Part shown: positions 1 through 64,000 of the stretch, one piece after another
Layout: every line of letters begins with the position of its first letter
Position numbering within the stretch: the stretch's first letter is position 1
Source of the DNA: a virus
Taxonomy: Duplodnaviria > Heunggongvirae > Uroviricota > Caudoviricetes
IMG/VR virus record: IMGVR_UViG_3300049215_000772
Span: 1-64,000 of that record
DNA: 64,000 nt
Strand: one strand, 5' to 3'
Translations under genes and position numbers: made by a program
Notes under the pieces: model-generated
What the model was told of the DNA's origin: nothing
Database searches by the model: none
What the model saw: the letters and a program-made list of their open reading frames with translations, nothing else

Positions 1-765
1 CTAAATCAAGCTGATCTTCACTCGTAGCGCTGCTAACAGATGGCTGGCGCTCATCTTCTGGAAGGAACTTTTTTTCTTCCTCCTTGTTTTGACTATTTCT
101 TCCGCCATTTTTGCCGAGTCGATGACGCCGGGCATTGACTCGACATAGCCGACCAGTTCTTCTTGTGAGTAATCCATCAATTTGTCGTAGTCGAAAACTG
201 GCAATCCGAAGCGCTGGGCGTCCAGGAGCAGCTTGCGGGAGCATATCTCACAAGCGGCCACGGTTTTTTCGTTCAGTGTTTTGGCTGCCTGTATTGCATA
301 TTCGACACGACCTCTAGTGTCTTGGTCGAGAGCCTGCTTGTTCACTACCAATGAGTTGTAGATGGCATCATACCAGGCCATTACTTCCGGCCTGCCCGGT
401 GGGAAAACGAGTTCAGTTTTGCGTAGCAACACGAAGCATTGAAAGTGTTTTGAGAAGAATTCCACCTGGAAAGGACTGTAGTTTTCTTTGGTGAAGTTGT
501 ATTTTTCTTTCAGCCATGTTCTGCGGTAGGCTCGCTCACACGGCGCAGTTGGTTCGGCGATATGGTGGTAGTTACTGACCATTTCGCAACCGAATGCGTT
601 GCCGAGAGCGTCAGCGTGGTTCAGGTTGGTTATTGGATTAAAAAATTCACGAAAGTATCGGAGTGTCGGATTTTGTACCAACACCATGCTTGCCAGCCAG
701 TCCGTGCCCATGTTGGGCAGGCTCAACATTGCGATTTGCTCTGCCATTTTGCGACCCCCATTCAT
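1..765 (-). CDS. sulfotransferase-like protein (complete; stop at 1..3)
   Basis: 'LPNMGTDWLASMV' resembles the PAPS 5'-phosphosulfate-binding loop (PKSGTTW) of sulfotransferases; sits next to glf and a methyltransferase. Confidence 0.4.
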   Translation of the reverse strand: MNGGRKMAEQIAMLSLPNMGTDWLASMVLVQNPTLRYFREFFNPITNLNHADALGNAFGCEMVSNYHHIAEPTAPCERAYRRTWLKEKYNFTKENYSPFQVEFFSKHFQCFVLLRKTELVFPPGRPEVMAWYDAIYNSLVVNKQALDQDTRGRVEYAIQAAKTLNEKTVAACEICSRKLLLDAQRFGLPVFDYDKLMDYSQEELVGYVESMPGVIDSAKMAEEIVKTRRKKKSSFQKMSASHLLAALRVKISLI

Positions 766-972
766 ATATACAGCGTCCGATCAGTCTTCACCATGAGGGG
801 TAAGGGTTCCGACTGTCCGTATGGATGTTGGATCACTGAACTTGTGGAGGGATGTTTAGCCAATACGGGGCTGGGATGATTTAAGTCAGCGGCCAGGCGA
901 CACCCAAGGGTGACAAACACCAATCGGAGAAGGGAAGCCGTTGGCTCGTTGTCACGGTCTTCCCTTCCGTTT

Positions 973-2091
973 TTATGCCAACAGTTTTTCCACCTTGGTC
1001 ATGGCCGAGGCGATTGTCTGGTCGATGTCGAAGTATTGGTATTCTCCCAACCTCCCACCGAAAGTAACATCGGCCATTTTTTTCAACGCCGCATATTGCG
1101 AATACAAGATGGCGTTCTTGGGGTCACGAATGGGGTAATATGGCTCCGGGTGATCCTCGAACTTGATCGGTATGTCGTAGGAAACAACGGTAGTTGCATC
1201 TCCAAGATTCAGATCGTGGTGCTTCTTGTAGTTGCGGTCTAGGAAGTGCTTGTGTTCGATAGTGCGCAAATGAGGCACGGCTTCGTCGGCATGATTCATG
1301 ACCGCATTGCCCTGGAAATCGCCTTTGTAGAGTTTATGCTCGAAACGTAGGGTGTTGTAATCCAGCTTGCCGTACTGATAGTCGAAAAATTTGTCCACCG
1401 GCCCCGTGTAGACCAGGTGTCGTGCTATTTTCCGCCAGTTGTCCCGAATCCCGAAGAAATCCCGTTCGACTTCTACTTTCGCCCCATCCAGCATGTTCTC
1501 AACAATCTTGGTGTATCCCTCAACTGGCATTGCCTGGTAACAAGCGGTGAAGTAGTTTTCATCAAAGGTCAGTCTGATGGGCAGGCGTTGAACGATGGAA
1601 GCGGGTAGTTCCCGTGGTTCTTTGTGGTACTGTTTCTTGGTGTAGCCATAAATGAAGGTGTAATAGAGTTCGTGGCCGATCTTGGATAGTGCCCATTCCT
1701 CGAAGTTGCGGGGGTTGGAACAAGGCACCTGGACGCTACGCAGCTTCTCGGCAGCTTCTTGAGGGGTTGTGACGCCCCATATTTGGTGCAAGGTCATGAG
1801 GTTGATCGGGAAGGAGAATATCCGCCTGCCAGCGATGACCTTGGGCTTGTTGATGAACGGCTGCCATTCACCGAAGCAGTTCACGAATTTCCATATTCCA
1901 TCGTCGTGGGTGTGGAAAATGTGAGCGCCGTAGCTGCTCACGTTGATTCCCTCCATCTTCTGGTCGTGTGCCGCCCCAGCGACATGGGGCAGCTTGTCGA
2001 TTACTAGGCACGTTTTGCCTCGATTCATCGCCAGCCGTGCGAAAGTGGCTCCGAAAAAGCCTGCGCCAACAATAAGGAAGTCGTACATCAT
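973..2091 (-). CDS. glf: UDP-galactopyranose mutase
   Basis: N-terminal FAD Rossmann 'MYDFLIVGAGFFGA', 'GAHIFHT', 'IEHKHF', 'YYPI' and C-terminal 'FGGRLGEYQYFD'; near end-to-end colinearity with bacterial Glf. Confidence 0.9.
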   Translation of the reverse strand: MMYDFLIVGAGFFGATFARLAMNRGKTCLVIDKLPHVAGAAHDQKMEGINVSSYGAHIFHTHDDGIWKFVNCFGEWQPFINKPKVIAGRRIFSFPINLMTLHQIWGVTTPQEAAEKLRSVQVPCSNPRNFEEWALSKIGHELYYTFIYGYTKKQYHKEPRELPASIVQRLPIRLTFDENYFTACYQAMPVEGYTKIVENMLDGAKVEVERDFFGIRDNWRKIARHLVYTGPVDKFFDYQYGKLDYNTLRFEHKLYKGDFQGNAVMNHADEAVPHLRTIEHKHFLDRNYKKHHDLNLGDATTVVSYDIPIKFEDHPEPYYPIRDPKNAILYSQYAALKKMADVTFGGRLGEYQYFDIDQTIASAMTKVEKLLA

Positions 2092-2105
2092 TCTCTGATA
2101 GAGTT

Positions 2106-2726
2106 ATGGACCTGGAATCACTGAAGATAAATCTTCAACCAATGCTAGATGCCCGCCTGGTGAGTGGTAGAATGCTACTTGATAGGATGCGTGTTATTGA
2201 CGAATCGTCACGACGCACCGCCGCTTACGCCGATCCTATGTACACGCCTTTCTACTACCACCTTGGTAAGTTTTTGACCCCCACAACCATGTTGGAAGTT
2301 GGCTTCAGCCTGGCCCTACTCGGCTCCTGTTTCTTGAAATCTTGCAAAACGGTCAAGAAATACCTTGGGTTTCAGGAACAAACCCCACAATACTTCTCTC
2401 CCCGCCTGGGTATCGCCAACGTGAAGAACAACTTCAAGGGCGAACTAGATGTGTATGTAGGGGACGTGCATGATGAAGAGTTTACGCAAAAAATATCACC
2501 AAATTCGTGGGATTTAGTCATACTTAATGAGGAGGCTGGGTTCGACAAGCACTTGTTGCATCTGGACCTTCTTTGGCCTTATGTCTCCGAGAACGGGATT
2601 GTTGTAGCGGAGTACATAGGACGGCACACACCTGCCAAGGAAGCGTTTGAGGCTTTTTGTGAAAGCCAGAACAAGGTTCCAGTAGTTTTCGACACAAGGT
2701 ACGGGACCGGCCTGGTACAAAAATAA
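2106..2726 (+). CDS. class I SAM-dependent methyltransferase-like (possible sugar O-methyltransferase)
   Basis: About 200 aa Rossmann-like pattern (acidic 'DLVILNEEAG', 'GIVVAEY'); adjacent to glf and a sulfotransferase. Confidence 0.4.
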   Translation: MDLESLKINLQPMLDARLVSGRMLLDRMRVIDESSRRTAAYADPMYTPFYYHLGKFLTPTTMLEVGFSLALLGSCFLKSCKTVKKYLGFQEQTPQYFSPRLGIANVKNNFKGELDVYVGDVHDEEFTQKISPNSWDLVILNEEAGFDKHLLHLDLLWPYVSENGIVVAEYIGRHTPAKEAFEAFCESQNKVPVVFDTRYGTGLVQK

Positions 2727-2736
2727 AGGATGAGAA

Positions 2737-3813
2737 ATGAAAAAAGAAGACATTACCGAGTACGTTTTGCGAGACGCAGAAAGTCTTCGGGCGTTTAGTT
2801 TCAGTGAAACCTACATCAAGGAGTCCATCACCAACACCCGCAAGTGGGCGGCGACTGGACTGCTTCATGGGTTGGAAGACACTTTCATAGGCCGGCAAGT
2901 TGCCCGGTTGCTGGAAAATCAGCGCATGTTGAACGAAGAAGGTAAGGAAAGTTATCCGGTCCCGACGAATATGCAGTCTGACTGGAACCCGGCGCAGTGG
3001 CGACGGTGTAGCATACCAGCGATCCGCAGGGTGTTTGGTGATGGTTTTCTGCCCTACAAGTTGGTATCCGTACAGGCGATCAGCAGGCCGGAAGATCGGT
3101 TCCACTACACGAGCCTGGACGAACGGCAGAACAGTTTGTTGGTAACGGCCAAAACTCGTCATGTTGGGCGGGACTGGTGGGTTCCAAAAACTATTGACGA
3201 AGGCGGTAATTTTAACCTTGACCTGGAAGCGCAAGCGTTGGCGGAATTTTCCCAGCGGTATGCAACGGACGTGGCGAAGGAAGTTATCCGTGACTTGACG
3301 AACAATGCCGGCAGCAAGGCGAACGCCAAGTACACCGATCAGGATCATCTTGCCTCGTTGATTGAGGGGATGAGCGCTTACATTGCAGCCAAGATCAAAG
3401 GGCGAGATGCGACGTGGATCGTAGCCAGTCCGACCGTGGCGAATTTGCTGAAGCCGTTTGTGAATGAGTGGAAAGAACAGGAACAGTCACTCGATCCAGT
3501 TTTCCGTGGCGTGGTGAAGGATAAATGGGCCTTGTACGAGAATCCGTTGCAGCCTGAAGGAAAGGTGTTGATGGGATTCAAGGACAAGCGGAACCATTAC
3601 TTCAGTGGTTATTTCTACTGTCCATTTTACCCTTTCACGATGTCGCCGCCCGCTTGGAACGAAGAAATGCACCAGCACGGCATACTTTACTCACGCTATG
3701 GGAAGAAGTTGATTGATGCCAACTTCTACGGGGTGATTGATATATCTGATTTGCCGACTCCGAAGACCGAAGAAGCCCCGGTGGAGGAAAGCAAAGCCGA
3801 AAGTGAGGCATGA
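2737..3813 (+). CDS. putative major capsid protein (HK97-fold, T4 gp23/gp24-like)
   Basis: C-terminal blocks 'WIVASPTVANLL', 'GVVKDKWALYENP', 'MGFKDKRNHYFSGYFYCPFYPFT' are colinear with T4 gp23 'IIASRNVVNVL...GVLGGKYRVYIDQ...MGFKTRYGI'; RBS 'aaaggatgag' before the ATG. Confidence 0.5.
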   Translation: MKKEDITEYVLRDAESLRAFSFSETYIKESITNTRKWAATGLLHGLEDTFIGRQVARLLENQRMLNEEGKESYPVPTNMQSDWNPAQWRRCSIPAIRRVFGDGFLPYKLVSVQAISRPEDRFHYTSLDERQNSLLVTAKTRHVGRDWWVPKTIDEGGNFNLDLEAQALAEFSQRYATDVAKEVIRDLTNNAGSKANAKYTDQDHLASLIEGMSAYIAAKIKGRDATWIVASPTVANLLKPFVNEWKEQEQSLDPVFRGVVKDKWALYENPLQPEGKVLMGFKDKRNHYFSGYFYCPFYPFTMSPPAWNEEMHQHGILYSRYGKKLIDANFYGVIDISDLPTPKTEEAPVEESKAESEA

Positions 3814-4550
3814 TGGGATTTGAAGTTTTGTATTCGTACCACGAGAAAACAGACGCCGGATACAACAAAGAAGAAACGAAAAAGCTGAAGAAGCGAATCG
3901 GCGACCCTTTCGAGGAGGTTCCTTTGGAGAAGCTGGCTGCGGCGATCATGACGCAGTACGCCCGCAGGGACATATGGGTAGTCGATGTTGAAATCTTTGA
4001 GTTATCCAAGAAGGAAGTCAGTTTCCGTGAAGCCAAAAATGGCATAATCATCAAGAACAAGAAGTTTCTGTGGGGTGAGAACTCCAATATCGTTGTCGAG
4101 GACATGGAACAGGCTCCAGCGCCACAAGCGATGGTCCCAATACCGCAACAACCATTTCAACAACAAATGGCTGTTGCCGGCCAATCTCGTCCAGCGATAC
4201 AGCCCCATAACCAGGGTCAGTTGCGTCCGGTGAAGTACATGGTTTTCATGCCGGAATTGCAAATGATGCCGGAAGTCAAGCAGAAAGGGCTTCGCTTCAC
4301 GCCCGATAAGAAGTACCCTATCTTTCACATTCAACCTTCGCCCAACGGCATTGGGGAAATCTACAAGATGGTGGATGACACAGGGCGGGAGCAGCTTGTA
4401 TCGGACAAGTATTTTGTACCGTCAGACCCGGTGCTGTTTGCCGACCGGGAACTTGGTTTTTCCCAAAATCAAGCCGACCGGGATGGCGGGAAGTTGTATT
4501 GGGGTAGTGCCGAGAACGAACCGAATATGCCCGACATCAGGAGACGATGA
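3810..4550 (+). CDS. hypothetical protein (Gln/Pro-rich middle)
   Basis: ORF translationally coupled to the capsid gene (ATGA overlap); no recognisable motif. Confidence 0.45.
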   Translation: MMGFEVLYSYHEKTDAGYNKEETKKLKKRIGDPFEEVPLEKLAAAIMTQYARRDIWVVDVEIFELSKKEVSFREAKNGIIIKNKKFLWGENSNIVVEDMEQAPAPQAMVPIPQQPFQQQMAVAGQSRPAIQPHNQGQLRPVKYMVFMPELQMMPEVKQKGLRFTPDKKYPIFHIQPSPNGIGEIYKMVDDTGREQLVSDKYFVPSDPVLFADRELGFSQNQADRDGGKLYWGSAENEPNMPDIRRR

Positions 4551-4873
4551 TACCCGACGTAATTTATATCGAGCCAGGGTCAATACCCTCAATCATTGAT
4601 GAGTATTGGCCCGAACCGATGTACCCGCATAGTATTGAGGTAAAGGTAGAGTTCGACATCACCAAGTTACACGGCGATAGTGGCTGTGTGATGATAGTTC
4701 CCGAAAGGACGAAACATGCCAAATACGCAGAAAAAGTTCCTCAAGAAGAAGGAGCGAGAGAAGAAGGTGAAGGTCAAGCTGGCGAAACGCCGAGAGGCGA
4801 TCCGCAAGGAGGCCAAGGAAAGAGCGCACGAGGAACAGTTAGAGCGAGAGGCTTTCGAGCTAAGAAACGGTAA
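4547..4873 (+). CDS. hypothetical small protein; 3' portion runs in an alternate frame over the next gene
   Basis: ATG with GGAGA RBS; the first ~56 codons look protein-like, then low-complexity read-through with no stop until 4873, overlapping the 4716 ORF by 158 nt. Confidence 0.3.
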   Translation: MIPDVIYIEPGSIPSIIDEYWPEPMYPHSIEVKVEFDITKLHGDSGCVMIVPERTKHAKYAEKVPQEEGAREEGEGQAGETPRGDPQGGQGKSARGTVRARGFRAKKR

Positions 4874-5309
4874 GCCTGAGCCTATTTTGAATGATCCCGC
4901 CGCCATTGCCGCCCGTGAGGAACGGAAGAAGGCACAGGTCCAGGAGCGTCTGGAACGCAACCTGAAGATATTGGAGGCGCTGGAGAAGGAATACGACGAT
5001 ACCCATGCCGCTCACGAGAATATCCAGAAGAACCTGGAGGCCGAAGGGCACAAGTCCATCAAGGATAAACTCGCTGCTCTCCATGCCAAGGCCAAGGAAA
5101 TGCAAAGCATGAACGCCGCCCTGGAGGAATACAGCAAGCCGGCTCAGTCCGATATTGCCGATTCCATCGCCAAGGAGGAAGCGGCCCAGGCTAATCACCA
5201 GACCGGCTGCAACCTGAGCGTTGCCCCCGTTGCTACAGGATATACACCGGCCAGGATATTGGACGCCAAGGAAGCTGAAGAACAGGTGAGGGAGGAATTG
5301 AGTGGCTGA
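4716..5309 (+). CDS. coiled-coil Lys/Glu-rich protein
   Basis: RBS 'aaagga' upstream; heptad-like K/E-rich sequence throughout. Confidence 0.5.
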   Translation: MPNTQKKFLKKKEREKKVKVKLAKRREAIRKEAKERAHEEQLEREAFELRNGKPEPILNDPAAIAAREERKKAQVQERLERNLKILEALEKEYDDTHAAHENIQKNLEAEGHKSIKDKLAALHAKAKEMQSMNAALEEYSKPAQSDIADSIAKEEAAQANHQTGCNLSVAPVATGYTPARILDAKEAEEQVREELSG

Positions 5310-5703
5310 CAGGCGAGAATATGATAAGGCTCGGTACGAGTCCAACAAGTTAAAGAGAAGAGCCGCTAACAAGGCTTACTACGAAGCCAACAAGGAAAAA
5401 ACGAAGGAACGGAACAAGGCTAACTACGAAGCTAACAAGCAGCATTATCTCGAATTGGGAGCCATACGAAAAAGGAGGCGGTCGTATGGCATGGAAGCGG
5501 CACAATATACTTCACTGCTAGAAAAACAACGGGGCGTCTGCGCCATCTGCCAGAAGACTTGCGATGGTGGTGCATTGTGTGTGGATCACGATCATACAAC
5601 CGGAAGGGTCCGTGGTCTGCTTTGTAAGCGATGCAATTCAGCCCTGGGATTCTTCAATGACAATGAAGAATTGTTGCAGCGGGCCATCATGTACCTGTCT
5701 TAG
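5302..5703 (+). CDS. recombination endonuclease VII (T4 gp49-like Holliday junction resolvase)
   Basis: 'CAICQKTCDGGALCVDHDHTTGRVRGLLCKRCNSALG' is the Endo VII zinc/His-Me finger signature; N-terminal YEANK repeats as in phage Endo VII. Confidence 0.85.
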   Translation: MADRREYDKARYESNKLKRRAANKAYYEANKEKTKERNKANYEANKQHYLELGAIRKRRRSYGMEAAQYTSLLEKQRGVCAICQKTCDGGALCVDHDHTTGRVRGLLCKRCNSALGFFNDNEELLQRAIMYLS

Positions 5704-5862
5704 CATCTTGTTGGTCATTACAACCAGAAAATATGTATCGTGGGAAAAATCTGAAGATATTGGCTAAAGTCGTATTGGGCTTCTGCCGATATTGAGGTAG
5801 ACTGCTCGAAGTGGCAGTCATTCACTGCAACCTAACAACAACTTGACTGGAGACTACAACCA

Positions 5863-6876
5863 ATGGCACTTGAATATGAACCCCTTGATATGGCTGAGGT
5901 CGCAACCGAAGCCGAGCGTGTCAATGCGGAACCGGGTGCCGGCAATACGGACTGGATGGAAAAGTTCGTGAAGCTGCCGGATCGTGATGGTTTCGTGCTG
6001 ATGCGCATCTTGCCCCGCAAGAAGGGCCAGAAGCTCTATTGTGCGACTCGCACGCATCGTCTCACCAACCCCTCCGAGACGAACCCCAACAAGCGCAGCA
6101 AGTCCCTTCACTGCCCGAAGGAACTGGTGATGACTGACCGTGGCCCTCGCTGGCAGGGTGAGTGCATCATCTGCAAATACTACAGTGATCTTTGGCAGAA
6201 GTCCGAAAAGTTGTCCGGCAAGGCTCAGGAAGACCTTCAGCAGAAGGCTCGTGAGATCAAGCCTGTCGAGCGGTACTACTACAACGTGATCGTTCGTCAG
6301 GAGAAGCAGAAGGACGGCACGTTCCTCAAGAACGTCGGCCCGAAGATTTTCTCCTGTGGCAAAACCGTTCACGCCAAGATCATGCGGGCCATCGTGGGCG
6401 ACCAGACTGCTGGCGAGAAGCCGCTGGGCGACATCACTCACCCGCAAAACGGGCGTGACTTCCGCCTGGTCAAGAAGGTGGTCAAGGGTGGTGGCGGTGC
6501 CGAATACCCGAACTACGATAACTCGAAGTTCGAGGATGTGTCTCCTCTCGGCGAGATGGACGACATGGAGCAGTGGATCAGCAACCTCCATGACCTTCAG
6601 GCTCTCCGGGTGCTGAAGGAAGAAGATGTCCTCAAGCACGAGTTGAAGGTCCACCTGGGCCTCATCAAAGAAGAAGGCACCAAGGACGACCTGGCCGAGT
6701 TCCGTGGCGACGGCAGTGGTTCCACCAACCTCAGCGCTTCGACGGCGGAAGCCGAAGAAACGGTCAGGGAGGAACTGACCACGAAGCCGGAAGCTGCCAA
6801 GGCCGAGGCGAAGAAGTCTGAAGAAGATGTGCTGGCCGACGACGATTTCATGAAAGAACTCGGCGACATGCAGTAA
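5863..6876 (+). CDS. T4 gp32-like single-stranded DNA-binding protein
   Basis: Zinc motif 'LHCPKE...GECIICKY'; core blocks 'YYYNVIVRQ' and 'GRDFRLVKKVVKGGGGAEYPNYDNSKF' align with gp32 'YWANILVV...[22 protein letters not shown]'; acidic C-terminal tail 'DDDFMKELGDMQ'. Confidence 0.85.
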   Translation: MALEYEPLDMAEVATEAERVNAEPGAGNTDWMEKFVKLPDRDGFVLMRILPRKKGQKLYCATRTHRLTNPSETNPNKRSKSLHCPKELVMTDRGPRWQGECIICKYYSDLWQKSEKLSGKAQEDLQQKAREIKPVERYYYNVIVRQEKQKDGTFLKNVGPKIFSCGKTVHAKIMRAIVGDQTAGEKPLGDITHPQNGRDFRLVKKVVKGGGGAEYPNYDNSKFEDVSPLGEMDDMEQWISNLHDLQALRVLKEEDVLKHELKVHLGLIKEEGTKDDLAEFRGDGSGSTNLSASTAEAEETVREELTTKPEAAKAEAKKSEEDVLADDDFMKELGDMQ

Positions 6877-6907
6877 TCGGCCACAGTGAAAGCACCAGCA
6901 ACGACTA

Positions 6908-6948
6908 GGTGGCCGTGTAGGAACTTCCTATGCGGCCACCTATTTTTA
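6908..6948 (+). terminator. rho-independent terminator after the SSB gene
   Basis: 8-bp GC stem 'ggtggccg...cggccacc' followed by 'tatttttat'; a third copy of 'cggccac' lies just upstream. Confidence 0.5.
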
Positions 6949-7033
6949 TGGGGTGACGAGCAAAAGAGTTCCTGGAAACAGGCAGCCGCTTTCTCGTCAC
7001 CCCACCAATACACTCAACATAAGGAAATTACCA

Positions 7034-8320
7034 ATGGCAGGGAAAACAACAAAGAAGAAAACTACAAGCGCACGATCAATTGACGCAACGGGTGACGGGC
7101 CGACCAAAGACTTCTTCGCTAAAACAGCGAAGAAAACTGGTGGGGAAGTGCTGGCGAATATCGACAGTGTGAGCTATTTCGTCGATACCGGCAACCTGGC
7201 TGTGAACTATATTTGCAGTGGTTATTTCATCACGGGCGGTGTTCCTGGTGGAAAGCTGACGGAAATTTTCGGCCCCTCCTCATCCAGCAAGTCCTTGTTT
7301 GGCAACAACATCTTGTTTGGTTGTCAGAAGATCAACGGCGTGGCGGTCCTCATCGACGCCGAAAACTCGGCCAACAAGGAATTCATCAAGAAAGCCTCGC
7401 ACGCTGATCTGGATCAAATCTTGCGCTACACCCCTCCAACGCTGGAGCAAGTGTTCGCCAAAATCTACGAAGTCATCGAGTTCATTCGTGGCGAACTCGG
7501 ACCCAATGTCCCCATCGTCATTGTTTACGACTCGATCACGGTCAGCCCGTGTGAGCGGGAACTGCGTGAAGTCAAGCTGCCGGCTAATTACACTCAGGCT
7601 CAGTTCAAGGCCATCGTCGGTGCGAAGCAACAGCCTGGCGAACGTGCCCGCATTTGCTCGACCGAGTTCCGCAAGCTGAACACGATGATGGAAAAATACA
7701 ATGTGACTGTCATCGTCCTCAACCAGACCCGCAGCAAGATCGGCGTCCTCTACGGCAACCCGGAAACCACGGGTGGTGGCGGCAATGCTTTGGAGTTCTA
7801 CGCTTCTTGCCGGCTCAGGCCGCAGACGCAGAAGAAGATCGAACAGAAGTTGAGCGCCAAGAAGAAGAAGATTCTCGGCATCAACGTCAAGATGGTGAAC
7901 AAGAAGAACAAGACCCACCGCCCATTTGTCGAGTCGGACGGCATTCAATTGACGTTCGACAAGGGCATCAACCCGCTCGGCGGACTGCTTTCCTGTTTGC
8001 TGGATGCGGGCCGGATTGAGAACAAGGGTTCGGGTAACTTCTCGGTGAAGGAGCCGTGGGCGGCGGGTCAACAAGTTGCTTTCAAGGGCAGCCTCGACAC
8101 TAACAACACCGTCCCAGTGGACGTGTTGCTCCAGTGCCCGCTCCTGATCGACGCTCAAACCAGTGATGAGGTCAAGGCTTACCTTGATCCTTTCAAATCG
8201 GCTATGGAGTTCGAGATCGCTGGTGACGTGGAAGAAACCGATGTCACGGACGGCGACAGCGAGGAAGAAGGGATCGACGAGCAGATCGACGCCGAGTTGG
8301 AGTTGGGAGAATCCGAGTAA
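7034..8320 (+). CDS. uvsX: UvsX/RecA-family recombinase
   Basis: Walker A 'GPSSSSKS' in RecA-like context ('GGVPGGKLTEIFGPSSSSKSLF'), 'VIVYDSIT', 'VTVIVLNQTRSKIG'; acidic tail; the ORF begins at 6953 but the likely ATG with an 'aagga' RBS is at 7034. Confidence 0.8.
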   Translation: MAGKTTKKKTTSARSIDATGDGPTKDFFAKTAKKTGGEVLANIDSVSYFVDTGNLAVNYICSGYFITGGVPGGKLTEIFGPSSSSKSLFGNNILFGCQKINGVAVLIDAENSANKEFIKKASHADLDQILRYTPPTLEQVFAKIYEVIEFIRGELGPNVPIVIVYDSITVSPCERELREVKLPANYTQAQFKAIVGAKQQPGERARICSTEFRKLNTMMEKYNVTVIVLNQTRSKIGVLYGNPETTGGGGNALEFYASCRLRPQTQKKIEQKLSAKKKKILGINVKMVNKKNKTHRPFVESDGIQLTFDKGINPLGGLLSCLLDAGRIENKGSGNFSVKEPWAAGQQVAFKGSLDTNNTVPVDVLLQCPLLIDAQTSDEVKAYLDPFKSAMEFEIAGDVEETDVTDGDSEEEGIDEQIDAELELGESE

Positions 8321-9130
8321 TTAGGATCGAGCCAACTGATGGAATATAGGTTCAAGTTTTTTGTTCTTTTCTTCTTGGCGAAGTAGCTCCATCGCCAGGT
8401 CGGAATGCTCAGTGGCGAATCGGTCCCACGAAAAGTCGGGCCGAATCGCCATTGTTTTTCCTTCTACCATGAAGAAAGCGTTCAGCGGCGACGTAGGAGC
8501 CAGTAGTCCCACGTTGGCGTAGTCGAAGTCATCCATCAAGATCATTTTCTGATCCGAAAACCCGCCATAGATGTAGTAATAGCTTGTCTGTGCTACCACT
8601 TCCGTAAACATTGCTTTCGCTGCCAAACATTGTCCGGCTTTGACCTGGGCTGGGTTGCAAAGCGTTTTCAAGTGACGGTTGTAGGCTCCATATTCACCAC
8701 GGGCAGAGAAAGGGTGTTGGCCGGCGTAGTGGGCAATGATGTCATGGACGCCACGCTGCGTTACGTTGTCGTCGTTGCTGAAGTAGGGATGCCCGCCGCC
8801 CTTCTGTCCATCTAGTTGCGGTGGTTCGGCATACACAGGAATAACGGGTTTCTTCACGCCAGCGGCTTGCTGCGCATGAATGTCCCGTGTCATCGCCTTC
8901 ATGCTGGGGTAGGGGTCCGCCTGGCCTGGGTTGAATTGCCACTTGGAGGCCAGGAATTGGTCTTGTCGCCCGATTTTTTGTTTGAGGTCTGCGTAGGCAG
9001 CCTCAGCCCGTGGATCGGATGTAGGAGCAAGGTTGTAGATTGCTGCTACAAGCCTTTGAAAGATGGACCCCTTGTAGTTGCCCTTCAGCGCCAATGCTTC
9101 ATCAAATCTCAGCCATTTTGCAAAGTTCAT
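8321..9130 (-). CDS. hypothetical protein
   Basis: Long ORF convergent with uvsX; no motif recognised. Confidence 0.45.
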   Translation of the reverse strand: MNFAKWLRFDEALALKGNYKGSIFQRLVAAIYNLAPTSDPRAEAAYADLKQKIGRQDQFLASKWQFNPGQADPYPSMKAMTRDIHAQQAAGVKKPVIPVYAEPPQLDGQKGGGHPYFSNDDNVTQRGVHDIIAHYAGQHPFSARGEYGAYNRHLKTLCNPAQVKAGQCLAAKAMFTEVVAQTSYYYIYGGFSDQKMILMDDFDYANVGLLAPTSPLNAFFMVEGKTMAIRPDFSWDRFATEHSDLAMELLRQEEKNKKLEPIFHQLARS

Positions 9131-9138
9131 AGTTTTAT

Positions 9139-9615
9139 TTATGACTCAATGCAGTATTTACCCGCCCCCAGCTTCTTGAATTTGATTCCTTTTTTCTTCA
9201 GCGTATCCATCGCTTTGTGGATGTGATTGCAGAAGCAGGCCGTCGTCAACTTGTAGCGGCGGAATTTTTCCTTCATGGCGGCAAGACTGACTGTCTCCCC
9301 AGCCAGGAAACTTTCCACGATGGCATTTTGTATCTTGTCGGCGTTTTTCAGGATCGCCGTTCGGGTGTTGCTCCTGGGCAACATTTTGGTTTCGATTAGT
9401 TGGTAGCTCGAACGAGGTCGCCGATAGCCCGCATCACATAGGGCCGGCGCAAGTTCAGCCAGGTCAAGGATTTGCCCTTCCTCCAATTTGACAACCGAAA
9501 TCTCGGCATTGAAGGTTTTGGCGAAGTCGATCAGCATTGGGAAGTTTTTTTCATGGGTGAAGAACTTCCGCCGATCCGTGGTTTCGATCATTAAGCAGTT
9601 CATAAGCCCCTCCAC
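9139..9615 (-). CDS. hypothetical protein
   Basis: ORF on the same strand upstream of 8321..9130; no motif recognised. Confidence 0.45.
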   Translation of the reverse strand: MEGLMNCLMIETTDRRKFFTHEKNFPMLIDFAKTFNAEISVVKLEEGQILDLAELAPALCDAGYRRPRSSYQLIETKMLPRSNTRTAILKNADKIQNAIVESFLAGETVSLAAMKEKFRRYKLTTACFCNHIHKAMDTLKKKGIKFKKLGAGKYCIES

Positions 9616-9700
9616 AGTGTTGAATTATACCTCGTCCCAATGAAATTGGTGCCCCAATTCCTTTGATATTGGTAGCATACAATATCCTGGGGTATATCAT

Positions 9701-10723
9701 ATGGACGAGAAGAAGCCACATCTGGCTCTAACGTATTGCAGGCGGTTCGGAACCGAGATTGAAATCAATTCCTTCGACAACAGGAATCGTCCTCTCATCG
9801 AGAACGCTTTGCCGGAAGGTATTCATTATGTAGGAACACAAGTGAACAAAATCCTTGGTGAGAAGGTGTTGATTCACAAGTGGGGGCACGATCACAACAA
9901 CGATGTCTGGATCATCAAGCCCGACAGCAGTTGTGGGATGGAGGTTTGCAGCCCTGTCAGCAAAGGCTGGTACGGCCTCAAGCGAATTTGTCAGGTGATC
10001 GACATGCTGGGCGGTGATCCAAAGATCAAAGCCGACAACAGGTGTTCTCTCCACGTTCACGTCGATGTTTCCGACCTATCCACTGAACAGTTGGGAGCCG
10101 TTATATCTTGGTGGGTTAAAAGCGAGCCTGTTTTCCTGGATTCAGTTCCATCCAGGCGCAAACGCAATCGGTACTGCCAATTCCTTGGGTTGTGTGAGTT
10201 GTTCGAGCATGATGGTGTGTACGGATTGGAGACGTTAATCAAACGCCTGGGCACGGCGAAATATGGTACATTGAATACATATCACCTGAAAGCCGGCAAG
10301 CGCCAGACTATCGAGTTTCGTATCATGGAGAATGAGTGCTGCCGGAACGCTTATATGGCGAAGAACTGGATCAGACTAATTCTTCATTTTGTCGAGATGG
10401 CTTACCGGCGTGGTCTGCCCAAGGTGTACGAAGAAGGTAATCCCTGGAGCGGCTATTGCTGGTTGGACCCCAAGGAAGTTTTCCAGCTTCTTGGTTTTGA
10501 CGACTCCTACGATCTTTCTCCTGGTTTACAACAGGTGAAGGGGTGGTTCTTGACAAGGCTGATAAACAACGCCTCCAAAACTGGTTTGCCGGGCGTGATG
10601 TGTGATAAGGCAAGGAATGCGGCGTATGGGCAGTATAAGGATATTCTGCTGAGTTCGGGGTTGAGTATTTCGACGCCGAACGATATGGATGAGGCGATAT
10701 ACAGTGAGAACTTTCGAGTTTGA
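9701..10723 (+). CDS. glutamine-synthetase-like amidoligase (Amidoligase_2 family)
   Basis: Ordered signature blocks 'FGTEIEIN', 'CSLHVHVD', 'TIEFRIMEN' typical of phage/bacterial GS-like amidoligases. Confidence 0.6.
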   Translation: MDEKKPHLALTYCRRFGTEIEINSFDNRNRPLIENALPEGIHYVGTQVNKILGEKVLIHKWGHDHNNDVWIIKPDSSCGMEVCSPVSKGWYGLKRICQVIDMLGGDPKIKADNRCSLHVHVDVSDLSTEQLGAVISWWVKSEPVFLDSVPSRRKRNRYCQFLGLCELFEHDGVYGLETLIKRLGTAKYGTLNTYHLKAGKRQTIEFRIMENECCRNAYMAKNWIRLILHFVEMAYRRGLPKVYEEGNPWSGYCWLDPKEVFQLLGFDDSYDLSPGLQQVKGWFLTRLINNASKTGLPGVMCDKARNAAYGQYKDILLSSGLSISTPNDMDEAIYSENFRV

Positions 10724-10749
10724 GCCGGGTATATATTTTCGAGGTTGAT

Positions 10750-11199
10750 ATGTTCTACAAGCCAGAAACCCTTCAAAACACAGTCGAGCGTATGCGGAAG
10801 TTGGGGGACCAACTCGTTCCCTACAACTTGCCGCAGAATGAAGAAGACATCAACATACTGAAATCTACTGAAACTGTTGTTGATGGCTACGAAGTTTGCA
10901 TTTACTTCACCAAATCCAAGTTCGAGGATCACTGCACGGAAATCTGTCAGGTTTGGGGCAAATATGCACCATTCCTGCCGTTCGTCGTGGTGTGCAAGAT
11001 CGCTAAGTCGTTCTTGGGCAATTCCCATCTGTCGCTCGTGGAACTTTTCAAAGGCAACAGGAAGGTTTACTGCTGGGCCGTCAACACCAATCATGATGGC
11101 AAGCCAATTCGTTCTCCGTACAGCAGTAAAACCGAAGAATGTAGCTATGAGGGGTTCAATTATTCCTACATGCAGCCGAGCCAGGTCAACTTCTACTGA
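10750..11199 (+). CDS. hypothetical protein downstream of the amidoligase
   Basis: ATG with a GAGG RBS (a TTG alternative at 10720 overlaps the amidoligase stop); no motif. Confidence 0.4.
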   Translation: MFYKPETLQNTVERMRKLGDQLVPYNLPQNEEDINILKSTETVVDGYEVCIYFTKSKFEDHCTEICQVWGKYAPFLPFVVVCKIAKSFLGNSHLSLVELFKGNRKVYCWAVNTNHDGKPIRSPYSSKTEECSYEGFNYSYMQPSQVNFY

Positions 11200-11258
11200 T
11201 ATTGGGTAGCAGCGCAATACATATAGGGCAAGGAAGTCCCTAACCCAAGAGGTCATGG

Positions 11259-12155
11259 ATGAGACGAGCCTTTTGTATTTGCCTGCTTTTGTTGGCAACA
11301 GCCTTAGTTGGGCTGAAAGCGACCCCGACTCCCACGGCGGTTGAGGTTGAGCGACCTGTCTATCAGGTAATCAACACTCAGCGAGTGGAAACTCCATATC
11401 GCATTCGCTTGGTGGCTCTCAAACATTCACATATCAGCATGGCAGATGGGGACGCCAATCTTGCCATTCAAGCCGCCAACGCAGCACGTTCCAAGGGACT
11501 CGACATCCGAGATGTAGCGAACCAAAACATCGACCCCAACGGGGCTGTGAAGGTCGTTATGTGGACCGAGAACGATCCCGAAAAGCTGAAAGCCTACATC
11601 AGCAGCCTCATGAAGATTGATGCCCAGCCCGGCGATACCTTCATCATCTTCACTATTGGCCACGGCTCCCCTGATGGTAGTCTTCAGGGCATGGGACAGC
11701 GAGCATGGTTGTTCAAAGCATTCGCCGCCGCTGCCGAAGAAAACCAACAGCGTACTTTGTGGTGGCAGTTGAGTTGCCACGCCAGCGCCGGCCTGCCGGC
11801 CATTTCGACACTGCCACCCTCCCAGCAGGAGTATTTCAGCGTCTATGCTTCTTCCACGGCTCAAAATACGTCCGCAGCCGGCGTACAGGGCCGCATCATG
11901 GAGAAGGTGTTTCTTGCCCTTGCTAACAGGGATAGGAGCCTGGATGACGGCAGCGATATTGTGACGGCGGCTCGGCTGCGCAACTTCCTGAACGGCGTCA
12001 GCAACGCCAGCGGCAACTTGCTGTACGCTGCTAACCCGGACACGCCGATCTTCGGTGGCGGATTCGGCCTGGCGAACCAGTTGCCCATTGTGGACCGCAA
12101 TAGCCAGCCCCAGCAGTACCCCAAGAACTACATTCCACTTCCGAGGAGTCGCTAG
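11259..12155 (+). CDS. secreted caspase-like (clan CD, C13/C14-type) cysteine peptidase
   Basis: N-terminal signal peptide 'MRRAFCICLLLLATALVG'; His 'IGHGSPDG' and Cys 'LSCHASAG' about 46 residues apart, matching the caspase His-Cys dyad order and spacing. Confidence 0.5.
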   Translation: MRRAFCICLLLLATALVGLKATPTPTAVEVERPVYQVINTQRVETPYRIRLVALKHSHISMADGDANLAIQAANAARSKGLDIRDVANQNIDPNGAVKVVMWTENDPEKLKAYISSLMKIDAQPGDTFIIFTIGHGSPDGSLQGMGQRAWLFKAFAAAAEENQQRTLWWQLSCHASAGLPAISTLPPSQQEYFSVYASSTAQNTSAAGVQGRIMEKVFLALANRDRSLDDGSDIVTAARLRNFLNGVSNASGNLLYAANPDTPIFGGGFGLANQLPIVDRNSQPQQYPKNYIPLPRSR

Positions 12156-12239
12156 GCCGGGGTCGCAAAATTGCCGGAACTGTAACGCAGTTCCGTTTAC
12201 CTTGGTAGAGAGGCCGAAACTCTAACCAAGGAGACGACG

Positions 12240-12476
12240 ATGGCGTGTTTGTACACTTGCAAGGTGGAAGATGTCAGGCCCGGCAACAAGATGCACGTCG
12301 ATGGCGTGGGCTGGTGCATCAAGCTGGAACCCCAGGAAGGCGTCCCCTACAACGCAATGGTCGAGAGTACCTTCGACGAGTACCACAAGTCCTTCACCGA
12401 GAAGGGGGCTGGCCGACTGGTATTCGTGCCGGAAGGTACTGAAGTGACAAGCGGTTATGGCTGGGGACACAGGTGA
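12240..12476 (+). CDS. hypothetical small protein
   Basis: ORF preceded by 'aaggagacgacg'; no motif. Confidence 0.4.
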   Translation: MACLYTCKVEDVRPGNKMHVDGVGWCIKLEPQEGVPYNAMVESTFDEYHKSFTEKGAGRLVFVPEGTEVTSGYGWGHR

Positions 12477-12513
12477 TGTCATTTAGAAAAAGTGATCTAC
12501 TTTCTCCAAACGT

Positions 12514-12567
12514 AATGTCTCATACATGAGTCTGTATTGTGGATTACAGACTCATGTATGAGACATT
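12514..12567. terminator. bidirectional terminator hairpin (perfect 21-bp palindrome)
   Basis: 'aatgtctcatacatgagtctg' + 12-nt loop + exact reverse complement, sitting between convergent genes. Confidence 0.55.
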
Positions 12568-12569
12568 GT

Positions 12570-12980
12570 TCACGGTCGGGGTTTCTTGTTCCCGATGGTG
12601 ATGTGGAACACTTTCTCGAAGGAATCCGGGGGCCGGGTGTACAAGCTGGTGATGGGAAGCCCTAGTTCGACTCGGATTTCTTCAAGTCGTGTGCTGAAGG
12701 CGTTCAACCACCAGTAGACAGTGCCTTCGTAGATGTAGTTGGAGTAGGCGAACTCCACTTCATCGCCTTCGTATTTTCCCCACAGGTCCATCCGTGGCGG
12801 TACTTCCTTCCTGACGACGGAAATGTGCGGCGGGTACATCTGTGGGTAGCAGGTGTAGTACAGGGGCATCAGATCACGGTACAAGCTGACAATGCCGGGA
12901 TCGACCATCACGTTGAGTTTTGGTCGCCCGGCATTGTCTATGCTGTACCTGAGCGGGCCTTTCGACCAGAACAGGTCCAT
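12570..12980 (-). CDS. 2H phosphoesterase superfamily protein (LigT / cyclic phosphodiesterase / Acb1-like)
   Basis: Two H-x-T/S-x motifs, 'PHISVVRKE' and 'FHITIGNKK', at the expected spacing; the ATG at 12980 follows the CCA gene stop by 2 nt. Confidence 0.6.
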   Translation of the reverse strand: MDLFWSKGPLRYSIDNAGRPKLNVMVDPGIVSLYRDLMPLYYTCYPQMYPPHISVVRKEVPPRMDLWGKYEGDEVEFAYSNYIYEGTVYWWLNAFSTRLEEIRVELGLPITSLYTRPPDSFEKVFHITIGNKKPRP

Positions 12981-12982
12981 AT

Positions 12983-14212
12983 TTACATCACTCCGACGAG
13001 TCCATCGAGATAGCACTGCGCCTCGTAGCGGGCCATCGCCTTGCCGATCTCCGGGCCAGCCAGGTGCATGAAGTCTTCCGACTTGGCGACCGGCTGGTAT
13101 GCCAAGAAGTAGTCCATGTCACCGATGCTTGCGCCGGCGATTTCGGCGAAGTCACGAATGTCCTGCACCAACTCGGCCAATGCCTGCTCTCGCTGTTCCC
13201 CTTCAAGCTGCTTGTAGAGATCACGCTGCCGAAGCAGGTGGGCTACCTTGTCAACATTGAACAGATACAGTTTTTGCAGGAATTCCACCCGATCCGACAC
13301 GTCGTTCGGGTACTTCAGCTTGTTCAGGTGCTTCCGAACACCTTCACGTCCCTTCAGGAGCCATGCCAGGACCGCTTTCAGGTTCCGGCACCGACCGATC
13401 TTCTCGATGTCGGCGACGACCCCCAGGACGGCAGGCATCAGGCCCAGCGCCTCGTAGCTCTGGACGTACTTGGCAGGGTTTCGAGCCTTCTGCAAGCCGA
13501 CCGAGAACTCGTTGGCGATGCGCTCCGGGGACACACCCTTCAAGTCCCTGAACTCCTCGATGGCGTTCAAGGTGTCGGGGTCAAGGCTGATGTCGCTGTC
13601 CTTGAAGCGGTGGTAGAACCGTACCAGCCGGGGGATGCGTAGCTTGTCCTCCCGAAACCGATCACGGGCCACGCCTACTGGACGAACGACCAGGTTCTTG
13701 AGATCATCAAGTCCCTGTCCGAGTCCCTGTTCGTTGAGGTTGTAGTCCCGAATCTCCCGCTCGTGCAGGTGGTAGAACAAGGCGTTGATGGTCAGGTCAC
13801 GCCGAGCGGCGTCCTTGGCCGGCGTCGAGAAGACAACTTCATCGGGCCGACGACCATCACCAACGTCGGGGTCGTACCACTCCTCACGGAACGTGGCGAT
13901 TTCGTACTCGACTTCATCCAGCACGGCGCTGACGACGCCGAAGCTGACGCCCTTGGGGTAAGCGCTGATCCCCAACTTCTTTGCCTGCTGGCTGTTGAGG
14001 ATGCGGAGAACCTTGTCGGGATCGGCTTCAGTTGCCAGGTCCACGTCCTTGGGGTCGAAGTCGCCCCCGTGGAAGTGGCTGATGCCGAAGTCACGAACGA
14101 AACCACCGACGCCGTAAAGGTCTGCGTCGTGGGCGTTGAACAGGTTGTCCAGGGCGTAAACGGCCCCAGGCAGCGGAATTTCAGCTTTCAGTCGGTCGAA
14201 ACGGTCGCTCAT
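12983..14212 (-). CDS. cca: tRNA nucleotidyltransferase (CCA-adding enzyme, Pol-beta-like class II)
   Basis: 'GGFVRD', 'DVDLAT', 'RRDLTINAL' head-domain motifs in the canonical order. Confidence 0.8.
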   Translation of the reverse strand: MSDRFDRLKAEIPLPGAVYALDNLFNAHDADLYGVGGFVRDFGISHFHGGDFDPKDVDLATEADPDKVLRILNSQQAKKLGISAYPKGVSFGVVSAVLDEVEYEIATFREEWYDPDVGDGRRPDEVVFSTPAKDAARRDLTINALFYHLHEREIRDYNLNEQGLGQGLDDLKNLVVRPVGVARDRFREDKLRIPRLVRFYHRFKDSDISLDPDTLNAIEEFRDLKGVSPERIANEFSVGLQKARNPAKYVQSYEALGLMPAVLGVVADIEKIGRCRNLKAVLAWLLKGREGVRKHLNKLKYPNDVSDRVEFLQKLYLFNVDKVAHLLRQRDLYKQLEGEQREQALAELVQDIRDFAEIAGASIGDMDYFLAYQPVAKSEDFMHLAGPEIGKAMARYEAQCYLDGLVGVM

Positions 14213-14357
14213 GGCACCCTCCTTTCTATTGTAGAAGACGCTCCAGTGGCTTCGAGGTTCGGGAATTTTTCGGCGAAGCGTTTGGCCCCGACGCCGACTA
14301 TATACCTCGTCCGATCACCCGCTGATCGGCTTACATCCTACAAATAGGAGTCACATT

Positions 14358-14663
14358 ATGAGCAACAGCAAGAAGAAAATCCAGTCTCTTATCGTCACCC
14401 ACCTGTTGAAGCACGGCCAGATCGAGATCAAGCTACCGGATGGCATGGTCCTCGAAATCGGCGTCACGCAGGAAGGCGAGAATGGCGAGTTGGAAGTGAA
14501 GGACGATTACTGTTGGGTCATCGCTACACAGAAAGAACGTCAAGCGAGTATGGATTCCTACAATATGGGATTGAGGTTCGACGACAGGGACAATATAATC
14601 GTATTTGAGGACCGCTATATCGACCAGAATGGCGAAGCAGTCCGCCGACTAGACGTTGTTTGA
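14358..14663 (+). CDS. hypothetical protein
   Basis: AGGAG RBS ('aataggagtcacattatg'); upstream 7-bp palindrome 'ccgatcacccgctgatcgg' at 14311..14329, possible operator. Confidence 0.45.
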   Translation: MSNSKKKIQSLIVTHLLKHGQIEIKLPDGMVLEIGVTQEGENGELEVKDDYCWVIATQKERQASMDSYNMGLRFDDRDNIIVFEDRYIDQNGEAVRRLDVV

Positions 14664-15008
14664 ATCTTTGCGATATAGGTTTCCCAACGTCTGAATGTGT
14701 TTTATATCGCCAGTATTCGACAGGTGAAGTTCCGTCGTGCCCACCGCCACTGAATCAGTTTCGATGGGTACGTTGAATTCAACCCATAATATGAAGCCGG
14801 TGGGGACAATCTGGAATCTTGAGAGTGTCACCTGAACACCCTTGTTCCTTACATCAGTTGAAGGTATGATGGCAAAGGACTGCAAGCGATCACGAGCATT
14901 TTGCAGTGCGAAAGCCATCAGCTTTGAACTGTTGAGGAACTTGGTCCAGTTGGCGACAAGCAATTCTTCCAGCTTGTCTTCTTTCAAAACGTCCTTCATA
15001 TTTTCCAT
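14649..15008 (-). CDS. hypothetical protein
   Basis: ORF; start ambiguous (GTG at 15041, ATG at 15008 or 14999). Confidence 0.35.
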   Translation of the reverse strand: MENMKDVLKEDKLEELLVANWTKFLNSSKLMAFALQNARDRLQSFAIIPSTDVRNKGVQVTLSRFQIVPTGFILWVEFNVPIETDSVAVGTTELHLSNTGDIKHIQTLGNLYRKDSNNV

Positions 15009-15022
15009 AAGGATGTACACCC

Positions 15023-15277
15023 ATGAAGAAGCCTGAGACACTGCTAAAAGAGTACGCTCAGAGACTTTCTGATGAGAACCTGAAGTTCGTGAACGGACGC
15101 CTTACGCAGCGCCTTGCTGGTGATTTGCCAGAAGTCATGGACTTCTTGTCCAAGAGCAACGACGTTGATCGTTGGCTCTCGTCCGCAAAGTCATGTTGGG
15201 AACTGTACGATTTCCTGGATATGACTCACAAATTTGTTGACAAGGAATATACGAGGAGGTTCGGAGAAGACGAATGA
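15023..15277 (+). CDS. hypothetical small protein
   Basis: ORF coupled by ATGA overlap to the downstream peptidase gene. Confidence 0.4.
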   Translation: MKKPETLLKEYAQRLSDENLKFVNGRLTQRLAGDLPEVMDFLSKSNDVDRWLSSAKSCWELYDFLDMTHKFVDKEYTRRFGEDE

Positions 15278-15819
15278 AGTACGTTTTCTGTTTGATCCTT
15301 TCTCTCGCCGTGGCGTCTGTTGCCGGGGCGTTAGAAGTGCCGTCGAAAGCCAAGGTTGCCAATCGAGACAGTTATTGCTGCTGGGCTTGTTTGGAAACTT
15401 TGGGACGGACGCATCGCATTCAGGCTCTCTACGACTTGGTAGAGAATCGCAGAAGTGACCCCGATGATTTGGTCCTTGGACCTTGGGGTTGGGAGGTTCG
15501 GCCCAAAAATTACGGGTATGACCGCTCATTGAAGAACAAGCTGGATTCGCTCGGCGTGCGCTACACAATGCAGTTCACAGGCAATTATAGCCGTGGGCTG
15601 TTGCAACATGCCGACAGGGATGGATGCCTGGTAACAGTGAATCCCGGTGCTTTCGCTGGCATGACCAACGGGCACGGCATTGTGTTGACGCATTACGACG
15701 ACAGGCGGGTGGAGTTCTACGACCCGAACGACCCCAGCAGCATGTACGAGGCAACAAGAAGATGGTTCGACTACTACTGGACGGGTCTGGTGATCGTGAT
15801 TCCACAGCAACAAAGGTAA
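15274..15819 (+). CDS. secreted papain-like cysteine peptidase (C39-like)
   Basis: Signal peptide 'MKYVFCLILSLAVASVAGA'; 'SYCCWACLETLG' resembles the C39 catalytic Cys motif (G..C.AC); downstream His 'GHGIVLTHYDD' and 'DPND'. Confidence 0.45.
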   Translation: MKYVFCLILSLAVASVAGALEVPSKAKVANRDSYCCWACLETLGRTHRIQALYDLVENRRSDPDDLVLGPWGWEVRPKNYGYDRSLKNKLDSLGVRYTMQFTGNYSRGLLQHADRDGCLVTVNPGAFAGMTNGHGIVLTHYDDRRVEFYDPNDPSSMYEATRRWFDYYWTGLVIVIPQQQR

Positions 15820-16017
15820 CTTGGAGAGAGTGGACGGCAGATTGTTTGTCCACTTTTTTTTGGGTTTCGGTTGTTCTGCTGGCGCTTGGCGTGGGCGTTA
15901 TTGGCTGGATATTGGATAGTTTGTTCAATATGCTTGAGCCGAAAAAGCCTGCGCCACCGCCTATCGAACGAGATACCCTTGACATGACCTAAATATCCAT
16001 GTACCCTGTGGAGGACA

Positions 16018-18111
16018 ATGACAACTCAAACAAAGGACAAACAAATGCCACCCGTCACGAAAGTACAAGATCAGCCCGTTCTTGTTGCTTCAGCCGAATA
16101 CCCCTACGCCAAATGGAGTTTCGAGAAATTCAACCCGGTTCAAAGCCGGGCTTTTGAATTTTTTGACAAGGAAACCAGCGGCCTCATCGCCGCTATGACC
16201 AGCGCCGGCAAAACAGTGGTTGCCGAGATGTTCCTCGCCCATGAAATTCGCAAGCGTGGCGGTAAGGGCATGTTCCTTGCCCCGCTGCGTGCCTTGGCGC
16301 AGGAGAAGATCGACGACTGGACCGACAAGGAATATCATTTCAACGACAAGAAAATCTCCATTTGTACTGGCGATTACAGGCTCACTAAGGAGCGTGCCAA
16401 GGAGTTGAACGACGCCGATCTCATTATCATGACTTCGGAAATGCTCAACCATCGTTCCAGGAATTACAAATCGGAACAAAATGAGTGGCTGAAGGAAGTT
16501 GGCACCCTCATCGTTGATGAGTCCCACCTGCTCACTGTTCCTGGCCGTGGCGACCACCTGGAAGTGGGCCTCATGAAGTTCACTGAGATCAACCCCAATG
16601 CCCGACTGGTGTTGCTCAGTGCCACGATGCCTAATGTCGAGGAGATTGCCGAATGGGTGTCATATGCGCTCACCAAGCGTGATACTTTCGTATTGAGAAG
16701 TCAATATCGCCCGGTGCCTCTCAATACCCACTTCGAGAGCTACTACGACGGCTATCAGAAGTACGACGACAGGGAAGTGGAGAAGGTCAACAAAGCCCTC
16801 GACATCATCGAACACTACGACAAGGACAAGTTCCTTGTTTTCGCCCATACCAAGCGCACGGGCGAATTGATGAAGCAAGCCTGTCGTGCTGCTGGTATTA
16901 CCTGCGAGTTCCACAATGCCAACCTGGAAAAAAAAGATCGAGTGAAGCTGGAACACAACTTCCGCAAAGACCCAAAACTGCGAGTTGTTGTTGCCACGCC
17001 GACTTTGGCCTGGGGACTCAATATGCCGGCCCGCAGGGTCATCATCCTGGGTGTCCATCGTGGTCTGGAAGAAGTCGAAACTTACAACATTACGCAGATG
17101 ATCGGTCGTTCCGGTCGAGTGGGTCTGGACCCGCAGGGTGATGCCTATATCTTGCTGCCTGAGAGCAAGATGGATTTCTACAAGAACAGGCTCAAAAACC
17201 CCGACCGTATCGAGAGCCAACTGCTTTGCAAGGTGGGTGGAACGGGCGAATCGAAGCCCAAGCACAAGGTCTTGGCTTTTCATATTGTCAGTGAAATTCA
17301 TCACGGCGGCATCAAAACCACCGACGACGTTCACCACTGGTACAAGCGGAGTCTGGCTTGTTTCCAGAGCCTCGAACTGGAAGATGATGTCGTCAACGAC
17401 ACAATGGAACTGCTGAAGTTCAACGGGGCTGTGCGGGAAGAAAACGGCGAGTACAAGGTCACGCCTGTCGGCATGATCTCCAGTATGTTTTACTACAGTC
17501 CGTTCGACGTGAATGATCTGCGGAAGAATTTCAACGACCTGTTTGGCAACAACCATCAGGATGACGATTACTGGCTCTCGCTGGCCCTGGGCAACATCGA
17601 CACGAACCGCATGAACATCGTCACCAATGCGGAACGTGACGAGATGGCCACCTACGTCAACAAGATCAGGCAGTTGAATCCAGCGGGGTTTGGTTACAAG
17701 TGGTTCGATGCCGCAATGAAGGCTGGTTTCTGCTACTACAACCTGCTCAATGGCTTCAACAGCAATGTCCTGTCCGCAGTCCAGCGCAACCTTCAATTCG
17801 ACTACAATCGACTGAGCCAGGTTTTGATTGCCTTGGATTCGATGGGCTGCAAGTGGAGTCGGAGTGGTTGGCTCCATGCTTTGGAGCAGCGCATTTCCAG
17901 TGGCGTGCCGATGTACCTGGTTGACCTGTGCCGTATTCCCAACGTCGGCAAGGTGCGGGCCAAGAAGTTGTATGAGGCCGGGATCAAGACCGCTGAAGAG
18001 TTTGCTGATCTTGACCCCGCCGAGGCGAAAAAGCTGCTGAACATCAAGGACGAAATTCTCACTGAGATGATGTCGGAGGCGCAGAAGTTGGCATTGACCG
18101 GGGGACTGTAA
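16018..18111 (+). CDS. Ski2/Hel308-like superfamily 2 DNA helicase
   Basis: Q-motif/motif I 'FNPVQSRAF...AMTSAGKT', motif II 'VDESHLL', motif III 'LLSATMPN', motif VI 'QMIGRSGRVG', C-terminal helix-hairpin-helix 'IPNVGKVRAKKLYEAGIKTAEEF'; GGAGG RBS. Confidence 0.8.
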   Translation: MTTQTKDKQMPPVTKVQDQPVLVASAEYPYAKWSFEKFNPVQSRAFEFFDKETSGLIAAMTSAGKTVVAEMFLAHEIRKRGGKGMFLAPLRALAQEKIDDWTDKEYHFNDKKISICTGDYRLTKERAKELNDADLIIMTSEMLNHRSRNYKSEQNEWLKEVGTLIVDESHLLTVPGRGDHLEVGLMKFTEINPNARLVLLSATMPNVEEIAEWVSYALTKRDTFVLRSQYRPVPLNTHFESYYDGYQKYDDREVEKVNKALDIIEHYDKDKFLVFAHTKRTGELMKQACRAAGITCEFHNANLEKKDRVKLEHNFRKDPKLRVVVATPTLAWGLNMPARRVIILGVHRGLEEVETYNITQMIGRSGRVGLDPQGDAYILLPESKMDFYKNRLKNPDRIESQLLCKVGGTGESKPKHKVLAFHIVSEIHHGGIKTTDDVHHWYKRSLACFQSLELEDDVVNDTMELLKFNGAVREENGEYKVTPVGMISSMFYYSPFDVNDLRKNFNDLFGNNHQDDDYWLSLALGNIDTNRMNIVTNAERDEMATYVNKIRQLNPAGFGYKWFDAAMKAGFCYYNLLNGFNSNVLSAVQRNLQFDYNRLSQVLIALDSMGCKWSRSGWLHALEQRISSGVPMYLVDLCRIPNVGKVRAKKLYEAGIKTAEEFADLDPAEAKKLLNIKDEILTEMMSEAQKLALTGGL

Positions 18112-18826
18112 CTTTTTTCTTCAGGCGGAGCGCCATTTGTTTTGCGAAAATGGCGTTCCGCCTGATAGCTCTCATCCTGTTGATGATCGCTTGCTGCGAC
18201 ATAGCCATCATTCCCATCATTCCTGCACTGATGGTTTGTTCGCAAGCCGAGCAGTCCTCGCTGCTGTCATCGTTACTCAACCCAACGCTGATTCCATCGC
18301 CATCACTTCCGCTATAGGTGTAGTTGTTGCCGTTGACGGTCGGCGTCAAATTGCCGCAACCATTGATGAATGTTGGCGACACGCTGGCTGTGACCGTCCC
18401 ATCTCCAACCATTGCGATGCTCCCAACACCCCCACCCAGCCAAAAACCAAGTCCGGTCGTCGTAAGTGTAACAGTTGCCGTCGTGCAAGGAACGCAGCCA
18501 CCTGCGGCCAGGGCGAACACAAATGGTCCAGTTTCAAGTTCTTCTTCGTCGAAGGACGGCATTTGTGGAAGGCCAGGAAGGTTCTTGGCACGCAGGCCGG
18601 TGACAGACCCACAAACACAGCCTTCATTTCCAGTTGATTGCGCAGTGATTACCGGGCCGGCAAATCCGACTCTTGGAATTGGGGCCATCATTGACGGTCC
18701 ATCCCAAGCACTGGCGGGTGTGCCGATCTTGAAACCTACGTTCACTGATGTATAGAGCGGCTGTGGCGGGCAGCAGTTGCAGTTACAGCCACACCACCCG
18801 CCTGAGCCATTCTTGTAGGTCGCCAT
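18059..18826 (-). CDS. Cys/Gly/Thr-rich low-complexity protein
   Basis: AAGGA RBS; ATGA stop/start overlap with the upstream 91-aa ORF; N-terminus 'GWCGCNCNCCPPQP'; a stop-poor region in several frames, so weakly supported. Confidence 0.4.
   Translation of the reverse strand: MATYKNGSGGWCGCNCNCCPPQPLYTSVNVGFKIGTPASAWDGPSMMAPIPRVGFAGPVITAQSTGNEGCVCGSVTGLRAKNLPGLPQMPSFDEEELETGPFVFALAAGGCVPCTTATVTLTTTGLGFWLGGGVGSIAMVGDGTVTASVSPTFINGCGNLTPTVNGNNYTYSGSDGDGISVGLSNDDSSEDCSACEQTISAGMMGMMAMSQQAIINRMRAIRRNAIFAKQMALRLKKKVTVPRSMPTSAPPTSSQ
18122..18164 (+). terminator. imperfect hairpin after the helicase gene
   Basis: 'caggcggagcgccattt..aaatggcgttccgcctg' preceded by a T-run; lies inside the C-terminal region of the antisense 18059..18826 ORF. 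Confidence 0.35.
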
Positions 18827-19101
18827 CAGTCATCCTTGCCAAAGAAGCCCTCCGGGTACTCGATCTTGACCGTTCCGCTCCCTTTCTTGGGATTTCCATC
18901 CTCGTCCTCCACCCACCAGCGTACTTGTTGTACGGGTATGCCAAGTTCGTCCATGTGGCACTTGTCGTTTGGTTGTACAGGCAGATGATATTCATTTCCT
19001 TCTACCAGGATGGCGACTTTACATTGCCCCCTGTCGCCATCGTATAGCAGACAATTCCTGCATATTGGCTCAATGTGCTTCGTTTTCTTCTTCTTTGCCA
19101 T
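18826..19101 (-). CDS. small zinc-ribbon-like protein
   Basis: 'CRNC...C' and 'DKCHMD'; first gene of a two-gene minus-strand unit. Confidence 0.4.
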   Translation of the reverse strand: MAKKKKTKHIEPICRNCLLYDGDRGQCKVAILVEGNEYHLPVQPNDKCHMDELGIPVQQVRWWVEDEDGNPKKGSGTVKIEYPEGFFGKDD

Positions 19102-19196
19102 TTCATATTCTCCGCTTCAATTCGTTCGGGTATAATCCCGTCATCGGGTTAATACCCTGGTAATAAAGTAATCGGCTGCGATATTTGGAGGTTGTG

Positions 19197-19820
19197 ATGA
19201 AGGTAATTGGTATTGCCGGCCAGCTTGGTAACGGCAAGGATGTTGTTGCCGACTACTTGGCGGCTCGTTTGAATTATGACTGTGAGACGGATGGGTGGAA
19301 GCGGTCGGCTTTTGCCAACGCTGTGAAAGAAACTTTTGAGTCTGCGTTCGGGGTGGACAGGGATTTTATCGAGTCGTGGAAGCGCAACCCGGAACCGCCG
19401 CCTGGGTTTACCAAAAATGTGCGGCAAAGTCTTCAGTTCATTGGCGATGGGTTTCGGCAGATCAGGCCGAACATCTGGATTGAGGTTGCCCTGCGTGATG
19501 AAAGCAAGCAACTGATAATTTCTGACTCACGCTACATTAACGAAGCTAGGGCTGTGAAGGCGAAGGGCGGACTGATGATCGTGTTGTATCGTCCCGGCTT
19601 CCTGAATGATGATCCAAACCCATCTGAGGCTCAGATCAGGCCGGTGGTGGAGTGGTTCGCCAAAAACCTGAAGGAAGGTCCAGTGCCAAAGTGCATGGAC
19701 GAACCTGAATGGCTCCAGTTGTATGACTACTTCCTGGTGAACGACGGCACCCTGGAAGATTTGTATACGAAGATTGACAAAAGCCTGTTGCCGTGGATTC
19801 AGGGACAATATGAAAGCTAA
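19197..19820 (+). CDS. deoxynucleoside monophosphate kinase (T4 gp1-like)
   Basis: P-loop 'GIAGQLGNGKD'; C-terminal 'LVNDGTLEDLYTKI' matches T4 gp1 'ITNDGSLEELFSKI'; GGAGG RBS before ATG 19197 (the listed ORF begins at a TTG at 19185). Confidence 0.75.
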   Translation: MKVIGIAGQLGNGKDVVADYLAARLNYDCETDGWKRSAFANAVKETFESAFGVDRDFIESWKRNPEPPPGFTKNVRQSLQFIGDGFRQIRPNIWIEVALRDESKQLIISDSRYINEARAVKAKGGLMIVLYRPGFLNDDPNPSEAQIRPVVEWFAKNLKEGPVPKCMDEPEWLQLYDYFLVNDGTLEDLYTKIDKSLLPWIQGQYES

Positions 19821-20178
19821 GATGGTTCCGAAAGGATGGGGCGCAGAGTTTTGGATTGCCAACAAGCCTGAATACTGCGGCAAAATTCTGTCTATGCAGG
19901 GCGGCAAGCAAATGTCTTGGCACTATCACAAGCTGAAGGATGAAACCTTCAGCTTGCTTGATGGTGTCGTAACATTGCTATGGTCGATGGACGACTGTAT
20001 GGTGGACGGGAAGTTCGATCCCAGCCTGGCGAACGTCACGCAGCTACAGGAGGGTGACGTATTTCATGTTCCACGGGGGATGAAGCATCGGCTGATTGCG
20101 CATGTGCCGAGTCGGATAATGGAGGTTTCGACGCAGCATTTTGAGGAAGATTCGTATCGACTGGAGAAGGGAGACTAG
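19810..20178 (+). CDS. cupin-fold protein
   Basis: 'GWGAEFW...HYH...E.F..L.G...GDVFHVPRGMKHR' has the two cupin-motif spacing. Confidence 0.45.
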   Translation: MKAKMVPKGWGAEFWIANKPEYCGKILSMQGGKQMSWHYHKLKDETFSLLDGVVTLLWSMDDCMVDGKFDPSLANVTQLQEGDVFHVPRGMKHRLIAHVPSRIMEVSTQHFEEDSYRLEKGD

Positions 20179-20351
20179 GGGCTTCGTGGACATAGAACGT
20201 CCCCAGGGGGCAGATCACATCAACGTCCATAACAGTTTCAGGTCCGGTGTACCCCATCATGAGCGTGCCCAATTCCGGGTGCCAACCCCTGATCCATCGT
20301 CTTACTCTGCGGTAGCTGCCACTTTGGTCGAGAACCTGTTCGCCGACGATT

Positions 20352-21050
20352 TCAATTCTCTTCTCCATAGCCCTGGACCTTCCGTTTAAGTTTGCCGATC
20401 CCTACTTCTGTCATCACGATGAAATCCCATCCTCGTGCTTCACAGTGCTGTTGGCAGGCCGTCCATTTGGCCTTATTTTTTTCCAGGTGGGTCTGATTCG
20501 CTGGTTTGATCTCCCATATTTCTACCCTTCCATCATCGAATATGATACTTAAATCCGGGTTGTAGTCATGAACCTCGCCCTGATAGCTGTACTTGATGGC
20601 GAACGGCTCGACATCATATTTTACCACATCCGGCATCGCTTCGAGACATTCATATACATCACATTCGTAGCCAGATCGGTAGTGCATTTCCTTGCCGCCG
20701 TTTTTGTTGGAAAGCATATATCCTTCCCGGAACTTCGGCTTCCGCTGGCGCAATTGCGGCCCGCCTTTGCCTGGCCCGTTTTTTCCTTGTGGCTTCTGGT
20801 CTTTCCAGATCAAAGCCTTCATCTGGCCGGACTTCGGTGCTTTCTCGGATGGGTGCTTGCACTTGAAGTGCATTCTGATGTCCCGTACAGGCGCACCACA
20901 CCTTTCCAACGGACACACGACGAATTCTCTTCCTTCATCGTGCGTTGAAAGGATGTGTGACTTGAACTCATCAAACTCGGTAAACTGATGGCCGCACACG
21001 AAGCATTGCCATTTTCGTGAGCCGTCATCTTTCTCGAATGGTAGGGTCAT
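20352..21050 (-). CDS. C2H2 zinc-finger + PD-(D/E)xK nuclease (putative free-standing homing endonuclease)
   Basis: N-terminal 'CFVCGHQF...HILSTH' and 'CPLERCG...H..KH' fingers; C-terminal 'YNPDLSIIFDDGRVEIWEIKP' (D...E.K) as in TnsA/Hjc-like nucleases; same architecture as 52566..53567. Confidence 0.5.
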   Translation of the reverse strand: MTLPFEKDDGSRKWQCFVCGHQFTEFDEFKSHILSTHDEGREFVVCPLERCGAPVRDIRMHFKCKHPSEKAPKSGQMKALIWKDQKPQGKNGPGKGGPQLRQRKPKFREGYMLSNKNGGKEMHYRSGYECDVYECLEAMPDVVKYDVEPFAIKYSYQGEVHDYNPDLSIIFDDGRVEIWEIKPANQTHLEKNKAKWTACQQHCEARGWDFIVMTEVGIGKLKRKVQGYGEEN

Positions 21051-21436
21051 TTTTTCTTCTTTTTCTCCTTCTTAGACCGTTTCATCAACTCATCAACGGC
21101 TGAATCCTTGTCGATGAGGTTGATGTCTTTTAGGTCGTTGAGGCCGAACAGATTCTCGACGTGTTGTCCAAGTACGGACTGTAGTAGGTTACAGGCTATG
21201 AATTTAGCTTCTTCTTTCCATTTCTCAGGAAGGTCGTCATCGTTGCTTTTCAGTTTGGCAAATACCAATCTGCTTTCTTCGGGTGCGCCGAAGATGTCAT
21301 CGCCTTTCTTGAAAAACAAGATCATGCCCTTGCCGTCCATCATGGTGGAAAGTCCATCACGTTCTTCTTTCTCAGCCAGGCACGCATCCCATTTATCCAT
21401 CAAGAATCGAAATGACGAAAAAGCTGGTGACTGCAT
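21047..21436 (-). CDS. hypothetical protein (poly-Lys C-terminus)
   Basis: ORF overlapping the stop/start of 20352..21050. Confidence 0.4.
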   Translation of the reverse strand: MQSPAFSSFRFLMDKWDACLAEKEERDGLSTMMDGKGMILFFKKGDDIFGAPEESRLVFAKLKSNDDDLPEKWKEEAKFIACNLLQSVLGQHVENLFGLNDLKDINLIDKDSAVDELMKRSKKEKKKKK

Positions 21437-21481
21437 ATTTGAGAACTCCCGGAAAACAGTTGCCCGTCAGGTATATACGGT

Positions 21482-22033
21482 ATGCGAACCAATTTATCGG
21501 GCTTCAGGAAGTTCGTCGAGGATATGGATCAGTCCGTTGAGAAGAAGATGGGCGGGAACAAGGATAGTTCCGACAACACCAAGATGGATTACTTCGGCGG
21601 TCTTGGAGATGAAATGGGTATGGAGTGGAAAGACATTGTGCAATCCCTTGAACGGGAGCCGTGGGTGTCTGCGCACTTCGGTCTTGGTTCGCCAAAACAC
21701 GAGCTAATGTACAAGAAATCGGCCTGGAAGATCGTCCCAGGCAGTATGTCAGCCAACGGTGCTGACATCATGTTGGTTCCGAACAGGGGCGACCGCAGCT
21801 ATCTGAAAGGTGGCAAGATGCTCAACAAGGGCAAGCCCGACACCAAAACCTACCATATTAGTCGTGAACAACTCATCAAGTTCCTTACAGGTGGTTGGCA
21901 GCCTGCTGTGGATGCTGCCCAAGGCGGCGGGGCCGCTGCTGGTGGAATGCCGGGCGCTCCAGGCGCACCTCCTGGTGGTGCTGCCCCTCCAGGTGGAATG
22001 CCAGGGATGCCGGGAATGCCAGGAGGAATGTGA
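21482..22033 (+). CDS. hypothetical protein with Gly/Pro/Met-rich tail
   Basis: ORF; C-terminus 'GGMPGAPGAPPGGAAPPGGMPGMPGMPGGM'. Confidence 0.4.
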   Translation: MRTNLSGFRKFVEDMDQSVEKKMGGNKDSSDNTKMDYFGGLGDEMGMEWKDIVQSLEREPWVSAHFGLGSPKHELMYKKSAWKIVPGSMSANGADIMLVPNRGDRSYLKGGKMLNKGKPDTKTYHISREQLIKFLTGGWQPAVDAAQGGGAAAGGMPGAPGAPPGGAAPPGGMPGMPGMPGGM

Positions 22034-22233
22034 TGACTTTCAAGGAATGGTTGAAAATACAGGAAGTGGGCACAGGGACCAACGCTATCGCTGTTTTCGC
22101 TCGCCCTGTGTTCGATGAACCGTGGCGGCGAGGAAACTATGATGATTTGAAGCTCGGTGGAGAACACCATCGTAAGAAGCGCAAGAAAAAGGGACACCAT
22201 CACCATGAAGAGTTACCAGGATTGGCTGACTGA
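22033..22233 (+). CDS. hypothetical small basic/His-rich protein
   Basis: AGGAGG 6 nt upstream of the ATG; 'KKRKKKGHHHHEE'. Confidence 0.35.
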   Translation: MTFKEWLKIQEVGTGTNAIAVFARPVFDEPWRRGNYDDLKLGGEHHRKKRKKKGHHHHEELPGLAD

Positions 22234-22534
22234 AAGCACCGACAACAAGAAGCCGGCAGAAGAAAAACCTGAGAAGGGCAACAAGCGTCCACGAGGGAAG
22301 AAGCTGCGCAAAAGTGGCGGTGTTTATGTCGATCCCAAGGTCGCTCAACGTGTGGATTTGATCGTATTGCCTGGCGGCGTGGAAGGAACCAACTGTGGCA
22401 ACTGTGAGTATTTTGAGAAGTCCGGCGATATTGGCTGGTGTCAGCACCCCGAAATTAAACAGTGGGTGACGGCCCGCATGTGTTGTTCTTTGTGGGATCA
22501 TCCCCAGGTGAAACGATCCTGGAAGAAGGCTTGA
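22205..22534 (+). CDS. hypothetical Cys-rich (zinc-ribbon-like) protein
   Basis: 'CGNCEYF...WCQH...CC'. Confidence 0.35.
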   Translation: MKSYQDWLTESTDNKKPAEEKPEKGNKRPRGKKLRKSGGVYVDPKVAQRVDLIVLPGGVEGTNCGNCEYFEKSGDIGWCQHPEIKQWVTARMCCSLWDHPQVKRSWKKA

Positions 22535-22564
22535 TCTCTATATCCCATCGGGTTATATTCCATT

Positions 22565-22786
22565 ATGACCCAATCCTACAAGAATCCTTGGCTTGCCCTG
22601 GCCCGACGACGGCGACTTCAGAATGAACTGCGAAGCATGTTCATGGGCAAGAAATATCGTGAGTGTGCCAAAGAACTCACTCAATATGCCTATAACCACC
22701 AGGACTGGCAGCCCAATTTCGTTATCTATTCTAGCGTTGATGTTGGCGACCTGATTGACAGCTTGGAAGTACAGGAGTCTGTGTAA
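22565..22786 (+). CDS. hypothetical small protein
   Basis: ORF, ATGA-coupled to thyX. Confidence 0.35.
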   Translation: MTQSYKNPWLALARRRRLQNELRSMFMGKKYRECAKELTQYAYNHQDWQPNFVIYSSVDVGDLIDSLEVQESV

Positions 22787-23682
22787 TGCACGACGTATTG
22801 ACGAATTTGCCGCAAGCCTATGTTCAATGTCTCGACAAGGGGCTGGTTGGTCTTGTGGATGTGATGCCACGCCTCGTTCCTGAAGATCAGAAGACTGCCG
22901 ATTATGCCATCGTGCAGGCGGCACGAGTTTCCTATGGAGCAGGCACGAAAACCGTCAACGAAGATCGTGGCCTCATTCGCTACCTGATGCGACACTCTCA
23001 CACCACGCCGTTCGAGATGGTGGAGTTCAAATTCCACTGTAAGATGCCTATTTTCGTCGCCCGGCAGTGGATTCGACATCGGACGGCCAACGTGAATGAA
23101 GTGTCTGGAAGGTATTCCATCTTGAAGGATGAGTTCTATCTTCCCGAAGCTGACAACATTCGACAACAATCCAAATCCAACAAGCAGGGCGGCGATCAGA
23201 AGATTGAACTCACCACCGCTCAGGGCTTCCTGGATTACCTTGGCGAGTTGGCCGACAGCACCTATGCCAAGTACCTCGACGCTATCGAAGCAGGTGTGAC
23301 ACGAGAACAGGCTCGTATGATTTTGCCGGTCAATCTCTACACGGAATGGTACTGGAAAATTGATCTCCACAACTTGTTCCACTTCCTGGCCCTGCGGTGT
23401 GACGCCCACGCCCAATGGGAAATTCGTACTTTCGCCGATGCAATGTTACGGCTCATTGCTCCTATTGTTCCTTGGGCGGTCGAAGCCTGGGATGATTACC
23501 ATCCGATGCGGAGTGCTGTGAAACTTACACGGCTGGAGATCGACGCTTTGCAAACCTACATTGCACGGGGCAAAGAAACTGTTATGTATTCCCACGCCCC
23601 CAAACTCAAAACTGACAACAAACGGGAGCAGGTCGAGTGGGTCGATAAAGCCAGAAGATTCGGCCTCGAAGTGGAACAATGA
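22786..23682 (+). CDS. thyX: flavin-dependent thymidylate synthase
   Basis: ThyX signature 'RHRTANVNEVSGRY' (RHRx7S) plus conserved flanks 'HTTPFEMVEF', 'IFVARQWIRH'. Confidence 0.9.
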   Translation: MHDVLTNLPQAYVQCLDKGLVGLVDVMPRLVPEDQKTADYAIVQAARVSYGAGTKTVNEDRGLIRYLMRHSHTTPFEMVEFKFHCKMPIFVARQWIRHRTANVNEVSGRYSILKDEFYLPEADNIRQQSKSNKQGGDQKIELTTAQGFLDYLGELADSTYAKYLDAIEAGVTREQARMILPVNLYTEWYWKIDLHNLFHFLALRCDAHAQWEIRTFADAMLRLIAPIVPWAVEAWDDYHPMRSAVKLTRLEIDALQTYIARGKETVMYSHAPKLKTDNKREQVEWVDKARRFGLEVEQ

Positions 23683-24041
23683 GAAAGATCATCAAAACAG
23701 TCACGTTCGATTGGGACTCGGCTCTCGGCGACACGATCAAAGAAAAATACGAGGCTTTGTATGTGTTCCTTGCCGAGCAGGAGAAGCTGCTCACTCCGAA
23801 TAAGGGGCAGCTAACCGTCCAAGCGGCGGAAACTATATGCTCGATATTCGAGTGTACAGGTTCATGGGGATATTACAACAAAGACATTGTGCCGTTTTTC
23901 GTGAACGGTGTTTTGCGCTATTACGGTAACATCAACAACAGATGGGACTTGTGGCTCGACCCATTTATGTCGTTTGAGGAATTATGGCTGTACAATGACG
24001 ACGGGTTGGTGAAGGTGTTGATAGACAACTTGACCATCTGA
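23679..24041 (+). CDS. hypothetical protein
   Basis: ATGA-coupled ORF. Confidence 0.4.
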   Translation: MRKIIKTVTFDWDSALGDTIKEKYEALYVFLAEQEKLLTPNKGQLTVQAAETICSIFECTGSWGYYNKDIVPFFVNGVLRYYGNINNRWDLWLDPFMSFEELWLYNDDGLVKVLIDNLTI

Positions 24042-24073
24042 GAAATTGTGAGCTATACTTCAGTGGGTGACAT

Positions 24074-24298
24074 ATGAAAAACAGGAAGATTCACTGGCCG
24101 CTGCTTGTTGGTGTTACGGCGATTATGCTGGTGATGCTGCTGCTTGTGGTGGTGTTGCGAGCGGAGGTTTTCGTCGTAATTCTACCAATTGCAGCGATTG
24201 GGTTTGTGACCTACATTCTCTACGTTTTCCTCTTGTCCTTGGGCTACGGCGACAAGGCTGAGGAGAAGGAAACAAAAAATGAACAATCTGAGGCTTAA
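24074..24298 (+). CDS. small two-pass membrane protein
   Basis: Two hydrophobic helices. Confidence 0.4.
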   Translation: MKNRKIHWPLLVGVTAIMLVMLLLVVVLRAEVFVVILPIAAIGFVTYILYVFLLSLGYGDKAEEKETKNEQSEA

Positions 24299-25406
24299 AC
24301 TGATCGTGGGTGGGTTTGCCGGCCTGATGGTCTTGTGCGTTTTCGCCTTGATATTCGACACGGCGAAGGTGAGGGGCAATCAGGTTGGTGTGAAGGAAGG
24401 CTGGTGGACTGGTGTGAGTAATGACCCGCTCGGTCCTGGAACTTATTTCATCTGGCCCTGGGAGAAGGTCCAGGTGTACGATGCCGGCAACCAGGTCTTC
24501 GTCATGAACGACCGGACCCCACAACAGGGTGAGAAAAACAAAGGTCGAGACACGGACTCGTATTTGGTGCAGTCTTCGGACAGCCAGGATATGCACCTGA
24601 ACTTGATGGTTCAGTGGCGTATTGATCCGGCCCACGTTGTCAACTTGCACAAGATGGTTGGTCCCGACAACATCGAGGAACGTATTTTGCGTCCGACGAT
24701 GTTGCGTGTGGTGAAGGATGCCGCCACGGTGAAGAAAGCCCTGGACGTTTACTCCGGTGCGGGACTTGTCTCTCTCCAAAGTGAGATCGAGAAGGCTTTG
24801 AACGACCCCAAGGGTGAGTTGCGGGAGAGGGGCATCATTATCGACAGCTTCGTGATCGAACACATCAAGCTGGACCCGGAGTACGTCAAGGAAATCACGG
24901 CCCGCCAGGTTGCCGTGATGAAAGAACTTCGTGCCGCTCAGGAAGAAAAAGCGGCGCTGGCGATGTCATTGAAAGCCAAGGCTGAGGCTCGTGCGGACTA
25001 CGAGAAACAAGTTGTGGAGGCCGAGCGAGATGCTAAGGTCAAGGTGACGGCTGCCGAGGCTGCGGCCCAGCAACAGGTGTTGGCTGCCGAGGCCGAGAAG
25101 AAGAAAACCGTGTTGGCGGCTGAGGCTGAGAAGGAGTCTGGCGAGTTGAAGGCTGCCGCTATCTTGGCGGTTGGCAAGGCAACTGCCGAATCTGAGAAGC
25201 TGAAGCTGAGTGCTTACTCGGCTCCTGGAGCGGAACTCTTCACCAAGATCGAAGTTGCCAAAAGCCTGGGCGTGGCATACAGTGGTATCAAGGGCTACCT
25301 GCCTGAGAGCATGAACATATTCACGCTCGGAAACAACTATCAGCAGGCACTCGAAAACGTGTTGAGCGGCAGGGCTGTCCCGGTGCCAGTACCACAGAAG
25401 AAGTAA
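24279..25406 (+). CDS. SPFH/band-7 (stomatin/prohibitin/HflKC-like) membrane protein
   Basis: N-terminal transmembrane segment, SPFH core, long Ala/Glu/Lys coiled coil. Confidence 0.7.
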   Translation: MNNLRLKLIVGGFAGLMVLCVFALIFDTAKVRGNQVGVKEGWWTGVSNDPLGPGTYFIWPWEKVQVYDAGNQVFVMNDRTPQQGEKNKGRDTDSYLVQSSDSQDMHLNLMVQWRIDPAHVVNLHKMVGPDNIEERILRPTMLRVVKDAATVKKALDVYSGAGLVSLQSEIEKALNDPKGELRERGIIIDSFVIEHIKLDPEYVKEITARQVAVMKELRAAQEEKAALAMSLKAKAEARADYEKQVVEAERDAKVKVTAAEAAAQQQVLAAEAEKKKTVLAAEAEKESGELKAAAILAVGKATAESEKLKLSAYSAPGAELFTKIEVAKSLGVAYSGIKGYLPESMNIFTLGNNYQQALENVLSGRAVPVPVPQKK

Positions 25407-25777
25407 TGATCTATCGAACAAGGAAGATCGTCAAGCCTGGCGATCTGAACCCTGAAAACACACTCTTCGGCGGGCGCATGTTAGAATGGCTCGACGAGGA
25501 GTGTGCTATTTTTGCCGCCTGTCAGTTGGAAACAACCAGGCTGCGCACCAAGATCATTGGCGAGATTGACTTCAAAGCCCCTGCGTACCAAGGTGACATC
25601 ATCGAGATTGGAGTGGATGTTGTTTCGTTCGGCACGACCAGCATCACCATGAGGGCAGAGGCCCGCAACAAAAATAGTAGGCAGACCATCCTCACCATCG
25701 ACAAAGTTGTGATGGTTTACATCGGCGGTGATGGCAAACCGGCCCCACACGGTAAGACGAGTGTGAAGGAAGGGTAA
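25406..25777 (+). CDS. hotdog-fold acyl-CoA thioesterase (4HBT/YciA-like)
   Basis: 'NPENTLFGGRMLEWLDE' catalytic region. Confidence 0.55.
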   Translation: MIYRTRKIVKPGDLNPENTLFGGRMLEWLDEECAIFAACQLETTRLRTKIIGEIDFKAPAYQGDIIEIGVDVVSFGTTSITMRAEARNKNSRQTILTIDKVVMVYIGGDGKPAPHGKTSVKEG

Positions 25778-25789
25778 CTATGATAGGGC

Positions 25790-27199
25790 ATGAGTACACT
25801 ATCCGAATTCCTCAGACTTGACGCCGAGAAGAAGGTCCGCATCGCTGTTGCCGGTGATGCGATGGTGGATGAATACCACTACGTTACAGTGAAACGCATC
25901 AGCCCGGAGTTCCCCATTCCGGTGATGCTTTCACCACTTATGCAGCCCGATTATTCCCTTCCAGGCGGGGCTGCCAACGTCGCCTACCAACTCAGGCACT
26001 TCAACACTTCTGCGCATCTTGTCTCCCTAATCGACTCATATTCCTTGGCTGTGTTCGAGAAAGCCGGCCTGAGTGTGCATGGCTGTGTTGAGATGGTGTA
26101 CACCTACGGCAGCGTTCCTCGCAAGAAGCGTTTCTACAACAAAGACTTCGCCATGTATCGCTGGGACATCGAACGACCCAGGTATGGGATAGATGACGAT
26201 CATTTACACAGCTACCTTGCGCAATTGTTTGCCCAGCCGATTACTGCTCATGCCGACATCATCATCCTTTCCGATTACGACAAGGGGTTGTTTTGCGGCA
26301 AGCATCAGCGGGAGTTTCTGAACTGTGGCCTGCCTACCATTGTTGATCCGAAGGGGAAGGACATCGACAAGTGGCGTGGTTGTACTGTTTTCAAGCCCAA
26401 CAGCGTTGAGGCTGAAGCCCTATCGGGACAGAAGAAGTGGGAGCATCAGTGCAATTATTTCCGGGAGCGATTGGGCTGCCAGGCAGTTGTAATCACCCAG
26501 GAAGGAGATGGGGTTGTTGGGTTGTGTGCCGACAGCGCCGAATACTTCGAGTATAAGCCGAAGACCAAGGGTGTTCGGGCTGAAAGTGTGATTGGGGCCG
26601 GGGATTGTTTCATTGCGTTTTTGGCAATGGCGCTGGGGCATGGGTTTGCCGTACCACAAGCTGCTGAGGTTGCATTTGAAGCTGGAGCGTTGTATGTGCG
26701 TCGGAAACACAATGAGCCGATTACTCCACGGCAGTTGCGGCTCCGGGATGATCCGATTCAGGCGAAGATTGCGCCGATCAACGAGATCAAGGGGTGTCCG
26801 GGCAAGCTGGTGTTCACAAACGGATGTTTTGATCTTCTTCACAACGGGCATGTTGAAATGCTGAAGTTCGCCAAAACCAAGGGCGACCGGCTGGTGGTTG
26901 CCGTCAACACAGATGAAAGCGTAGCGAGGTTGAAACCTGGCAGGCCGTACATCAAGCTGGAAGATCGGATGAAGATGTTGGCGAGCCTGGAGATGGTTGA
27001 TTACGTCGTGAGTTTCGATGAAGACACGCCGCTCAGGTTGATCGAGGAGTTGGACCCGGATGTTCTGGTGAAGGGGTCCGAGTACAAGATGGAAAACATT
27101 GTGGGGGCAGAAATCGTCAAGGAAGTGTATGTTGCCCCTATGGTTGGCGGCATCTCGACGACTAGCCTGGTGGAAAAAATAAAGGCCCAGGAACCCTGA
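25790..27199 (+). CDS. hldE: bifunctional heptose-7-phosphate kinase / heptose-1-phosphate adenylyltransferase (RfaE/HldE-like)
   Basis: PfkB kinase blocks ('IAVAGDAMVDEY', 'GGAANVA', 'GAGDCFIAF') plus cytidylyltransferase blocks ('FTNGCFDLLHNGH', 'RLVVAVNTDES', 'VVSFDEDTP'), colinear with E. coli HldE. Confidence 0.85.
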   Translation: MSTLSEFLRLDAEKKVRIAVAGDAMVDEYHYVTVKRISPEFPIPVMLSPLMQPDYSLPGGAANVAYQLRHFNTSAHLVSLIDSYSLAVFEKAGLSVHGCVEMVYTYGSVPRKKRFYNKDFAMYRWDIERPRYGIDDDHLHSYLAQLFAQPITAHADIIILSDYDKGLFCGKHQREFLNCGLPTIVDPKGKDIDKWRGCTVFKPNSVEAEALSGQKKWEHQCNYFRERLGCQAVVITQEGDGVVGLCADSAEYFEYKPKTKGVRAESVIGAGDCFIAFLAMALGHGFAVPQAAEVAFEAGALYVRRKHNEPITPRQLRLRDDPIQAKIAPINEIKGCPGKLVFTNGCFDLLHNGHVEMLKFAKTKGDRLVVAVNTDESVARLKPGRPYIKLEDRMKMLASLEMVDYVVSFDEDTPLRLIEELDPDVLVKGSEYKMENIVGAEIVKEVYVAPMVGGISTTSLVEKIKAQEP

Positions 27200-27237
27200 G
27201 CCTTTATCAAGACGCACCGCCTTTATTGTTGGGGCGG

Positions 27238-27585
27238 TCAGTCGTCGCATTTTTCCATCTTCGGAGGGCAGCAGCCGTCCTTACAACAGCCAGATTTGGC
27301 CGGGCAGCACTTGCAGTTTGGTCCGCACTTCTTGTCAGCGCAGCACTTGCAATCTGGTCCGCACTTGCAGTCCTTGTTGCAACCACAATCTTTTTTGGCT
27401 TGCGGCTTGCAGCACGGGCAGCAGCCGTCGCAGCAGTCTGCGCAGGTGCAATTGCAGTTACAAGTGCAGTTGCAGCAGTTTGGATTGACGACGTGATGGT
27501 GATGGTGAACGAGACAAACCAACCCTCCTACGGCGAGGGCGATGGCCGTCAACGATCCCAGGAATGCACCAAAGAAAGTTTTCAT
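27238..27585 (-). CDS. secreted cysteine-rich metallothionein-like protein
   Basis: AAAGGAG RBS; signal peptide; His5 run; about 35% Cys in CC/CxC/CxxC arrays ('CCNCTCNCNCTCADCCDGCCPCC...'). Confidence 0.5.
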   Translation of the reverse strand: MKTFFGAFLGSLTAIALAVGGLVCLVHHHHHVVNPNCCNCTCNCNCTCADCCDGCCPCCKPQAKKDCGCNKDCKCGPDCKCCADKKCGPNCKCCPAKSGCCKDGCCPPKMEKCDD

Positions 27586-27626
27586 TTAAGTCTCCTTTCG
27601 AGTAAATGACCTCTATATGATAGGGT

Positions 27627-27908
27627 ATGGCGAAGAAAAAGTGTTCACGAAAGCAGATCAAGAAGCTGTACGACAAGAAGTGTTTCTTCTGCGGCCTGGA
27701 TGATTACGACCTGTTGGATGCCCATCGTATTTTTGAGGGCAGCGAGGGCGGAACCTACCATTGGATCAACATGCTGACTACTTGTTGTTTGTGTCACCGA
27801 AAGGTACACACGGGAAAGATCAAGATATTGGGGCATCATCCTAGCACCAAGGGCTGGTGTCTTCACTACATCGACGAAAATGGTGAAGAAAAATGGGTCC
27901 ACCACTAA
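27627..27908 (+). CDS. HNH endonuclease
   Basis: 'CFFCG...DAHRI...CCLCHRKVH' HNH/His-Me finger. Confidence 0.6.
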   Translation: MAKKKCSRKQIKKLYDKKCFFCGLDDYDLLDAHRIFEGSEGGTYHWINMLTTCCLCHRKVHTGKIKILGHHPSTKGWCLHYIDENGEEKWVHH

Positions 27909-27916
27909 ATACTTTC

Positions 27917-28222
27917 ATGAATCGGATCAAAAGTTTCACAGAATGGTTGCGTGTTCGTGAAGGGGCAGTTGCCGGCCCGCAGGCACAACTAACGCCAGCA
28001 CAGCAAACTGCTCAAGATGCTACAACTTCTGCATTGGCGAAAATGCCTATGAAGCCAGGCCAGAATCCGGCTGAACTTCTACAAGACCCCAAGGGGCAAC
28101 AGCAATTGCTTCAGGCTGCCAACAAGGAAGCCAAGCAGAAAGGCAAGCCGTTGAACATTGGTGCCGCCGCAGCGTCGATGGACGCCGCTGCCGCCACTGA
28201 TCCATCTGCCGCAGGAGTGTAA
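27917..28222 (+). CDS. hypothetical protein (Ala/Gln-rich)
   Basis: ORF only. Confidence 0.3.
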   Translation: MNRIKSFTEWLRVREGAVAGPQAQLTPAQQTAQDATTSALAKMPMKPGQNPAELLQDPKGQQQLLQAANKEAKQKGKPLNIGAAAASMDAAAATDPSAAGV

Positions 28223-28440
28223 TGAAAACTTTCGCCCAATTTCTGGCTGAGAAAGAAGAAATCTTTGCCGTGCAGAAGTACACCACCGGCACGTCCCCAG
28301 GCAAGATGATGGCAAGTGGCGTGGCGAAGCCCGCCAACCCAGCCAAGATCAAATCGCCTTATCAGGGCATCCATTTCCCCGAAATTTTCGGCAAGCCAGC
28401 AAAGCGTGGCGCTCCCGGTACGATTCATCCGGGGAAGTAA
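28222..28440 (+). CDS. hypothetical small protein
   Basis: ORF only. Confidence 0.3.
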   Translation: MKTFAQFLAEKEEIFAVQKYTTGTSPGKMMASGVAKPANPAKIKSPYQGIHFPEIFGKPAKRGAPGTIHPGK

Positions 28441-28452
28441 CTCAATTAGTGC

Positions 28453-29061
28453 ATGAAACAAATTACATCGACTGGCGACGGCATGAACGTGCTGATCGTT
28501 TGCGATTACTCTCCGCATCATCACTGGATGACGTTCGCCTCCTGGTATTCTTTCGCCAAGATGTTGCCGGATGCCAACGTGGAGATTTCTTGCAATCGCC
28601 TTCCTGTAACCTGGCAGATGTTTGATTGGGCCAGGACTTGTAAGGTCAAACTGCGCATTCATCAGCCGCTTACCAAAGAAGAAATCATCAGAAGTTATAG
28701 CGGCCCATTGATCGTGGTCGATCCAGATGTTTTGATGATTCGTGAAATTGCCGATAGCGAACTAGAATTCTACCAGAAGACTCCCTTTGCGAAATCGGGA
28801 AAGGTTTGGATTGTCAACGATCCAACTGCTGTTCCTACGCAAGCGGACGTGTGCTGCGATGTGAAAGAAGAGAAAATATGCACATTTGTAGCTTATCCGG
28901 GTGGGTGGGGTAAGTTTGTTACGTCATCATGGATAAATAAGATAAGTACGCCTTTCCAGCACAGGTTCGGGAAGGGCGAAATGACTTCCAATGAGGTCAA
29001 GGTCGAGAGATTGTGGAAGCAACTTTCACCCATTTTCCAAACCGTATCGAGGATAACATGA
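28453..29061 (+). CDS. hypothetical protein
   Basis: ORF only. Confidence 0.4.
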   Translation: MKQITSTGDGMNVLIVCDYSPHHHWMTFASWYSFAKMLPDANVEISCNRLPVTWQMFDWARTCKVKLRIHQPLTKEEIIRSYSGPLIVVDPDVLMIREIADSELEFYQKTPFAKSGKVWIVNDPTAVPTQADVCCDVKEEKICTFVAYPGGWGKFVTSSWINKISTPFQHRFGKGEMTSNEVKVERLWKQLSPIFQTVSRIT

Positions 29062-29357
29062 GACGATTCGATTATGACGACAACGAGGAATATCGTGAGG
29101 ATGTCGATAATTTCTTCGACAGTGGTAGCGATGAAGGTATTACGCCGGACGAATATCGTGCCATCGTCAAGCAAGAACAAGAGATGCAGGCAGTACAACT
29201 GAATCTTGCCTATCGTGACATGAACAGCCATCTTCTTTGTCGGGCCATCAAGATGTTGGAGAAAGGTTTCTGGTGGAGGTTCTACTCCCTCGATACTAAA
29301 CTGAAGATGATCGAAAGGACATACCATCGCCTGAAAAGGGCGGTAGATAGAGGATGA
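29058..29357 (+). CDS. hypothetical acidic protein
   Basis: GAGGA RBS; ATGA overlap with the upstream stop. Confidence 0.4.
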   Translation: MRRFDYDDNEEYREDVDNFFDSGSDEGITPDEYRAIVKQEQEMQAVQLNLAYRDMNSHLLCRAIKMLEKGFWWRFYSLDTKLKMIERTYHRLKRAVDRG

Positions 29358-29358
29358 A

Positions 29359-29700
29359 ATGCCACACTACGAGTTTCAATGCAAGAAGTGCGATTCGGTC
29401 TACGATGAGATCGTTTCCTACGACGAGAAGAACAAGTATCCGACAGTGAAGTGTCCCAAGTGCGGGAGCAAGAAGAAGACCAAACTGCTGAGTCAGATCG
29501 GCGGCATCATCTTCGCTAATGCCAGGGAATCCAGCAAGTGGGACAACTTCACCTACCGGGCCGGCAAAACGGCGGACGAGGCCAAGGAGTGCCGTCGCCA
29601 GGCAGAAGAAGCGTCCCATATGGGAGCCGATCCGTACCACAGTGCGGCACAGATCGCTGCTGACATCAACAACGACGCCAATTACGGCGAAGTTAAATAG
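29359..29700 (+). CDS. FmdB-family zinc-ribbon protein
   Basis: 'MPHYEFQCKKCDSVYDE...KCPKCGS'. Confidence 0.5.
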   Translation: MPHYEFQCKKCDSVYDEIVSYDEKNKYPTVKCPKCGSKKKTKLLSQIGGIIFANARESSKWDNFTYRAGKTADEAKECRRQAEEASHMGADPYHSAAQIAADINNDANYGEVK

Positions 29701-30490
29701 TCGTTGGGTCTTTTTCTTCTGTTTCCAGTACCTTCTCCTTCGGCGCACGGAACAACAGGGCTTCGATTTCTTGATCCCAGCCTTCTTCTCCAAGTGCTTC
29801 CCTCACTGCTTGTAGCACTTCGGGCTTCTGGTAGTCGGGATGCTCTAGGTAGTTGCTTTCGTAGACGTGGAAGCAGTTCTTGTTTCCTACCGCTCCCAAG
29901 TACAACTCCGTGAACCACAGCCCATGCTTGCCGTAGTTGACAGTGGACGTGACGTAGCAACGACCACCCGTTGACAGGCATGGCCACATGACTTTCCAGT
30001 GCCATTCCATCCTTGGGATGAAGGCTGCTTCGTCGATCACGAGATGGGTGCAAGCCCTGCCTCGTGCGGCTTGTGGGATGCTGAAGATGATGTCGCTGCC
30101 CGTGGCGGCGAATGTCTTCTCTCGTAGGTTGTTCCTTTCCATTCTTGGCTGCATCCAGGTCGGCAGCAGTTGAATTGATAGGTTGAACATTTCCGACCAG
30201 TTCTCGGCTTCTCCCTTGCTTTTGCAAATCCAGATGATTCGCTTCTTCTCCCGGAACATACATTGGTGCAAGCAGTACAGCATGTGAACGGTACTGATTC
30301 CACCTTGCCGCCATTTTTTAGAAATGACGAAACGATTCTCTTCTAATTCAGCCGCCAAGCGAAGTTGCCAAGACGACAATTCAAAGGGCAGCAGCCCCCG
30401 TAATGGGTGTTGGTACTTGATGTAATTCTTGCAGAAGTATGGGAAACTTTCGGCACACTTGATGATTTCGTTGGCTTGTTTTACCAGCAT
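29693..30490 (-). CDS. terminase large subunit-like ATPase domain (no nuclease domain)
   Basis: 'FPYFCKNYIKYQHP...PFELSSWQ...FVISKKWRQGGISTV' (deviant Walker A as in TerL families) and Walker B 'HLVIDEAAF'; only about 265 aa. Confidence 0.45.
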   Translation of the reverse strand: MLVKQANEIIKCAESFPYFCKNYIKYQHPLRGLLPFELSSWQLRLAAELEENRFVISKKWRQGGISTVHMLYCLHQCMFREKKRIIWICKSKGEAENWSEMFNLSIQLLPTWMQPRMERNNLREKTFAATGSDIIFSIPQAARGRACTHLVIDEAAFIPRMEWHWKVMWPCLSTGGRCYVTSTVNYGKHGLWFTELYLGAVGNKNCFHVYESNYLEHPDYQKPEVLQAVREALGEEGWDQEIEALLFRAPKEKVLETEEKDPTTI

Positions 30491-30604
30491 TGGTTTTCCT
30501 TTCTAATTAAGTCTTGTCGGGTTATATGGTCCGACTTACGATATTTATGCGGCTTGTCTCCATCTGCATCTGGAAAAAATATCGAGGATATTTCTACAGC
30601 ACAC

Positions 30605-30633
30605 TTGATCGAGGTTGAAGGCAAGGGTATATT
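30605..30633 (+). promoter_or_regulatory. sigma70-like promoter upstream of prkA
   Basis: TTGATC - 17 nt - TATATT, about 35 nt upstream of the AGGGAG RBS and ATG. Confidence 0.4.
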
Positions 30634-30667
30634 GCTCTGACACCTGGACTCAATACGCAGGGAGAAT

Positions 30668-32779
30668 ATGATGGAATACGCACCGGAGGTAAAGATGAAT
30701 CACCTGAAGAGAGTGACGGGACTTTTCGACAAGAACAAGTTTCGGCAACTGAACGCTGAGATGAGCATGGCAGAGTATCTTGACCTCTGCTTGAAGAACC
30801 CACGGCTGGGCCGGAATGCCTGGCAGATGATTTACGACATGATTATGGAGGATGGTTCCGAGACTTTCGAGCAATATCGGAAAACCTACACTCACTACAA
30901 CTTTTTCGACGACCCTGAAATCCCCATCATCGGTCTGGCTGAGACGAAGGACGCCTTGGTGAAGTTCATCAAGGGCGCTGCCGGTCACTACGGCACTGAG
31001 AAGCGTGTGCTTCTGTTGCACGGACCTGTCGGTAGCTCCAAGTCCACCATTTGCCGCCTTATCAAGCGGAGACTGGAAAAGTACAGTCACACGGATGCTG
31101 GCGCATGGTACTCCTACAAGTGGGTGAATTTGCCCACGGGTGAGGACGGTATCTACACCAACCCGGAGAACGAGTGCCCACTGCACGAGAATCCACTCAA
31201 GCTGCTTCCTTTGGAAGTGCGTGAGCCTTTCCTGGCGGAAATGAACGCCACCCTATTGGAAATGCAGGAGGCCGACAAGAAGGCGGGTGCCGCCAAGGAA
31301 CACTACACCCTTCGCATGGACGGCGAGTTGAATCCACGCTGCAAGTTGTTCATGAATGAACTGCTCAAGCGTTACCAGGGCGACCTGGAGAAAGTTTTGA
31401 GCGAACACATCGTTGTTGTCCGCAAGGTGTACAGCGAAGTGGATCGTTGTGGTATTGCAACCTTCCAGCCGAAGGATGAGAAGAACCAGGACTCGACCGA
31501 GTTGACGGGCGACATCAACTTCGGCCTCATCTCCAAGTTCGGTTCCGACTCTGACGCCCGTGCCTTCAATTTCGACGGCGAGTTTTGCTGCGGCAATCGT
31601 GGCATGATCGAGTTCATCGAAGCCCTGAAGCTGGATCAGGCGTTCCTGTATGACTTGCTGGGTGCCAGCCAGGAACAAAGCATCAAGCCGAAGAAGTTCA
31701 GCCAGGTGTTGATTGACGAAGCTATCTTCGCCCACACCAACGACGCTGAATACCAGAAGTTGAAGTCCAACCAGTACATGGAAGCCCTTCGTGACCGTAC
31801 CGTGAAGATCACGGTTCCGTACACCCGGAAGTGGGACGAAGAAACCAAGATTCTGGAGAAGGACTACGGCCCCGGCAAGGTTCGTCAACACATCGCTCCT
31901 CACACGAGGGAAATCGCCGCTTTGTGGGCAGTGCTGACCCGCCTCCAGGACGACAAGGATGGCAAACTATCCCTCGTCGAGAAGGCTGAATTGTACAACG
32001 GCAAGCTGCTCCCTGGTTGGACCGAGGACGCAGTGAAGGAACTGATGGACAAGCACCCCGAAGAAGGCATGACCGGCGTATCCGTGCGGTACGTTCAGGA
32101 CAAGTTCTCGAACTGCCTGTCCAACAACCACGAGTACGTCAATACCTTCATGGTGTTGAACGAACTGCGTGATGGTTTGCACGACTCGTCGCTGCTGACG
32201 AACAAGGATCAGGTTAGCCGGTACATTACCTGCATCGACCTGGCTCTCAAGAAGCTGACGGAAATCCTCAAGGCTGAAGTCCAGAAGGCTTTGGTCGGCG
32301 ATGAGGATTCGGCGATCAGGCTGTGCGCCAACTACATCGACAATGTGATGGCCTACATCAACAAGGCCAAGGTCCGTGACAAGGTGACGGGCCAGGACCG
32401 CAAGCCGGATGAGCGGCTGATGCGGCAGGTGGAAGAGAAGATCGAGATTCCCGACCAGGGAGCCGATGACTTCCGCCGTCAGATCGCTGCCTTCATCGGT
32501 GATCTTGCTCACAAGGGCAAGCAGTTCAAGTGGGATAGCAATCCGAAGCTGAAGAAGGCTTTGGAAATGAAGCTGTTCGAGGATGTGAAGGACACCATCA
32601 AGTTGTCGGCCCTCAATGTGTCGGCGGCTACGGTCGTGGACAAGGACATCCAGCAGCGTATCCAGGATTTGAAGACCAGACTCATTAACCAGTATGGTTA
32701 CAACGAACAGAGCGCAACTGACGTGCTGGACTTCGTTGGCGGCATCTTCGCCCGTGGCGACCTGGCAGAAGAAGAGTAA
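30668..32779 (+). CDS. prkA: PrkA/YeaG-family serine protein kinase (AAA+ N-domain + kinase domain)
   Basis: 'LLLHGPVGSSKST' P-loop, 'GNRGMIEFIEALK', 'AIFAHTNDAEY', and the PrkA C-domain; colinear with E. coli YeaG. Confidence 0.9.
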   Translation: MMEYAPEVKMNHLKRVTGLFDKNKFRQLNAEMSMAEYLDLCLKNPRLGRNAWQMIYDMIMEDGSETFEQYRKTYTHYNFFDDPEIPIIGLAETKDALVKFIKGAAGHYGTEKRVLLLHGPVGSSKSTICRLIKRRLEKYSHTDAGAWYSYKWVNLPTGEDGIYTNPENECPLHENPLKLLPLEVREPFLAEMNATLLEMQEADKKAGAAKEHYTLRMDGELNPRCKLFMNELLKRYQGDLEKVLSEHIVVVRKVYSEVDRCGIATFQPKDEKNQDSTELTGDINFGLISKFGSDSDARAFNFDGEFCCGNRGMIEFIEALKLDQAFLYDLLGASQEQSIKPKKFSQVLIDEAIFAHTNDAEYQKLKSNQYMEALRDRTVKITVPYTRKWDEETKILEKDYGPGKVRQHIAPHTREIAALWAVLTRLQDDKDGKLSLVEKAELYNGKLLPGWTEDAVKELMDKHPEEGMTGVSVRYVQDKFSNCLSNNHEYVNTFMVLNELRDGLHDSSLLTNKDQVSRYITCIDLALKKLTEILKAEVQKALVGDEDSAIRLCANYIDNVMAYINKAKVRDKVTGQDRKPDERLMRQVEEKIEIPDQGADDFRRQIAAFIGDLAHKGKQFKWDSNPKLKKALEMKLFEDVKDTIKLSALNVSAATVVDKDIQQRIQDLKTRLINQYGYNEQSATDVLDFVGGIFARGDLAEEE

Positions 32780-32793
32780 TCCCGTCTTAGGGT

Positions 32794-32841
32794 GGGGCGG
32801 GCGGCTTCCTTCAGTCCACGAGGCCGCACCGCCCCTTTTTT
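32794..32841 (+). terminator. rho-independent terminator after prkA
   Basis: 12-bp GC stem (one bulge) 'ggggcgggcggc...gccgcaccgcccc' followed by TTTTTT. Confidence 0.6.
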
Positions 32842-32855
32842 CAAGGTGGAGAGAC

Positions 32856-33071
32856 ATGAACAACCACTGGTTGAATGAAGCAAAGTACAAGAAGATGTTC
32901 AAGGAGATCGACGAGGCTGCAATGGAAGCCTGGGGTGAAGATGGCACGCTGGCCGATCTCATCAACTCCTTGGATGACGAGCAAACGGCGCTTTTGATGG
33001 GAATGAAGATCAAGGATGTTGCCGCCGACCTTGACGACTATGAGTTCGGCTTGACTCTCATCAAGCCATAA
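32856..33071 (+). CDS. small acidic protein
   Basis: GGTGGAGAG RBS; 71 aa. Confidence 0.4.
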   Translation: MNNHWLNEAKYKKMFKEIDEAAMEAWGEDGTLADLINSLDDEQTALLMGMKIKDVAADLDDYEFGLTLIKP

Positions 33072-33091
33072 CAACTAACAGGTAAACAACA

Positions 33092-34564
33092 ATGGACGAA
33101 TTTCAAGACTTTATCGACGTTTCTTGTCAAAGCGGCATTATTGAAGAATTGGCGAACAATAACTGTCCGTTTCTGTCGTTACTTTGTGAGCTAATTGACA
33201 ATGTGGCAGCAGAATTGGAACATTGTCAGACCGCCCGTGTTCACATCAAAATTGGTGGCCCTTGGACGACTATTGCCTCAAACAACAGTAAAGTCCTTGA
33301 TCTACAACAGGCATACATGGAGGTTTCTGATAACGCAACTGGCATTAAGTCTGACCGGCTTGCTCATTGTTTGTCGCTGGCTGCGAAACCGGAAAGCAGT
33401 GGTACGTTGCATGAGCATGGGCTGGGCATGAAGACGGCCATCATGAGTCTTGGTAAGTTGGATTATCTCATCACTAAGACGAAGGATGAGGATTTTGCTT
33501 CTCGCATCGACGAACTTACCATTGGTAAAATTCTGCGGCGCAAAGATACTGATACTTTCAAAAAAGGCGAAAGTGGCACGATCATTCGCCTCAAGAACTT
33601 GAAGCCGAAGGTTTACAAAGAGAAGCGATTGTATCTGAGGAATGTTATCGACCACCTTGGCGCTCGCTACGCCCGGCTTCTCACCAAGAACCAAATGACC
33701 GGACGCAAATTGGACATCCAATTTGATTTGCTCGATGAAAACGACAATGTGCGTGATAGCTGGACAATTCAGCCTTGTTTTCCTTTCTACGAAAACAACG
33801 GACGCAACATATTGAAAGAAGAGTTCGGCGGCAATAATTGGGGAGCGCAGCTTGAATTTGGATTCACTCCTTCTGAGTCAGAGTATATCCAAAATGGACT
33901 TGAGGTTCCGGCCAACTCCCATCCTTACAAACGGAATTGTCGGGTGATTGATGTTGTTCACCATGATAGAGTTCTTTGTCGGCTGGGAGCAGATGATTTG
34001 TACCCAGGCTCTCACTATATGTTTGCTCCATTTGTTGGCGTTCTTACTTTGAGGTATGGTTTTCGTACTTCGATGACCAAGGATGGGGTTTTGCGAGATG
34101 AGAACTGGAATGAACTTCTCGAAAAAGTGGTGGATGTCACCAAGGGACTTGTGGAGGAGTATGTTCGACGATACGAACGGCTCACCCAGGACGAAAAAGA
34201 CTACCGAGATCAGTTGTATCAAATTCAAACTAAAGGAGAGGACAAGGAGGTATTGAAAGAGTTTGCTGTTGAGGGAACTGATGGCAACATTGATTTGTTG
34301 GTCAATGACGAAGTGTGGGAACTCAAGGCAGAACAGGCCCAAGGGATTGATGTGTACCAGGTGTTGTATTACATCGACACCTGCGATAAAGCCAAGAAAA
34401 CTAGCGGACGCCTGATTGCTCCGTCTTTTTCTGACGGGTGTAAATGGACTGCCCAACATTTGAAAAAGACAAGGAAGGTTGATGTGAAGTTGAAGACATT
34501 TGAGGATGTCGGTTTGGTGAAGGGTATTGCAGCGAAAAAGAAAGCAAAAAAGAAGTCCATGTGA
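33092..34564 (+). CDS. GHKL (Bergerat-fold, HATPase_c) ATPase
   Basis: N-box 'ELIDNVAAE', G1 'SDNATGI', G2 'HGLGMKTA'. Confidence 0.6.
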   Translation: MDEFQDFIDVSCQSGIIEELANNNCPFLSLLCELIDNVAAELEHCQTARVHIKIGGPWTTIASNNSKVLDLQQAYMEVSDNATGIKSDRLAHCLSLAAKPESSGTLHEHGLGMKTAIMSLGKLDYLITKTKDEDFASRIDELTIGKILRRKDTDTFKKGESGTIIRLKNLKPKVYKEKRLYLRNVIDHLGARYARLLTKNQMTGRKLDIQFDLLDENDNVRDSWTIQPCFPFYENNGRNILKEEFGGNNWGAQLEFGFTPSESEYIQNGLEVPANSHPYKRNCRVIDVVHHDRVLCRLGADDLYPGSHYMFAPFVGVLTLRYGFRTSMTKDGVLRDENWNELLEKVVDVTKGLVEEYVRRYERLTQDEKDYRDQLYQIQTKGEDKEVLKEFAVEGTDGNIDLLVNDEVWELKAEQAQGIDVYQVLYYIDTCDKAKKTSGRLIAPSFSDGCKWTAQHLKKTRKVDVKLKTFEDVGLVKGIAAKKKAKKKSM

Positions 34565-35289
34565 TATTTGAAAGTTCTACACGAGCGCAGTACAATATGG
34601 GTATGCCAAACCATATATGCCAACAATGCGGTGTAGAATTCTACAACAAGAATAGCGGTGCTAGGTACTGCTCGCAGCAATGTACCAAGAACAGCACCAA
34701 GAAAGGCACGAGCGGCAAATGCTACAACTGCGGTAAGGAAGTTTATATTCCGAACCATAAGAACATCCAGAAGACCTTCTGTAGTTGGGAATGCAACATG
34801 GAGGCCCAGCGCAAGAGACGCCCGACTAGGGTGTGTAAGCACTGCGGAAGGGAATTCAAGAAGAAGGCCAGGAGCAATGCGATGTTTTGTTCTCCAGCCT
34901 GCCGTTTGAGTTCAGAATACAACATGCAACAACTTGCCGCCATGAGGAAGAAACAGGCCGGCAAGAAGCCCACCAAATTGGAATTATTGGGATATAGCAT
35001 CCTCGATGAGATCGGCCTGGAGTATGAGAAACAGTACATATTCGACAGATTTGTGGCCGATGCCTATGTTAAAGAACTGAACCTGATCGTACAATTTGAT
35101 GGCGATTACTGGCACGGCAATACCAGTAAGTTTCCGACGCTCTCGGAGTTTCAGATGAAGCAAACAGAAAGAGATCGCCGAGCAGATGCAAAAGCCCGTG
35201 ATCTTGGGCATCGAGTCATCCGGTTGTGGGAATCGGATGTCTACAAGGATCAACAAGCAGTGAAGAACCGCATACTGTTGAAGGAGTGA
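34561..35289 (+). CDS. zinc-ribbon + Vsr-like endonuclease (putative Vsr-family homing/nicking endonuclease)
   Basis: Several CxxC pairs at the N-terminus; C-terminus 'LIVQFDGDYWHGN...ERDRRADAKARDLGHRVIRLWESDV' matches the Vsr 'F.DGCFWHG...ERD.RD...L...GW.V..VWE'; GTG at 34561 or ATG at 34597. Confidence 0.6.
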   Translation: MIFESSTRAQYNMGMPNHICQQCGVEFYNKNSGARYCSQQCTKNSTKKGTSGKCYNCGKEVYIPNHKNIQKTFCSWECNMEAQRKRRPTRVCKHCGREFKKKARSNAMFCSPACRLSSEYNMQQLAAMRKKQAGKKPTKLELLGYSILDEIGLEYEKQYIFDRFVADAYVKELNLIVQFDGDYWHGNTSKFPTLSEFQMKQTERDRRADAKARDLGHRVIRLWESDVYKDQQAVKNRILLKE

Positions 35290-35292
35290 AAG

Positions 35293-36513
35293 ATGCCCCG
35301 GAGGATCGAAGAAGATCACAAAGATTTTCGAGACGTAGTTTCAGGAAAGATTCGCAAAGCCCTCAAGAAGTTCATCAAGTCGGGCCAGATATTCCGCAAC
35401 CGTGGAAAGAACGGCAAGATTTCCATTTCTATCCCCAAGATTGACATCCCTCACATCGTCTACGGCGACACGGGAGAAGGTGTTGGGCGTGGTCCTGGAA
35501 AGCCCGGTGACGTGATTGGCAAAGACCCGCAACCTGGACAGGGTGCAGGCCAGGAGTCCAGCGAAGGTATCACCATCAATCTGGACCTGGAAGAAGTCCT
35601 CAAGTTCATGCAGGACGACTTGGCCCTGCCGAACCTGAAGCCGAAGCCGAACGAGACGTTTGAAGACATCAAGATCAAGTACAACAACATCTCGCTGGTC
35701 GGCCCCGAAAGCCTGCGTCACAACCGCAGAACTTTCCTCCAGGCCATCAAGCGACAGGCGTGCATGGGCACCCTGGATGATCTGCACATGGTTCCTGGCT
35801 GCAAGGAACCCAGGAAGATCATCACTCCCTGGCCGGCTGACAAGCGTTACCGCCAGTACAACGAAATCCGCATTCCGTCGAGCAACGCCCTTATCGTCTA
35901 CGCCCGTGATGGGTCAGGAAGTATGGATGCTGTGAAGTGCGACATCGTGTCGGACATGGCGTGGTGGATCGACGTGTGGATCAGAAGGTTTTACACCCGT
36001 GTCGAGCGCATGTATGTCTGGCATGACTCCGCTGCGATGGAAGTGGACGAAGAGAAATTCTACAAGTACAGGTTCGGCGGCGGTACTACCTGTTCGTCTG
36101 CGTTGAAGTTTATCACCAAGCAGTTCGAGAACAGGTTCCCACCGCAGAAGTGGAATGTCTACGTTTTCTATTTCTCGGACGGCGAGAATTGGGGCGAAGA
36201 TAATGAAGTGTTCATCAACACCCTGAAGGAAGAGTTCCAGCCTCATATTGTGAACTTTGTCGGCATCACGCAGATTCTTGCTTACAATTACGATGGCTCC
36301 CTGAAGCATATTGTCGATGAGGCGATTAAGTCCAACATACTCGACAAGGATCAGGTGAGAACAGTGTCCATTGGTCAGGAAACTACGCCGGCTGCTGGTA
36401 GTCCGTGGAGTCCGCCCAGCTTGACGGAAGAACAACGCAACGAACAAGTGCTGCGGGCCATCAAGCAACTGCTGGGCAGCAAGAAGTCCGACAAGGAGGA
36501 GAAGGACGACTGA
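35293..36513 (+). CDS. yeaH: YeaH/YhbH (DUF444, vWA-like) protein
   Basis: 'DLALPNLK', 'DGSGSMD', 'SDGENWGED' match E. coli YeaH 'DLALPNLK', 'DVSGSMD', 'SDGDNW'. Confidence 0.85.
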   Translation: MPRRIEEDHKDFRDVVSGKIRKALKKFIKSGQIFRNRGKNGKISISIPKIDIPHIVYGDTGEGVGRGPGKPGDVIGKDPQPGQGAGQESSEGITINLDLEEVLKFMQDDLALPNLKPKPNETFEDIKIKYNNISLVGPESLRHNRRTFLQAIKRQACMGTLDDLHMVPGCKEPRKIITPWPADKRYRQYNEIRIPSSNALIVYARDGSGSMDAVKCDIVSDMAWWIDVWIRRFYTRVERMYVWHDSAAMEVDEEKFYKYRFGGGTTCSSALKFITKQFENRFPPQKWNVYVFYFSDGENWGEDNEVFINTLKEEFQPHIVNFVGITQILAYNYDGSLKHIVDEAIKSNILDKDQVRTVSIGQETTPAAGSPWSPPSLTEEQRNEQVLRAIKQLLGSKKSDKEEKDD

Positions 36514-36749
36514 TGTTTTACTACTGTATGGCCTGCGGTGAGGAGTTGGAGTCACCAGGAATAGGGTATTACTATTCCCAAGAGTGTAAGAAGTGTAACA
36601 AGTTCAACGTCAGTGTATATTGGTATGGCTACGATGTAAACATTGACGACAAGTTCTTCCATTTTGATGAATCTGGCTATGGGAACAGGGAAAGCCAACA
36701 AGCCTTAGAGGAATACCTCAAGCAAAGGAGCGAGCAAAATGGGCAATAA
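36512..36749 (+). CDS. small zinc-ribbon protein coupled to yeaH
   Basis: TGATG overlap with the yeaH stop; 'CMACGEE...CKKCNK'. Confidence 0.45.
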
Positions 36750-38334
36750 GTTCATGCACGGATCGAGCATCTTGCTCGGCGACAATACAGTTCCCGGCGT
36801 GCAACTCCCAAAGGAGATGAAGGAAAACGTCCCCATCATCCTTCAGGCTTGTCGGGATTGGGGGTTGGATTTCTACCCCACAGTGGTCCAACTGCTGACC
36901 TACGACGAAATCTCCGAGATCGCTGCCTACGGCGGCTTCCCGGTCAGGTATCCTCATTGGCAGTTCGGTATGGAGTACGAAGAACTTCAGCGGGGCTATG
37001 AGTTTGGGATGCACAAGATTTACGAGATGGTCATCAACACCAATCCCTGCTACCAGTGGTTGCTGAGTTCCAACAGTCTGGAAGACAACCTGACCGTCGT
37101 GGCTCATGCTACAGGGCACAATGACTTCTTCAAGAACAACATCCATTTCAGCGCCACCGACACCAACATGCTGAACAAGATGGCGAACCACGGCACCCGT
37201 ATTCGCCGTTACATGACCAGGTGGGGCAAGGAGCGTGTTGTTGAGTTCATCGACCATGTTCTGCGGCTGGAGACGTTGATCGACGGGGCTGAGGCGTGGA
37301 CACAGAAAACGATCCGGGACAGGAACCTTTCGGATCAAAGGAAGTACCGCCATCCGAGAAGGTTGAAGGTGAGCAAGGAACGGCTCTACATGGAACCGTT
37401 CATCAACACACGGGACTTCCGCCAGGAAGAAAACAAGCGGATTTCCAAGCTGGACACGGCGGACGAAATTGGCCTGTTCACTGATCCGACCAAGGATATT
37501 CTTGGTTTCCTGCGGGACAATGCTCCTCTCAAACCGTGGCAGCAGGACATTGTTGCCATGTTGTATGAAGAAAGTTTGTACTTCTATCCGCAAAGACAAA
37601 CTAAGGTAATGAACGAAGGGTGGGCCTCGCTGACCGACCATATTATCATGGCCCGGCAGGGTTATATCGCCCTGGGTCAGAAACAGCATGATATGGGTAT
37701 TGTTGAGTATGCCGCTCACAAGATGGGAGTTCTTGGCGGCAAGTACAGCATGAACCCGTACAAGCTGGGCTTCTACTTGTTCCTGGACATTGAAGAAAGA
37801 TGGAACAAGGGCCAGTTCGGTACGGAGTGGGATGAGTGCGACGACATCAGGAAGAAGGAAAAGTGGGACACTGGCGCAATGCTCGGCAAGGAGAAGATTT
37901 TCGAGATCAGGAAGTATTATGACGACCTGACTTTCCTGAATGAGTTCTTCACCGAGGACTTCTGCCGGGCACAGGAATACTTCTACTGGAAGCACTATCC
38001 GAATGGTGAGTACCGATTGGAGCATCGTGACTTCAAGGAAATCAAGGCTGGGTTGATGCGCCGCCACCTGAACGGAGGGTTGCCTTCCATCAAGCTGACT
38101 GAGCCGAACTACCGTGGCAAGGGGTTCATGATGCTCCAGCATGATTGGGACGGGCGTGCGATTTACGATCCGTATGTTCGTGATGTTATGACTTCGTTGC
38201 GATTCTTGTGGGGCAACGACATTTTCTTGGCAACGAAGGACGATGATGGCCGAGAAGCCATTTATGGTTGCTATGGAACTGCCGAGGATGATGTTGAATT
38301 GGTTTCCCGCAAGGACCATATGAAGGATTGGTAA
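36739..38334 (+). CDS. spoVR: SpoVR/YcgB-family protein
   Basis: 'WGLDFYP...AAYGGFPVRYPHWQFGMEYE', 'HATGHNDFFKNN' and full-length colinearity with SpoVR. Confidence 0.85.
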   Translation: MGNKFMHGSSILLGDNTVPGVQLPKEMKENVPIILQACRDWGLDFYPTVVQLLTYDEISEIAAYGGFPVRYPHWQFGMEYEELQRGYEFGMHKIYEMVINTNPCYQWLLSSNSLEDNLTVVAHATGHNDFFKNNIHFSATDTNMLNKMANHGTRIRRYMTRWGKERVVEFIDHVLRLETLIDGAEAWTQKTIRDRNLSDQRKYRHPRRLKVSKERLYMEPFINTRDFRQEENKRISKLDTADEIGLFTDPTKDILGFLRDNAPLKPWQQDIVAMLYEESLYFYPQRQTKVMNEGWASLTDHIIMARQGYIALGQKQHDMGIVEYAAHKMGVLGGKYSMNPYKLGFYLFLDIEERWNKGQFGTEWDECDDIRKKEKWDTGAMLGKEKIFEIRKYYDDLTFLNEFFTEDFCRAQEYFYWKHYPNGEYRLEHRDFKEIKAGLMRRHLNGGLPSIKLTEPNYRGKGFMMLQHDWDGRAIYDPYVRDVMTSLRFLWGNDIFLATKDDDGREAIYGCYGTAEDDVELVSRKDHMKDW

Positions 38335-38343
38335 TGAGGGTCA

Positions 38344-38526
38344 ATGGAGAAGTTTGAGATTACGTTATTCACAGGCGAAGGTTTGGCCGAGTTCACTGAT
38401 CGGCTCGGCTTCATTCTGATGGAACTTGGCGTGAAGTTCAGGGTGAAAGAGTTTCACGATGACTTCATGGTATTCGAGTTCATTCAGGCCGAGCGGCTAG
38501 ATGAAGATGGCAAGAAAAAAAGTTGA
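38344..38526 (+). CDS. hypothetical small protein
   Basis: ORF only. Confidence 0.3.
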   Translation: MEKFEITLFTGEGLAEFTDRLGFILMELGVKFRVKEFHDDFMVFEFIQAERLDEDGKKKS

Positions 38527-39184
38527 TTTGGTTGAATTGCTGGGCCAGGTTCACAACTACGAAGTGAACCTGGCTACCAGGGAAATTTACCTTCACAGTC
38601 ATTACAACGCCAGTGGGCCAGACGAAGAAAGTGGGGTGGAGTTTCGCATGGCTACCACCTTCATCAAGAATCTTCACGTTCTTGATCTCGCTGACGATGC
38701 GCCTATTTTAGTTCACCTTCAATCGCCTGGAGGGGATTGGGGTCACGGGATGGCGATATTCGACGCCATCCGAGCAACGAATTCCCCCGTCACTATCCTC
38801 GCTCACGGCGAAGTTTCATCCATGAGCGGCATCATATTCCAAGCGGCTGTACACCGCATAATGATGCCGAGTTGCGAGATGATGATCCACAGGGGCTTTT
38901 TGTCGTTGGATGGTGTTTCTTCAACAGTACAAGCCAACGCTTTGTGGAACAAAAGAACTGATACAAAGATGTTGCAAATATATGCGTCTCGTGCCATAAT
39001 GGGCAAGTATTTTACCCAGGGAAACATGACGCATCAGCAGGTGTTGCGTTTCATCGACCGAAAGATTCAGAAGGTTGGAGATTGGAACCTGGACGCCGAG
39101 CAAGCCGTTTTCTACGGTTTGGCAGATGGCATATATGGCGAGCCTGGGTATGACACACTCAAAGAAATTCGGAGATTAGCATGA
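38501..39184 (+). CDS. clpP: ClpP-family serine peptidase
   Basis: 'LQSPGGDWGHGMAIFDAI', Ser in 'GEVSSMSG', His in 'MMIHRG'. Confidence 0.7.
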   Translation: MKMARKKVDLVELLGQVHNYEVNLATREIYLHSHYNASGPDEESGVEFRMATTFIKNLHVLDLADDAPILVHLQSPGGDWGHGMAIFDAIRATNSPVTILAHGEVSSMSGIIFQAAVHRIMMPSCEMMIHRGFLSLDGVSSTVQANALWNKRTDTKMLQIYASRAIMGKYFTQGNMTHQQVLRFIDRKIQKVGDWNLDAEQAVFYGLADGIYGEPGYDTLKEIRRLA

Positions 39185-39786
39185 CCATTGATACTATGTC
39201 TTTCCAAGAAAGGGTTGTTTACGGGAAGGCGAAAGAAGATCAGATTCGGAAGTGCTTGAACGAGAATTACGAGGGTTTCAACCTTCAGGCGGCTACGTTT
39301 TCTGAGGATTGTGAAGACAAAACCGACTGTTGGCAAGTCGAGGGTGAGGAGAAGCGTCGGGTTGCCATCAAGGTCCGGGCGACCAAGCAGGATATTTTGG
39401 CTTGTTTATGGGAACCATTTTGGGGCACTATGGATAAGCGCACCAAGCGTGGCCGGGATATGCTGACTGAATATGCTTGGTATATTACCCTTTCTCCCGA
39501 CGAGAAGACTATTCGGGTTGCACTTGGAAGTGTCCTCCACAAAATCTACAATGAGATGTGGGGTGAATGGCTCGCTAAGGTCGGAGATATGTGCGACCAC
39601 ATCAAAAGCGAGCAATTGTACAAGAAGAAGATTCTCGCCTCCGTTAAACACCCTGACTGCGAGCTATGGCTGCATCGGGATCGGAAAAACAACAGGCCCA
39701 AAGTGTTGGGCTTCATCCCACCATCGTACTTGAAGGAAGGCGAGGAGATTAACTACTATCCTTTTCTGGTGAAAAATGAAAATTGA
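39181..39786 (+). CDS. hypothetical protein (possible PD-(D/E)xK-like)
   Basis: ATGA coupling to clpP; 'DCWQVEGEEKRRVAIKV' suggests a D...E.K motif. Confidence 0.35.
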   Translation: MTIDTMSFQERVVYGKAKEDQIRKCLNENYEGFNLQAATFSEDCEDKTDCWQVEGEEKRRVAIKVRATKQDILACLWEPFWGTMDKRTKRGRDMLTEYAWYITLSPDEKTIRVALGSVLHKIYNEMWGEWLAKVGDMCDHIKSEQLYKKKILASVKHPDCELWLHRDRKNNRPKVLGFIPPSYLKEGEEINYYPFLVKNEN

Positions 39787-40012
39787 TGTAAATGTTCTTC
39801 TCAGTGACGAGTTCATAGCGTTTTCCAACAAGATTGCCGCTATCCACAATGAGAAGAAAAAGAAGAAACAAGAACTGAAAGCCTTCTACGACAAGATTCA
39901 ACTTGAACTTGCCGCTCTCGACGATCAGGCTAAGGCCACGGCGTTGGAGTTCGATGAGTGGAAGAAACAGTTCACCAAGGAAGAAAAAGAGGAAGCTGAT
40001 GCCGCTGAGTGA
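39776..40012 (+). CDS. small coiled-coil protein
   Basis: ORF only. Confidence 0.35.
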   Translation: MKIDVNVLLSDEFIAFSNKIAAIHNEKKKKKQELKAFYDKIQLELAALDDQAKATALEFDEWKKQFTKEEKEEADAAE

Positions 40013-40298
40013 AGCAGAAGTGAATGAGCGCATTCGAGTTAATCCCGCTCGTGCCAACGAACTTGAGTCAATCTTCTACAGCAAGATTATCGACATCCAG
40101 GAAAATCTCAACCGACTGATTCGCCTGGTGAAACAGTCACGGGAATCTGGTGTGAGCAACGCCTGGAACACGATGATTAACAAGTATCCGAAGTTGTGCG
40201 AAATTGACGGAAGTGTTAGAATCATGAGCGAAGCCTTGGATTACGATCTGAACTCTCCACTTGGGAACGAACCTTGGCGCAACTGTGGCGACGGCTGA
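39997..40298 (+). CDS. hypothetical protein
   Basis: ATG overlapping the upstream stop. Confidence 0.35.
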
Positions 40299-40486
40299 CG
40301 CACCGAAGCATCGACACCCCTTGGGGTGATGACTACATCTTCCTGACGAAGAAGTTTCCGCCGCTGCGCACTTACCAGGAAATCGCCAAGCATATCGCTG
40401 ATGAGTATGATCTGACCCATTTCAGGCGTATCAAGATACCGCTCATCAGGAGAATATATCCCCAACTATTGCTCCAAACCCCATGA
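40274..40486 (+). CDS. hypothetical protein, paralog A (shares its N-terminus with the next gene)
   Basis: N-terminus 'RSIDTPWGDDYIFLTKKFPPLRTYQEI'; about 80-nt direct repeat with 40505..40585. Confidence 0.4.
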   Translation: MAQLWRRLTHRSIDTPWGDDYIFLTKKFPPLRTYQEIAKHIADEYDLTHFRRIKIPLIRRIYPQLLLQTP

Positions 40487-40839
40487 AGAAGCGAATCCCT
40501 TCCCGAAGCATCGACACCCCTTGGGGTGATGACTACATTTTCCTGACGAAGAAGTTTCTGCCGTTGCGCACCTACAAGGAAATCTACGACGAGATCGTGT
40601 ACGAGCGCTGGACGCCGCCCACGGACGACGAGAGTGGTTGGTGGCCGATTCGTCCCAACCAGCAACCGCCAAAGTGCAAGACGTGCGGCTACCAATACTC
40701 CTGGGGCGACCAGCGCCTATATCAGCGCTGTAGTTGCGAGCGGCGTGCAGATTCGCTTGTCGTAGTTAAAACCTTTGCAATTATCGCTGGCATTGTTGGC
40801 GGGCTTCTGATATTGTGTCGTATAGTATTTTCCAACTAA
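40483..40839 (+). CDS. hypothetical protein, paralog B with zinc ribbon and C-terminal transmembrane helix
   Basis: N-terminus 'RSIDTPWGDDYIFLTKKFLPLRTYKEI'; 'CKTCGY...CSCE'; hydrophobic C-terminus. Confidence 0.4.
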   Translation: MKKRIPSRSIDTPWGDDYIFLTKKFLPLRTYKEIYDEIVYERWTPPTDDESGWWPIRPNQQPPKCKTCGYQYSWGDQRLYQRCSCERRADSLVVVKTFAIIAGIVGGLLILCRIVFSN

Positions 40840-40849
40840 GGAGACTATC

Positions 40850-41155
40850 ATGACCCTTCTCGATTCCATCGTCTGCTTCGCAGCCATTTTTGGCTTCATC
40901 TTCATGCTGTTCGGCCTGGGTGAAGTTGGCTACAATAATGTCTACCGTGTTTTCATCATGCTCTACGCCTGGGCGCTGGCGGGTGGATACGCCGCCCAAC
41001 ATTGGCTGGAACATAAACCATCCGACTTCATGGGCTTCCCCTTGATGGGGATATTCTGCTGGGGTGCCATCGGAGCGATGCAAATACTTCACATAAGGAT
41101 GAATATCAGGAAACATGCCCAAGAAGAAGAACGTCTACAGGAGTATCGACGCTGA
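40850..41155 (+). CDS. small multi-pass membrane protein
   Basis: Three hydrophobic helices. Confidence 0.4.
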   Translation: MTLLDSIVCFAAIFGFIFMLFGLGEVGYNNVYRVFIMLYAWALAGGYAAQHWLEHKPSDFMGFPLMGIFCWGAIGAMQILHIRMNIRKHAQEEERLQEYRR

Positions 41156-41465
41156 GTGGAACCCCGGCAACATAGTTCATCCGAGGCCGGAAGATGTTGA
41201 AGCATCTTCCGTGTTCGATGAGAAACTTTGTCACGGGAATCCGAACCTAGTTTTCTTCGGCTCACGATATGACGAATCGCTGGGCGAAGGCAGTCGTCGG
41301 GCCGAAGCTAACCCCGAATGGGAGATGCCGATTTTGCGAAGGCGTGATGCTCCTATTGTCCCGCCCCGGCCTCCTGTGGTATCACTACCTTCAGCCCCAC
41401 AACAAACCCCTACACCAGAATCTTTCGCCAAGAAGATCACTTCTTGGATCAAGGAATTTTTCTAA
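41115..41465 (+). CDS. hypothetical Pro-rich protein
   Basis: ORF only. Confidence 0.35.
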   Translation: MPKKKNVYRSIDAEWNPGNIVHPRPEDVEASSVFDEKLCHGNPNLVFFGSRYDESLGEGSRRAEANPEWEMPILRRRDAPIVPPRPPVVSLPSAPQQTPTPESFAKKITSWIKEFF

Positions 41466-41474
41466 CGAGGTTGT

Positions 41475-42902
41475 ATGAAGAAATGTGAAATTTGCGGGTT
41501 TGAACACCTGCATCTCCATACCGATTTCAGCCTTCTCGATGGCTATGGGATGGTTGAGGAATATGCTCTCCGGGCACCCAAAATCAACCAGAAATTTCTG
41601 ACAGTTTCCGACCACGGTATGATGGGCGTGGTCCCCCGTCAGATCAAAGCATGTGAGAACATCTGCAAAGCCAACGGCAAAGATGCCCTCTCCCCCATTT
41701 TTGCCTGTGAACTATATGTCAACCGCCTCCAGCCTGAATGCAACAACCCGAACGATATGCAGAAGTTCATGAAGGGTCTGAATGAGGAAGACCTTCGTGA
41801 AGTGCGCCAATATGGGGCACACCTTCTTGCTATCGCCTACAACGAAACAGGTTACAAAAACCTGGTCCGACTTTCTTCCTGGGGCTGGACCAAGGGCTTC
41901 TATCGCCGGCCCAGGGTTAATTACGATCAACTCATCAAGCATCGTGAGGGCTTGTTTTTCACGTCCTGCTGCTACGCTTCTGAGGTCGGCAAAGCCTTCG
42001 ACCGTGGCCTCAAGATCAGCGAAGAAGCCGCCTACGAAGCTGGATACCAGATGATCCAGCGCTACCTGGATATGTTTGGTCGGGAGCATTACTTTCTGGA
42101 AATGATGCTCCTTGACTTCAAGAAACAGAAGCCCTATGACAAATTCATCGTGGCGGCTGCCGAGAAGTTTGGGTTGCGGCTCATCATCACCAATGATTGC
42201 CACTACTGCCAGCAGGAAGACAGCCACTACCAGCGGCTTATGTTGATGGTGCAGACGAACCGCACCCTCCAGGAAATCCAGAAGGCAATGGCTGAAGACT
42301 CCATGCAGGACTTCTTCGAGTTGCAGGACGCCAACTTGTGGATGAAGTCCGAGGAGGAAATCAACGAGAAGTGGTTGCGGGACTACAGCGATGTGATCCC
42401 CTACGAACTTTTCTGTGAGGCCAAGCGCAACACGGTCTGGATTTGCAACAAGGCCAAGGGCGTCAAGTTGGATCGCAGCCTCAAGTTGCCCGTGTTGGAT
42501 GGGGCCGATGAAAAACTCAAGGAAGAGATCATGAGGGGTTTCGCCAAGCGTGGACTGCCCAAAACCCGTGAATATCTGGATCGTATCAAGGAAGAATACA
42601 GCCTCATCTGGCGGAAGGGGTTTTCCTCCTACTTCCTGCTTCAGAAGATGATGACCGATGAGGCTCGGCGTGTCAGCCCGCAATTGTTGGGTTGGGGTGA
42701 CGGCAGCGAAGCCGTGGGTCCGGGCCGTGGTAGCGCTGTTGGTGCCCTCACTTGCTACTGTTTGGGAATTACCGACGTGGACCCCGTATATGAAGGGTTG
42801 TTGTTCAGCCGCTTCATGAGCGAGGCCCGTGGCGGTAGGCATATTGTGTTGGATTTCCGTAACATTGATCCCCTGCCGCCCGACGAGGCATTCGCAGCAT
42901 GA
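41475..42902 (+). CDS. dnaE: DNA polymerase III alpha (DnaE-type) N-terminal fragment: PHP domain through the start of the palm
   Basis: 'HLHLHTDFSLLDG' PHP motif; 'GPGRGSAVGALTCYCLGITDVDPV...LLFSRF' matches DnaE '[30 protein letters not shown]'; stops before the catalytic 'PDxDxD'. Confidence 0.8.
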   Translation: MKKCEICGFEHLHLHTDFSLLDGYGMVEEYALRAPKINQKFLTVSDHGMMGVVPRQIKACENICKANGKDALSPIFACELYVNRLQPECNNPNDMQKFMKGLNEEDLREVRQYGAHLLAIAYNETGYKNLVRLSSWGWTKGFYRRPRVNYDQLIKHREGLFFTSCCYASEVGKAFDRGLKISEEAAYEAGYQMIQRYLDMFGREHYFLEMMLLDFKKQKPYDKFIVAAAEKFGLRLIITNDCHYCQQEDSHYQRLMLMVQTNRTLQEIQKAMAEDSMQDFFELQDANLWMKSEEEINEKWLRDYSDVIPYELFCEAKRNTVWICNKAKGVKLDRSLKLPVLDGADEKLKEEIMRGFAKRGLPKTREYLDRIKEEYSLIWRKGFSSYFLLQKMMTDEARRVSPQLLGWGDGSEAVGPGRGSAVGALTCYCLGITDVDPVYEGLLFSRFMSEARGGRHIVLDFRNIDPLPPDEAFAA

Positions 42903-43132
42903 AACGCTTCATTCATGTTAATCAACACATCATCAAGGCCAACAGGAAGTACGGCAAGCGTGACCCGGTGCTGACCGTGAAAACCTACAAGGACAATGAA
43001 TATGGACACGAAGTCCATATCGACGGTCCCTGCAAGATTGTCTATAGGCCAGACAAGCCGCTTTCGTGCGGGGCAACGGTCTGGATTGAAACGGACTCGG
43101 AAGTTTTCGTGGTTCGTGCCGACGCAGGCTGA
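42899..43132 (+). CDS. hypothetical small protein
   Basis: ATGA-coupled to the dnaE fragment. Confidence 0.35.
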   Translation: MKRFIHVNQHIIKANRKYGKRDPVLTVKTYKDNEYGHEVHIDGPCKIVYRPDKPLSCGATVWIETDSEVFVVRADAG

Positions 43133-43148
43133 TTGCTTTACAATCACA

Positions 43149-43177
43149 AAGCCCCGTGGTAGAATCCACGGGGCTTT
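43149..43177 (+). terminator. rho-independent terminator
   Basis: 9-bp stem 'gccccgtgg tagaat ccacggggc' followed by TTTTT. Confidence 0.5.
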
Positions 43178-43194
43178 TTCTATTTGGAGACAAC

Positions 43195-45051
43195 ATGAGC
43201 CGAGAAATCGACCAGAAGTGGCAGCAGAAGTGGGAAGAAACAGGTTTGTATAACGTGGACCTGAATACGGAGGGTCCAAAGTTCTACCTGCTTTCCATGT
43301 TCCCCTATCCGAGCGGGAATCTGCATCTCGGCCACTGGTATGCCCTGGCCCCCGCAGATGCCTACGCTCGCTTCCAGCGTATGCACGGCAAGGAAGTCTT
43401 CTTCCCGATGGGTTTCGACGCCTTCGGACTGCCGGCAGAAAATGCCGCCATCAAGCACAAGGTACAGCCGAAGGAATGGACGGAGAAGAATATCGCCCGG
43501 ATGACGGAACAACTCAAGACAATGGGTTGCATGTTCCCCTGGGAGTACACGCTGAGAACGTGTGATCCAAATTACTACAAGTGGAACCAGTGGTTGTTCC
43601 TTCAGTTCTACCACAAGGGACTGGTCTACAAGGACAACGCCCCCGTGGACTTCTGCCCGCAGTGCCAAACGACTGTGGCCAAAGAACAAGTTGTTGATGG
43701 CGACTGTGAGCGCTGTGGCACGCCGGTTGTTCAGAAGGCGATTCCTTCCTGGAAGTTGAGAATTACTTCCTACAAGGACGATTTGTTGAACTTCGCTGGC
43801 CTGGACTGGCCTGAGAAGGTCATCAAGATGCAGGAGAACTGGATCGCCGATCTGAGGGATTGGAACGTCTCTCGTCAGCGCATGTGGGGCACGCCCATCC
43901 CGATGATTAAGTGCCCGCAGTGTGGTGATGTGCCGGTGTCTACCTTCGATCTGCCGATCATGCTCCCGGATGATGCCGAATTCCTGCCCACGGGTGAGAG
44001 TCCACTGAAGCAACACCCGACTTTCAAGCATGTGGAATGTCCCAATTGTGAAGGTCCAGCCGAGCGGGAAACCGACACGCTGGACACTTTCTTCTGTTCG
44101 TCCTGGTATCAGTACGCCTACCTGAACCGGGATCGGGAGAATCAGGCATTCTACACCGATTGGGTCAACAACTGGTGTCCGGTGAACTTGTACACGGGCG
44201 GCATCGAACATGCTTGTATGCACTTGTTGTACTTCCGATTCTTCAGCAAGGCGATGCTGGATTGTGGCATCTTGTCGGAAGAGTTCACGATTCCTCGTGC
44301 TGAACCTGCCAAGAAGTTGTTCAATCAGGGCATGATCTTGGGGCCGGACGGCTACAAGATGAGCAAGTCCAGGGGCAACGTGGTCGATCCCGATGAATTG
44401 GTTGAGGACTACGGGGCAGACGTGGTTCGGGCGGCTTTGATGTTCATTGGGCCGTGGGACCAGGGCGGCACCTGGAGTATCAACCTGGCGGGCATCGAGC
44501 GATTCCTGAATGATGTCGAGAAGATTGCCGCCATGCCGCCGAGGAATCAGGATCGGCTCAACCCGGAGTGTGCTGTTACCAGGGCGATAAATCGTACTTG
44601 TCCCAGGGTTTACAAGGACTATGAGGCGATGAAGTTCAACACTGTCATCTCCTGGCTGATGCAGCTTCGGAACGTGATGTTGGAACACTACGACACGACG
44701 CCGGGCTTGTCCTGGCAGAATGCCGTGGACTGTCTGTTGCTGATGCTGGCTCCTATCTGTCCTCATCGTACTGAGGAGGCGTGGAGCAAGATTCACAGTG
44801 AAGTAGGCAGCATTCACAAATACCCATTCCCGGCGAAGATCGCCCTGGAAGACCCGGAAACAGCAACTATTGTTATTCAGATCAACGGCAAGAAGCGGGC
44901 GCTGGTGGAACAAATGGACGGAGATGATCTGGACGACGTGTTGGAGTACCCCGAAGTGCAGGCCGTGGTAGAAGGGTTGGAAATTACCAGGACGGTGAAA
45001 GTTCCGGGTAGGATCATCAACTTCGTTGTGAAACGAACAATTGACGACTGA
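43195..45051 (+). CDS. leuS: leucyl-tRNA synthetase lacking the CP1 editing domain
   Basis: 'PYPSGNLHLGHW' (HIGH), 'GFDAFGLPAE', 'MQENWIADLRDWNVSRQRMWGTPIP', 'GGIEHACMHLLYFRFF', 'YKMSKSRGN' (KMSKS); where E. coli has about 190 aa of CP1 between 'MQRNWIG' and 'LRDWGVSRQR', here the two are directly fused; GGAG RBS. Confidence 0.85.
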   Translation: MSREIDQKWQQKWEETGLYNVDLNTEGPKFYLLSMFPYPSGNLHLGHWYALAPADAYARFQRMHGKEVFFPMGFDAFGLPAENAAIKHKVQPKEWTEKNIARMTEQLKTMGCMFPWEYTLRTCDPNYYKWNQWLFLQFYHKGLVYKDNAPVDFCPQCQTTVAKEQVVDGDCERCGTPVVQKAIPSWKLRITSYKDDLLNFAGLDWPEKVIKMQENWIADLRDWNVSRQRMWGTPIPMIKCPQCGDVPVSTFDLPIMLPDDAEFLPTGESPLKQHPTFKHVECPNCEGPAERETDTLDTFFCSSWYQYAYLNRDRENQAFYTDWVNNWCPVNLYTGGIEHACMHLLYFRFFSKAMLDCGILSEEFTIPRAEPAKKLFNQGMILGPDGYKMSKSRGNVVDPDELVEDYGADVVRAALMFIGPWDQGGTWSINLAGIERFLNDVEKIAAMPPRNQDRLNPECAVTRAINRTCPRVYKDYEAMKFNTVISWLMQLRNVMLEHYDTTPGLSWQNAVDCLLLMLAPICPHRTEEAWSKIHSEVGSIHKYPFPAKIALEDPETATIVIQINGKKRALVEQMDGDDLDDVLEYPEVQAVVEGLEITRTVKVPGRIINFVVKRTIDD

Positions 45052-45059
45052 AAGAAAAA

Positions 45060-45085
45060 GGCCAGTCAAGTGACTGGCCTTTTTT
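45060..45085. terminator. bidirectional rho-independent terminator
   Basis: Perfect hairpin 'ggccagtcaagtgactggcc' followed by TTTTTT, between convergent genes. Confidence 0.6.
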
Positions 45086-45087
45086 CG

Positions 45088-46305
45088 TTACATTGAGAGG
45101 TTGCCCCCGCCCATTGCTCCCATACCGCCCGCATCTTGTCCCATCGGGCTATCTTTGAGTGCTGCCATCAAGTGATGGTGAGCGTGCTTTTTCTTCTTCT
45201 TTCTGGTTGGCATGATCTTGCTGCCTGGTGCGAGATCGGCATCTTTGTCGCCGTGGTGTCCATGCGGTCCCATTGTTGGGTCGTGGTCATCTCCACCCAG
45301 GCCCATATCATCGCCGCCTAGTCCCATGTCATCGCCACCCATGCCGCCCATGCCCATATCATCGTCGCCGCCTAGTCCCATGTCATCGCCGCCCATTGGG
45401 TGTCCGTGCGGCCCATCCATGTCGTGATGGCCGTGGTGTCCGTGAGGAGGCCCGCCCAGGCCCATATCATCGCCGCCCATGCCCATGTCGTCATCGCCCA
45501 TACCCATGTCCATATCATCATCAGAGCCGTGCATGTCTTCCGGGTGGGGTGGTTTCGATGGATCGTCGTCATCGTCGTCGATGTCGTCTTTGTGTGCTGG
45601 TGGGCCAACCATCTCGTTCATGGCCCTGACGAGACGGCGGGCGTATTTTTCATCACGCTCCATGAAGTGAGCCATGACTTTGTAGGTTTCGTCGTGCTGA
45701 AGCATCTCGGCAACCATCTTGCCGAACGCCTTGTTTCGCTTCATTTCACGGACGAGGGTAATCATGACCGACTGGTTGGCGTTTGCCAAAGCGACAGCCT
45801 GGCGAACAACATCGTTGGCCGACTCCTGGCAGGCACACTCGTTGGTGATCTTGTCGATTCCCTTGGAGGTAGTCTTCTGGATCATCTTGGTGAATTCGGC
45901 CAGGGACATGCCCTTGGTGCGGTTCAGCCATTCCTGGGTTTTGGTTTTGTTCCAATCACTGGAAACAGTTTTGCCACCCGGAACACCAGCAGCTTCTTTG
46001 CCGCCCGTGATGAAGTTACCTTTTTCCTTGTCGCCCGGAGTGTATTTCAAATCTTTGTCACCCTTGTCGGCAAAACCACCATCTAGCTTGCCCTTGTTGG
46101 GGTCTTTGGCGTCTTTGCCGCCCTTGTAGGGTTTTGGTTGACCCTGGCCTTTGCCGCCAGCGTCTTTGTGTTTGTTTTCTTTCTTAGGCGCAGATTCCTT
46201 GGGACCGCTGTAGTCGGCCTTGGCTTCGATTTTGCCTTTGGTAGAAAACTTCGACTTGGTGTCGAGATATTCCTGAAATGTCTTGTGGGCCATGTGTTTC
46301 TCCAT
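45088..46305 (-). CDS. acidic repeat protein ('DDMG[LM]GG' x ~10, His-rich)
   Basis: 405-aa ORF; basic N-terminal third, central helical domain, C-terminal tandem Asp/Met/Gly repeats; the matching nucleotide tandem repeats span about 45283..45520. Confidence 0.5.
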   Translation of the reverse strand: MEKHMAHKTFQEYLDTKSKFSTKGKIEAKADYSGPKESAPKKENKHKDAGGKGQGQPKPYKGGKDAKDPNKGKLDGGFADKGDKDLKYTPGDKEKGNFITGGKEAAGVPGGKTVSSDWNKTKTQEWLNRTKGMSLAEFTKMIQKTTSKGIDKITNECACQESANDVVRQAVALANANQSVMITLVREMKRNKAFGKMVAEMLQHDETYKVMAHFMERDEKYARRLVRAMNEMVGPPAHKDDIDDDDDDPSKPPHPEDMHGSDDDMDMGMGDDDMGMGGDDMGLGGPPHGHHGHHDMDGPHGHPMGGDDMGLGGDDDMGMGGMGGDDMGLGGDDMGLGGDDHDPTMGPHGHHGDKDADLAPGSKIMPTRKKKKKHAHHHLMAALKDSPMGQDAGGMGAMGGGNLSM

Positions 46306-46314
46306 TTGGGTTAT

Positions 46315-46485
46315 TTATGCTTCATTGGGCATTAGTACCCACAGAATCAGGTAAATAATTGGGCCAATGCCGAAAAGTAGGAATGCCAAGACGAACAACA
46401 AACGCATTAGAACAGGGTCCATGCCCAGGTCTTTTGCAAGTCCGCCGCAAACGCCGGCAATCACTCGATCTTTGGTTCTTACCAT
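46315..46485 (-). CDS. PspC-domain small membrane protein (56 aa; below the ORF-track length cutoff)
   Basis: GGAGG 5 nt upstream of the ATG; 'MVRTKDRVIAGVCGGLAKDLGMDPVLMRLLFVLAFLLFGIGPIIYLILWVLMP' matches the PspC domain consensus. Confidence 0.55.
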   Translation of the reverse strand: MVRTKDRVIAGVCGGLAKDLGMDPVLMRLLFVLAFLLFGIGPIIYLILWVLMPNEA

Positions 46486-46515
46486 TTAATCCTCCAGGTT
46501 GAAGGTATTTAGTCC

Positions 46516-47043
46516 TCATAGCCCAAAAAAGGATGCAAACTCCTCGTCGGAACCTTTGAAGGCACCCCTCAGTGGATGGCTCGCATATTTGCTGCTTTGC
46601 GCAGGTGCAGTCCGTGGAGCGTTCAGGTGAGGGGTTGCTGGTTTCTGACAGGCATTGGGCAGGTTTTGCTGAAGCTGACGTATATATCTTTGGAATAGCC
46701 TATCCCGAACAGCGGCCCCTGTGTCTGTGCCCCCTGTGGCTGGTGTATAGGTGATTTTTGTTGGGTCTACCGGGCCGAACTTCCGACATACATCATTGGC
46801 GAACTGGTTCATGATGCTCATGATGTTGACAGATTTATCAATGGGTTGGTCTTTGTCGGAGTCATCGCCAAGGAAGTTGATGTGGAGTTCGTCGCCGTTC
46901 AAAGCGAACAAAGCTATGAAGGATCGGCTTCCGGTTGGGGTTGTCACGGTGTAGCGGGCTGTGCCGGGGTTGCCAGTTCTGGAGGTAATGCCTCCAGATA
47001 CTTGTTGGTTTTCCATCAAGTGCAGCCAGTTTTTGAACATCAC
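46516..47043 (-). CDS. hypothetical protein
   Basis: ORF only. Confidence 0.4.
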   Translation of the reverse strand: MMFKNWLHLMENQQVSGGITSRTGNPGTARYTVTTPTGSRSFIALFALNGDELHINFLGDDSDKDQPIDKSVNIMSIMNQFANDVCRKFGPVDPTKITYTPATGGTDTGAAVRDRLFQRYIRQLQQNLPNACQKPATPHLNAPRTAPAQSSKYASHPLRGAFKGSDEEFASFFGL

Positions 47044-47084
47044 GAGGTATATATTAAGGTGAAGAATTTCCCTTGAGGGGCGAT

Positions 47085-47366
47085 ATGGAATTCATGCGGT
47101 TTGCACAATTTCTGAAACAACGGGATGAGAAGATGGCTGAAAACGTCACTGCCAACAAAGAAGCGATGGCGTTTGACACCAAGATTCAGGCGTTCCGCAA
47201 CCGATTCCCGGATGGTGATGGCGAGCGGATCGTCAAGCTGGCCGGCTACCCGGACGTTCGTGCCTTCCTGCACGACCCGGACGAGGCGAAGTGGGCGAAA
47301 CTGAAAATCCCTGGGCAAGATAACTACGTCAAGAACCATCCTCACCACCGGAATTCGTTGATCTGA
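47085..47366 (+). CDS. hypothetical small protein
   Basis: ORF only. Confidence 0.35.
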   Translation: MEFMRFAQFLKQRDEKMAENVTANKEAMAFDTKIQAFRNRFPDGDGERIVKLAGYPDVRAFLHDPDEAKWAKLKIPGQDNYVKNHPHHRNSLI

Positions 47367-47559
47367 CTTGACAACCCCGAAAAATCGGGGTAGTATGAGA
47401 TCACCGGACCTGGGGAGAAAGGCACAAGCCGGTCTTACCCAGCGCAGGCCCGTCAAGTTGGGAATGGGCGCAAATAGAAGAGCTAGAATGGGTTCCGTCC
47501 AGGTTCCCCCTATAGCCGCCCAGCAAATAGCCCGCTTGATGAAAACCTGGGCAAACTTC

Positions 47560-47920
47560 GGGGGCGCAACGGCTTCTACGGAGTGTGATGTGACTGAAGT
47601 GGCACGCACTGGTTGGTCAGCAGGCCAGTATAAAAGCAGACCATCGCTTTAACCGGCGAAACTCAGTTCGCAATGGCGGCTTGACCGCCAGGGCTTGAAG
47701 GAAGCGACGTGATTTAGCGTCTTTCTAGCCCTCGCAAAATAATCACTGGCTTCACCCTTGCAGATACGGTGAAGTGAGAAACCGATTCTGCTGGTCCCAA
47801 CCGGCCTTTGTCTGTTGTCGGTAAGTTGGGGTGAGACGCCGAAAGGCAAAACAACAGAACAAGCGTGTAGATGCTCATTCACTAGCAGTTCGGACAGGGG
47901 TTCGACTCCCCTCGCCTCCA
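47560..47920 (+). ncRNA. ssrA: tmRNA (ssrA), one-piece, about 361 nt, CCA not encoded
   Basis: 5' 'GGGGGCGCAACGGCUUCUACGG' (compare E. coli 'GGGGCUGAUUCUGGAUUCGACGG'); 3' 'UUCGGACAGGGGUUCGACUCCCCUCGCCUCCA' (compare 'UUCGGACGCGGGUUCAACUCCCGCCAGCUCCA'). The 7-bp acceptor stem GGGGGCG/CGCCUCC keeps the G3:U70 alanine identity pair. Internal tag frame 47646..47684 'GCU UUA ACC GGC GAA ACU CAG UUC GCA AUG GCG GCU UGA' gives (AL)TGETQFAMAA*. Confidence 0.75.
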
Positions 47921-47935
47921 CTGGTGATTAGGCCA

Positions 47936-47966
47936 GAAGCCCGACAAGGGTAACATCTTGTCGGGC
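47936..47966 (+). terminator. terminator after the tmRNA
   Basis: 'gcccgacaagggtaacatcttgtcgggc' followed by 'tttgtcctttt'. Confidence 0.5.
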
Positions 47967-47989
47967 TTTGTCCTTTTAGGGGAAGCATC

Positions 47990-48337
47990 ATGCAAGAATC
48001 CGCCATTGTGTTCGGCAATTCCAAGGGTGTTGTTTTCCAGTGGGGCAATGTTGAATTCACCCTTGAATTGTCCAAATGCAACGAGTTGATCGACCTGGCT
48101 GAAGTGTTGCAATCCAGTGGCTTCGAGGATGACGATGATCTTGTTACTGACTTGTGGGTTGGCAAAAAACTTCTGCGCTGGGGTGGCATTCGAGTCCCGA
48201 TTGACCTGAAGACCTTCTATCCCAACCTTCTCAATGCTGTTCGCCGGCATCAGGACCACCTGGACGATGTTGAACATCTCAAAAACGCTGAATCGGCTTT
48301 GAAGGAGATCACAGACGGACTCGGCCTGGATAAATAG
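47990..48337 (+). CDS. hypothetical protein
   Basis: ORF with a GGGGAAG RBS. Confidence 0.4.
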   Translation: MQESAIVFGNSKGVVFQWGNVEFTLELSKCNELIDLAEVLQSSGFEDDDDLVTDLWVGKKLLRWGGIRVPIDLKTFYPNLLNAVRRHQDHLDDVEHLKNAESALKEITDGLGLDK

Positions 48338-48341
48338 CCAC

Positions 48342-48971
48342 ATGAAGTACATCATCGTGGTTGGGATGGCCCATTCCGGGACGACAATACTTACAAGAAC
48401 TTTGAGTCAGCACCCTTCTGTGGTCTGTTATCGCACTGGTCCTCAAGCCTGGTTGTACGAAAACGATGCTTTGGCGAGCGGTGACGCCTTCCCTGTTTTT
48501 GAGTTTGCGGCGAGGCAATCGGTCCCTTACATCCTCATGAAGCGGCCCTGGGTGTGTCATCGCCCATATTTCCTGGTTGCCAACTGGCCCGACGCATATT
48601 ACTTGTACATGCAGCGGGAGCGGGAGGAGATTTTCAAAAGTTGGGCCAAACCCACCAGCATGGTTGAAACTAGAACCGAGCGTGCGGTTCAGGAAGCCAA
48701 ATACAACGACAGTTTGGAAGCCGCTGCACGCCTTGAAGCAATGGTGCCTCATTTTCTTCGCATCAAACATGAGGAGTTGTGTCTTGATCCCGCCGCAATC
48801 TTCAAACAAATAATCAAGTTTACTGATTTGCCTGATTTTGGCTTCGATTTCAGTGAAATCAACAGTGTAGACATCAAGAAATTGTTGTTGTTTGAAATGG
48901 AGATGCGATTTTTACGAGAGCAAATCCAAATCCGACACAAGAACAAAGCACGTCGTCCCGTACTACTATGA
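48342..48971 (+). CDS. sulfotransferase-family protein
   Basis: 'GMAHSGTTILTR' PAPS 5'-PSB P-loop at the N-terminus. Confidence 0.55.
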   Translation: MKYIIVVGMAHSGTTILTRTLSQHPSVVCYRTGPQAWLYENDALASGDAFPVFEFAARQSVPYILMKRPWVCHRPYFLVANWPDAYYLYMQREREEIFKSWAKPTSMVETRTERAVQEAKYNDSLEAAARLEAMVPHFLRIKHEELCLDPAAIFKQIIKFTDLPDFGFDFSEINSVDIKKLLLFEMEMRFLREQIQIRHKNKARRPVLL

Positions 48972-48978
48972 GTTTATG

Positions 48979-49206
48979 TTGAACGTATGGCTGTCCGCCA
49001 GGGACATCAAATCTCGATTTCCAATCAATTCCAAGGTGAAAATCCAGTGGCCGGGGCACGCCCATGATGGGGTGAGCGGCCACGTTCTAGGCTACAACTT
49101 CTACGGCAAGAATCGTCAATACTTGTTGGAAGTCGAGATGACGTTCTGGACCAGTCTGGGACGTGTCATTTTGAACATCCCCTGGAATCGCCTGGATCGT
49201 GTTTAA
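48979..49206 (+). CDS. hypothetical small protein
   Basis: Internal ATG of ORF 48892..49206 just after the sulfotransferase stop. Confidence 0.3.
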   Translation: MNVWLSARDIKSRFPINSKVKIQWPGHAHDGVSGHVLGYNFYGKNRQYLLEVEMTFWTSLGRVILNIPWNRLDRV

Positions 49207-49574
49207 TCTTGGGTTGTGTGTCCTTTGCTGGTCCACATCTTGATGCCTTCCTTGCTCAATATCTCATCCCTCGACACTTCCCTTCTTCCGAAAGTCCAAT
49301 TGGGCTGAAGTCTTACTTCCTCGTTGCGAAACAGCCAGGATTCCCCTGTGGCGTCGATGAAGACTTGCCATATCAGGGAATGCTCGGTGCTGTAGTCGAT
49401 GATGATATGCGCCATGCCCCGCCCTTTGGGAGTTTCCAACGGTATTGGTGGGTTGAGTTGTACAATCACAACATATATCCTTTCGATATTCTGCTCTTTT
49501 ATCGTTCGATTCAAAGCCGTATAATCCATCGTACCTGGAGGATATACGATGACACGATCCGATGAGAATCGCAA
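49203..49574 (-). CDS. hypothetical protein
   Basis: ORF only. Confidence 0.35.
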   Translation of the reverse strand: MRFSSDRVIVYPPGTMDYTALNRTIKEQNIERIYVVIVQLNPPIPLETPKGRGMAHIIIDYSTEHSLIWQVFIDATGESWLFRNEEVRLQPNWTFGRREVSRDEILSKEGIKMWTSKGHTTQD

Positions 49575-50613
49575 GCTAAACGAGCTTCTTGAAAATCAGA
49601 ATACTGCTGCCCATCATAAATTTGCCAGAGTGAGTTGTAGTGGGGATTCCCCTGTTGCCGATGGAGTGCCTACAACATCGAGTGACGAGAAGGATTTGGC
49701 GGGACTTGTTCAGTGGACGACGGGGGATGGCAAGCGTTTCGTCCCAGCCAGTCACACTGCTGAGAAGTTGACGCCTGGCGTGTACGAGATTCAGCACTCG
49801 AACACCATTGGCATTTATTTCGAGAGAATCCCGGTCCTGACATTGGGCCTGTTGCGTTTTCCGCAAACCAACTCCGAACGGGTGTTGGAGGAAATCCAGA
49901 AGTTTTGGCAGAAGGCAGACATTTTCAAAGAATACAACCTGACCCACAAGCGGGGCATCATCATGTGGGGACCGCCCGGTAGCGGTAAATCCTGCACGAT
50001 CCAACTCATCATGAAAGATGTCGTGGACCGCAACGGTGTGGTCATCAAGTTCACCCACCCGCACTTGTTCAACGAGGGCATGAGGAAGTTCCGGGAGATT
50101 GAACCGGATACACCTGTGGTTGTTCTAATGGAGGATATTGACTCGATATTGGAGCAGTTCAACGAGTCTGAAGTCCTCAATATCCTCGACGGCATCAATC
50201 AAATCGAGAAGGCTGTCTTCTTGGCAACCACCAATTACCCGGAGCGGCTGGGTGCCAGGATCATCAATCGGCCTTCTCGTTTCGACAAGCGATTCTTCAT
50301 CGGACATCCCGACGAGGAAAGCCGCAAGTTGTACTTCCGGCATATCATTGGTGATGATAAGATCAAGCAACTCAGTATCGACCTGGACAGGTGGGTTGCT
50401 GATACCGACGAGTTCTCCATCGCTCACCTGAAGGAGTTGTTTACTGCCGTCGTCATCTTGGGTGACGATTATGACGAGGCCGTTGAAACTCTAAAAACGA
50501 TGAAGGAAGAATACATTACTTCCGACAACGATGAGCGCCGCAATCCAATGGGATTTGGCAATATGCCAAAGCGACTTACCGCCACGAGAAAGCAGAGGTC
50601 TAGCTATGAATGA
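49549..50613 (+). CDS. classic-clade AAA ATPase with a unique ~150-aa N-domain
   Basis: Walker A 'GPPGSGKS', Walker B 'VVLMEDIDS', sensor-1/SRH 'FLATTNYPERLGARIINRPSRFDKRFFIG'. Confidence 0.75.
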   Translation: MTRSDENRKLNELLENQNTAAHHKFARVSCSGDSPVADGVPTTSSDEKDLAGLVQWTTGDGKRFVPASHTAEKLTPGVYEIQHSNTIGIYFERIPVLTLGLLRFPQTNSERVLEEIQKFWQKADIFKEYNLTHKRGIIMWGPPGSGKSCTIQLIMKDVVDRNGVVIKFTHPHLFNEGMRKFREIEPDTPVVVLMEDIDSILEQFNESEVLNILDGINQIEKAVFLATTNYPERLGARIINRPSRFDKRFFIGHPDEESRKLYFRHIIGDDKIKQLSIDLDRWVADTDEFSIAHLKELFTAVVILGDDYDEAVETLKTMKEEYITSDNDERRNPMGFGNMPKRLTATRKQRSSYE

Positions 50614-51151
50614 AGTCCTTGTTAGTGAAGATTACATCTTGGTCATTGACCTGGATCGTTATGCCGGACCCATCGCTGATCCCCTTTGCGCCTACTGCAC
50701 TGGTTTCGCAGGAGAGGAAGCGTCCTATCATTCCAGCGAGATGTGTGAGTTGTACTACAGCGACCTGGGCATTGAGGATGATGACGGTCCCTACGGCGAC
50801 CTGGCTGACGACAAGAACCCATTGCGTGATCTTGTTGTTGACCAGCAGGATGAAACTGGTCATTGGCAACCGTGTGCCGTGTGGCCGAGCCGTGTGTACG
50901 GCATGAATGCCGAGGGCAAGGCGGCAAAACTGAACGATCAGAATTACGAAGACTACAATTTTCCTGCCGGATATTCCGTTGGGATTTTCTTGTACAGCAA
51001 GCCAACGGATGAGCAATTTGCAACCATCAAGCAGCGTGCCACTGCTTTTTTCAACGACATTTGGCCCAAGTTGAAAGATGGGGAGAAAGTCAACATCGAG
51101 GGCTACCGCCTGATTCGACATCGCAAGACCGCCGAAGAAGTCCGACTGTAA
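50607..51151 (+). CDS. hypothetical acidic protein
   Basis: ATG overlapping the AAA gene stop (ATGAATGA). Confidence 0.4.
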
Positions 51152-51213
51152 GAATCATTCAACCTGTGTGTGCAGCTTAGTCTTTCGGGGCGCTGCGCCG
51201 TTAAGGAGCGACA

Positions 51214-52524
51214 ATGGTTACTAGGGAACTGTTTGAGTCCACTTGTCAGAAGAAGCTCGAAGATATGGGGGTCGCTGATGACCCCCGCTACAAGAAGCGA
51301 CTCGCCTGGGAACTTGGCGAGATCAATGCCAAGGGCAAGCACGATTACTTCTGGTCGATGCACGAGAAGAAGGTCCGCTATCCCCTCAATCAGAACAATT
51401 TGCTCATCTGCAAGTTGCTGGGAATTTGCAAAGACTACAACATCGAGAACGACCCAAACTGCGAGTACGGCAGCTACCCCGACATCGACATCGACTACCT
51501 CGACATCGTTCGGGACTACCTGAAAACTGATTGGGCACCCCGTATCTTCGGGGAAGAATATGTCTGCAACATCGGCAACTACACCACTTTCAAGATCAAA
51601 TCGGCCCTCATCGACATGGCTCGTGTCCACAGCGAGAGTCGTGAAGAAATCCAGGCCATCACCAAAAACCTTGACGACAAGGACGACGAGGGCAAGGCCA
51701 TCACTTGGGATGCAGCGATGAAGCTGTACCCGGACCTGAAGAAATACTGTGAGGAACACAAGGACGTTGCTGAAGCCGCCAAACGACTTCTCAACCGCAA
51801 CCGTGGGATGGGCGTCCACGCCGGGGGACTCATCATCTCCAGCATCCCCCTTTCCGACCTGGTGCCGCTCGTCAAGCGTAAGGACAATCCACAGGCCAGT
51901 GCGTGGGTGGAAGGTTTGCACGGCCAGGACTTGGGGCCGGTCGGCCTGGTGAAGTTCGACTTGCTGGTAATCAACAACCTGCTCCAGATTGCTAAGTGCT
52001 GCAAACTTGTCAAGGAGCGGCATGGGCTGGCTGGTATTTGCGCCCTGCCCGGCAAAAGCGATTGGACCGATGTGAATGCCTGGCGCAACGATCCCAAAGC
52101 CCTGGCAATGGCTGACAAGGGCGACCTGAAGGGTATCTTCCAGTTCGACAAAGATACTGTTCGCACAATGGCCCGCAGGGGTGGCGTGACCAGGTTTGAA
52201 GACCTGATTGCCTACACCAGCCTTAACCGGCCAGGGCCGATGCAGTGTGTGAAGGAAAGCACGAATGTTTCGACATCCGTGGGGCAGAGTCCAATCGAGA
52301 AACTTGAGCCTGGGCATGATGAAATTGCTTATCTCGGCGGCGATGGTATGTTGAAACACACCAAGCGATACTTCGTCACCAAAACGAAGAAAAAGAGTCT
52401 GTTGAAAATCACGACTCGTTCCGGCAAGGTGCTGTACGTCTCTCCCGACCACCGCATTCTCACCGAAAGCGGGTATATCCGAGCCGATAATCTCGAAAAA
52501 AGCCAGAAAGTTGCTTCCATTTAA
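51214..52524 (+). CDS. dnaE: DnaE middle fragment (palm with catalytic 'PDIDIDY') fused to a split-intein N-fragment
   Basis: 'YPDIDIDYLD', 'GVHAGGLII', 'GLVKFDLLVI', 'GIFQFDK', 'LNRPGPMQ' match E. coli DnaE palm motifs; then 'CVKEST...GKVLYVSPDHRILTESGYIRADNL' shows Hint block A (Cys1, Thr6) and block B (TxxH as 'SPDH'). Confidence 0.8.
   Translation: MVTRELFESTCQKKLEDMGVADDPRYKKRLAWELGEINAKGKHDYFWSMHEKKVRYPLNQNNLLICKLLGICKDYNIENDPNCEYGSYPDIDIDYLDIVRDYLKTDWAPRIFGEEYVCNIGNYTTFKIKSALIDMARVHSESREEIQAITKNLDDKDDEGKAITWDAAMKLYPDLKKYCEEHKDVAEAAKRLLNRNRGMGVHAGGLIISSIPLSDLVPLVKRKDNPQASAWVEGLHGQDLGPVGLVKFDLLVINNLLQIAKCCKLVKERHGLAGICALPGKSDWTDVNAWRNDPKALAMADKGDLKGIFQFDKDTVRTMARRGGVTRFEDLIAYTSLNRPGPMQCVKESTNVSTSVGQSPIEKLEPGHDEIAYLGGDGMLKHTKRYFVTKTKKKSLLKITTRSGKVLYVSPDHRILTESGYIRADNLEKSQKVASI
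52246..52521 (+). mobile_element. split intein N-fragment (IntN, about 92 aa) at the DnaE 'RPGPMQ|C' junction
   Basis: Begins with Cys directly after the conserved 'RPGPMQ'; the Hint N-terminal blocks align with cyanobacterial DnaE IntN 'CLSYETEILT...ATKDHKFMT'. Confidence 0.65.
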
Positions 52525-52565
52525 CATGCCAAGCATATATACTTCCATATAGACCTGGAGGTTAT

Positions 52566-53567
52566 ATGCTGTGTAAGATATGTGGTCGTGATATTTCTGG
52601 CAAGTTCTATTTGCATCTGAACGGCAGCCACAAGATGCGGAAGGATGATTATTTACAGATGTTTCCTGAGCAGGCTGCTGAATATGATGGTCAGGTTCCC
52701 AAGCAGGCTTGGAACAAAGGTTTGACAAAACATACTCATCCTTCTGTGGCTAGATGCGCAGAGCAGGCGGCGGTATACTCTCGACGTGAAGATGTTCGTA
52801 TTTTCCGCTCTGAGCATATGAAACAGCGATATGAGGGTGGTGATATTGTGGACTCGGCAACACGAGCAAGGATTGTCGAAGCAGGCACGCATGGTTGGGT
52901 AAAAAAAATTCAATCTGCTTCTGAAGAAGAACGACGAAAACTTCTTTTTGCTTTCACACGGGCCGGGAATGCCCGTCAGGAGGAGTTGAGAGCGACCCGC
53001 ACGCCAGAAGACTTTCAGAAGTTATACCCTTGGGCAAAAGGTATTGCTACTTGGGGAAGTTGTTATGGATGTGGGAAGCAGATGATTATTTGGCTCGGCG
53101 GCAAACCACGACCCAAACGAAGATTTTGTTCTTCGGAGTGTTGTGTCGAGTATAGAAAGAAGCACCCATATTTCACTTTTGAGACAGGCATGAGATATTA
53201 TTCGACCAAGATGGAAACGGAATTTTATCTGCGATCCAATTTAGAGGTATGGTTCGCAGAGACATTGGATGCTTGTGAGAAGGTGAGGGGATGGATTGCA
53301 AGTCCATGCTCTATTGAGTATGGCCTCAATGGTAAAACTCGCACTTATCATCCTGATTTTTTGGTGGATGGCTATTGGTTGATGGAGTTGAAGTCTGGCT
53401 ATGTATACAGCATCAGGAAAGAAGAAACCGAAGCGAAGTTGAAAGCGGCTACAAAGTACGCTTCCAACAACGGCCTAGAGTTTGTATATTGGCAATTCAA
53501 TGAGTCCAATATGACGGCTGCAAAGTTTGCAGCCGATCTACGGGTGAAAGCATTTATGGGTGAATGA
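52566..53567 (+). CDS. zinc-finger + PD-(D/E)xK nuclease (free-standing homing endonuclease candidate between the intein halves)
   Basis: 'CKICGRDIS...H', 'CYGCGK...CSSEC'; C-terminal 'YHPDFLVDGYWLMELKSG' (D...E.K); same family as 20352..21050. Confidence 0.5.
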   Translation: MLCKICGRDISGKFYLHLNGSHKMRKDDYLQMFPEQAAEYDGQVPKQAWNKGLTKHTHPSVARCAEQAAVYSRREDVRIFRSEHMKQRYEGGDIVDSATRARIVEAGTHGWVKKIQSASEEERRKLLFAFTRAGNARQEELRATRTPEDFQKLYPWAKGIATWGSCYGCGKQMIIWLGGKPRPKRRFCSSECCVEYRKKHPYFTFETGMRYYSTKMETEFYLRSNLEVWFAETLDACEKVRGWIASPCSIEYGLNGKTRTYHPDFLVDGYWLMELKSGYVYSIRKEETEAKLKAATKYASNNGLEFVYWQFNESNMTAAKFAADLRVKAFMGE

Positions 53568-54097
53568 TGGATGCGGACATTGTGGTTATGTCGGATTGGC
53601 TGCTTTCTTTCCCTGATTTTGAGCGTAGGTTTGTGTCTACAGTAAGACATGCTGTGTCCTATGCTCTCTATCCAATCGGCGAGGAGTTACAGGATATTGG
53701 AAAGGCCGAGAAGACCATTATCGGAATTAAGTGGGAGCAATTCTTTCGACGAGAATTCGACATTCCTCCCGGTGAAAATCTGGATTGTAGCCTTTTGATT
53801 CCTTGGAGGTCTAGGGGGATTGAATTCGATTGCAAGTTGACAGTTGGCAATCAGTGGATGATCCCACCTGAATTGATACGGATTGAAGGATTGTGCCTGG
53901 TTTGTCAATACAGTGAGGCGCAGCACATCCGGGCAGGCGTACTCAGGGTGAAGGAAGAATATCTGAATATGGCTGGAAGCAACCGAGATCGAAAAAGGAT
54001 TCTCAACCAACATGGTAGGGAAGCCATTGATTGGATTTTGGAAGAGTCAAATTCTCCGCACATGATCCGGCCACTGCAAGCTATTATTGGAGGTTGA
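53564..54097 (+). CDS. hypothetical protein (possible nuclease partner of the adjacent methyltransferase)
   Basis: ATGA-coupled to the upstream gene and overlapping the MTase start; no clear motif. Confidence 0.35.
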   Translation: MMDADIVVMSDWLLSFPDFERRFVSTVRHAVSYALYPIGEELQDIGKAEKTIIGIKWEQFFRREFDIPPGENLDCSLLIPWRSRGIEFDCKLTVGNQWMIPPELIRIEGLCLVCQYSEAQHIRAGVLRVKEEYLNMAGSNRDRKRILNQHGREAIDWILEESNSPHMIRPLQAIIGG

Positions 54098-54872
54098 AGT
54101 GTTCTACTATTTTGGACGAAAGAGCCGTTTGGCTGACCTTTACCCCGCTCCTCGCCATGAACTGGTGATTGAGCCTTTTGCTGGGTCAATGGCATATACG
54201 TTGTATCACCAACCAACTAGGGCTATTGGCATTGAGTTGGATGATACTGTGGTTGAAGTTTGGAGCAAAATCTGTGGTTTGACGGCTCAGGAGTTGTTGG
54301 ATTATCCCGAACCGAAACGTGGAGATCGAACAGAAGATCGCTGGTGTATGATGGCGGGCGGCAGTCACGGAACGGCTAAGGCTAAGTCTTATCTGTGGAC
54401 CGAGAGAATGGAGCGTGATCTTCGCAAGCAAAAGCGAATGGCTGCCCGGTATGTTGATTATGCAAAGCAGCATATCGAATACAAATCGGGAAAATACCAG
54501 GATGCTCCAGATGAGGAGGCGACCTGGTTTATTGATCCGCCCTATCAGAACATCAAGCGGGGGTATCGCAGGGACGTTGATTACAAGGAACTTGCGGATT
54601 GGTGTAAGAAGCGACGAGGGCTGGTGATCGTCTGTGAACAGAGCGGGGCGGATTGGCTGCCTTTTAAGCCTTTGGAGAATATCAAGGGAACCAACAACAA
54701 GCGCACTTCGGAAGTTGTCTGGCTTGCTCTCAATGGTAAGGAAATAGTAAATGTCCGTCCTCATGTGAAGTTGCCCTGGTCAATTTACGCTCGTTTTAAG
54801 AAGGATTGCCGTCAAAATCGCAAGAAACAGTCGGATGTTTTGGCGAAGTTGATTGAACAACATCTTGGTTGA
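54087..54872 (+). CDS. dam: DNA N6-adenine methyltransferase (Dam-like, alpha group)
   Basis: Motif I 'EPFAGSMAY' (FxGxG) and motif IV 'DPPY' in alpha-class order. Confidence 0.65.
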   Translation: MEVEVFYYFGRKSRLADLYPAPRHELVIEPFAGSMAYTLYHQPTRAIGIELDDTVVEVWSKICGLTAQELLDYPEPKRGDRTEDRWCMMAGGSHGTAKAKSYLWTERMERDLRKQKRMAARYVDYAKQHIEYKSGKYQDAPDEEATWFIDPPYQNIKRGYRRDVDYKELADWCKKRRGLVIVCEQSGADWLPFKPLENIKGTNNKRTSEVVWLALNGKEIVNVRPHVKLPWSIYARFKKDCRQNRKKQSDVLAKLIEQHLG

Positions 54873-54879
54873 GGTTTCC

Positions 54880-55003
54880 ATGACGATTGCCTGGGATGAA
54901 ATTGTCTCTATTGAGCAAGTGGAGGATGGACAGTGCTATGACATCACTCTTCTCGAAGATGATGTTTACTTGGATGAGCCGAATTTCATTGCTGATGGGA
55001 TCG
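54880..55003 (+). mobile_element. split intein C-fragment (IntC, about 41 aa)
   Basis: Blocks F/G 'CYDITL...[12 protein letters not shown]' (compare Npu IntC 'VYDIGVERDHNFALKNGFIASN|C'). Confidence 0.65.
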
Positions 55004-56739
55004 TTGTCCATAATTGTGGTATGGACAAGCGGTATATCGAGCGCAAGCGTGGCCGGGAAAGTTTCGAGTTGCATCCGATCCTGAAACCTATCTTGCAGAA
55101 GACCTACGGCGTTATTGTGTACCAGGAGCAGGTAATGGCCGTCCTGAACGCTGTTGGGGAGATTTCCTGGCAGAACTGTTGGGATGTCTGCAAGGCCATG
55201 TCGAAGAAGAAGATCACTGGTTTCGAGAAATACAAGGAAATGTTCATCACGAATGGACAGAAGAACCTTGGTGTTTCCGACAAGGAGATCAATGACCTGT
55301 GGAACCAGTTGGAAGCCTTCTCTGAGTACGGGTTCAATTCCAGCCACGCCACGGCGTACACCTACATTTCTGGCTGGCTGTTGTGGCTGAAGGCTCATTA
55401 CCCGCATGAGTTCTACACTGCCATTTTGTCATGCGAGACGCTGGCGGAAAAAATGAAGGAGTACAAGATCGAGGCGTTCGTTCATGGCGTCAACATGCAC
55501 CAGTTGGACATCAACAAGTCCAAACTGACTTTCGATCTTGTGGGCGACACGATTTATTTCGGTCTTTCCAACGTCAAGGGCATTGGGGAGGAGCCGGCCA
55601 AGCGTATTTTGGCTGGGCAGCCTTACAAGGACATCGAGGACTTCCTGCGGCGGTTTGGGACGGATGCCAACGTGTTGAAGCCGTTGATTGGCTTGCGCTG
55701 TTTCCGTGAATCTGACCCGGTGACTTTGTGGAAGTTTGCTGAGTTCTACAAAGACAAGCACAAGAAGTACGAGGACAAGAAGAAGCGTTTTACTGCTAGT
55801 GTGGCCCGTTACCAGGAGCAGTTTGAGGAACTGACGGGCATGAAGGTGAAGTTGTCGGAGTTGGAGATGCCCAACTCCGGGAAGAATCCATTCGACAATG
55901 ACGAGTGGCGGTCCAAATTCGACATCAACGAAGAAATCGAAGTGGACAAGGAAATCGAGTGTGAGCCGCACGAGGAGGGTGCGGAGGCTCGCTGGGAGAT
56001 GGTGCCGGTGTTGATTGAGGGTACGGAGGACGAGTACATTGACAAGGAAGTTCAGCGGTACTACAAGATGGGGAAGGTGAAGAAGAAGTACAACAAATGG
56101 AAGAACATCGTGACGCTGTGGAATCGTTACCAGCGGGCGATTCAGAAGCAAAGGGAAGCGCCGGGTTTGCAATTGCCCAAGTTGGCGGAATTCAACGCCG
56201 CCGAGTGGGAAATTGACGATGATTTGGTGAAGGAATTGCGGCATCCTGTGAAGTGCGAAACTAAGTATTATGGTTTCGCCTGGGTTCACGATCTGGAGAA
56301 AAGCCCCGATTACAAGGGGAATATGACTTTCGAGCAATTCCGCAGCAACCCTGATCTCAAAACATCGCCCGTGGAGATCAAGGTGTTGAAAGTTAGCAAG
56401 CGGGACGGCAAGAAGGTCCAGTTCTATCAGATTGAGTGTGAGGATGCGACCAATGAGTTTGCCAAGTTCAACGTGTGGATGGACGACTGGCAGCGGTGGG
56501 GACCGGAATTGAAGAAGGGTAACTTACTTAGGGTTAGGTTGATGCCGCCTTCTGGTGGGTATCCAACCTACACCTTCGAGAGTCCTCCCAGGCATCAGCG
56601 TTGGAAACTTCCGAAGAACAAGGAGGATGATTTCCGGCTTGTTGTTATGCGACCCGGAAAAGAACAAGTGGATGACGTACTCACCAATGAGGAGGCTCTG
56701 GAACAGTTCTCTGAATGTGTTTACGGAGACGAAGAATGA
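54880..56739 (+). CDS. dnaE: split-intein C-fragment fused to the DnaE C-terminal fragment (fingers onward)
   Basis: IntC '[45 protein letters not shown]' ends in HN followed by the +1 Cys; the extein '[17 protein letters not shown]...[13 protein letters not shown]...[26 protein letters not shown]' matches DnaE 'SGMVDNFIDRKHGREEISY...YQEQVMQIA...[26 protein letters not shown]'. Confidence 0.8.
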   Translation: [619 protein letters not shown]

Positions 56740-56987
56740 AAAAAATACTGATCGCCTTGCTCCTCGCCCTTGCCAGCTTGCTGTGTATCGCCGGCTGTAA
56801 CACGACGGAAAGGAAAATCAGGATCAGCGGCACGGTTGTCGGTCGTCAATTCGACCACGCTCATGACGGGCAGCCCAACAGGTGGTTCATTCTCATCCGT
56901 GACAAGGGAGGAGAAATCTGGATTTCCGTCGATGAGGGTACATATAGCAAACTGAAAAACGGAGATAGGTGGACTACTAATGAGTGA
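56736..56987 (+). CDS. small lipoprotein
   Basis: 'MKKILIALLLALASLLCIAGC' signal peptide with lipobox. Confidence 0.45.
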   Translation: MKKILIALLLALASLLCIAGCNTTERKIRISGTVVGRQFDHAHDGQPNRWFILIRDKGGEIWISVDEGTYSKLKNGDRWTTNE

Positions 56988-57507
56988 AGAAATCGTAATC
57001 GAGAAGAAGGAAGAAACCGAGTTGGTAATCGACAATTCCAACTTCGATCAATACTTCTTCGATGTCCGTATGCACAGGCCGCAGCGTGGACAAGTGATGG
57101 CTCGGTATTGTGCCACTGCCGAGTTTGTCGGTGGCAGGTTGAAAAAAGACATCATCGACCTGATTGTGAACAGGGACAAAGCGGAAGCTGCTACCAGGGT
57201 TATGCGAAAGCTGGGTTGCGCCGTCGAGCGTGATTCGATCCGGGTAGTGAAGGAGATTGCCAAGGATTTGGCGAGTGGCATGACCCCGCAGGAAGTTGAA
57301 GACAAACCTTACAAGTATGGCGTTGAGGTCTTCTATTATACGAAGAAAGAATATGTTCCTGATAATGACCCGCATTGGTCATTGATCGCTCTCAAGAACC
57401 TGGATGAGTTCTTGGATGCTGCTGGAAACAAACTACAAATGAGGTCCAGAATCGTTGAACAGGATGTCAACGACAAGGAGGACTCGATTCATGTCAAAGA
57501 CGAGTGA
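56980..57507 (+). CDS. hypothetical protein
   Basis: ORF only. Confidence 0.4.
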   Translation: MSEEIVIEKKEETELVIDNSNFDQYFFDVRMHRPQRGQVMARYCATAEFVGGRLKKDIIDLIVNRDKAEAATRVMRKLGCAVERDSIRVVKEIAKDLASGMTPQEVEDKPYKYGVEVFYYTKKEYVPDNDPHWSLIALKNLDEFLDAAGNKLQMRSRIVEQDVNDKEDSIHVKDE

Positions 57508-58054
57508 AGCGCTTTTGTACATTGACACTCCCTACCGTCCCGAACCAGGGTCTTTTTGTAAGCCCAAGGGGACTACGGGCGGGCGTTACATCGCCGGACA
57601 ATGGTACGAGTGTCGTGAGATATGGCACTACGAGTTGAAAGATTTGCCGTTATTTTTCTACTCACACATCAGCGGGAAAACTCGTGCTGTAGCTGCTTTC
57701 ATTACCAAAGTGGAAAACATCCTCGATGTCAGGCCGAGGTCGCATATTGGCCCGACCCAACGTAAAACCATTTGCTGGGTTGAGCCATCATCATGGTGGA
57801 CCCGGCTCGCCATGCGGCGCTCGCTGTTTACAATTTTGCTGCGTGTGGCCCAGCACTATCATACAGAAGAAGACAACTTCCGGGATGCTTTGTACAGCCA
57901 TCACTATACCAAAAACACTCGTTACGCCGTCGAAAGATTCTTGAACGGTTACACCCACTACACTGGTAGGAAGCGTGGTTGGTACAATCAGTTTTGTATT
58001 CTTGGACCCAGCGCCCAGGAAGTGGACGGGCTGCTCATTTCTCGATCTTCTTGA
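57491..58054 (+). CDS. hypothetical protein
   Basis: ORF only (internal ATG of 57455..58054). Confidence 0.35.
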   Translation: MSKTSEALLYIDTPYRPEPGSFCKPKGTTGGRYIAGQWYECREIWHYELKDLPLFFYSHISGKTRAVAAFITKVENILDVRPRSHIGPTQRKTICWVEPSSWWTRLAMRRSLFTILLRVAQHYHTEEDNFRDALYSHHYTKNTRYAVERFLNGYTHYTGRKRGWYNQFCILGPSAQEVDGLLISRSS

Positions 58055-58655
58055 CAAGTTCTTTGCAGATGTCTACTCGTTTCTGCGTCGGCAAACCAGG
58101 GATATGGATGGCGAAGTGCCCTGGTTTGTAGTTTCCCGCCATATAATCGTGCTGCGGGTAATGTTGGTAGAGGTAGGAATTGAATGCTATTTGGGGGTGG
58201 ACGTGCCATTTTTCTTTTGGTTCCCGGTACAACAGCATGGCGATGGCGGTCTGTTCTCTACAAGTCCAGGAGTCGAATTTCAATCCCTCATACCATAATG
58301 TGTATAAGAAATGATGGCTCCAGGATGTATTTCTCAGAAAAATCACGCCGGCCATGAACCCGTGGATGTCGTAGGAGGAGACTAGATCGGCTTCTGTGTC
58401 GTTTGTGAATGTCGTCAGTGGAACTTTGTGGTCCATGATGACCCAATCCGTATCCGCCAAGCAAAGCCAGTCTGTAGTTCTCAATTCTTTCATTGCGAGT
58501 CGAAATTTCCACCATGCTGGATGTCTGTTTGATACTTGTTCTCCAGCATTGGTGATGAGGTCGTACCCGTGCTTGACGCAGTATTCTTTCAATAGCGGAT
58601 TTGTAATGTCCGCCAGCGGTTGGTATGCTTTGTCCCAGGTAACGATGATTTTCAT
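58035..58655 (-). CDS. DXD-motif glycosyltransferase (GT-A fold)
   Basis: 'WLCLADTDWVI' DXD region. Confidence 0.5.
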   Translation of the reverse strand: MKIIVTWDKAYQPLADITNPLLKEYCVKHGYDLITNAGEQVSNRHPAWWKFRLAMKELRTTDWLCLADTDWVIMDHKVPLTTFTNDTEADLVSSYDIHGFMAGVIFLRNTSWSHHFLYTLWYEGLKFDSWTCREQTAIAMLLYREPKEKWHVHPQIAFNSYLYQHYPQHDYMAGNYKPGHFAIHIPGLPTQKRVDICKELVKKIEK

Positions 58656-59350
58656 TTTAGATAAACGGCGTTTGGCCGACGAAAAATACAGTTGGGCATA
58701 TCCTGACTTACTTCTTGAATGAATGGCTTGTCTAACGCAATGGCTACAGCCATCGGCGAGGACTGATTCCCCATAAAAACATCTGCTCCGTTAATCACTT
58801 CGGCCAGGTCGAGCATGGTTGGCGTTTCGTAGTAAGGAATTACCACAATGTCACGAATGAACGAACAATGTTCTTCGGGGGTGCCGACAAAAACGGCCTC
58901 ATTGTTGTGCATCGCAAGACATTCTCGCCATGTTTTTTCTATGTCGATTGAGTGGTTGCGATAGTTGAATGTTCTGTTGACAACGACCGGGGCGATTTTT
59001 TTCTCCCCACACTGAATCCACGCTTTTTGCGGCACTGGAACGCCGAAAGGGTTACAGCAAGCAGCACATAGTTGTTCTCGAACAGTAGTTTGCCCCACCA
59101 CACGAAAAGCATCCAGGTCTACAAAAGTTACTTGGCCTTTGTAGACTTTGACATCTTTGATGTAGGGTTGTTGCATTAGGAGTGGTGTCAGGGACTTAAT
59201 CGTTTTGTGGTTGAGGCCACTGCGCATTCCATCTTGTTTGATCCCAATTCCCCTTGGGTTTAAGTACAAGATACCTTCTCCATAATGTCTAATGACGGGC
59301 AGGCTGTAGATCAGATCGCCGATGTCACCAGAATGTTTGAACGTCAGCAT
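58652..59350 (-). CDS. GT9-family glycosyltransferase (heptosyltransferase-like)
   Basis: N-terminal 'MLTFKHSGDIGDLIYSLPVIRH' matches the GT9 'SSLGDVILTLPAL' block; ATGA-coupled to the neighbouring genes. Confidence 0.6.
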   Translation of the reverse strand: MLTFKHSGDIGDLIYSLPVIRHYGEGILYLNPRGIGIKQDGMRSGLNHKTIKSLTPLLMQQPYIKDVKVYKGQVTFVDLDAFRVVGQTTVREQLCAACCNPFGVPVPQKAWIQCGEKKIAPVVVNRTFNYRNHSIDIEKTWRECLAMHNNEAVFVGTPEEHCSFIRDIVVIPYYETPTMLDLAEVINGADVFMGNQSSPMAVAIALDKPFIQEVSQDMPNCIFRRPNAVYLK

Positions 59351-59874
59351 AGGTACTTGATGTCCCCGTTCTCGAAAGGCTCATGATCTTCGGGCAACGT
59401 CACTCCCACCTGGTCGAACAGCCATTTCTTGTAAGATGCCCGTTCCAGGTTCAGGTACACCACTGGTATGAAGCGAACTTGTTTTTTCATCAAGTGATCG
59501 AAGATGAATGGGTATGCTTTGGTAATGTTGTTCATTCCTTCTTCAATTGTTTTGACGTGCCCTATTTTCAGTTGGCTTTTTGCCATCAATGTTTGATCCC
59601 TAAACATCACAAACACTGTAATATCGTAGTTCAAGCCTTGAAGGTACTCGATGATGGCGGAAATGTTTGGCCAACAGCCGCCATGTGGCAAGCTGCGGAA
59701 AATTACAATTCTCGGCACTTCAACCGGAGGAAGGGAAACGCTGTAGTTGTTTTTTATGTTGTCGAATGGCTGGGAAAAAGCGCCTCTGCCAATAAAGCCT
59801 GCTTCGGCAAACAGCCTTGTCAGATAGCGATTCCCGGCTGATTCAGGACCAAAAACCAAGATTGCTTGTTTCAT
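59344..59874 (-). CDS. P-loop protein (sulfotransferase-like?)
   Basis: 'LVFGPESAGNRYLTRLF' P-loop; internal ATG of ORF 59344..59919. Confidence 0.35.
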   Translation of the reverse strand: MKQAILVFGPESAGNRYLTRLFAEAGFIGRGAFSQPFDNIKNNYSVSLPPVEVPRIVIFRSLPHGGCWPNISAIIEYLQGLNYDITVFVMFRDQTLMAKSQLKIGHVKTIEEGMNNITKAYPFIFDHLMKKQVRFIPVVYLNLERASYKKWLFDQVGVTLPEDHEPFENGDIKYLC

Positions 59875-60824
59875 ATTGTCGCCCTGTGATATGTTTTGTA
59901 TTTGTTGTACAAACCCCAATACTCGGTGAGTTTCAGTTTTTTCTCCAGGTCGAAGACTTCTACGCCTGGTTTTGGCCTCATGCGATGGTGGCTGCCACCC
60001 TCACAGTGATACAAGATTTCATCACTGAACTGTGTCATCTCGTACCCTTTGGTTTTCAATTGTACGAATAGCCAAGCGCCGATTTCCAGGCTGAGATTCT
60101 TGTATGGATGCGGCTCGCTGTTTTGTAATGTCGGGGCTATCAATCCGGTGTTGTTCCGATACCAGTCGATGCTTTCTTTCGGCAGATCAAATTCTTTGCG
60201 AACGTAGTAACCACGCCACGGCGCTCCCGACCCTCGAATGAGGTACTGCCTGCACAAACTGAAGATGGTGTTGAAATGCGGCATCGACAATGTTTCTTTG
60301 CCAAAATACTCGCCGAAGGTGTTGACGCTTGGGTTGCCCCAGGTTTTTACTACTGCTTTCTCGTTGGCGAAGAATTCCTTTGCTTCTTCCTGCCATTGTT
60401 CGGACAGCAAGATTACATCATCGTGCATGACGAGGTAGTGCTGGGTGTGGACCCAGGCGAGTGCAGACTCCAAAGACTCAGGGTGTCCGACCCGGCTCCA
60501 GGTCCGACTTACTGTGATGGGCATGTCCTTGGGCGTCCATGAATTGTTGATGGAGTGCCATTTCATGTCCCGCAATTCTTCAAGGAACTTCTGTTTGTTA
60601 TCTTGAAGTGAAGTGTCGCCGGTTCTTCTGTCTGCGCCGTTTATCGAAACGATGAAATGTTCGAGAACATCGGGCGATGAGTTAAGGAGCAGTGAGAACA
60701 CCGACCACATCAGGTAGTCTATCGGACTCTGACAGGTTGGGATCACCGCTGTTATTTTCGCCGGCAATGTCGAGTATTTCTCGCACTCCTCCAGCGTGAA
60801 GGGTATTTGTGGATATTGGTTCAT
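59871..60824 (-). CDS. GT2-family glycosyltransferase
   Basis: 'ITAVIPTCQSP', 'VSINGADRR', 'LVMHDDVIL' (GT-A with DXD/HDD). Confidence 0.55.
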   Translation of the reverse strand: MNQYPQIPFTLEECEKYSTLPAKITAVIPTCQSPIDYLMWSVFSLLLNSSPDVLEHFIVSINGADRRTGDTSLQDNKQKFLEELRDMKWHSINNSWTPKDMPITVSRTWSRVGHPESLESALAWVHTQHYLVMHDDVILLSEQWQEEAKEFFANEKAVVKTWGNPSVNTFGEYFGKETLSMPHFNTIFSLCRQYLIRGSGAPWRGYYVRKEFDLPKESIDWYRNNTGLIAPTLQNSEPHPYKNLSLEIGAWLFVQLKTKGYEMTQFSDEILYHCEGGSHHRMRPKPGVEVFDLEKKLKLTEYWGLYNKYKTYHRATI

Positions 60825-61788
60825 TTTTCCACCTGCTGATTCTTTCGAGGGCTTCTTGTCTTGCTGCATTATACCATTCCTTCACTAGCTTGAAATAAGG
60901 CGGGGAGTACATTTTCCCTGCCGTGTAGCTTCTGAAATGGTCAATGTTTTCGTCTTTTGTCCGCATCTGGTTTTCTTCGCTGCCGATTAGATGTGGTTTG
61001 ATGTTGTGTTTTCTTAGTATGTAGTTTCCCAATATCTCGGTATCCGGCCAGTTGGGTCGCATCGGGTCCGGTTCGTAGTTTACAATGCCAAATCCATTGC
61101 ACAGCCTTCGTAGGCTCCAGCCAAACCCGATTTTATCCATGATCTTGATGTCGTACATGCTGGCCGTGTGAGACAACATGCCTTGCCAGTCATTGTGTGC
61201 CCGTGGGGTGATCTCGTATCCCACTGCGCTGTGAACTTTGCACAAATTAACTGCATAATCCAGGAAGTCTCGGCGACGAAGAAAGCAGTCGGCGTGGGTT
61301 GCGAATATGTACGGAGAGCGGCAAAGGGTAAGGGCCAAGTCCATAGCCATTGCTGGGTAATCTGATGGGTGTCGAACACCATTCAAGGCGATGCTGTGAA
61401 CTTCTACATCTTCTGCCCGCAGTGCTAGAGTTTTTTTCAAGTGTTCATCTATACTACCCGTGTCAATTATCAGAATGTATGGACGGTTGGTTTGCAGTCG
61501 CAGTAGTTCGATGCAAATGGGTAGTGTTTCTGACGTGTTGAGACAAGGGATGGCGGCTGTGATTTCATACTCCCAGGGTTTTTTGATACATGAACCCTCC
61601 CAGGGAGACTCGACAGTTAAATTTCCGTATAGCGGTGAAATGTCAACCGAAGTAAACTCTTCAACCGGCTCCCACCTGGATTCCGTTTCGATCCAAATGT
61701 AGGGCTGGCCATTTTCAGTTTTCTTTCGGTTTTTTGGAGCCGCATCCCAGCGGGACTGCGAAATCTTCATTTTACTGTTCCCTTCCAT
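60682..61788 (-). CDS. GT2-family glycosyltransferase
   Basis: 'ITAAIPCLNT', 'ILIIDTGS', 'IFATHADCFL'; the 3' end overlaps the next GT2 gene by about 140 nt. Confidence 0.55.
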   Translation of the reverse strand: MEGNSKMKISQSRWDAAPKNRKKTENGQPYIWIETESRWEPVEEFTSVDISPLYGNLTVESPWEGSCIKKPWEYEITAAIPCLNTSETLPICIELLRLQTNRPYILIIDTGSIDEHLKKTLALRAEDVEVHSIALNGVRHPSDYPAMAMDLALTLCRSPYIFATHADCFLRRRDFLDYAVNLCKVHSAVGYEITPRAHNDWQGMLSHTASMYDIKIMDKIGFGWSLRRLCNGFGIVNYEPDPMRPNWPDTEILGNYILRKHNIKPHLIGSEENQMRTKDENIDHFRSYTAGKMYSPPYFKLVKEWYNAARQEALERISRWKNEPISTNTLHAGGVREILDIAGENNSGDPNLSESDRLPDVVGVLTAP

Positions 61789-61835
61789 TCCGACTTTTTG
61801 AGAAAAGCCCTATATACCAGAAAGGAGTATCCGTT

Positions 61836-62429
61836 ATGAAAAACATCCAATCCGATCTCAACAAGTTTGCCGACCAGTGGGACAAGGCTCTCAAGGACGG
61901 GATTTTCGACGACGCCCCACATCTGCCGGCCCCTAAACAGCCTGATTTCTTCGGGCAATGGGATGGCGATGAGGATGTCCCTTTGAATGAATGTGACGCC
62001 AAGTATTGGGCACGAGTTTACGAACTCTCCAAGGGCAACGGTCCAGGTTGCGCCCCGGACCCGCTGACGGAAGTAAATCTTCCTTCATGGGAAGAACTCG
62101 TCAAACCTTCAGAAACCAAAGGCGACAAGGATTTGCTCAAAAAAAAAGCTGACATGGTAGCCGACGACCCAAACCCACAATACCCACAAGGCTATGGTCA
62201 GGACGGCGTTTCAGCGGCAACAGGTCGCACCCGCATCAGTGCTGGCTGGGCTGCCGAGGAGCGTATCCAGGAACTTCACGACCTGAAGGTGAAGTTGTAC
62301 GAACTGGAATGCAAGGTCGCCGAGATGAAAGATACCAAGGGCCAGGACAAGATCGAATCCATCAAGAAGCAAATCGACGATCTGAGCAACGATCTGCACG
62401 GCACCTGGGCTACTTCGCATATGTACTGA
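61836..62429 (+). CDS. hypothetical protein with C-terminal coiled coil
   Basis: AAAGGAG RBS 9 nt upstream of the ATG. Confidence 0.45.
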   Translation: MKNIQSDLNKFADQWDKALKDGIFDDAPHLPAPKQPDFFGQWDGDEDVPLNECDAKYWARVYELSKGNGPGCAPDPLTEVNLPSWEELVKPSETKGDKDLLKKKADMVADDPNPQYPQGYGQDGVSAATGRTRISAGWAAEERIQELHDLKVKLYELECKVAEMKDTKGQDKIESIKKQIDDLSNDLHGTWATSHMY

Positions 62430-62458
62430 TGCGTAGAATGCCATGATGGAGGAATATC

Positions 62459-63031
62459 ATGGCAGTCAACCCTTGGAAATGTCCCAACGATATTTTGGAA
62501 CTGATCCATTCAGTCCAAATCAAAAACCACCAACCCAGGCTTGCTTTGGCATCGGTAGCTGCGTGCTTCGATGACAGCAAGCCTTTTGTCCACAACAAAC
62601 TCAACCTTGGCAAAGTCGCTAAGTTCTCGCCATTTATGAGGTTATGGCAAGACAAGCAGCACGATTTTTGCCTGGTAATCCCTTCCGATCTATGGGTAAG
62701 CGTTCTGAATTCCGAGCAGCGGGAAGCCTATCTCGATTTACAACTGACTCGCTGCGAGGTAGAATATGAGCCTGACTTTGCCGAAGTTGCCGGAAGGGGC
62801 GGCAAGACCAAGAAGGTCAAGATCAAGGACGAGTGGGGTCGTATTCAGTACAGCGACCGCATGAGGTACGACGACGTTACTGGCGAGCCGAAGTGGAAGG
62901 TTCTTCCCCTGGACCTGGAGGTTTTCACCCGGAACGTGCGTAGATATGGATTGTGGCTCGACGAGTTGATGGAGTTCAAAAACGCCATCGAGAGGGGGCC
63001 ACGACTTCCTCAACCGGATGCGGTGGTATGA
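62459..63031 (+). CDS. hypothetical protein
   Basis: ORF only. Confidence 0.4.
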   Translation: MAVNPWKCPNDILELIHSVQIKNHQPRLALASVAACFDDSKPFVHNKLNLGKVAKFSPFMRLWQDKQHDFCLVIPSDLWVSVLNSEQREAYLDLQLTRCEVEYEPDFAEVAGRGGKTKKVKIKDEWGRIQYSDRMRYDDVTGEPKWKVLPLDLEVFTRNVRRYGLWLDELMEFKNAIERGPRLPQPDAVV

Positions 63032-63480
63032 ACAGCAGAACCATCAAATTGCTGGCGGCTATAGTTGTCCTTGTGACGGCGCTTTTGTTGCTTACTAGGG
63101 ATCAGTGGTTCCCTCCACTTAACGAGTGGTACACAAAGGAGTTCAAGCATGTAACCGAAGTAGCCCCACCACTTACTCCACCTGGCCTGAAGGCTGGGCA
63201 GGAGTTTGCGGTCAAGCGTGTGCAAGTCTTGAAGGGCGACCAGTTCGACATCACGCTGGATGGCGATGCTCGAATCCTGGGTCGGTTGACAGTTCGAGCG
63301 GTTGACGGCATAAAACATAAAGTTGTTGATTTGCTGAACAATTGCGAGAACCCAAGAATCCGTCTTGTGAGGAAGCTAGAAGACGGAGAGTGGTTGGTTG
63401 ATTTCCGAGTAACGCAGAATGGCAGGGACGTGGACATTGCTACTTGGTTGTCAGACAACAAGCTGGTGTACAAACAATGA
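63028..63480 (+). CDS. membrane-anchored protein, possibly SNase/thermonuclease-like
   Basis: N-terminal transmembrane helix; 'VKRVQVLKGDQFDITLDGDARILGRLTVRAVDG' loosely resembles the SNase 'V.RV.DGDT....G...VRL.GID' block. Confidence 0.3.
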   Translation: MNSRTIKLLAAIVVLVTALLLLTRDQWFPPLNEWYTKEFKHVTEVAPPLTPPGLKAGQEFAVKRVQVLKGDQFDITLDGDARILGRLTVRAVDGIKHKVVDLLNNCENPRIRLVRKLEDGEWLVDFRVTQNGRDVDIATWLSDNKLVYKQ

Positions 63481-64000
63481 ATGAGGATAATGCTGGTTTG
63501 GCGGTCGTCAGTCAAAGCCGACGATCTGGCGACAAGCATCTGAGTGGTATCAGCGAGGAAGTACCTTCACCCAAACGCAAGGAGTCATGTCTGGAGAAAG
63601 TTCTCAAACTCCTTGCTGAAAAATGTAAGTTGGGGAAGACAGCGATCTTCACCCACCCATGCCCTGACCCCGATGCCATTGGTTCGATGATGGGTTTGGC
63701 CTGGTGCATTCGCAAGGCGTTTGACGCTGAGGTTGACTGTTTTTACGATGGGCATGTGTCCCACCCACAGAACCAGCGAATGTGCAACTTGCTCGACCCT
63801 GAGTTGCATTTATTTGACAAGTTCAAAAACGAGGACTATGCTCTTCGTGTGTGTGTTGATACCGTTCCGGCGCATTGTGCCTGTCCGCAAGGGATGGATT
63901 TTGACCTGGACCTGGATCACCACAAGGAAATTCCCAACGGCGGCTTCAAGGGTTTGTTCTTGAACCTCCGGGCGGGAAGCTGTTGTGCAACCATCTACCA
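63477..64000 (+). CDS. DHH-family phosphoesterase (NrnA/RecJ-like), 3'-truncated at the window edge
   Basis: DHH motifs I-III: 'IFTHPCPDPDAIGS', 'DLDHH'. Confidence 0.6.
   Translation, partial: MNEDNAGLAVVSQSRRSGDKHLSGISEEVPSPKRKESCLEKVLKLLAEKCKLGKTAIFTHPCPDPDAIGSMMGLAWCIRKAFDAEVDCFYDGHVSHPQNQRMCNLLDPELHLFDKFKNEDYALRVCVDTVPAHCACPQGMDFDLDLDHHKEIPNGGFKGLFLNLRAGSCCATIY

Follow-up and report, generated by a model that had tools for sequence, protein, structure and literature searches.

A 64,000-nucleotide stretch of viral DNA (hereafter the window) encodes a bacterial-type leucyl-tRNA synthetase (LeuRS) of the minimal, CP1-less kind exemplified by the Mycoplasma mobile (M. mobile) enzyme, and comparison across viral and bacterial sequences indicates that absence of the CP1 post-transfer editing domain is the usual state of LeuRS in giant phages and is found in some bacteria as well. 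The gene probably specifies an active, non-editing enzyme that supplements Leu-tRNA charging during infection, with the loss of CP1 probably being tolerated rather than deliberate. Editing by LeuRS tends to be regarded as near-universal, M. mobile being the textbook exception, and the survey described here suggests that this exception is common in nature; the phage-wide pattern of CP1 loss is more interesting than the single gene in the window.

The LeuRS gene, its upstream region and its neighbours

The window, which represents ~10% of a ~673-kb genome, contains a match to a major head protein, a gp32-like SSB and a UvsX-like recombinase, and its LeuRS is identical to a database protein (P0001) carried on a 673,178-bp contig; together these observations support a phage origin for this DNA. 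A megablast search with the 12 kb around the LeuRS gene gave no match among GenBank phages, so there is no close sequenced relative in that collection. A preliminary description of this sequence had proposed a phage-encoded LeuRS with intact HLGH and KMSKS signatures at positions 43195-45051, and both the ORF found there and its score of 636.6 bits against the NCBIfam model leuS_bact (TIGR00396, class Ia, equivalog cutoff 548.4) bear this out. In addition, the protein matched tRNA-synt_1 and Anticodon_1 in Pfam, with no match to the editing domain PF13603, and its top matches in the PDB were all LeuRS. The gene, its upstream elements and the features around it are as follows:

43195..45051, + strand: CDS of the CP1-less bacterial-type LeuRS (618 aa, stop codon included; ORF search, Pfam, NCBIfam and T. 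thermophilus alignment)
43137..43190, + strand: putative LeuRS upstream control region (promoter-like TTTACA-N17-TAGAAT, hairpin plus T-run, Shine-Dalgarno)
43137-43165, + strand: promoter-like TTTACA-N17-TAGAAT (sequence motif)
43148-43177, + strand: GC-rich 12-bp hairpin plus T-run, upstream of LeuRS
43186-43190, + strand: Shine-Dalgarno GGAG(A), upstream of the LeuRS ATG
41475..42902, + strand: split DnaE N-terminal fragment (PHP domain), the upstream LeuRS neighbour conserved in 5/5 genomes
47560..47923, + strand: phage tmRNA with tag GETQFAMAA, 2.5 kb downstream of LeuRS; relatives L001 and L002 have it in the same place
38501-39184, strand not given: ClpP, a neighbour in the window
49549-50613, strand not given: AAA ATPase, a neighbour in the window
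12983-14212, minus strand: PolyA_pol/CCA-type nucleotidyltransferase, about 30 kb from LeuRS

The likely translation start is the ATG at 43195, which follows a GGAG at 43186-43189 and gives an N-terminus, MS.EID, that is also found in four relatives. A GTG at 43156 (631 aa) was rejected as the start because it lies inside the 12-bp upstream hairpin and because the relatives begin at the ATG. The TTTACA/TA(G/C)AAT pair is located inside or beside the hairpin upstream of LeuRS in four of five relatives, and the window contains two copies of this motif where 0.00 are expected.

Five relatives with 61-72% identity to the window LeuRS share the same CP1 junction and the same gene neighbourhood, in which LeuRS is consistently accompanied by both halves of a split DnaE and, in three of the five genomes, by a tmRNA as well. 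The tmRNA, CCA-type enzyme, ClpP and AAA ATPase that had previously been listed as neighbours are all present, but a functional link of LeuRS to ClpP, the AAA ATPase or the CCA-type enzyme is not supported; the neighbours that are conserved are the split DnaE and, in part of the genomes, the tmRNA. No tRNA genes were detected within the 64-kb window, out of a genome of ~673 kb.

This gene appears to be real and functional-looking, and it is under purifying selection, with a dN/dS of 0.08-0.19 in its clade, values calculated where dS is saturated. The metagenomic origin of the sequence, and nothing further, would recommend reading it as an assembly artefact or a decaying pseudogene, and that reading is already effectively refuted by the presence of the same in-frame junction in five independently assembled, divergent genomes that come from different samples, by a dN/dS of at most 0.19, and by a structure model that is confident across the junction (see below).

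Excision of CP1 and the architecture that remains

When the window LeuRS is aligned with T. thermophilus LeuRS (1h3n), residues 5-218 correspond to Thermus residues 9-225 and residues 219-397 to 418-593, so Thermus residues 226-417 are missing. MAFFT alignment to the E. coli enzyme places the junction A218|D219 at E. coli G225|R416, with residues 226-415 (190 aa) absent. Both alignments agree with the earlier proposals that roughly 190 residues have been removed and that the excision is clean, with the flanks 'MQxNWI' and 'LRDWxVSRQRxWG' fused directly; the linker at this phage junction is 0-2 residues. All full-length homologues of the window LeuRS have a CP1 domain. Outside the deletion, the following elements can be recognized:

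43828..43881, + strand: fusion junction M212-QENWIA218 / D219-LRDWNVSRQR229, with the deletion point between nt 43848 and 43849 (alignments, AF2 model)
43324..43335, + strand: HIGH signature H44-L-G-H47 (H44, G46 and H47 invariant in alignments)
43654..43716, + strand: ZN1 zinc knuckle C154, C157, C171, C174 (conserved cysteines, aligned to T. thermophilus)
43912..44049, + strand: retained ZN2-containing insertion C240, C243, C282, C285 (alignment; not in LR745206-type phage mini-LeuRS)
44341..44370, + strand: GPDGY spacer replacing the leucine-specific domain (GPDG = 383-386), then KMSKS (388-392) (alignments)
44584..44901, + strand: anticodon-binding helical domain PF08264, residues 464-569 (Pfam E = 2e-13)
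44860..45036, + strand: C-terminal tRNA-binding domain, residues ~556-614 (T. thermophilus LeuRS aligns through residue 877; beta-rich in the model)
45034..45048, + strand: clade-specific acidic C-terminal tail R-T-I-D-D (alignment)

The PF08264 match confirms the previous statement that the anticodon-binding region is intact, and the C-terminal domain is retained too. Bacterial LeuRS require this C-terminal domain in order to aminoacylate. In each of the five clade members the acidic tail reads RTIDD, RSIDD or RTIDS, and bacterial LeuRS do not have it. The MFPYPSG segment, D75 in GFDAFGLPAE, and GGIEHAxxHLLYFRFF are invariant across 69 sequences and align to the T. thermophilus adenylate pocket; we take these to be the adenylate-pocket residues of the phage enzyme.

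The window LeuRS is also missing the leucine-specific insertion of the E. coli and Thermus enzymes (its sequence there being QGMIL-GPDGY-KMSKS). The closest full-length bacterial relatives lack this insertion as well, so its loss is not phage-specific, and the proposal that it represents a second deletion and a phage innovation was rejected.

The AF2 model of the window LeuRS (pLDDT 90.2, pTM 0.86) predicts that the helix formed by residues 207-218 passes through a 4-residue loop, DLRD, into W223, with pLDDT values of 88-94 at the junction. This model superimposes on E. coli LeuRS-tRNA aminoacylation complexes with a TMq of 0.85. In a Foldseek search, the only solved structure with a matching overall architecture was that of M. 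mobile LeuRS (3ziu; TMq 0.79-0.81, TMt 0.81-0.85), compared with a TMt of about 0.6 for other LeuRS structures.

The preliminary description had allowed that the missing segment might be encoded by a separate ORF and act in trans. A six-frame search with a CP1 HMM did not find a stand-alone CP1 in the 64-kb window (~10% of the ~673-kb genome) or in five syntenic loci, with a best match of E = 3.7 versus 8e-58 for the E. coli control, and tblastn found no CP1 across the complete 735-kb and 635-kb genomes of huge phages that contain a CP1-less LeuRS. Free-standing editing proteins are known for other synthetases (PMC7373986) and the window is the part of this genome that was covered, but given these searches a split enzyme whose editing domain is specified by another part of the genome seems very improbable.

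CP1 loss across phages and bacteria

The statement that naturally CP1-less LeuRS are known only in a few mycoplasmas, which accompanied the original report of this gene, is accurate for the searchable literature (PMC3643597, PMC7373986) but not for the sequence databases. In an alignment-based census of IMG/VR viral contigs (a single-protein query scan there returned nothing), ~29 of the 37 LeuRS-like loci lacked CP1, and more than 160 CP1-less LeuRS protein clusters were derived from contigs of huge-phage size. CP1-less leuS genes were also observed in ordinary bacterial chromosomal contexts, such as leuS-lptE-holA, so loss of CP1 is not specific to phages. Two-piece 'phage' matches in Listeria, Staphylococcus, Enterococcus and Acinetobacter records were set aside, as these are full-length bacterial-type LeuRS with CP1, and the LeuRS in them is most likely host DNA.

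Huge phages can encode up to 15 tRNA synthetases, as well as tmRNAs and CCA-adding enzymes (Al-Shayeb et al., 2020, PMC7162821). Two of the genomes in that study, LR756501 and LR745206, encode CP1-less LeuRS-like genes, and the main text of the paper does not mention loss of the editing domain; an earlier description of CP1-less phage LeuRS was not found in the searchable literature, coverage of which is incomplete. These mini-LeuRS are of ~420 aa (LR745206 type, which is missing ZN2) or ~510-545 aa (LR756501 type), and the phage versions of 422-545 aa are without a C-terminal domain; the mini-LeuRS are further reduced by loss of either ZN2 or the ZN1 cysteines. Across the CP1-less series the linkers range from 0 to 15 residues, the C-terminal domain is kept in some proteins and not in others, and some intermediates retain a CP1 remnant of roughly 115 residues.

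In a neighbour-joining tree of 410 core columns, the only type of tree built and one from which the M. mobile sequence was left out, all 100 of 100 bootstraps joined the window clade to its own bacterial relatives, and none joined it to either of the other phage clades. This tree, along with the CP1-remnant members in the LR756501-type clade, led to rejection of a single ancestral CP1 loss for all phage LeuRS, and suggests that CP1 was lost independently at least two times in huge-phage LeuRS lineages, and probably three or more.

Repeated independent loss could reflect positive selection and not mere tolerance. One possibility is an adaptive specialisation, in which the absence of CP1 benefits the phage by allowing faster product release, use of an unusual phage tRNA(Leu), or immunity to factors that act at the editing site. 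The recurrence of CP1 loss (at least two to three times in huge phages) and its status as the majority state in viral contigs are consistent with this proposal, as is the fall in kcat that is seen when CP1 is inserted into M. mobile LeuRS (PMC3643597). In LR756501, a LeuRS without CP1 or a C-terminal domain adjoins a set of five tRNA-Leu genes, and in two of them the variable loop is short. However, no tRNA-Leu is located near the window LeuRS within the 64-kb window, relaxed selection combined with a deletion bias also predicts recurrent loss, CP1-less cellular leuS genes mean that the loss is not peculiar to phages, and there is no candidate inhibitor or regulator, so we consider adaptive specialisation fairly unlikely. 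Factors acting at the editing site could be host regulators, for instance, or compounds by which tRNA-Leu becomes trapped in CP1. CP1-less enzymes should be insensitive to benzoxaborole-type drugs, which act via the editing site.

A broader form of this proposal, which we regard as unlikely, is that giant phages have converged on CP1 loss as an adaptive trait that provides a private, proofreading-free route to Leu charging, in some lineages together with unusual phage tRNA-Leu that have a short variable arm, and that either escapes host control exerted via CP1 or the tRNA 3' end or creates a condition-dependent ambiguity at Leu codons. The pattern raises the question of whether giant phages tolerate lower translational accuracy or exploit it, and the CP1-less LeuRS comprise a large natural series for testing the role of CP1 in aminoacylation, tRNA release and fidelity.

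Predicted role during infection and relation to known systems

We infer that the phage enzyme is active and that its gene would be expressed under a promoter of its own in the course of infection by a phage of roughly 673 kb, adding capacity for Leu-tRNA(Leu) charging with host tRNAs, phage tRNAs or both as substrates. The tRNA would be bound via the retained anticodon-binding and C-terminal domains, and the enzyme itself would be unable to hydrolyse mischarged tRNA(Leu). Its fidelity would instead derive from discrimination at the synthetic site and possibly from pre-transfer hydrolysis that does not depend on tRNA, like that of M. mobile LeuRS, which aminoacylates tRNA, does not deacylate it and has a tRNA-independent pre-transfer editing activity (PMC3643597), while the host editing LeuRS would act on mischarged tRNA after its release. 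The simplest view, which has no need of deliberate mistranslation, is that CP1 loss was a tolerated reduction; editing would matter little over one infection cycle, and norvaline is the only realistic threat.

It had also been suggested that the virus might deliberately relax fidelity at Leu codons, but this amounts to speculation, as the LeuRS synthetic site excludes isoleucine at about 1e-5 without editing, norvaline is the sole real threat and editing target, under microaerobic conditions (PMC4932531), and an editing LeuRS is presumably present in the host. Programmed mistranslation, in which an error-prone LeuRS diversifies or 'statistically' alters proteins at Leu codons, would be in keeping with the mischarging of isoleucine by M. 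mobile LeuRS in vitro (PMC3643597), with misincorporation at Leu codons in Mycoplasma and microsporidia that have degenerate LeuRS editing (PMC7373986), and with the 10% Leu-to-norvaline substitution in an editing-dead E. coli strain under microaerobic conditions (PMC4932531). On the other hand, no misincorporation of isoleucine occurs in vivo even where editing is missing, and norvaline builds up only in special conditions (PMC4932531), the host CP1-containing LeuRS should persist and clear mischarged tRNA once it is released, a benefit to the phage is not evident, and tolerance explains the pattern equally well; this makes programmed mistranslation quite improbable.

Although a charging function is the preferred interpretation, the activity of the phage LeuRS could be low or altered, because its junction is near-zero in length compared with the nonapeptide of M. 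mobile, and because CP1 or the M. mobile linker supports aminoacylation, with CP1 stabilising the tRNA during charging (PMC3643597), and human LeuRS cannot do without the 'CP1 hairpin' (PMC4138327). Insertion of CP1 into the M. mobile enzyme increases affinity for tRNA while it lowers kcat (PMC3643597).

Sulfolobaceae LeuRS-I and haloarchaeal LeuRS2 (PMC9437257) provide precedents for paralogues in which CP1 is disrupted and aminoacylation does not take place; each of them is, like the window LeuRS, an additional LeuRS whose CP1 is compromised. These proteins and the 422-545 aa phage versions without a C-terminal domain, one type of which also lacks ZN2, raise the prospect of a non-canonical role, in which LeuRS binds tRNA(Leu) or makes Leu-AMP outside translation, whether for sensing, for regulation or as donor to another acceptor. 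The archaeal-type paralogues, however, barely or never aminoacylate and have divergent C-termini, whereas the window LeuRS keeps the canonical bacterial elements, including all of those for tRNA binding and catalysis, scores above the NCBIfam equivalog cutoff, and belongs to a clade in which the C-terminal and anticodon-binding domains are conserved, so such a role is decidedly improbable for this protein. Unlike the mini-LeuRS of LR745206 and LR756501, it retains ZN1, ZN2 and both the anticodon-binding and C-terminal domains, and it represents a separate lineage. Microsporidia and other Mycoplasma resemble the window LeuRS in that a natural loss of editing is tolerated, but their CP1 is mutated and not excised (PMC7373986).

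The closest parallel is M. mobile LeuRS. Both enzymes are bacterial-type, naturally lack CP1 and the leucine-specific domain, and keep the C-terminal domain, and both have a G-x-D-G spacer before KMSKS (398-GKDG-401 in M. mobile, PMC3643597; GPDG in the phage protein). They differ at the junction, where M. mobile LeuRS has a nonapeptide linker, 227-KEEIDGKIT-235, in place of 0-2 residues, and 3ziu crosses this region with ~11 additional residues (query 1-61 versus chain 191-262). The window LeuRS is 34% identical to 3ziu (347 bits, versus 470 bits to Thermus) and 45-51% identical to CP1-containing bacterial LeuRS, and on this evidence its CP1 deletion appears to be independent of the one in M. 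mobile. An E. coli LeuRS delta-CP1 construct made by Boniecki and colleagues (PNAS, 2008), cut at about the boundaries of the window LeuRS, reportedly still aminoacylates and relies on pre-transfer editing; that protein is said to be laboratory-made, with a linker added and the leucine-specific domain retained. Finally, the M. mobile protein has a housekeeping function in a cell with a reduced genome, whereas the window LeuRS is the product of an auxiliary gene in a 673-kb phage.

Loss of the CP1 editing domain from a phage leucyl-tRNA synthetase

The 618-aa product of the plus-strand ORF that ends at 45051 scores 636.6 bits on NCBIfam TIGR00396 (cutoff 548.4), and its sequence identifies it as a bacterial-type leucyl-tRNA synthetase (LeuRS). 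It matches the Pfam families tRNA-synt_1 and Anticodon_1 and gives no Pfam match to PF13603, the LeuRS editing domain (CP1), while the HIGH (HLGH, 44-47) and KMSKS (388-392) signatures, both zinc knuckles, the adenylate-pocket motifs, the anticodon-binding domain and the C-terminal tRNA-binding domain are all retained. The large leucine-specific insertion of the E. coli and Thermus enzymes is also missing, with GPDGY in its place before KMSKS; since the nearest full-length bacterial relatives likewise lack it, this absence is inherited rather than a phage-specific event.

A clean deletion of CP1 had been proposed in the preliminary description, and alignment bears this out. The match to Thermus thermophilus LeuRS (1h3n) is split, with residues 5-218 corresponding to Thermus 9-225 and residues 219-397 to Thermus 418-593. 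MAFFT alignment to E. coli LeuRS and to the closest bacterial homologues places the A218/D219 junction at E. coli G225 and R416. The 190 residues between them (E. coli 226-415) are therefore missing, and the flanks ...KMQENWIA and DLRDWNVSRQRMWG... are fused. In an AlphaFold2 model (69 sequences; mean pLDDT 90.2, pTM 0.86), a four-residue loop, DLRD, connects helix 207-218 to W223 (pLDDT 88-94). Foldseek comparison of this model with bacterial LeuRS gave TMq 0.82-0.85 and TMt of only ~0.6, and the sole target matched across both full lengths was Mycoplasma mobile LeuRS (3ziu; TMq 0.79-0.81, TMt 0.81-0.85).

The missing segment was also sought as a separate trans-acting ORF. A CP1 HMM made from 113 bacterial homologues, which gave 8e-58 for the E. 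coli control, identified none in six-frame translations of the 64-kb window (of a 673-kb genome) and related loci (best E = 3.7). When 50,697 GenBank phage records were searched by tblastn with CP1, matches were confined to records with a full-length bacterial-type LeuRS, and neither of two complete huge-phage genomes (735 kb and 635 kb), each encoding a CP1-less LeuRS, gave any match.

The LeuRS locus and its conservation

Features of the window, with strand where assigned:
2737-3813, major head protein match, a phage hallmark
30668-32779, 35293-36513 and 36739-38334 (+), PrkA, DUF444 (YeaH-like) and SpoVR (YcgB-like) triad
41475-42902, 51214-52524 and 54853-56739 (+), DnaE (Pol III alpha) in three pieces
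42899-43132 (+), small conserved ORF between the DnaE N-fragment and LeuRS
43137-43177 and 62737-62765 (+), two copies of a TTTACAA-N15-GGTAGAAT motif (2 observed in the window, 0.00 expected)
43148-43177, 12-bp GC-rich hairpin plus T-run just 5' of LeuRS
43186-43190, Shine-Dalgarno GGAG(A) just 5' of LeuRS
45088-46305 (-), 405-aa ORF immediately 3' of LeuRS
47560-47923 (+), phage tmRNA

An identical protein is recorded on a 673,178-bp contig. Other phage hallmarks in the window are a gp32-like SSB, a UvsX-like recombinase and ThyX, together with PrkA, a DEAD helicase and the ClpP, AAA ATPase, PolyA_pol/CCA-type nucleotidyltransferase and tmRNA (103.5 bits in Rfam) that the preliminary description had placed near LeuRS. 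PF13603 is absent from four further protein clusters (61-72% identity, 610-617 aa) and present in all others among the matches listed. The contigs of these relatives, one of them an IMG/VR viral genome, share the order PrkA-DUF444-SpoVR, usually ClpP, an N-terminal DnaE fragment and LeuRS, followed where they reach by tmRNA (in two), an AAA ATPase and the remainder of DnaE. Pairwise dN/dS in this clade is 0.08-0.19 (with dS saturated); these values and the gene order kept in four relatives rule out an assembly artefact or pseudogene, and the sequence evidence identifies the window LeuRS as a real, maintained phage gene.

The ATG at 43195 is likely the start codon, and the N-terminus MS.EID is common to all four relatives; a GTG at 43156, considered as an alternative, lies within the upstream hairpin and was rejected. 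A TTTACA-N17-TAGAAT element is embedded in this hairpin, a similar promoter-like element precedes LeuRS in three of the four relatives, and LeuRS probably has a promoter of its own. The -10-like hexamer of the LeuRS-upstream motif copy sits in the hairpin loop, and in three of four relatives such a hexamer lies in or beside the loop of a hairpin with a different stem sequence; motif and hairpin may constitute a phage promoter-stem-loop cassette.

Several neighboring genes are also unusual. LeuRS, the tmRNA and the AAA ATPase occupy the 8.3 kb between the first two DnaE pieces. At its end the second piece reads ...NRPGPMQ followed by CVKEST..., including a TxxH-like block, and the third opens with ...GIVVHN followed by CGMDK. 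These ends resemble a naturally split intein; the 2.3 kb between its halves carries genes for TnsA-like (52566-53567) and NaeI-like (53564-54097) endonucleases and an unassigned ORF (54087-54872), by sequence a 'fractured gene' arrangement. The tmRNA lies 2-3 kb 3' of LeuRS in the window and in loci L001 (14771-15125) and L002 (13692-14042), and its tags end in AMAA, not the usual ALAA (GETQFAMAA in the window, GKSDLAMAA in L001 and L002); ClpP lies ~9 kb 5' of LeuRS. The PrkA/DUF444/SpoVR triad, in bacteria usually a module for stress or sporulation, is complete in the window and kept in all relatives, with an HATPase_c_3 protein (33092-34564) and a DUF559 endonuclease-like ORF (34561-35289) between PrkA and DUF444 in the window and an intein within PrkA of relative L002. 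The second half of the 405-aa ORF is exceptionally rich in Asp, Gly, Met and His, with (G)DDMG(L/M)GG repeats; it has no match in Pfam or PHROG, and relatives have ORFs of 353-367 aa at this position. Family searches gave no match for the small ORF 5' of LeuRS (77 aa in the window, 73 aa in L001).

Recurrent CP1 loss in phages and CP1-less LeuRS in bacteria

CP1-less LeuRS-like proteins also occur in the GenBank huge phages LR756501 (735 kb; 508 aa) and LR745206 (635 kb; 422 aa). The former type is represented by about 45 CP1-less clusters (contigs of up to 549 kb) and the latter by at least 120 matches (contigs of up to 780 kb). Neither has the C-terminal domain; in addition, the second zinc knuckle is missing from the LR745206 type and the cysteines of the first from the LR756501 type, so the window clade is the most complete phage version. 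Three LR756501-type proteins (P0159, P0162 and P0164; ~646 aa) have in place of CP1 a ~115-residue stretch, a reduced CP1 in which the editing motifs TTxxxT and GTGxVMGVPxDDxRD persist. In the tree, they branch within fully CP1-less relatives, indicating that CP1 eroded inside this clade, and they look like intermediates of domain erosion.

In a bootstrapped neighbor-joining (NJ) tree of 410 shared columns, the window clade clustered with the bacterial LeuRS related to it (SAR324, Chloroflexi and Firmicutes types; 100%) and the LR756501 type with Campylobacterota-like LeuRS (95%), and the window clade joined either other phage clade in 0/100 replicates. These groupings, from NJ only and with long branches, indicate at least two losses of CP1, and probably three or more.

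A motif-seeded IMG/VR scan yielded 37 informative LeuRS-like loci, of which about 29 have no CP1 (contigs up to 608 kb), 4 only a remnant (46-149 kb) and 3-4 a full CP1 (11-66 kb). One otherwise full-length CP1-less enzyme (L015), 38% identical to the window protein, probably represents a further independent phage lineage. When 1.84 billion representatives were searched exhaustively with phmmer, the best 150 matches included ~ten more single-stretch CP1-less LeuRS (626-706 aa), with junction linkers mostly of 8-15 residues and a few tight junctions, and three of these (635-650 aa) are in plainly cellular contexts. The view in the preliminary description that naturally CP1-less LeuRS are known only in a few mycoplasmas holds for the literature covered but not for sequence databases.

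Further CP1-less LeuRS genes:
L015 (IMGVR_UViG_3300050120_000230), 3974-5908, 645 aa, junction NWIGKDEDGNTMLRDW, 415-kb viral contig
L010, 2140-4047, in DciA-HD-leuS-lptE-holA-rpsT-greA, tight junction NWIENRMRDW
L011, 10001-11953, Bacillota MAG, adjoining cdaA-ybbR-glmM-glmS
L013, 10001-11917, amid toxin-antitoxin and cofactor genes

In LR756501.1 (L008), five tRNA-Leu genes (UAG, GAG, CAA, UAA, UAG; 4620-5164) lie directly 5' of the 508-aa LeuRS (5986-7512), with one ORF between. Two are only 74-75 nt, with cloverleaf folds and short variable loops, unlike normal bacterial tRNA-Leu; this LeuRS and the short-arm tRNAs may be a co-evolved pair.

Possible function and comparison with M. mobile LeuRS

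The reading best supported by sequence is that an active, editing-less LeuRS would supplement Leu-tRNA(Leu) synthesis during infection. Ile exclusion by LeuRS without editing is ~1e-5, and the physiological editing target is norvaline, which reached 10% of Leu positions in editing-dead E. coli under microaerobic conditions (PMC4932531). Most simply, CP1 loss would be tolerated because the synthetic site itself rejects Ile, norvaline is a conditional threat, infection is short and host LeuRS can edit in trans. The interpretation in the preliminary description is partly supported; the deliberate mistranslation that it advanced is possible but unsupported. Such repeated, independent losses still allow for an adaptive benefit (quicker turnover, atypical tRNA substrates or evasion of control via CP1), which we nevertheless consider improbable. 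Caution about the activity of the supplementary LeuRS is warranted, since it lacks a linker, and published work stresses the support that CP1 or its neck gives to aminoacylation (PMC3643597; PMC4138327).

In a 2020 review, Mycoplasma and microsporidia are given as the organisms known to have degenerate LeuRS editing (PMC7373986). Aminoacyl-tRNA synthetase genes, tmRNAs and CCA-adding enzymes were reported in huge phages by Al-Shayeb et al. (2020), with no mention of editing-domain loss in the main text (PMC7162821) or in two jumbo-phage overviews. No published description of a CP1-less phage LeuRS was found in the literature covered, which is incomplete, so novelty is not proven. That the CP1-less state is common in giant phages and also found in some bacteria is the more interesting outcome, and it is directly testable.

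In M. mobile LeuRS, the nonapeptide KEEIDGKIT replaces CP1 and GKDG the leucine-specific domain; the enzyme aminoacylates and mischarges Ile without deacylation, shows tRNA-independent pre-transfer editing and, when CP1 is inserted, gains tRNA affinity and loses kcat (PMC3643597). The window protein, by sequence an independently derived, naturally CP1-less minimal LeuRS, similarly replaces the leucine-specific insertion, with GPDGY rather than GKDG, whereas M. mobile LeuRS keeps nine residues at the CP1 site and the window protein has no linker. It stands out by its almost linker-free junction and its phage genome.

Follow-up and report, generated by a model that had tools for sequence, protein, structure and literature searches.

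A full-length tmRNA gene in a conserved replication-gene neighbourhood of a huge-phage clade

We confirmed a genuine full-length tmRNA (ssrA) gene in a huge phage. It lies in a 64-kb window (the whole stretch of DNA analyzed here, 64,000 nucleotides) of a 673,178-bp scaffold from a Sphagnum peat metagenome, and the same tmRNA, in the same neighbourhood, is common to a clade of huge-phage contigs. Very probably it is a standard one-piece huge-phage ssrA with its own transcription unit, which would provide host-assisted tagging and extra ribosome rescue during infection. Features of the locus are collected in Table 1.

Identity, clade and structure of the tmRNA

An earlier note, made from the sequence alone, had read the region as a tmRNA. 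ARAGORN detected a single RNA gene in the whole window, a tmRNA at 47560..47921(+) with the tag GETQFAMAA*. The sole match of an Rfam cmscan at the gathering threshold was RF00023 (tmRNA) at 47560..47923(+), with a score of 103.5 bits against a cut-off of 47 and an E-value of 2.3e-39; this match ran end to end over model positions 1-374 of 374 and was not truncated. These two calls and the covariation described below agree with the earlier reading. The discriminator, A47920, is followed by CTG in place of CCA, and CCA must therefore be added post-transcriptionally. That CCA is not encoded, as the note had also stated, was true of all 16 clade tmRNAs.

Relatives were located via protein searches. 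Against the phage collection, neither the tmRNA region (blastn) nor its 25-kb surroundings (megablast) gave a useful result or a nucleotide-level match. A scan of IMG/VR with a 5'-end pattern found only unrelated phage tmRNAs, some of them permuted, and in a tag-pattern scan of the same database most finds were small contigs whose permuted tmRNAs (ANNNFAMAA) look alphaproteobacterial, and none was a clade member. Many IMG/VR contigs have a tmRNA at the syntenic position, as does the published huge phage LR756511 (122 bits); the relatives are deposited as phage or UViGs. Several clade tmRNAs (intron forms, L156, L157, L159 and others) were overlooked by ARAGORN and were recovered with Rfam and an nhmmer profile. 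Mean column identity among the 16 clade tmRNAs was 57%. The LR756511 tmRNA is 56% identical to that of the window, carries the tag ANPEFAMAA and has the same two neighbours, the 405-aa gene and the AAA ATPase.

Structure was assessed for these 16 sequences with MAFFT and RNAalifold, with pseudoknot stems added by hand, giving 73 proposed pairs. Over these pairs 91.6% of cells were paired, compared with 37-44% when the partners were slid, and compensatory changes were observed in 57 of the 73; none of 500 shuffles attained the observed values. Because MAFFT sets the relatives out of register at helix 5, PK3 stem 1 and the PK4 hairpin, these were left out of the count; both the window sequence and the Rfam alignment show the uncounted PK3 and PK4 stems. 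Covariation was found in both stems of PK1, both of PK2, one of PK3 and one of PK4, and selection has thus preserved the fold. The tRNA-Ala-like acceptor proposed earlier was fully paired; its G47562:T47917 pair (U47917 in RNA) is the G3:U70 wobble, present in 16 of 16 sequences, and at stem positions 5 and 6 both sides change. The conserved 5' element 'GGCTTCTACGG' (47571-47581), the 3' 'TTCGGAC' (47889-47895) and the T-arm, all anticipated in the note, were located, and acceptor and T-arm extend into P2 and the pseudoknots. PK4 of the window tmRNA also contains an 11-nt insertion that was found in no other member.

Table 1. Features of the tmRNA locus (positions in the window)
Feature	Position	Strand	Basis and remarks
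Conserved gene, 405 aa (401 aa in the public call)	45088..46305	-	Divergent from tmRNA
Probable shadow ORF	47040..47609	-	Antisense to the 97-aa ORF, over the first 50 nt of tmRNA; not called publicly
Small conserved ORF, 97 aa (93 aa in the public call)	47073..47366	+	Called in public annotation; ends just 5' of the promoter
Putative sigma-70-like promoter, TTGACA-17 nt-TAGTAT	47368..47396	+	Motif scan
Artefactual ORF, 94 codons	47368..47652	+	Start is the TTG of the -35 box
Putative 5' leader, ~163 nt, probably removed at maturation	47397..47559	+	Fold z-score -2.19, weak
Mature tmRNA body, 361 nt	47560..47920	+	ARAGORN, Rfam RF00023, sequence
Acceptor stem, 5' strand GGGGGCG	47560..47566	+	Pairs with CGCCTCC 47913-47919; helix 1, 100% paired (n=16)
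P2 long helix, 5' strand	47579..47607	+	Partner 47863-47892; helices 2-4, 84-100% paired, 16/20 pairs compensatory
PK1	47608..47643	+	Stem 1 47608-47612/47625-47629, 98.8% paired, 4/5 pairs compensatory; stem 2 47614-47621/47636-47643, 92.2%, 7/8; helices 5, 6
Artefactual ORF, 90 codons	47649..47921	-	Antisense to tmRNA
Tag GGC GAA ACT CAG TTC GCA ATG GCG GCT TGA, (Ala)-GETQFAMAA-stop	47655..47684	+	ARAGORN (coding part, nt 96-125), sequence, alignment of relatives
Helix 5 hairpin GGCGG-CTTGA-CCGCC	47675..47689	+	TGA stop codon in loop; sequence and Rfam alignment; register varies among relatives
PK2	47691..47746	+	Hairpin 47691-47731; loop GTGAT 47709-47713 pairs with ATCAC 47742-47746; helices 7-9, 89-92% paired, 14/16 pairs compensatory
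PK3	47750..47791	+	CTTCAC 47750-47755/GTGAAG 47769-47774, from window sequence (MAFFT register differs in relatives); GCAGA 47760-47764/TCTGC 47787-47791 (helix 10), 5/5 pairs compensatory
PK4	47796..47858	+	Hairpin CCCAACCGGC...GTCGGTAAGTTGGG, read from sequence and Rfam alignment; loop TCTGTTG 47811-47817 pairs with CAACAGA 47852-47858 (helix 11), 80% paired, 6/7 pairs compensatory
T-arm AGGGG-TTCGACT-CCCCT	47896..47912	+	Helix 12, 100% paired, 3/5 pairs compensatory
Intrinsic-terminator-like hairpin (14 pairs), then T-run	47936..47969	+	Scan
AAA ATPase, 354 aa	49549..50613	+	Conserved neighbour 3' of tmRNA; classic AAA clade

Tag reading frame and transcription unit

The resume codon is preceded by U47650 at -5 and A47651 at -4, and A at -4 and G at +1 were found in 16 of 16 sequences. 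The tag had originally been given as TGETQFAMAA; its ...FAMAA-UGA frame stands, and the leading T is dropped, since both ARAGORN and the alignment place the start at GGC 47655 and not at the preceding ACC (Thr). In the alignment, the resume codons of the relatives (GCA, GAC and GGC) occupy the same column. All clade tags that could be read end with (L/M)AA followed by a stop codon.

In a genome scan, tags of the form G-E-x-x-F-A-M-A-A-stop were overwhelmingly from Bacteroidota, and exact GETQFAMAA occurred in six of these genomes. The window gene resembles these Bacteroidota tmRNAs in its tag and also in the unencoded CCA, which was missing from 68 of 77 bacterial tmRNAs of this tag type. It differs from them in being phage-encoded, in its highly diverged body and in having no adjacent smpB. 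With blastn, the window gene could be aligned to the bacterial tmRNAs only at the T-arm, over 34 nt, and at the tag, with exact matches of up to 23 nt. By its tag alone, the host would be of Bacteroidota type. That the tag is identical to some Bacteroidota tags although the body has diverged points to selection acting on the peptide itself and makes the tag a cheap clue for host prediction.

A sigma-70-like promoter is predicted upstream of the tmRNA, and the spacer of this site holds an inverted repeat (CCCCG 47375-47379/CGGGG 47386-47390). One promoter-like site was found in the region against 0.9 expected by chance. The string TTGACAACC...TAGTATG recurs 5' of the tmRNA in two relatives (L118 and L156), and two more (L143 and L148) have TTGAC-type sites that resemble it; this recurrence, the one line of support beyond chance, gives the putative promoter some weight. 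Sigma-70-like promoters, as seen upstream of the clade tmRNAs, are not known as the classic promoter type of Bacteroidota, a point against a host of this type. The putative leader is ~130 nt longer than that of the closest relative, L118, and had no match in Rfam. On the 3' side, the scan recovered the terminator hairpin that had been noted earlier, and at least 10 of 16 relatives have a comparable hairpin and T-run after the tmRNA.

The two ORFs predicted over the RNA (94 and 90 codons) are artefacts, as had been suspected. Neither matched a protein family; substitutions against the closest relative number 7/6/8 and 24/19/22 at the three codon positions, and indels of 1 and 11 nt break the frame; relatives do not maintain the 90-codon ORF; and the public gene calls of the source scaffold place no gene over this stretch. 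A third, antisense ORF is probably a shadow of the 97-aa ORF, which is the better conserved of the two (49% identity, E 1e-24, versus 41%, E 1e-11). The annotation should be corrected by dropping the two ORFs (three with the shadow ORF) and adding an ssrA gene.

Neighbouring genes and rival readings

Among 19 loci with homologs of the 405-aa protein, 13 had a tmRNA no more than 4 kb away, and the pairing was kept even where inverted. This protein had no match in Pfam, PHROG or NCBIfam, and none in the PDB by Foldseek; its AlphaFold model has a pLDDT of 57 and a helical core at residues 118-229. The protein is basic/acidic and largely disordered. It bears no likeness to SmpB. Homologs of the 97-aa ORF are present 5' of the tmRNA in L118, L119 and L121, with 44-49% identity. 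On the other side, the AAA ATPase adjoins the tmRNA in six relatives (L001, L131, L134, L135, L143 and L118), and its start in LR756511 lies 60 nt 3' of the tmRNA. The ATPase gene always has the DNA polymerase III alpha gene, or a C-terminal fragment thereof, as a neighbour, so this synteny does not single out the tmRNA. The tmRNA block sits in a break of DnaE; a split intein at this junction was also considered but found no support, an intein signature being absent there.

SmpB (PF01668) was detected neither in the window nor in the fetched loci of relatives nor in complete LR756511 by tblastn and phmmer with three queries, namely E. coli SmpB (validated, 194 bits on PF01668) and two huge-phage SmpBs. 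SmpB is encoded by Lak phages and by LR756501-04. Since the window and LR756511 yielded none, the SmpB that serves this tmRNA is most likely that of the host; an SmpB or a ClpX-type partner could also be encoded elsewhere on the ~673-kb scaffold, of which the window covers 64 kb.

The earlier note had also linked the tmRNA to a phage ClpP, a CCA enzyme and the AAA ATPase. In such a model, with the ClpP-like protein as peptidase and the ATPase as unfoldase, a phage-run module of tagging and degradation would run or redirect trans-translation independently of the host. We consider such a module improbable. The ClpP-like protein (38501..39184), 8.4 kb from the tmRNA, retains Ser and His motifs of the ClpP type as well as the ClpP motif at its C-terminus and passes the superfamily-level Pfam domain CLP_protease (78.7 bits); but it reached only 64.3 bits with the best NCBIfam ClpP model (cut-off 228) and 39.6 with TIGR00493 (cut-off 308.6), and it was equally near a model of ClpP-related head-maturation proteases (58.1 bits, cut-off 120). 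Its gene is always found 3' of PrkA-DUF444-SpoVR genes and not of the tmRNA, and no homolog was detected in the complete genome of LR756511, where tmRNA and AAA ATPase remain; the ClpP link was not supported. The AAA ATPase did prove to be a conserved neighbour of the tmRNA, even in distant relatives, which favours a module, but it is not ClpX/ClpA-like. Its only Pfam match was PF00004 (classic AAA), its nearest solved structures were AFG2, CDC48, VAT and YjoB, and its nearest NCBIfam models were CDC48, PAN, CdvC and FtsH, all far under their cut-offs. Domain search and alignment found no ClpX zinc finger, AAA_2 domain, IGF-type loop or canonical aromatic pore loop, and the protein belongs to the classic CDC48/AFG2/PAN/FtsH-type clade and not with ClpX/ClpA. 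Its constant place beside DNA polymerase III alpha is a further point against the module. A CCA-type enzyme is indeed encoded (12983..14212), as the module would have it: it matched PF01743 (73.6 bits), its best PDB matches were CCA-adding enzymes (E 8e-22), and its PHROG label is tRNA nucleotidyltransferase, but it scored only 111 bits with the NCBIfam equivalog NF009814 (cut-off 290). It is a candidate class-II nucleotidyltransferase, putatively CCA-adding (as opposed to A-adding or poly(A)). Its link to the tmRNA was not upheld. The gene is 33 kb away, and about 59 of the 63 tRNAs of phage LR756511 lack CCA, as do most bacterial tmRNAs of this tag type, so that CCA addition is a general need that is met by hosts too. 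Improbable to much the same degree is a conserved three-gene module, with the tmRNA as its core beside the 405-aa protein and the AAA ATPase, that replaces SmpB or deals in a manner peculiar to the phage with tagged products or stalled ribosomes; if real, it might counter host defences in which mRNA or tRNA is cleaved and ribosomes stall.

Other readings concern the RNA itself. It might act mainly as a competitor or decoy, which titrates host SmpB or displaces host tmRNA, or as a sensor of host translation, an idea raised in PMC7162821, rather than in rescue. With no phage SmpB found in the window or LR756511, the RNA must compete for host SmpB, and the inhibitory tRNA-like-domain (TLD-only) molecule of mycobacteriophage DS6A provides a precedent (PMC4131195, PMC11915505). 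However, a full tag frame, resume context, stop codon, (L/M)AA ending and four pseudoknot regions are all kept across a divergent clade, which would be unexpected were SmpB binding all that mattered, and we regard this reading as quite unlikely. Least probable is a non-phage function: a bacterial ssrA whose contig is mis-binned or chimeric, a recently captured passenger, or an attP-type copy of the 3' end of a host tmRNA that serves integration. tmRNA genes are common integration sites (PMC11915505), and many small IMG/VR contigs with tmRNAs resemble prophage ends; against this, the gene here is full-length with a terminator of its own, it occupies the same site between phage replication genes in many huge-phage contigs, and the window itself carries phage genes (major-head-like, UvsX-like and SSB). 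Recent host capture and an attP role were rejected in view of the bacterial tmRNAs, which align only at the T-arm and the tag.

Proposed function and relation to known systems

Under the preferred reading, a huge-phage ssrA engaged in host-assisted tagging, we infer the following course. A precursor transcribed from the promoter-like site through leader and tmRNA to the terminator would be trimmed by RNase P at the 5' end and cut back to A47920 at the 3' end. CCA could then be added by the host enzyme or by the phage class-II nucleotidyltransferase, and host alanyl-tRNA synthetase would charge the RNA with alanine via G3:U70. Together with SmpB (most likely that of the host) and EF-Tu, the charged tmRNA would enter stalled ribosomes, translation would resume at GGC 47655, (Ala)GETQFAMAA would be appended, and termination at the TGA would free the ribosome. 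As the tag is of the Bacteroidota tmRNA type, tagged products would reach the tag-recognising proteases of the host. The likely gain for the phage, which is conjecture, would be more ribosome-rescue capacity during infection, beside its tRNAs, LeuRS and CCA enzyme.

With bacterial one-piece tmRNAs (RF00023) the RNA shares G3:U70, P2, PK1 before the tag, U-A at -5/-4, a stop codon in helix 5 and PK2-PK4. Huge-phage tmRNAs have been on record since 2020 (Al-Shayeb et al., PMC7162821); the present one is the same element in the same kind of genome, and LR756511.1 is its syntenic homolog. In the general huge-phage picture of that study tmRNA occurs together with SmpB, whereas in LR756511, the complete representative of this clade, SmpB was not detected. 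Among cultivated phages, tmRNAs are known from the mycobacteriophages Bxz1, Cali, Catera and others and from Bacillus phage G (PMC4131195, PMC12484599). These are likewise full-length ssrA genes in large, tRNA-rich phage genomes, but their lineages and hosts are unrelated and their tags different (phage G, AKLNITNNELQVA). Intron-form tmRNA genes with a group I intron in the T-psi-C loop have also been described (PMC11915505); the relatives L160 and L162, with a group I intron in the T-loop, are of this kind, whereas the window gene is uninterrupted.

No new principle is involved, as phage tmRNAs, including those of huge phages, have already been described. What this clade adds is one huge-phage lineage that retains a structurally constrained tmRNA in a conserved replication-gene neighbourhood, apparently without an SmpB of its own. 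The lineage is thus a clean case for how a phage RNA recruits host SmpB, AlaRS and proteases.

The tmRNA gene, its structure and its proposed transcription unit

An earlier note on this DNA had read a tmRNA at 47560-47920 from the sequence, and both search tools agree with it. The only RNA gene that ARAGORN found in the 64-kb window was a tmRNA with the tag GETQFAMAA*, and the Rfam model RF00023 was matched over its whole length (model positions 1-374) at 103.5 bits (E 2.3e-39; gathering score, 47 bits). The acceptor stem, G3:U70, 5' element, TTCGGAC, T-arm and terminator hairpin that had been named are all present. The tag was also correctly read as GETQFAMAA, except for a leading T (ACC), since ACC is located 5' of the resume codon. 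ARAGORN starts the tag at GGC, and the resume codons of relatives (GGC, GCN and GAC) share its alignment column. An A at position -4 of the resume codon is invariant in all 16 aligned sequences of the clade (huge-phage contigs with a homologous tmRNA neighbourhood), in agreement with the known U85/A86 requirement of E. coli tmRNA.

Positions of the features discussed in this part
Feature	Position	Strand	Detail
Class-II nucleotidyltransferase	12983..14212
PrkA-DUF444-SpoVR block, to ClpP-like gene	30668-39184
HATPase_c_3 protein	33092-34564
ClpP-like protein	38501..39184
DnaE-type DNA polymerase III alpha, split	41475-42902, 51214-52524, 52566-54872, 54853-56739
Leucyl-tRNA synthetase (LeuRS)	43156-45051	+	631 aa
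405-aa protein	45088-46305	-
ORF overlapping tmRNA 5' end	47040..47609	-
97-aa ORF	47073..47366	+
Predicted ORF	47368..47652	+
Promoter-like site	47368-47396		TTGACA-17-TAGTAT
Inverted repeat	47375-47390		CCCCG...CGGGG, perfect, 5 bp
Leader	47397-47559
tmRNA (ARAGORN)	47560..47921	+
tmRNA (RF00023)	47560..47923	+
Acceptor stem	G47562:U47917 = G3:U70	+	GGGGGCG/CGCCTCC; read from sequence
5' element	47571-47581		GGCTTCTACGG; read from sequence
Predicted ORF	47649..47921	-
Tag frame	47655-47684		GGC GAA ACT CAG TTC GCA ATG GCG GCT TGA
TTCGGAC, then T-arm	47896-47912 (T-arm)		AGGGG-TTCGACT-CCCCT; read from sequence
Discriminator	A47920		next bases CTG, not CCA; read from sequence
Terminator-like hairpin	47936-47969		14 pairs and T-run
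AAA ATPase	49549..50613	+

Mean column identity in the alignment of the 16 clade tmRNAs was 57%. RNAalifold recovered the acceptor stem, P2, the T-arm and several pseudoknot stems from this alignment, with a compensatory change in 46 of 60 pairs. When PK1 and PK2 were each completed by hand with their second stem and PK4 was extended, there were 73 pairs in 12 helices. A standard pair was formed in 91.6% of cells (73 pairs, 16 sequences), compared with 37-44% in controls whose 3' partners were slid by 1-3 columns; both sides had changed in 57 of the 73 pairs, and none of 500 shuffles attained any observed measure. The structure was partly drawn from the same alignment, which gives it an advantage over the slid controls, but the number of doubly changed pairs is not accounted for in this way. 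G3:U70 is G:U in every sequence. Covariation backs PK1 and PK2 in both stems, and PK3 and PK4 in one stem each; helix 5 and the other PK3 and PK4 stems, left out of the count because their MAFFT register differs between relatives, can be seen in the window sequence as well as in the Rfam alignment. With at least one covarying stem in each of PK1-PK4, acceptor and T-arm pairing therefore extends into the pseudoknot architecture, and the contrary outcome that the earlier note had envisaged does not apply. The gene is a tmRNA in identity and architecture, and its structure and tag end are under purifying selection.

In one related IMG/VR locus (L156, also seen as L145; 3300045125_000119), the tmRNA at 1160-1516(-) scored 86 bits in Rfam and was not called by ARAGORN. 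A 2-nt insertion in its tag region puts the aligned GGC in a different frame from the ...AMAA-TGA end; this may mean that the resume point has shifted, that the sequence is in error or that the gene is decaying.

The two ORFs predicted across the tmRNA had been considered artefacts, and this view is supported by several observations. Neither had a match in Pfam or PHROG, and substitutions relative to L118, the closest related locus (75% identical), were distributed over codon positions 1/2/3 as 7/6/8 for the plus-strand ORF and 24/19/22 for the antisense ORF. In addition, indels of 1 and 11 nt occur in this stretch, the 90-codon antisense ORF is only 49 codons long in L118, the start of the plus-strand ORF is the TTG of the -35 hexamer, and no public gene call on the scaffold falls within 47367-47989. 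The ORF overlapping the tmRNA 5' end is probably a shadow of the conserved 97-aa ORF.

A promoter-like site is present upstream; in the same 1.5-kb stretch, chance would account for one site of this kind. L118 and L156 have a near-identical motif, TTGACAACC...TAGTATG, 5' of the tmRNA; in several other relatives this place is taken by TTGAC-type sites. The mature 5' end is 163 nt from the site in the window versus ~35 nt in L118; the leader is thus ~130 nt longer for no evident reason, and the extra sequence folds only slightly better than shuffles (z -2.19). The inverted repeat lies within the promoter-like spacer, and the 97-aa ORF stops directly before it. As proposed, a terminator-like hairpin follows the tmRNA, and similar hairpins were detected in most relatives.

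Conservation in a huge-phage lineage

A neighbouring protein was 100% identical to one on scaffold_68_c1 (673,178 bp) of ENA ERZ12294693, an assembly of a Sphagnum peat-moss metagenome set (PMC9584203). The window carries a major-head-protein-like gene, a UvsX-like recombinase and a gp32-type SSB, together with the PrkA-DUF444-SpoVR block, ThyX, a DEAD helicase, LeuRS and the DnaE-type polymerase. The nearest deposited genome was LR756511.1 ("uncultured phage", 595,163 bp; SpoVR 59% identical), in which a tmRNA with the tag ANPEFAMAA (Rfam, 122 bits) is directly downstream of SpoVR. SpoVR was 53-85% identical in 32 IMG/VR loci, the longest contig being 381 kb. The order kept in these relatives is PrkA, DUF444, SpoVR, (ClpP-like), DnaE N-fragment, (LeuRS), 405-aa gene on the opposite strand, tmRNA, AAA ATPase, 206-aa gene and DnaE C-fragment. 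Searches by ARAGORN, Rfam and a profile for nhmmer placed a tmRNA no more than 4 kb from the 405-aa homolog in 13 of 19 loci and no more than 10 kb from SpoVR in 12 of 32, many loci stopping too early; in two loci (L131 and L134), tmRNA and 405-aa gene are inverted as a pair. This huge-phage lineage has conserved both the tmRNA and its position.

Several neighbours deserve mention. Divergent pairing of the 405-aa gene with the tmRNA is maintained clade-wide; in the protein, a Lys-rich N-terminal part precedes a helical core modelled with confidence (~118-229), and the long tail is disordered and rich in Asp; its ~70 homologs are metagenomic, and searches for a family or a PDB fold gave no match. 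The phages carry PrkA (AAA-type Ser kinase), DUF444 (YeaH-like) and SpoVR as a conserved block, directly followed in most relatives by a divergent ClpP-fold peptidase; in the window, the HATPase_c_3 protein separates PrkA from DUF444. The phage LeuRS (636.6 bits; bacterial equivalog cut-off, 548.4) aligned in two stretches, skipping roughly model positions 190-410, and its sequence suggests absence of the editing (CP1) domain. No LeuRS homolog was found in LR756511.

Relative to the intact 1179-aa LR756511 homolog, DnaE piece 1 corresponds to residues 4-433, piece 2 to residues 436-707 (after 87 extra N-terminal residues) and piece 3 to residues 693-1176. The first break contains an 8.3-kb block (LeuRS, 405-aa gene, tmRNA and AAA ATPase) and showed no intein signature. 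The second is an intein: weak Hint/Intein matches lie where piece 2 ends, piece 3 opens with an intein C-terminal part whose last residues are ...VVHN|C, and the ~2.3 kb between the halves contain a TnsA-like endonuclease ORF. The same N/C split was present in most clade members.

Proposed protein partners

The tmRNA had been linked to a phage CCA enzyme, ClpP and AAA ATPase. That CCA is not encoded was confirmed throughout the clade (0 of 16 tmRNAs). The best solved relatives of the nucleotidyltransferase are CCA-adding enzymes; its score on the NCBI equivalog model, 111 bits, is under the cut-off of 290, and its LR756511 homolog is 32% identical and far from the tmRNA. The enzyme is encoded and plausibly acts on the tmRNA, but its role in tRNA maturation is a general one that hosts supply too, because only ~4 of 63 LR756511 tRNAs have CCA and 68 of 77 same-tag-type bacterial tmRNAs lack it among the matches listed.

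The link to ClpP was not supported. The protein belongs to the ClpP fold family (Pfam, 78.7 bits), but is far under curated cut-offs (64 versus 228 bits for the best ClpP model; 58 versus 120 for a ClpP-related head-maturation model), with only 50 bits to the best solved ClpP match. Its gene always follows SpoVR, and no homolog was found in LR756511, which keeps the tmRNA.

The AAA ATPase is indeed a conserved neighbour, starting 60 nt 3' of the tmRNA in LR756511. However, its nearest relatives are AFG2, CDC48, VAT, YjoB, PAN and FtsH-type AAA modules rather than ClpX; Walker A, Walker B and the SRH arginine are present, and neither an IGF loop nor the canonical pore-loop motif was found in it. 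It always adjoins the polymerase gene as well, and synteny therefore provides no specific tie to the tmRNA.

No SmpB was detected with an E. coli query (validated at 194 bits on PF01668) in the 64-kb window and relatives' loci, or with E. coli, LR756502 and Lak-B5 queries across the whole LR756511 genome. The E. coli query does detect SmpB in Lak phages and LR756501-04. Judging from the window and LR756511, the clade probably relies on host SmpB.

Tag type, possible host and proposed trans-translation

A scan for G-E-x-x-F-A-M-A-A-stop, with one genome per species, returned at least 120 loci. Among the matches listed, titles were overwhelmingly Bacteroidota (Chitinophagales, Saprospiraceae, Sphingobacteriales and Flavobacteriales), with a few Verrucomicrobiota having GEEQFAMAA, and ARAGORN called a tmRNA at 84 of 120 loci. 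Exact GETQFAMAA occurred in at least 6 genomes, a Sphingobacteriales MAG and a Bacteroidetes MAG among them. In blastn, phage and bacterial tmRNAs aligned only in the T-arm (34 nt) and the tag, with a longest exact match of 23 nt (among the matches listed). The gene is therefore long established in the phage lineage, and its tag peptide looks matched to the host. Tags of other clade members include GKSDLAMAA, DETVLSLAA, AENDLRLAA and ANDYVALAA. The tag type by itself may point to a Bacteroidota host, but only tentatively, because the classic Bacteroidota promoter is unlike the sigma-70-like motifs.

Ordinary trans-translation, with a phage tmRNA and host protein factors, is the best-supported reading. 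Following established tmRNA biology, the precursor would be processed by RNase P at the 5' end, and at the 3' end, joined to CCA, charged with Ala through G3:U70 and delivered to the ribosome by SmpB/EF-Tu; translation would resume at GGC, and tagged products would be degraded.

Phage tmRNAs have been catalogued in mycobacteriophages and Bacillus phage G (PMC4131195, PMC12484599), and those of huge phages were reported along with SmpB (PMC7162821), whereas the clade described here apparently lacks a phage SmpB. The window tmRNA is therefore of a known type. Other forms were also observed. In two relatives, L160 (3256-3850(-), IMG/VR 3300020197_002141) and L162 (3339-3887(-), 3300021963_010054), the T-loop of the homologous tmRNA gene is split by a group I intron (GGGGTTCG ^ intron ^ ACTCCCC; RF00028, 89.9 and 60.8 bits, respectively); bacteria, Bacteroidia among them, are known to have tmRNA genes of the intron form (PMC11915505). 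Two unrelated very large viral contigs, L007 (3300033405_000002, 332 kb) and L017 (3300033405_000001, 463 kb), have circularly permuted (two-piece) tmRNA genes with the tags ANAPKAMAAHA and ATAPKALAMAAAA. L007 has two CUA-anticodon (amber suppressor) tRNAs near its tmRNA, and LR756511 has one CUA-anticodon tRNA.

Our analysis adds modestly to this picture: clade-wide synteny, the apparent absence of phage SmpB, a host-type tag on a diverged body, and conserved, uncharacterised neighbours. We conjecture that the phage may benefit from greater rescue capacity while its own tRNAs and LeuRS reshape translation.
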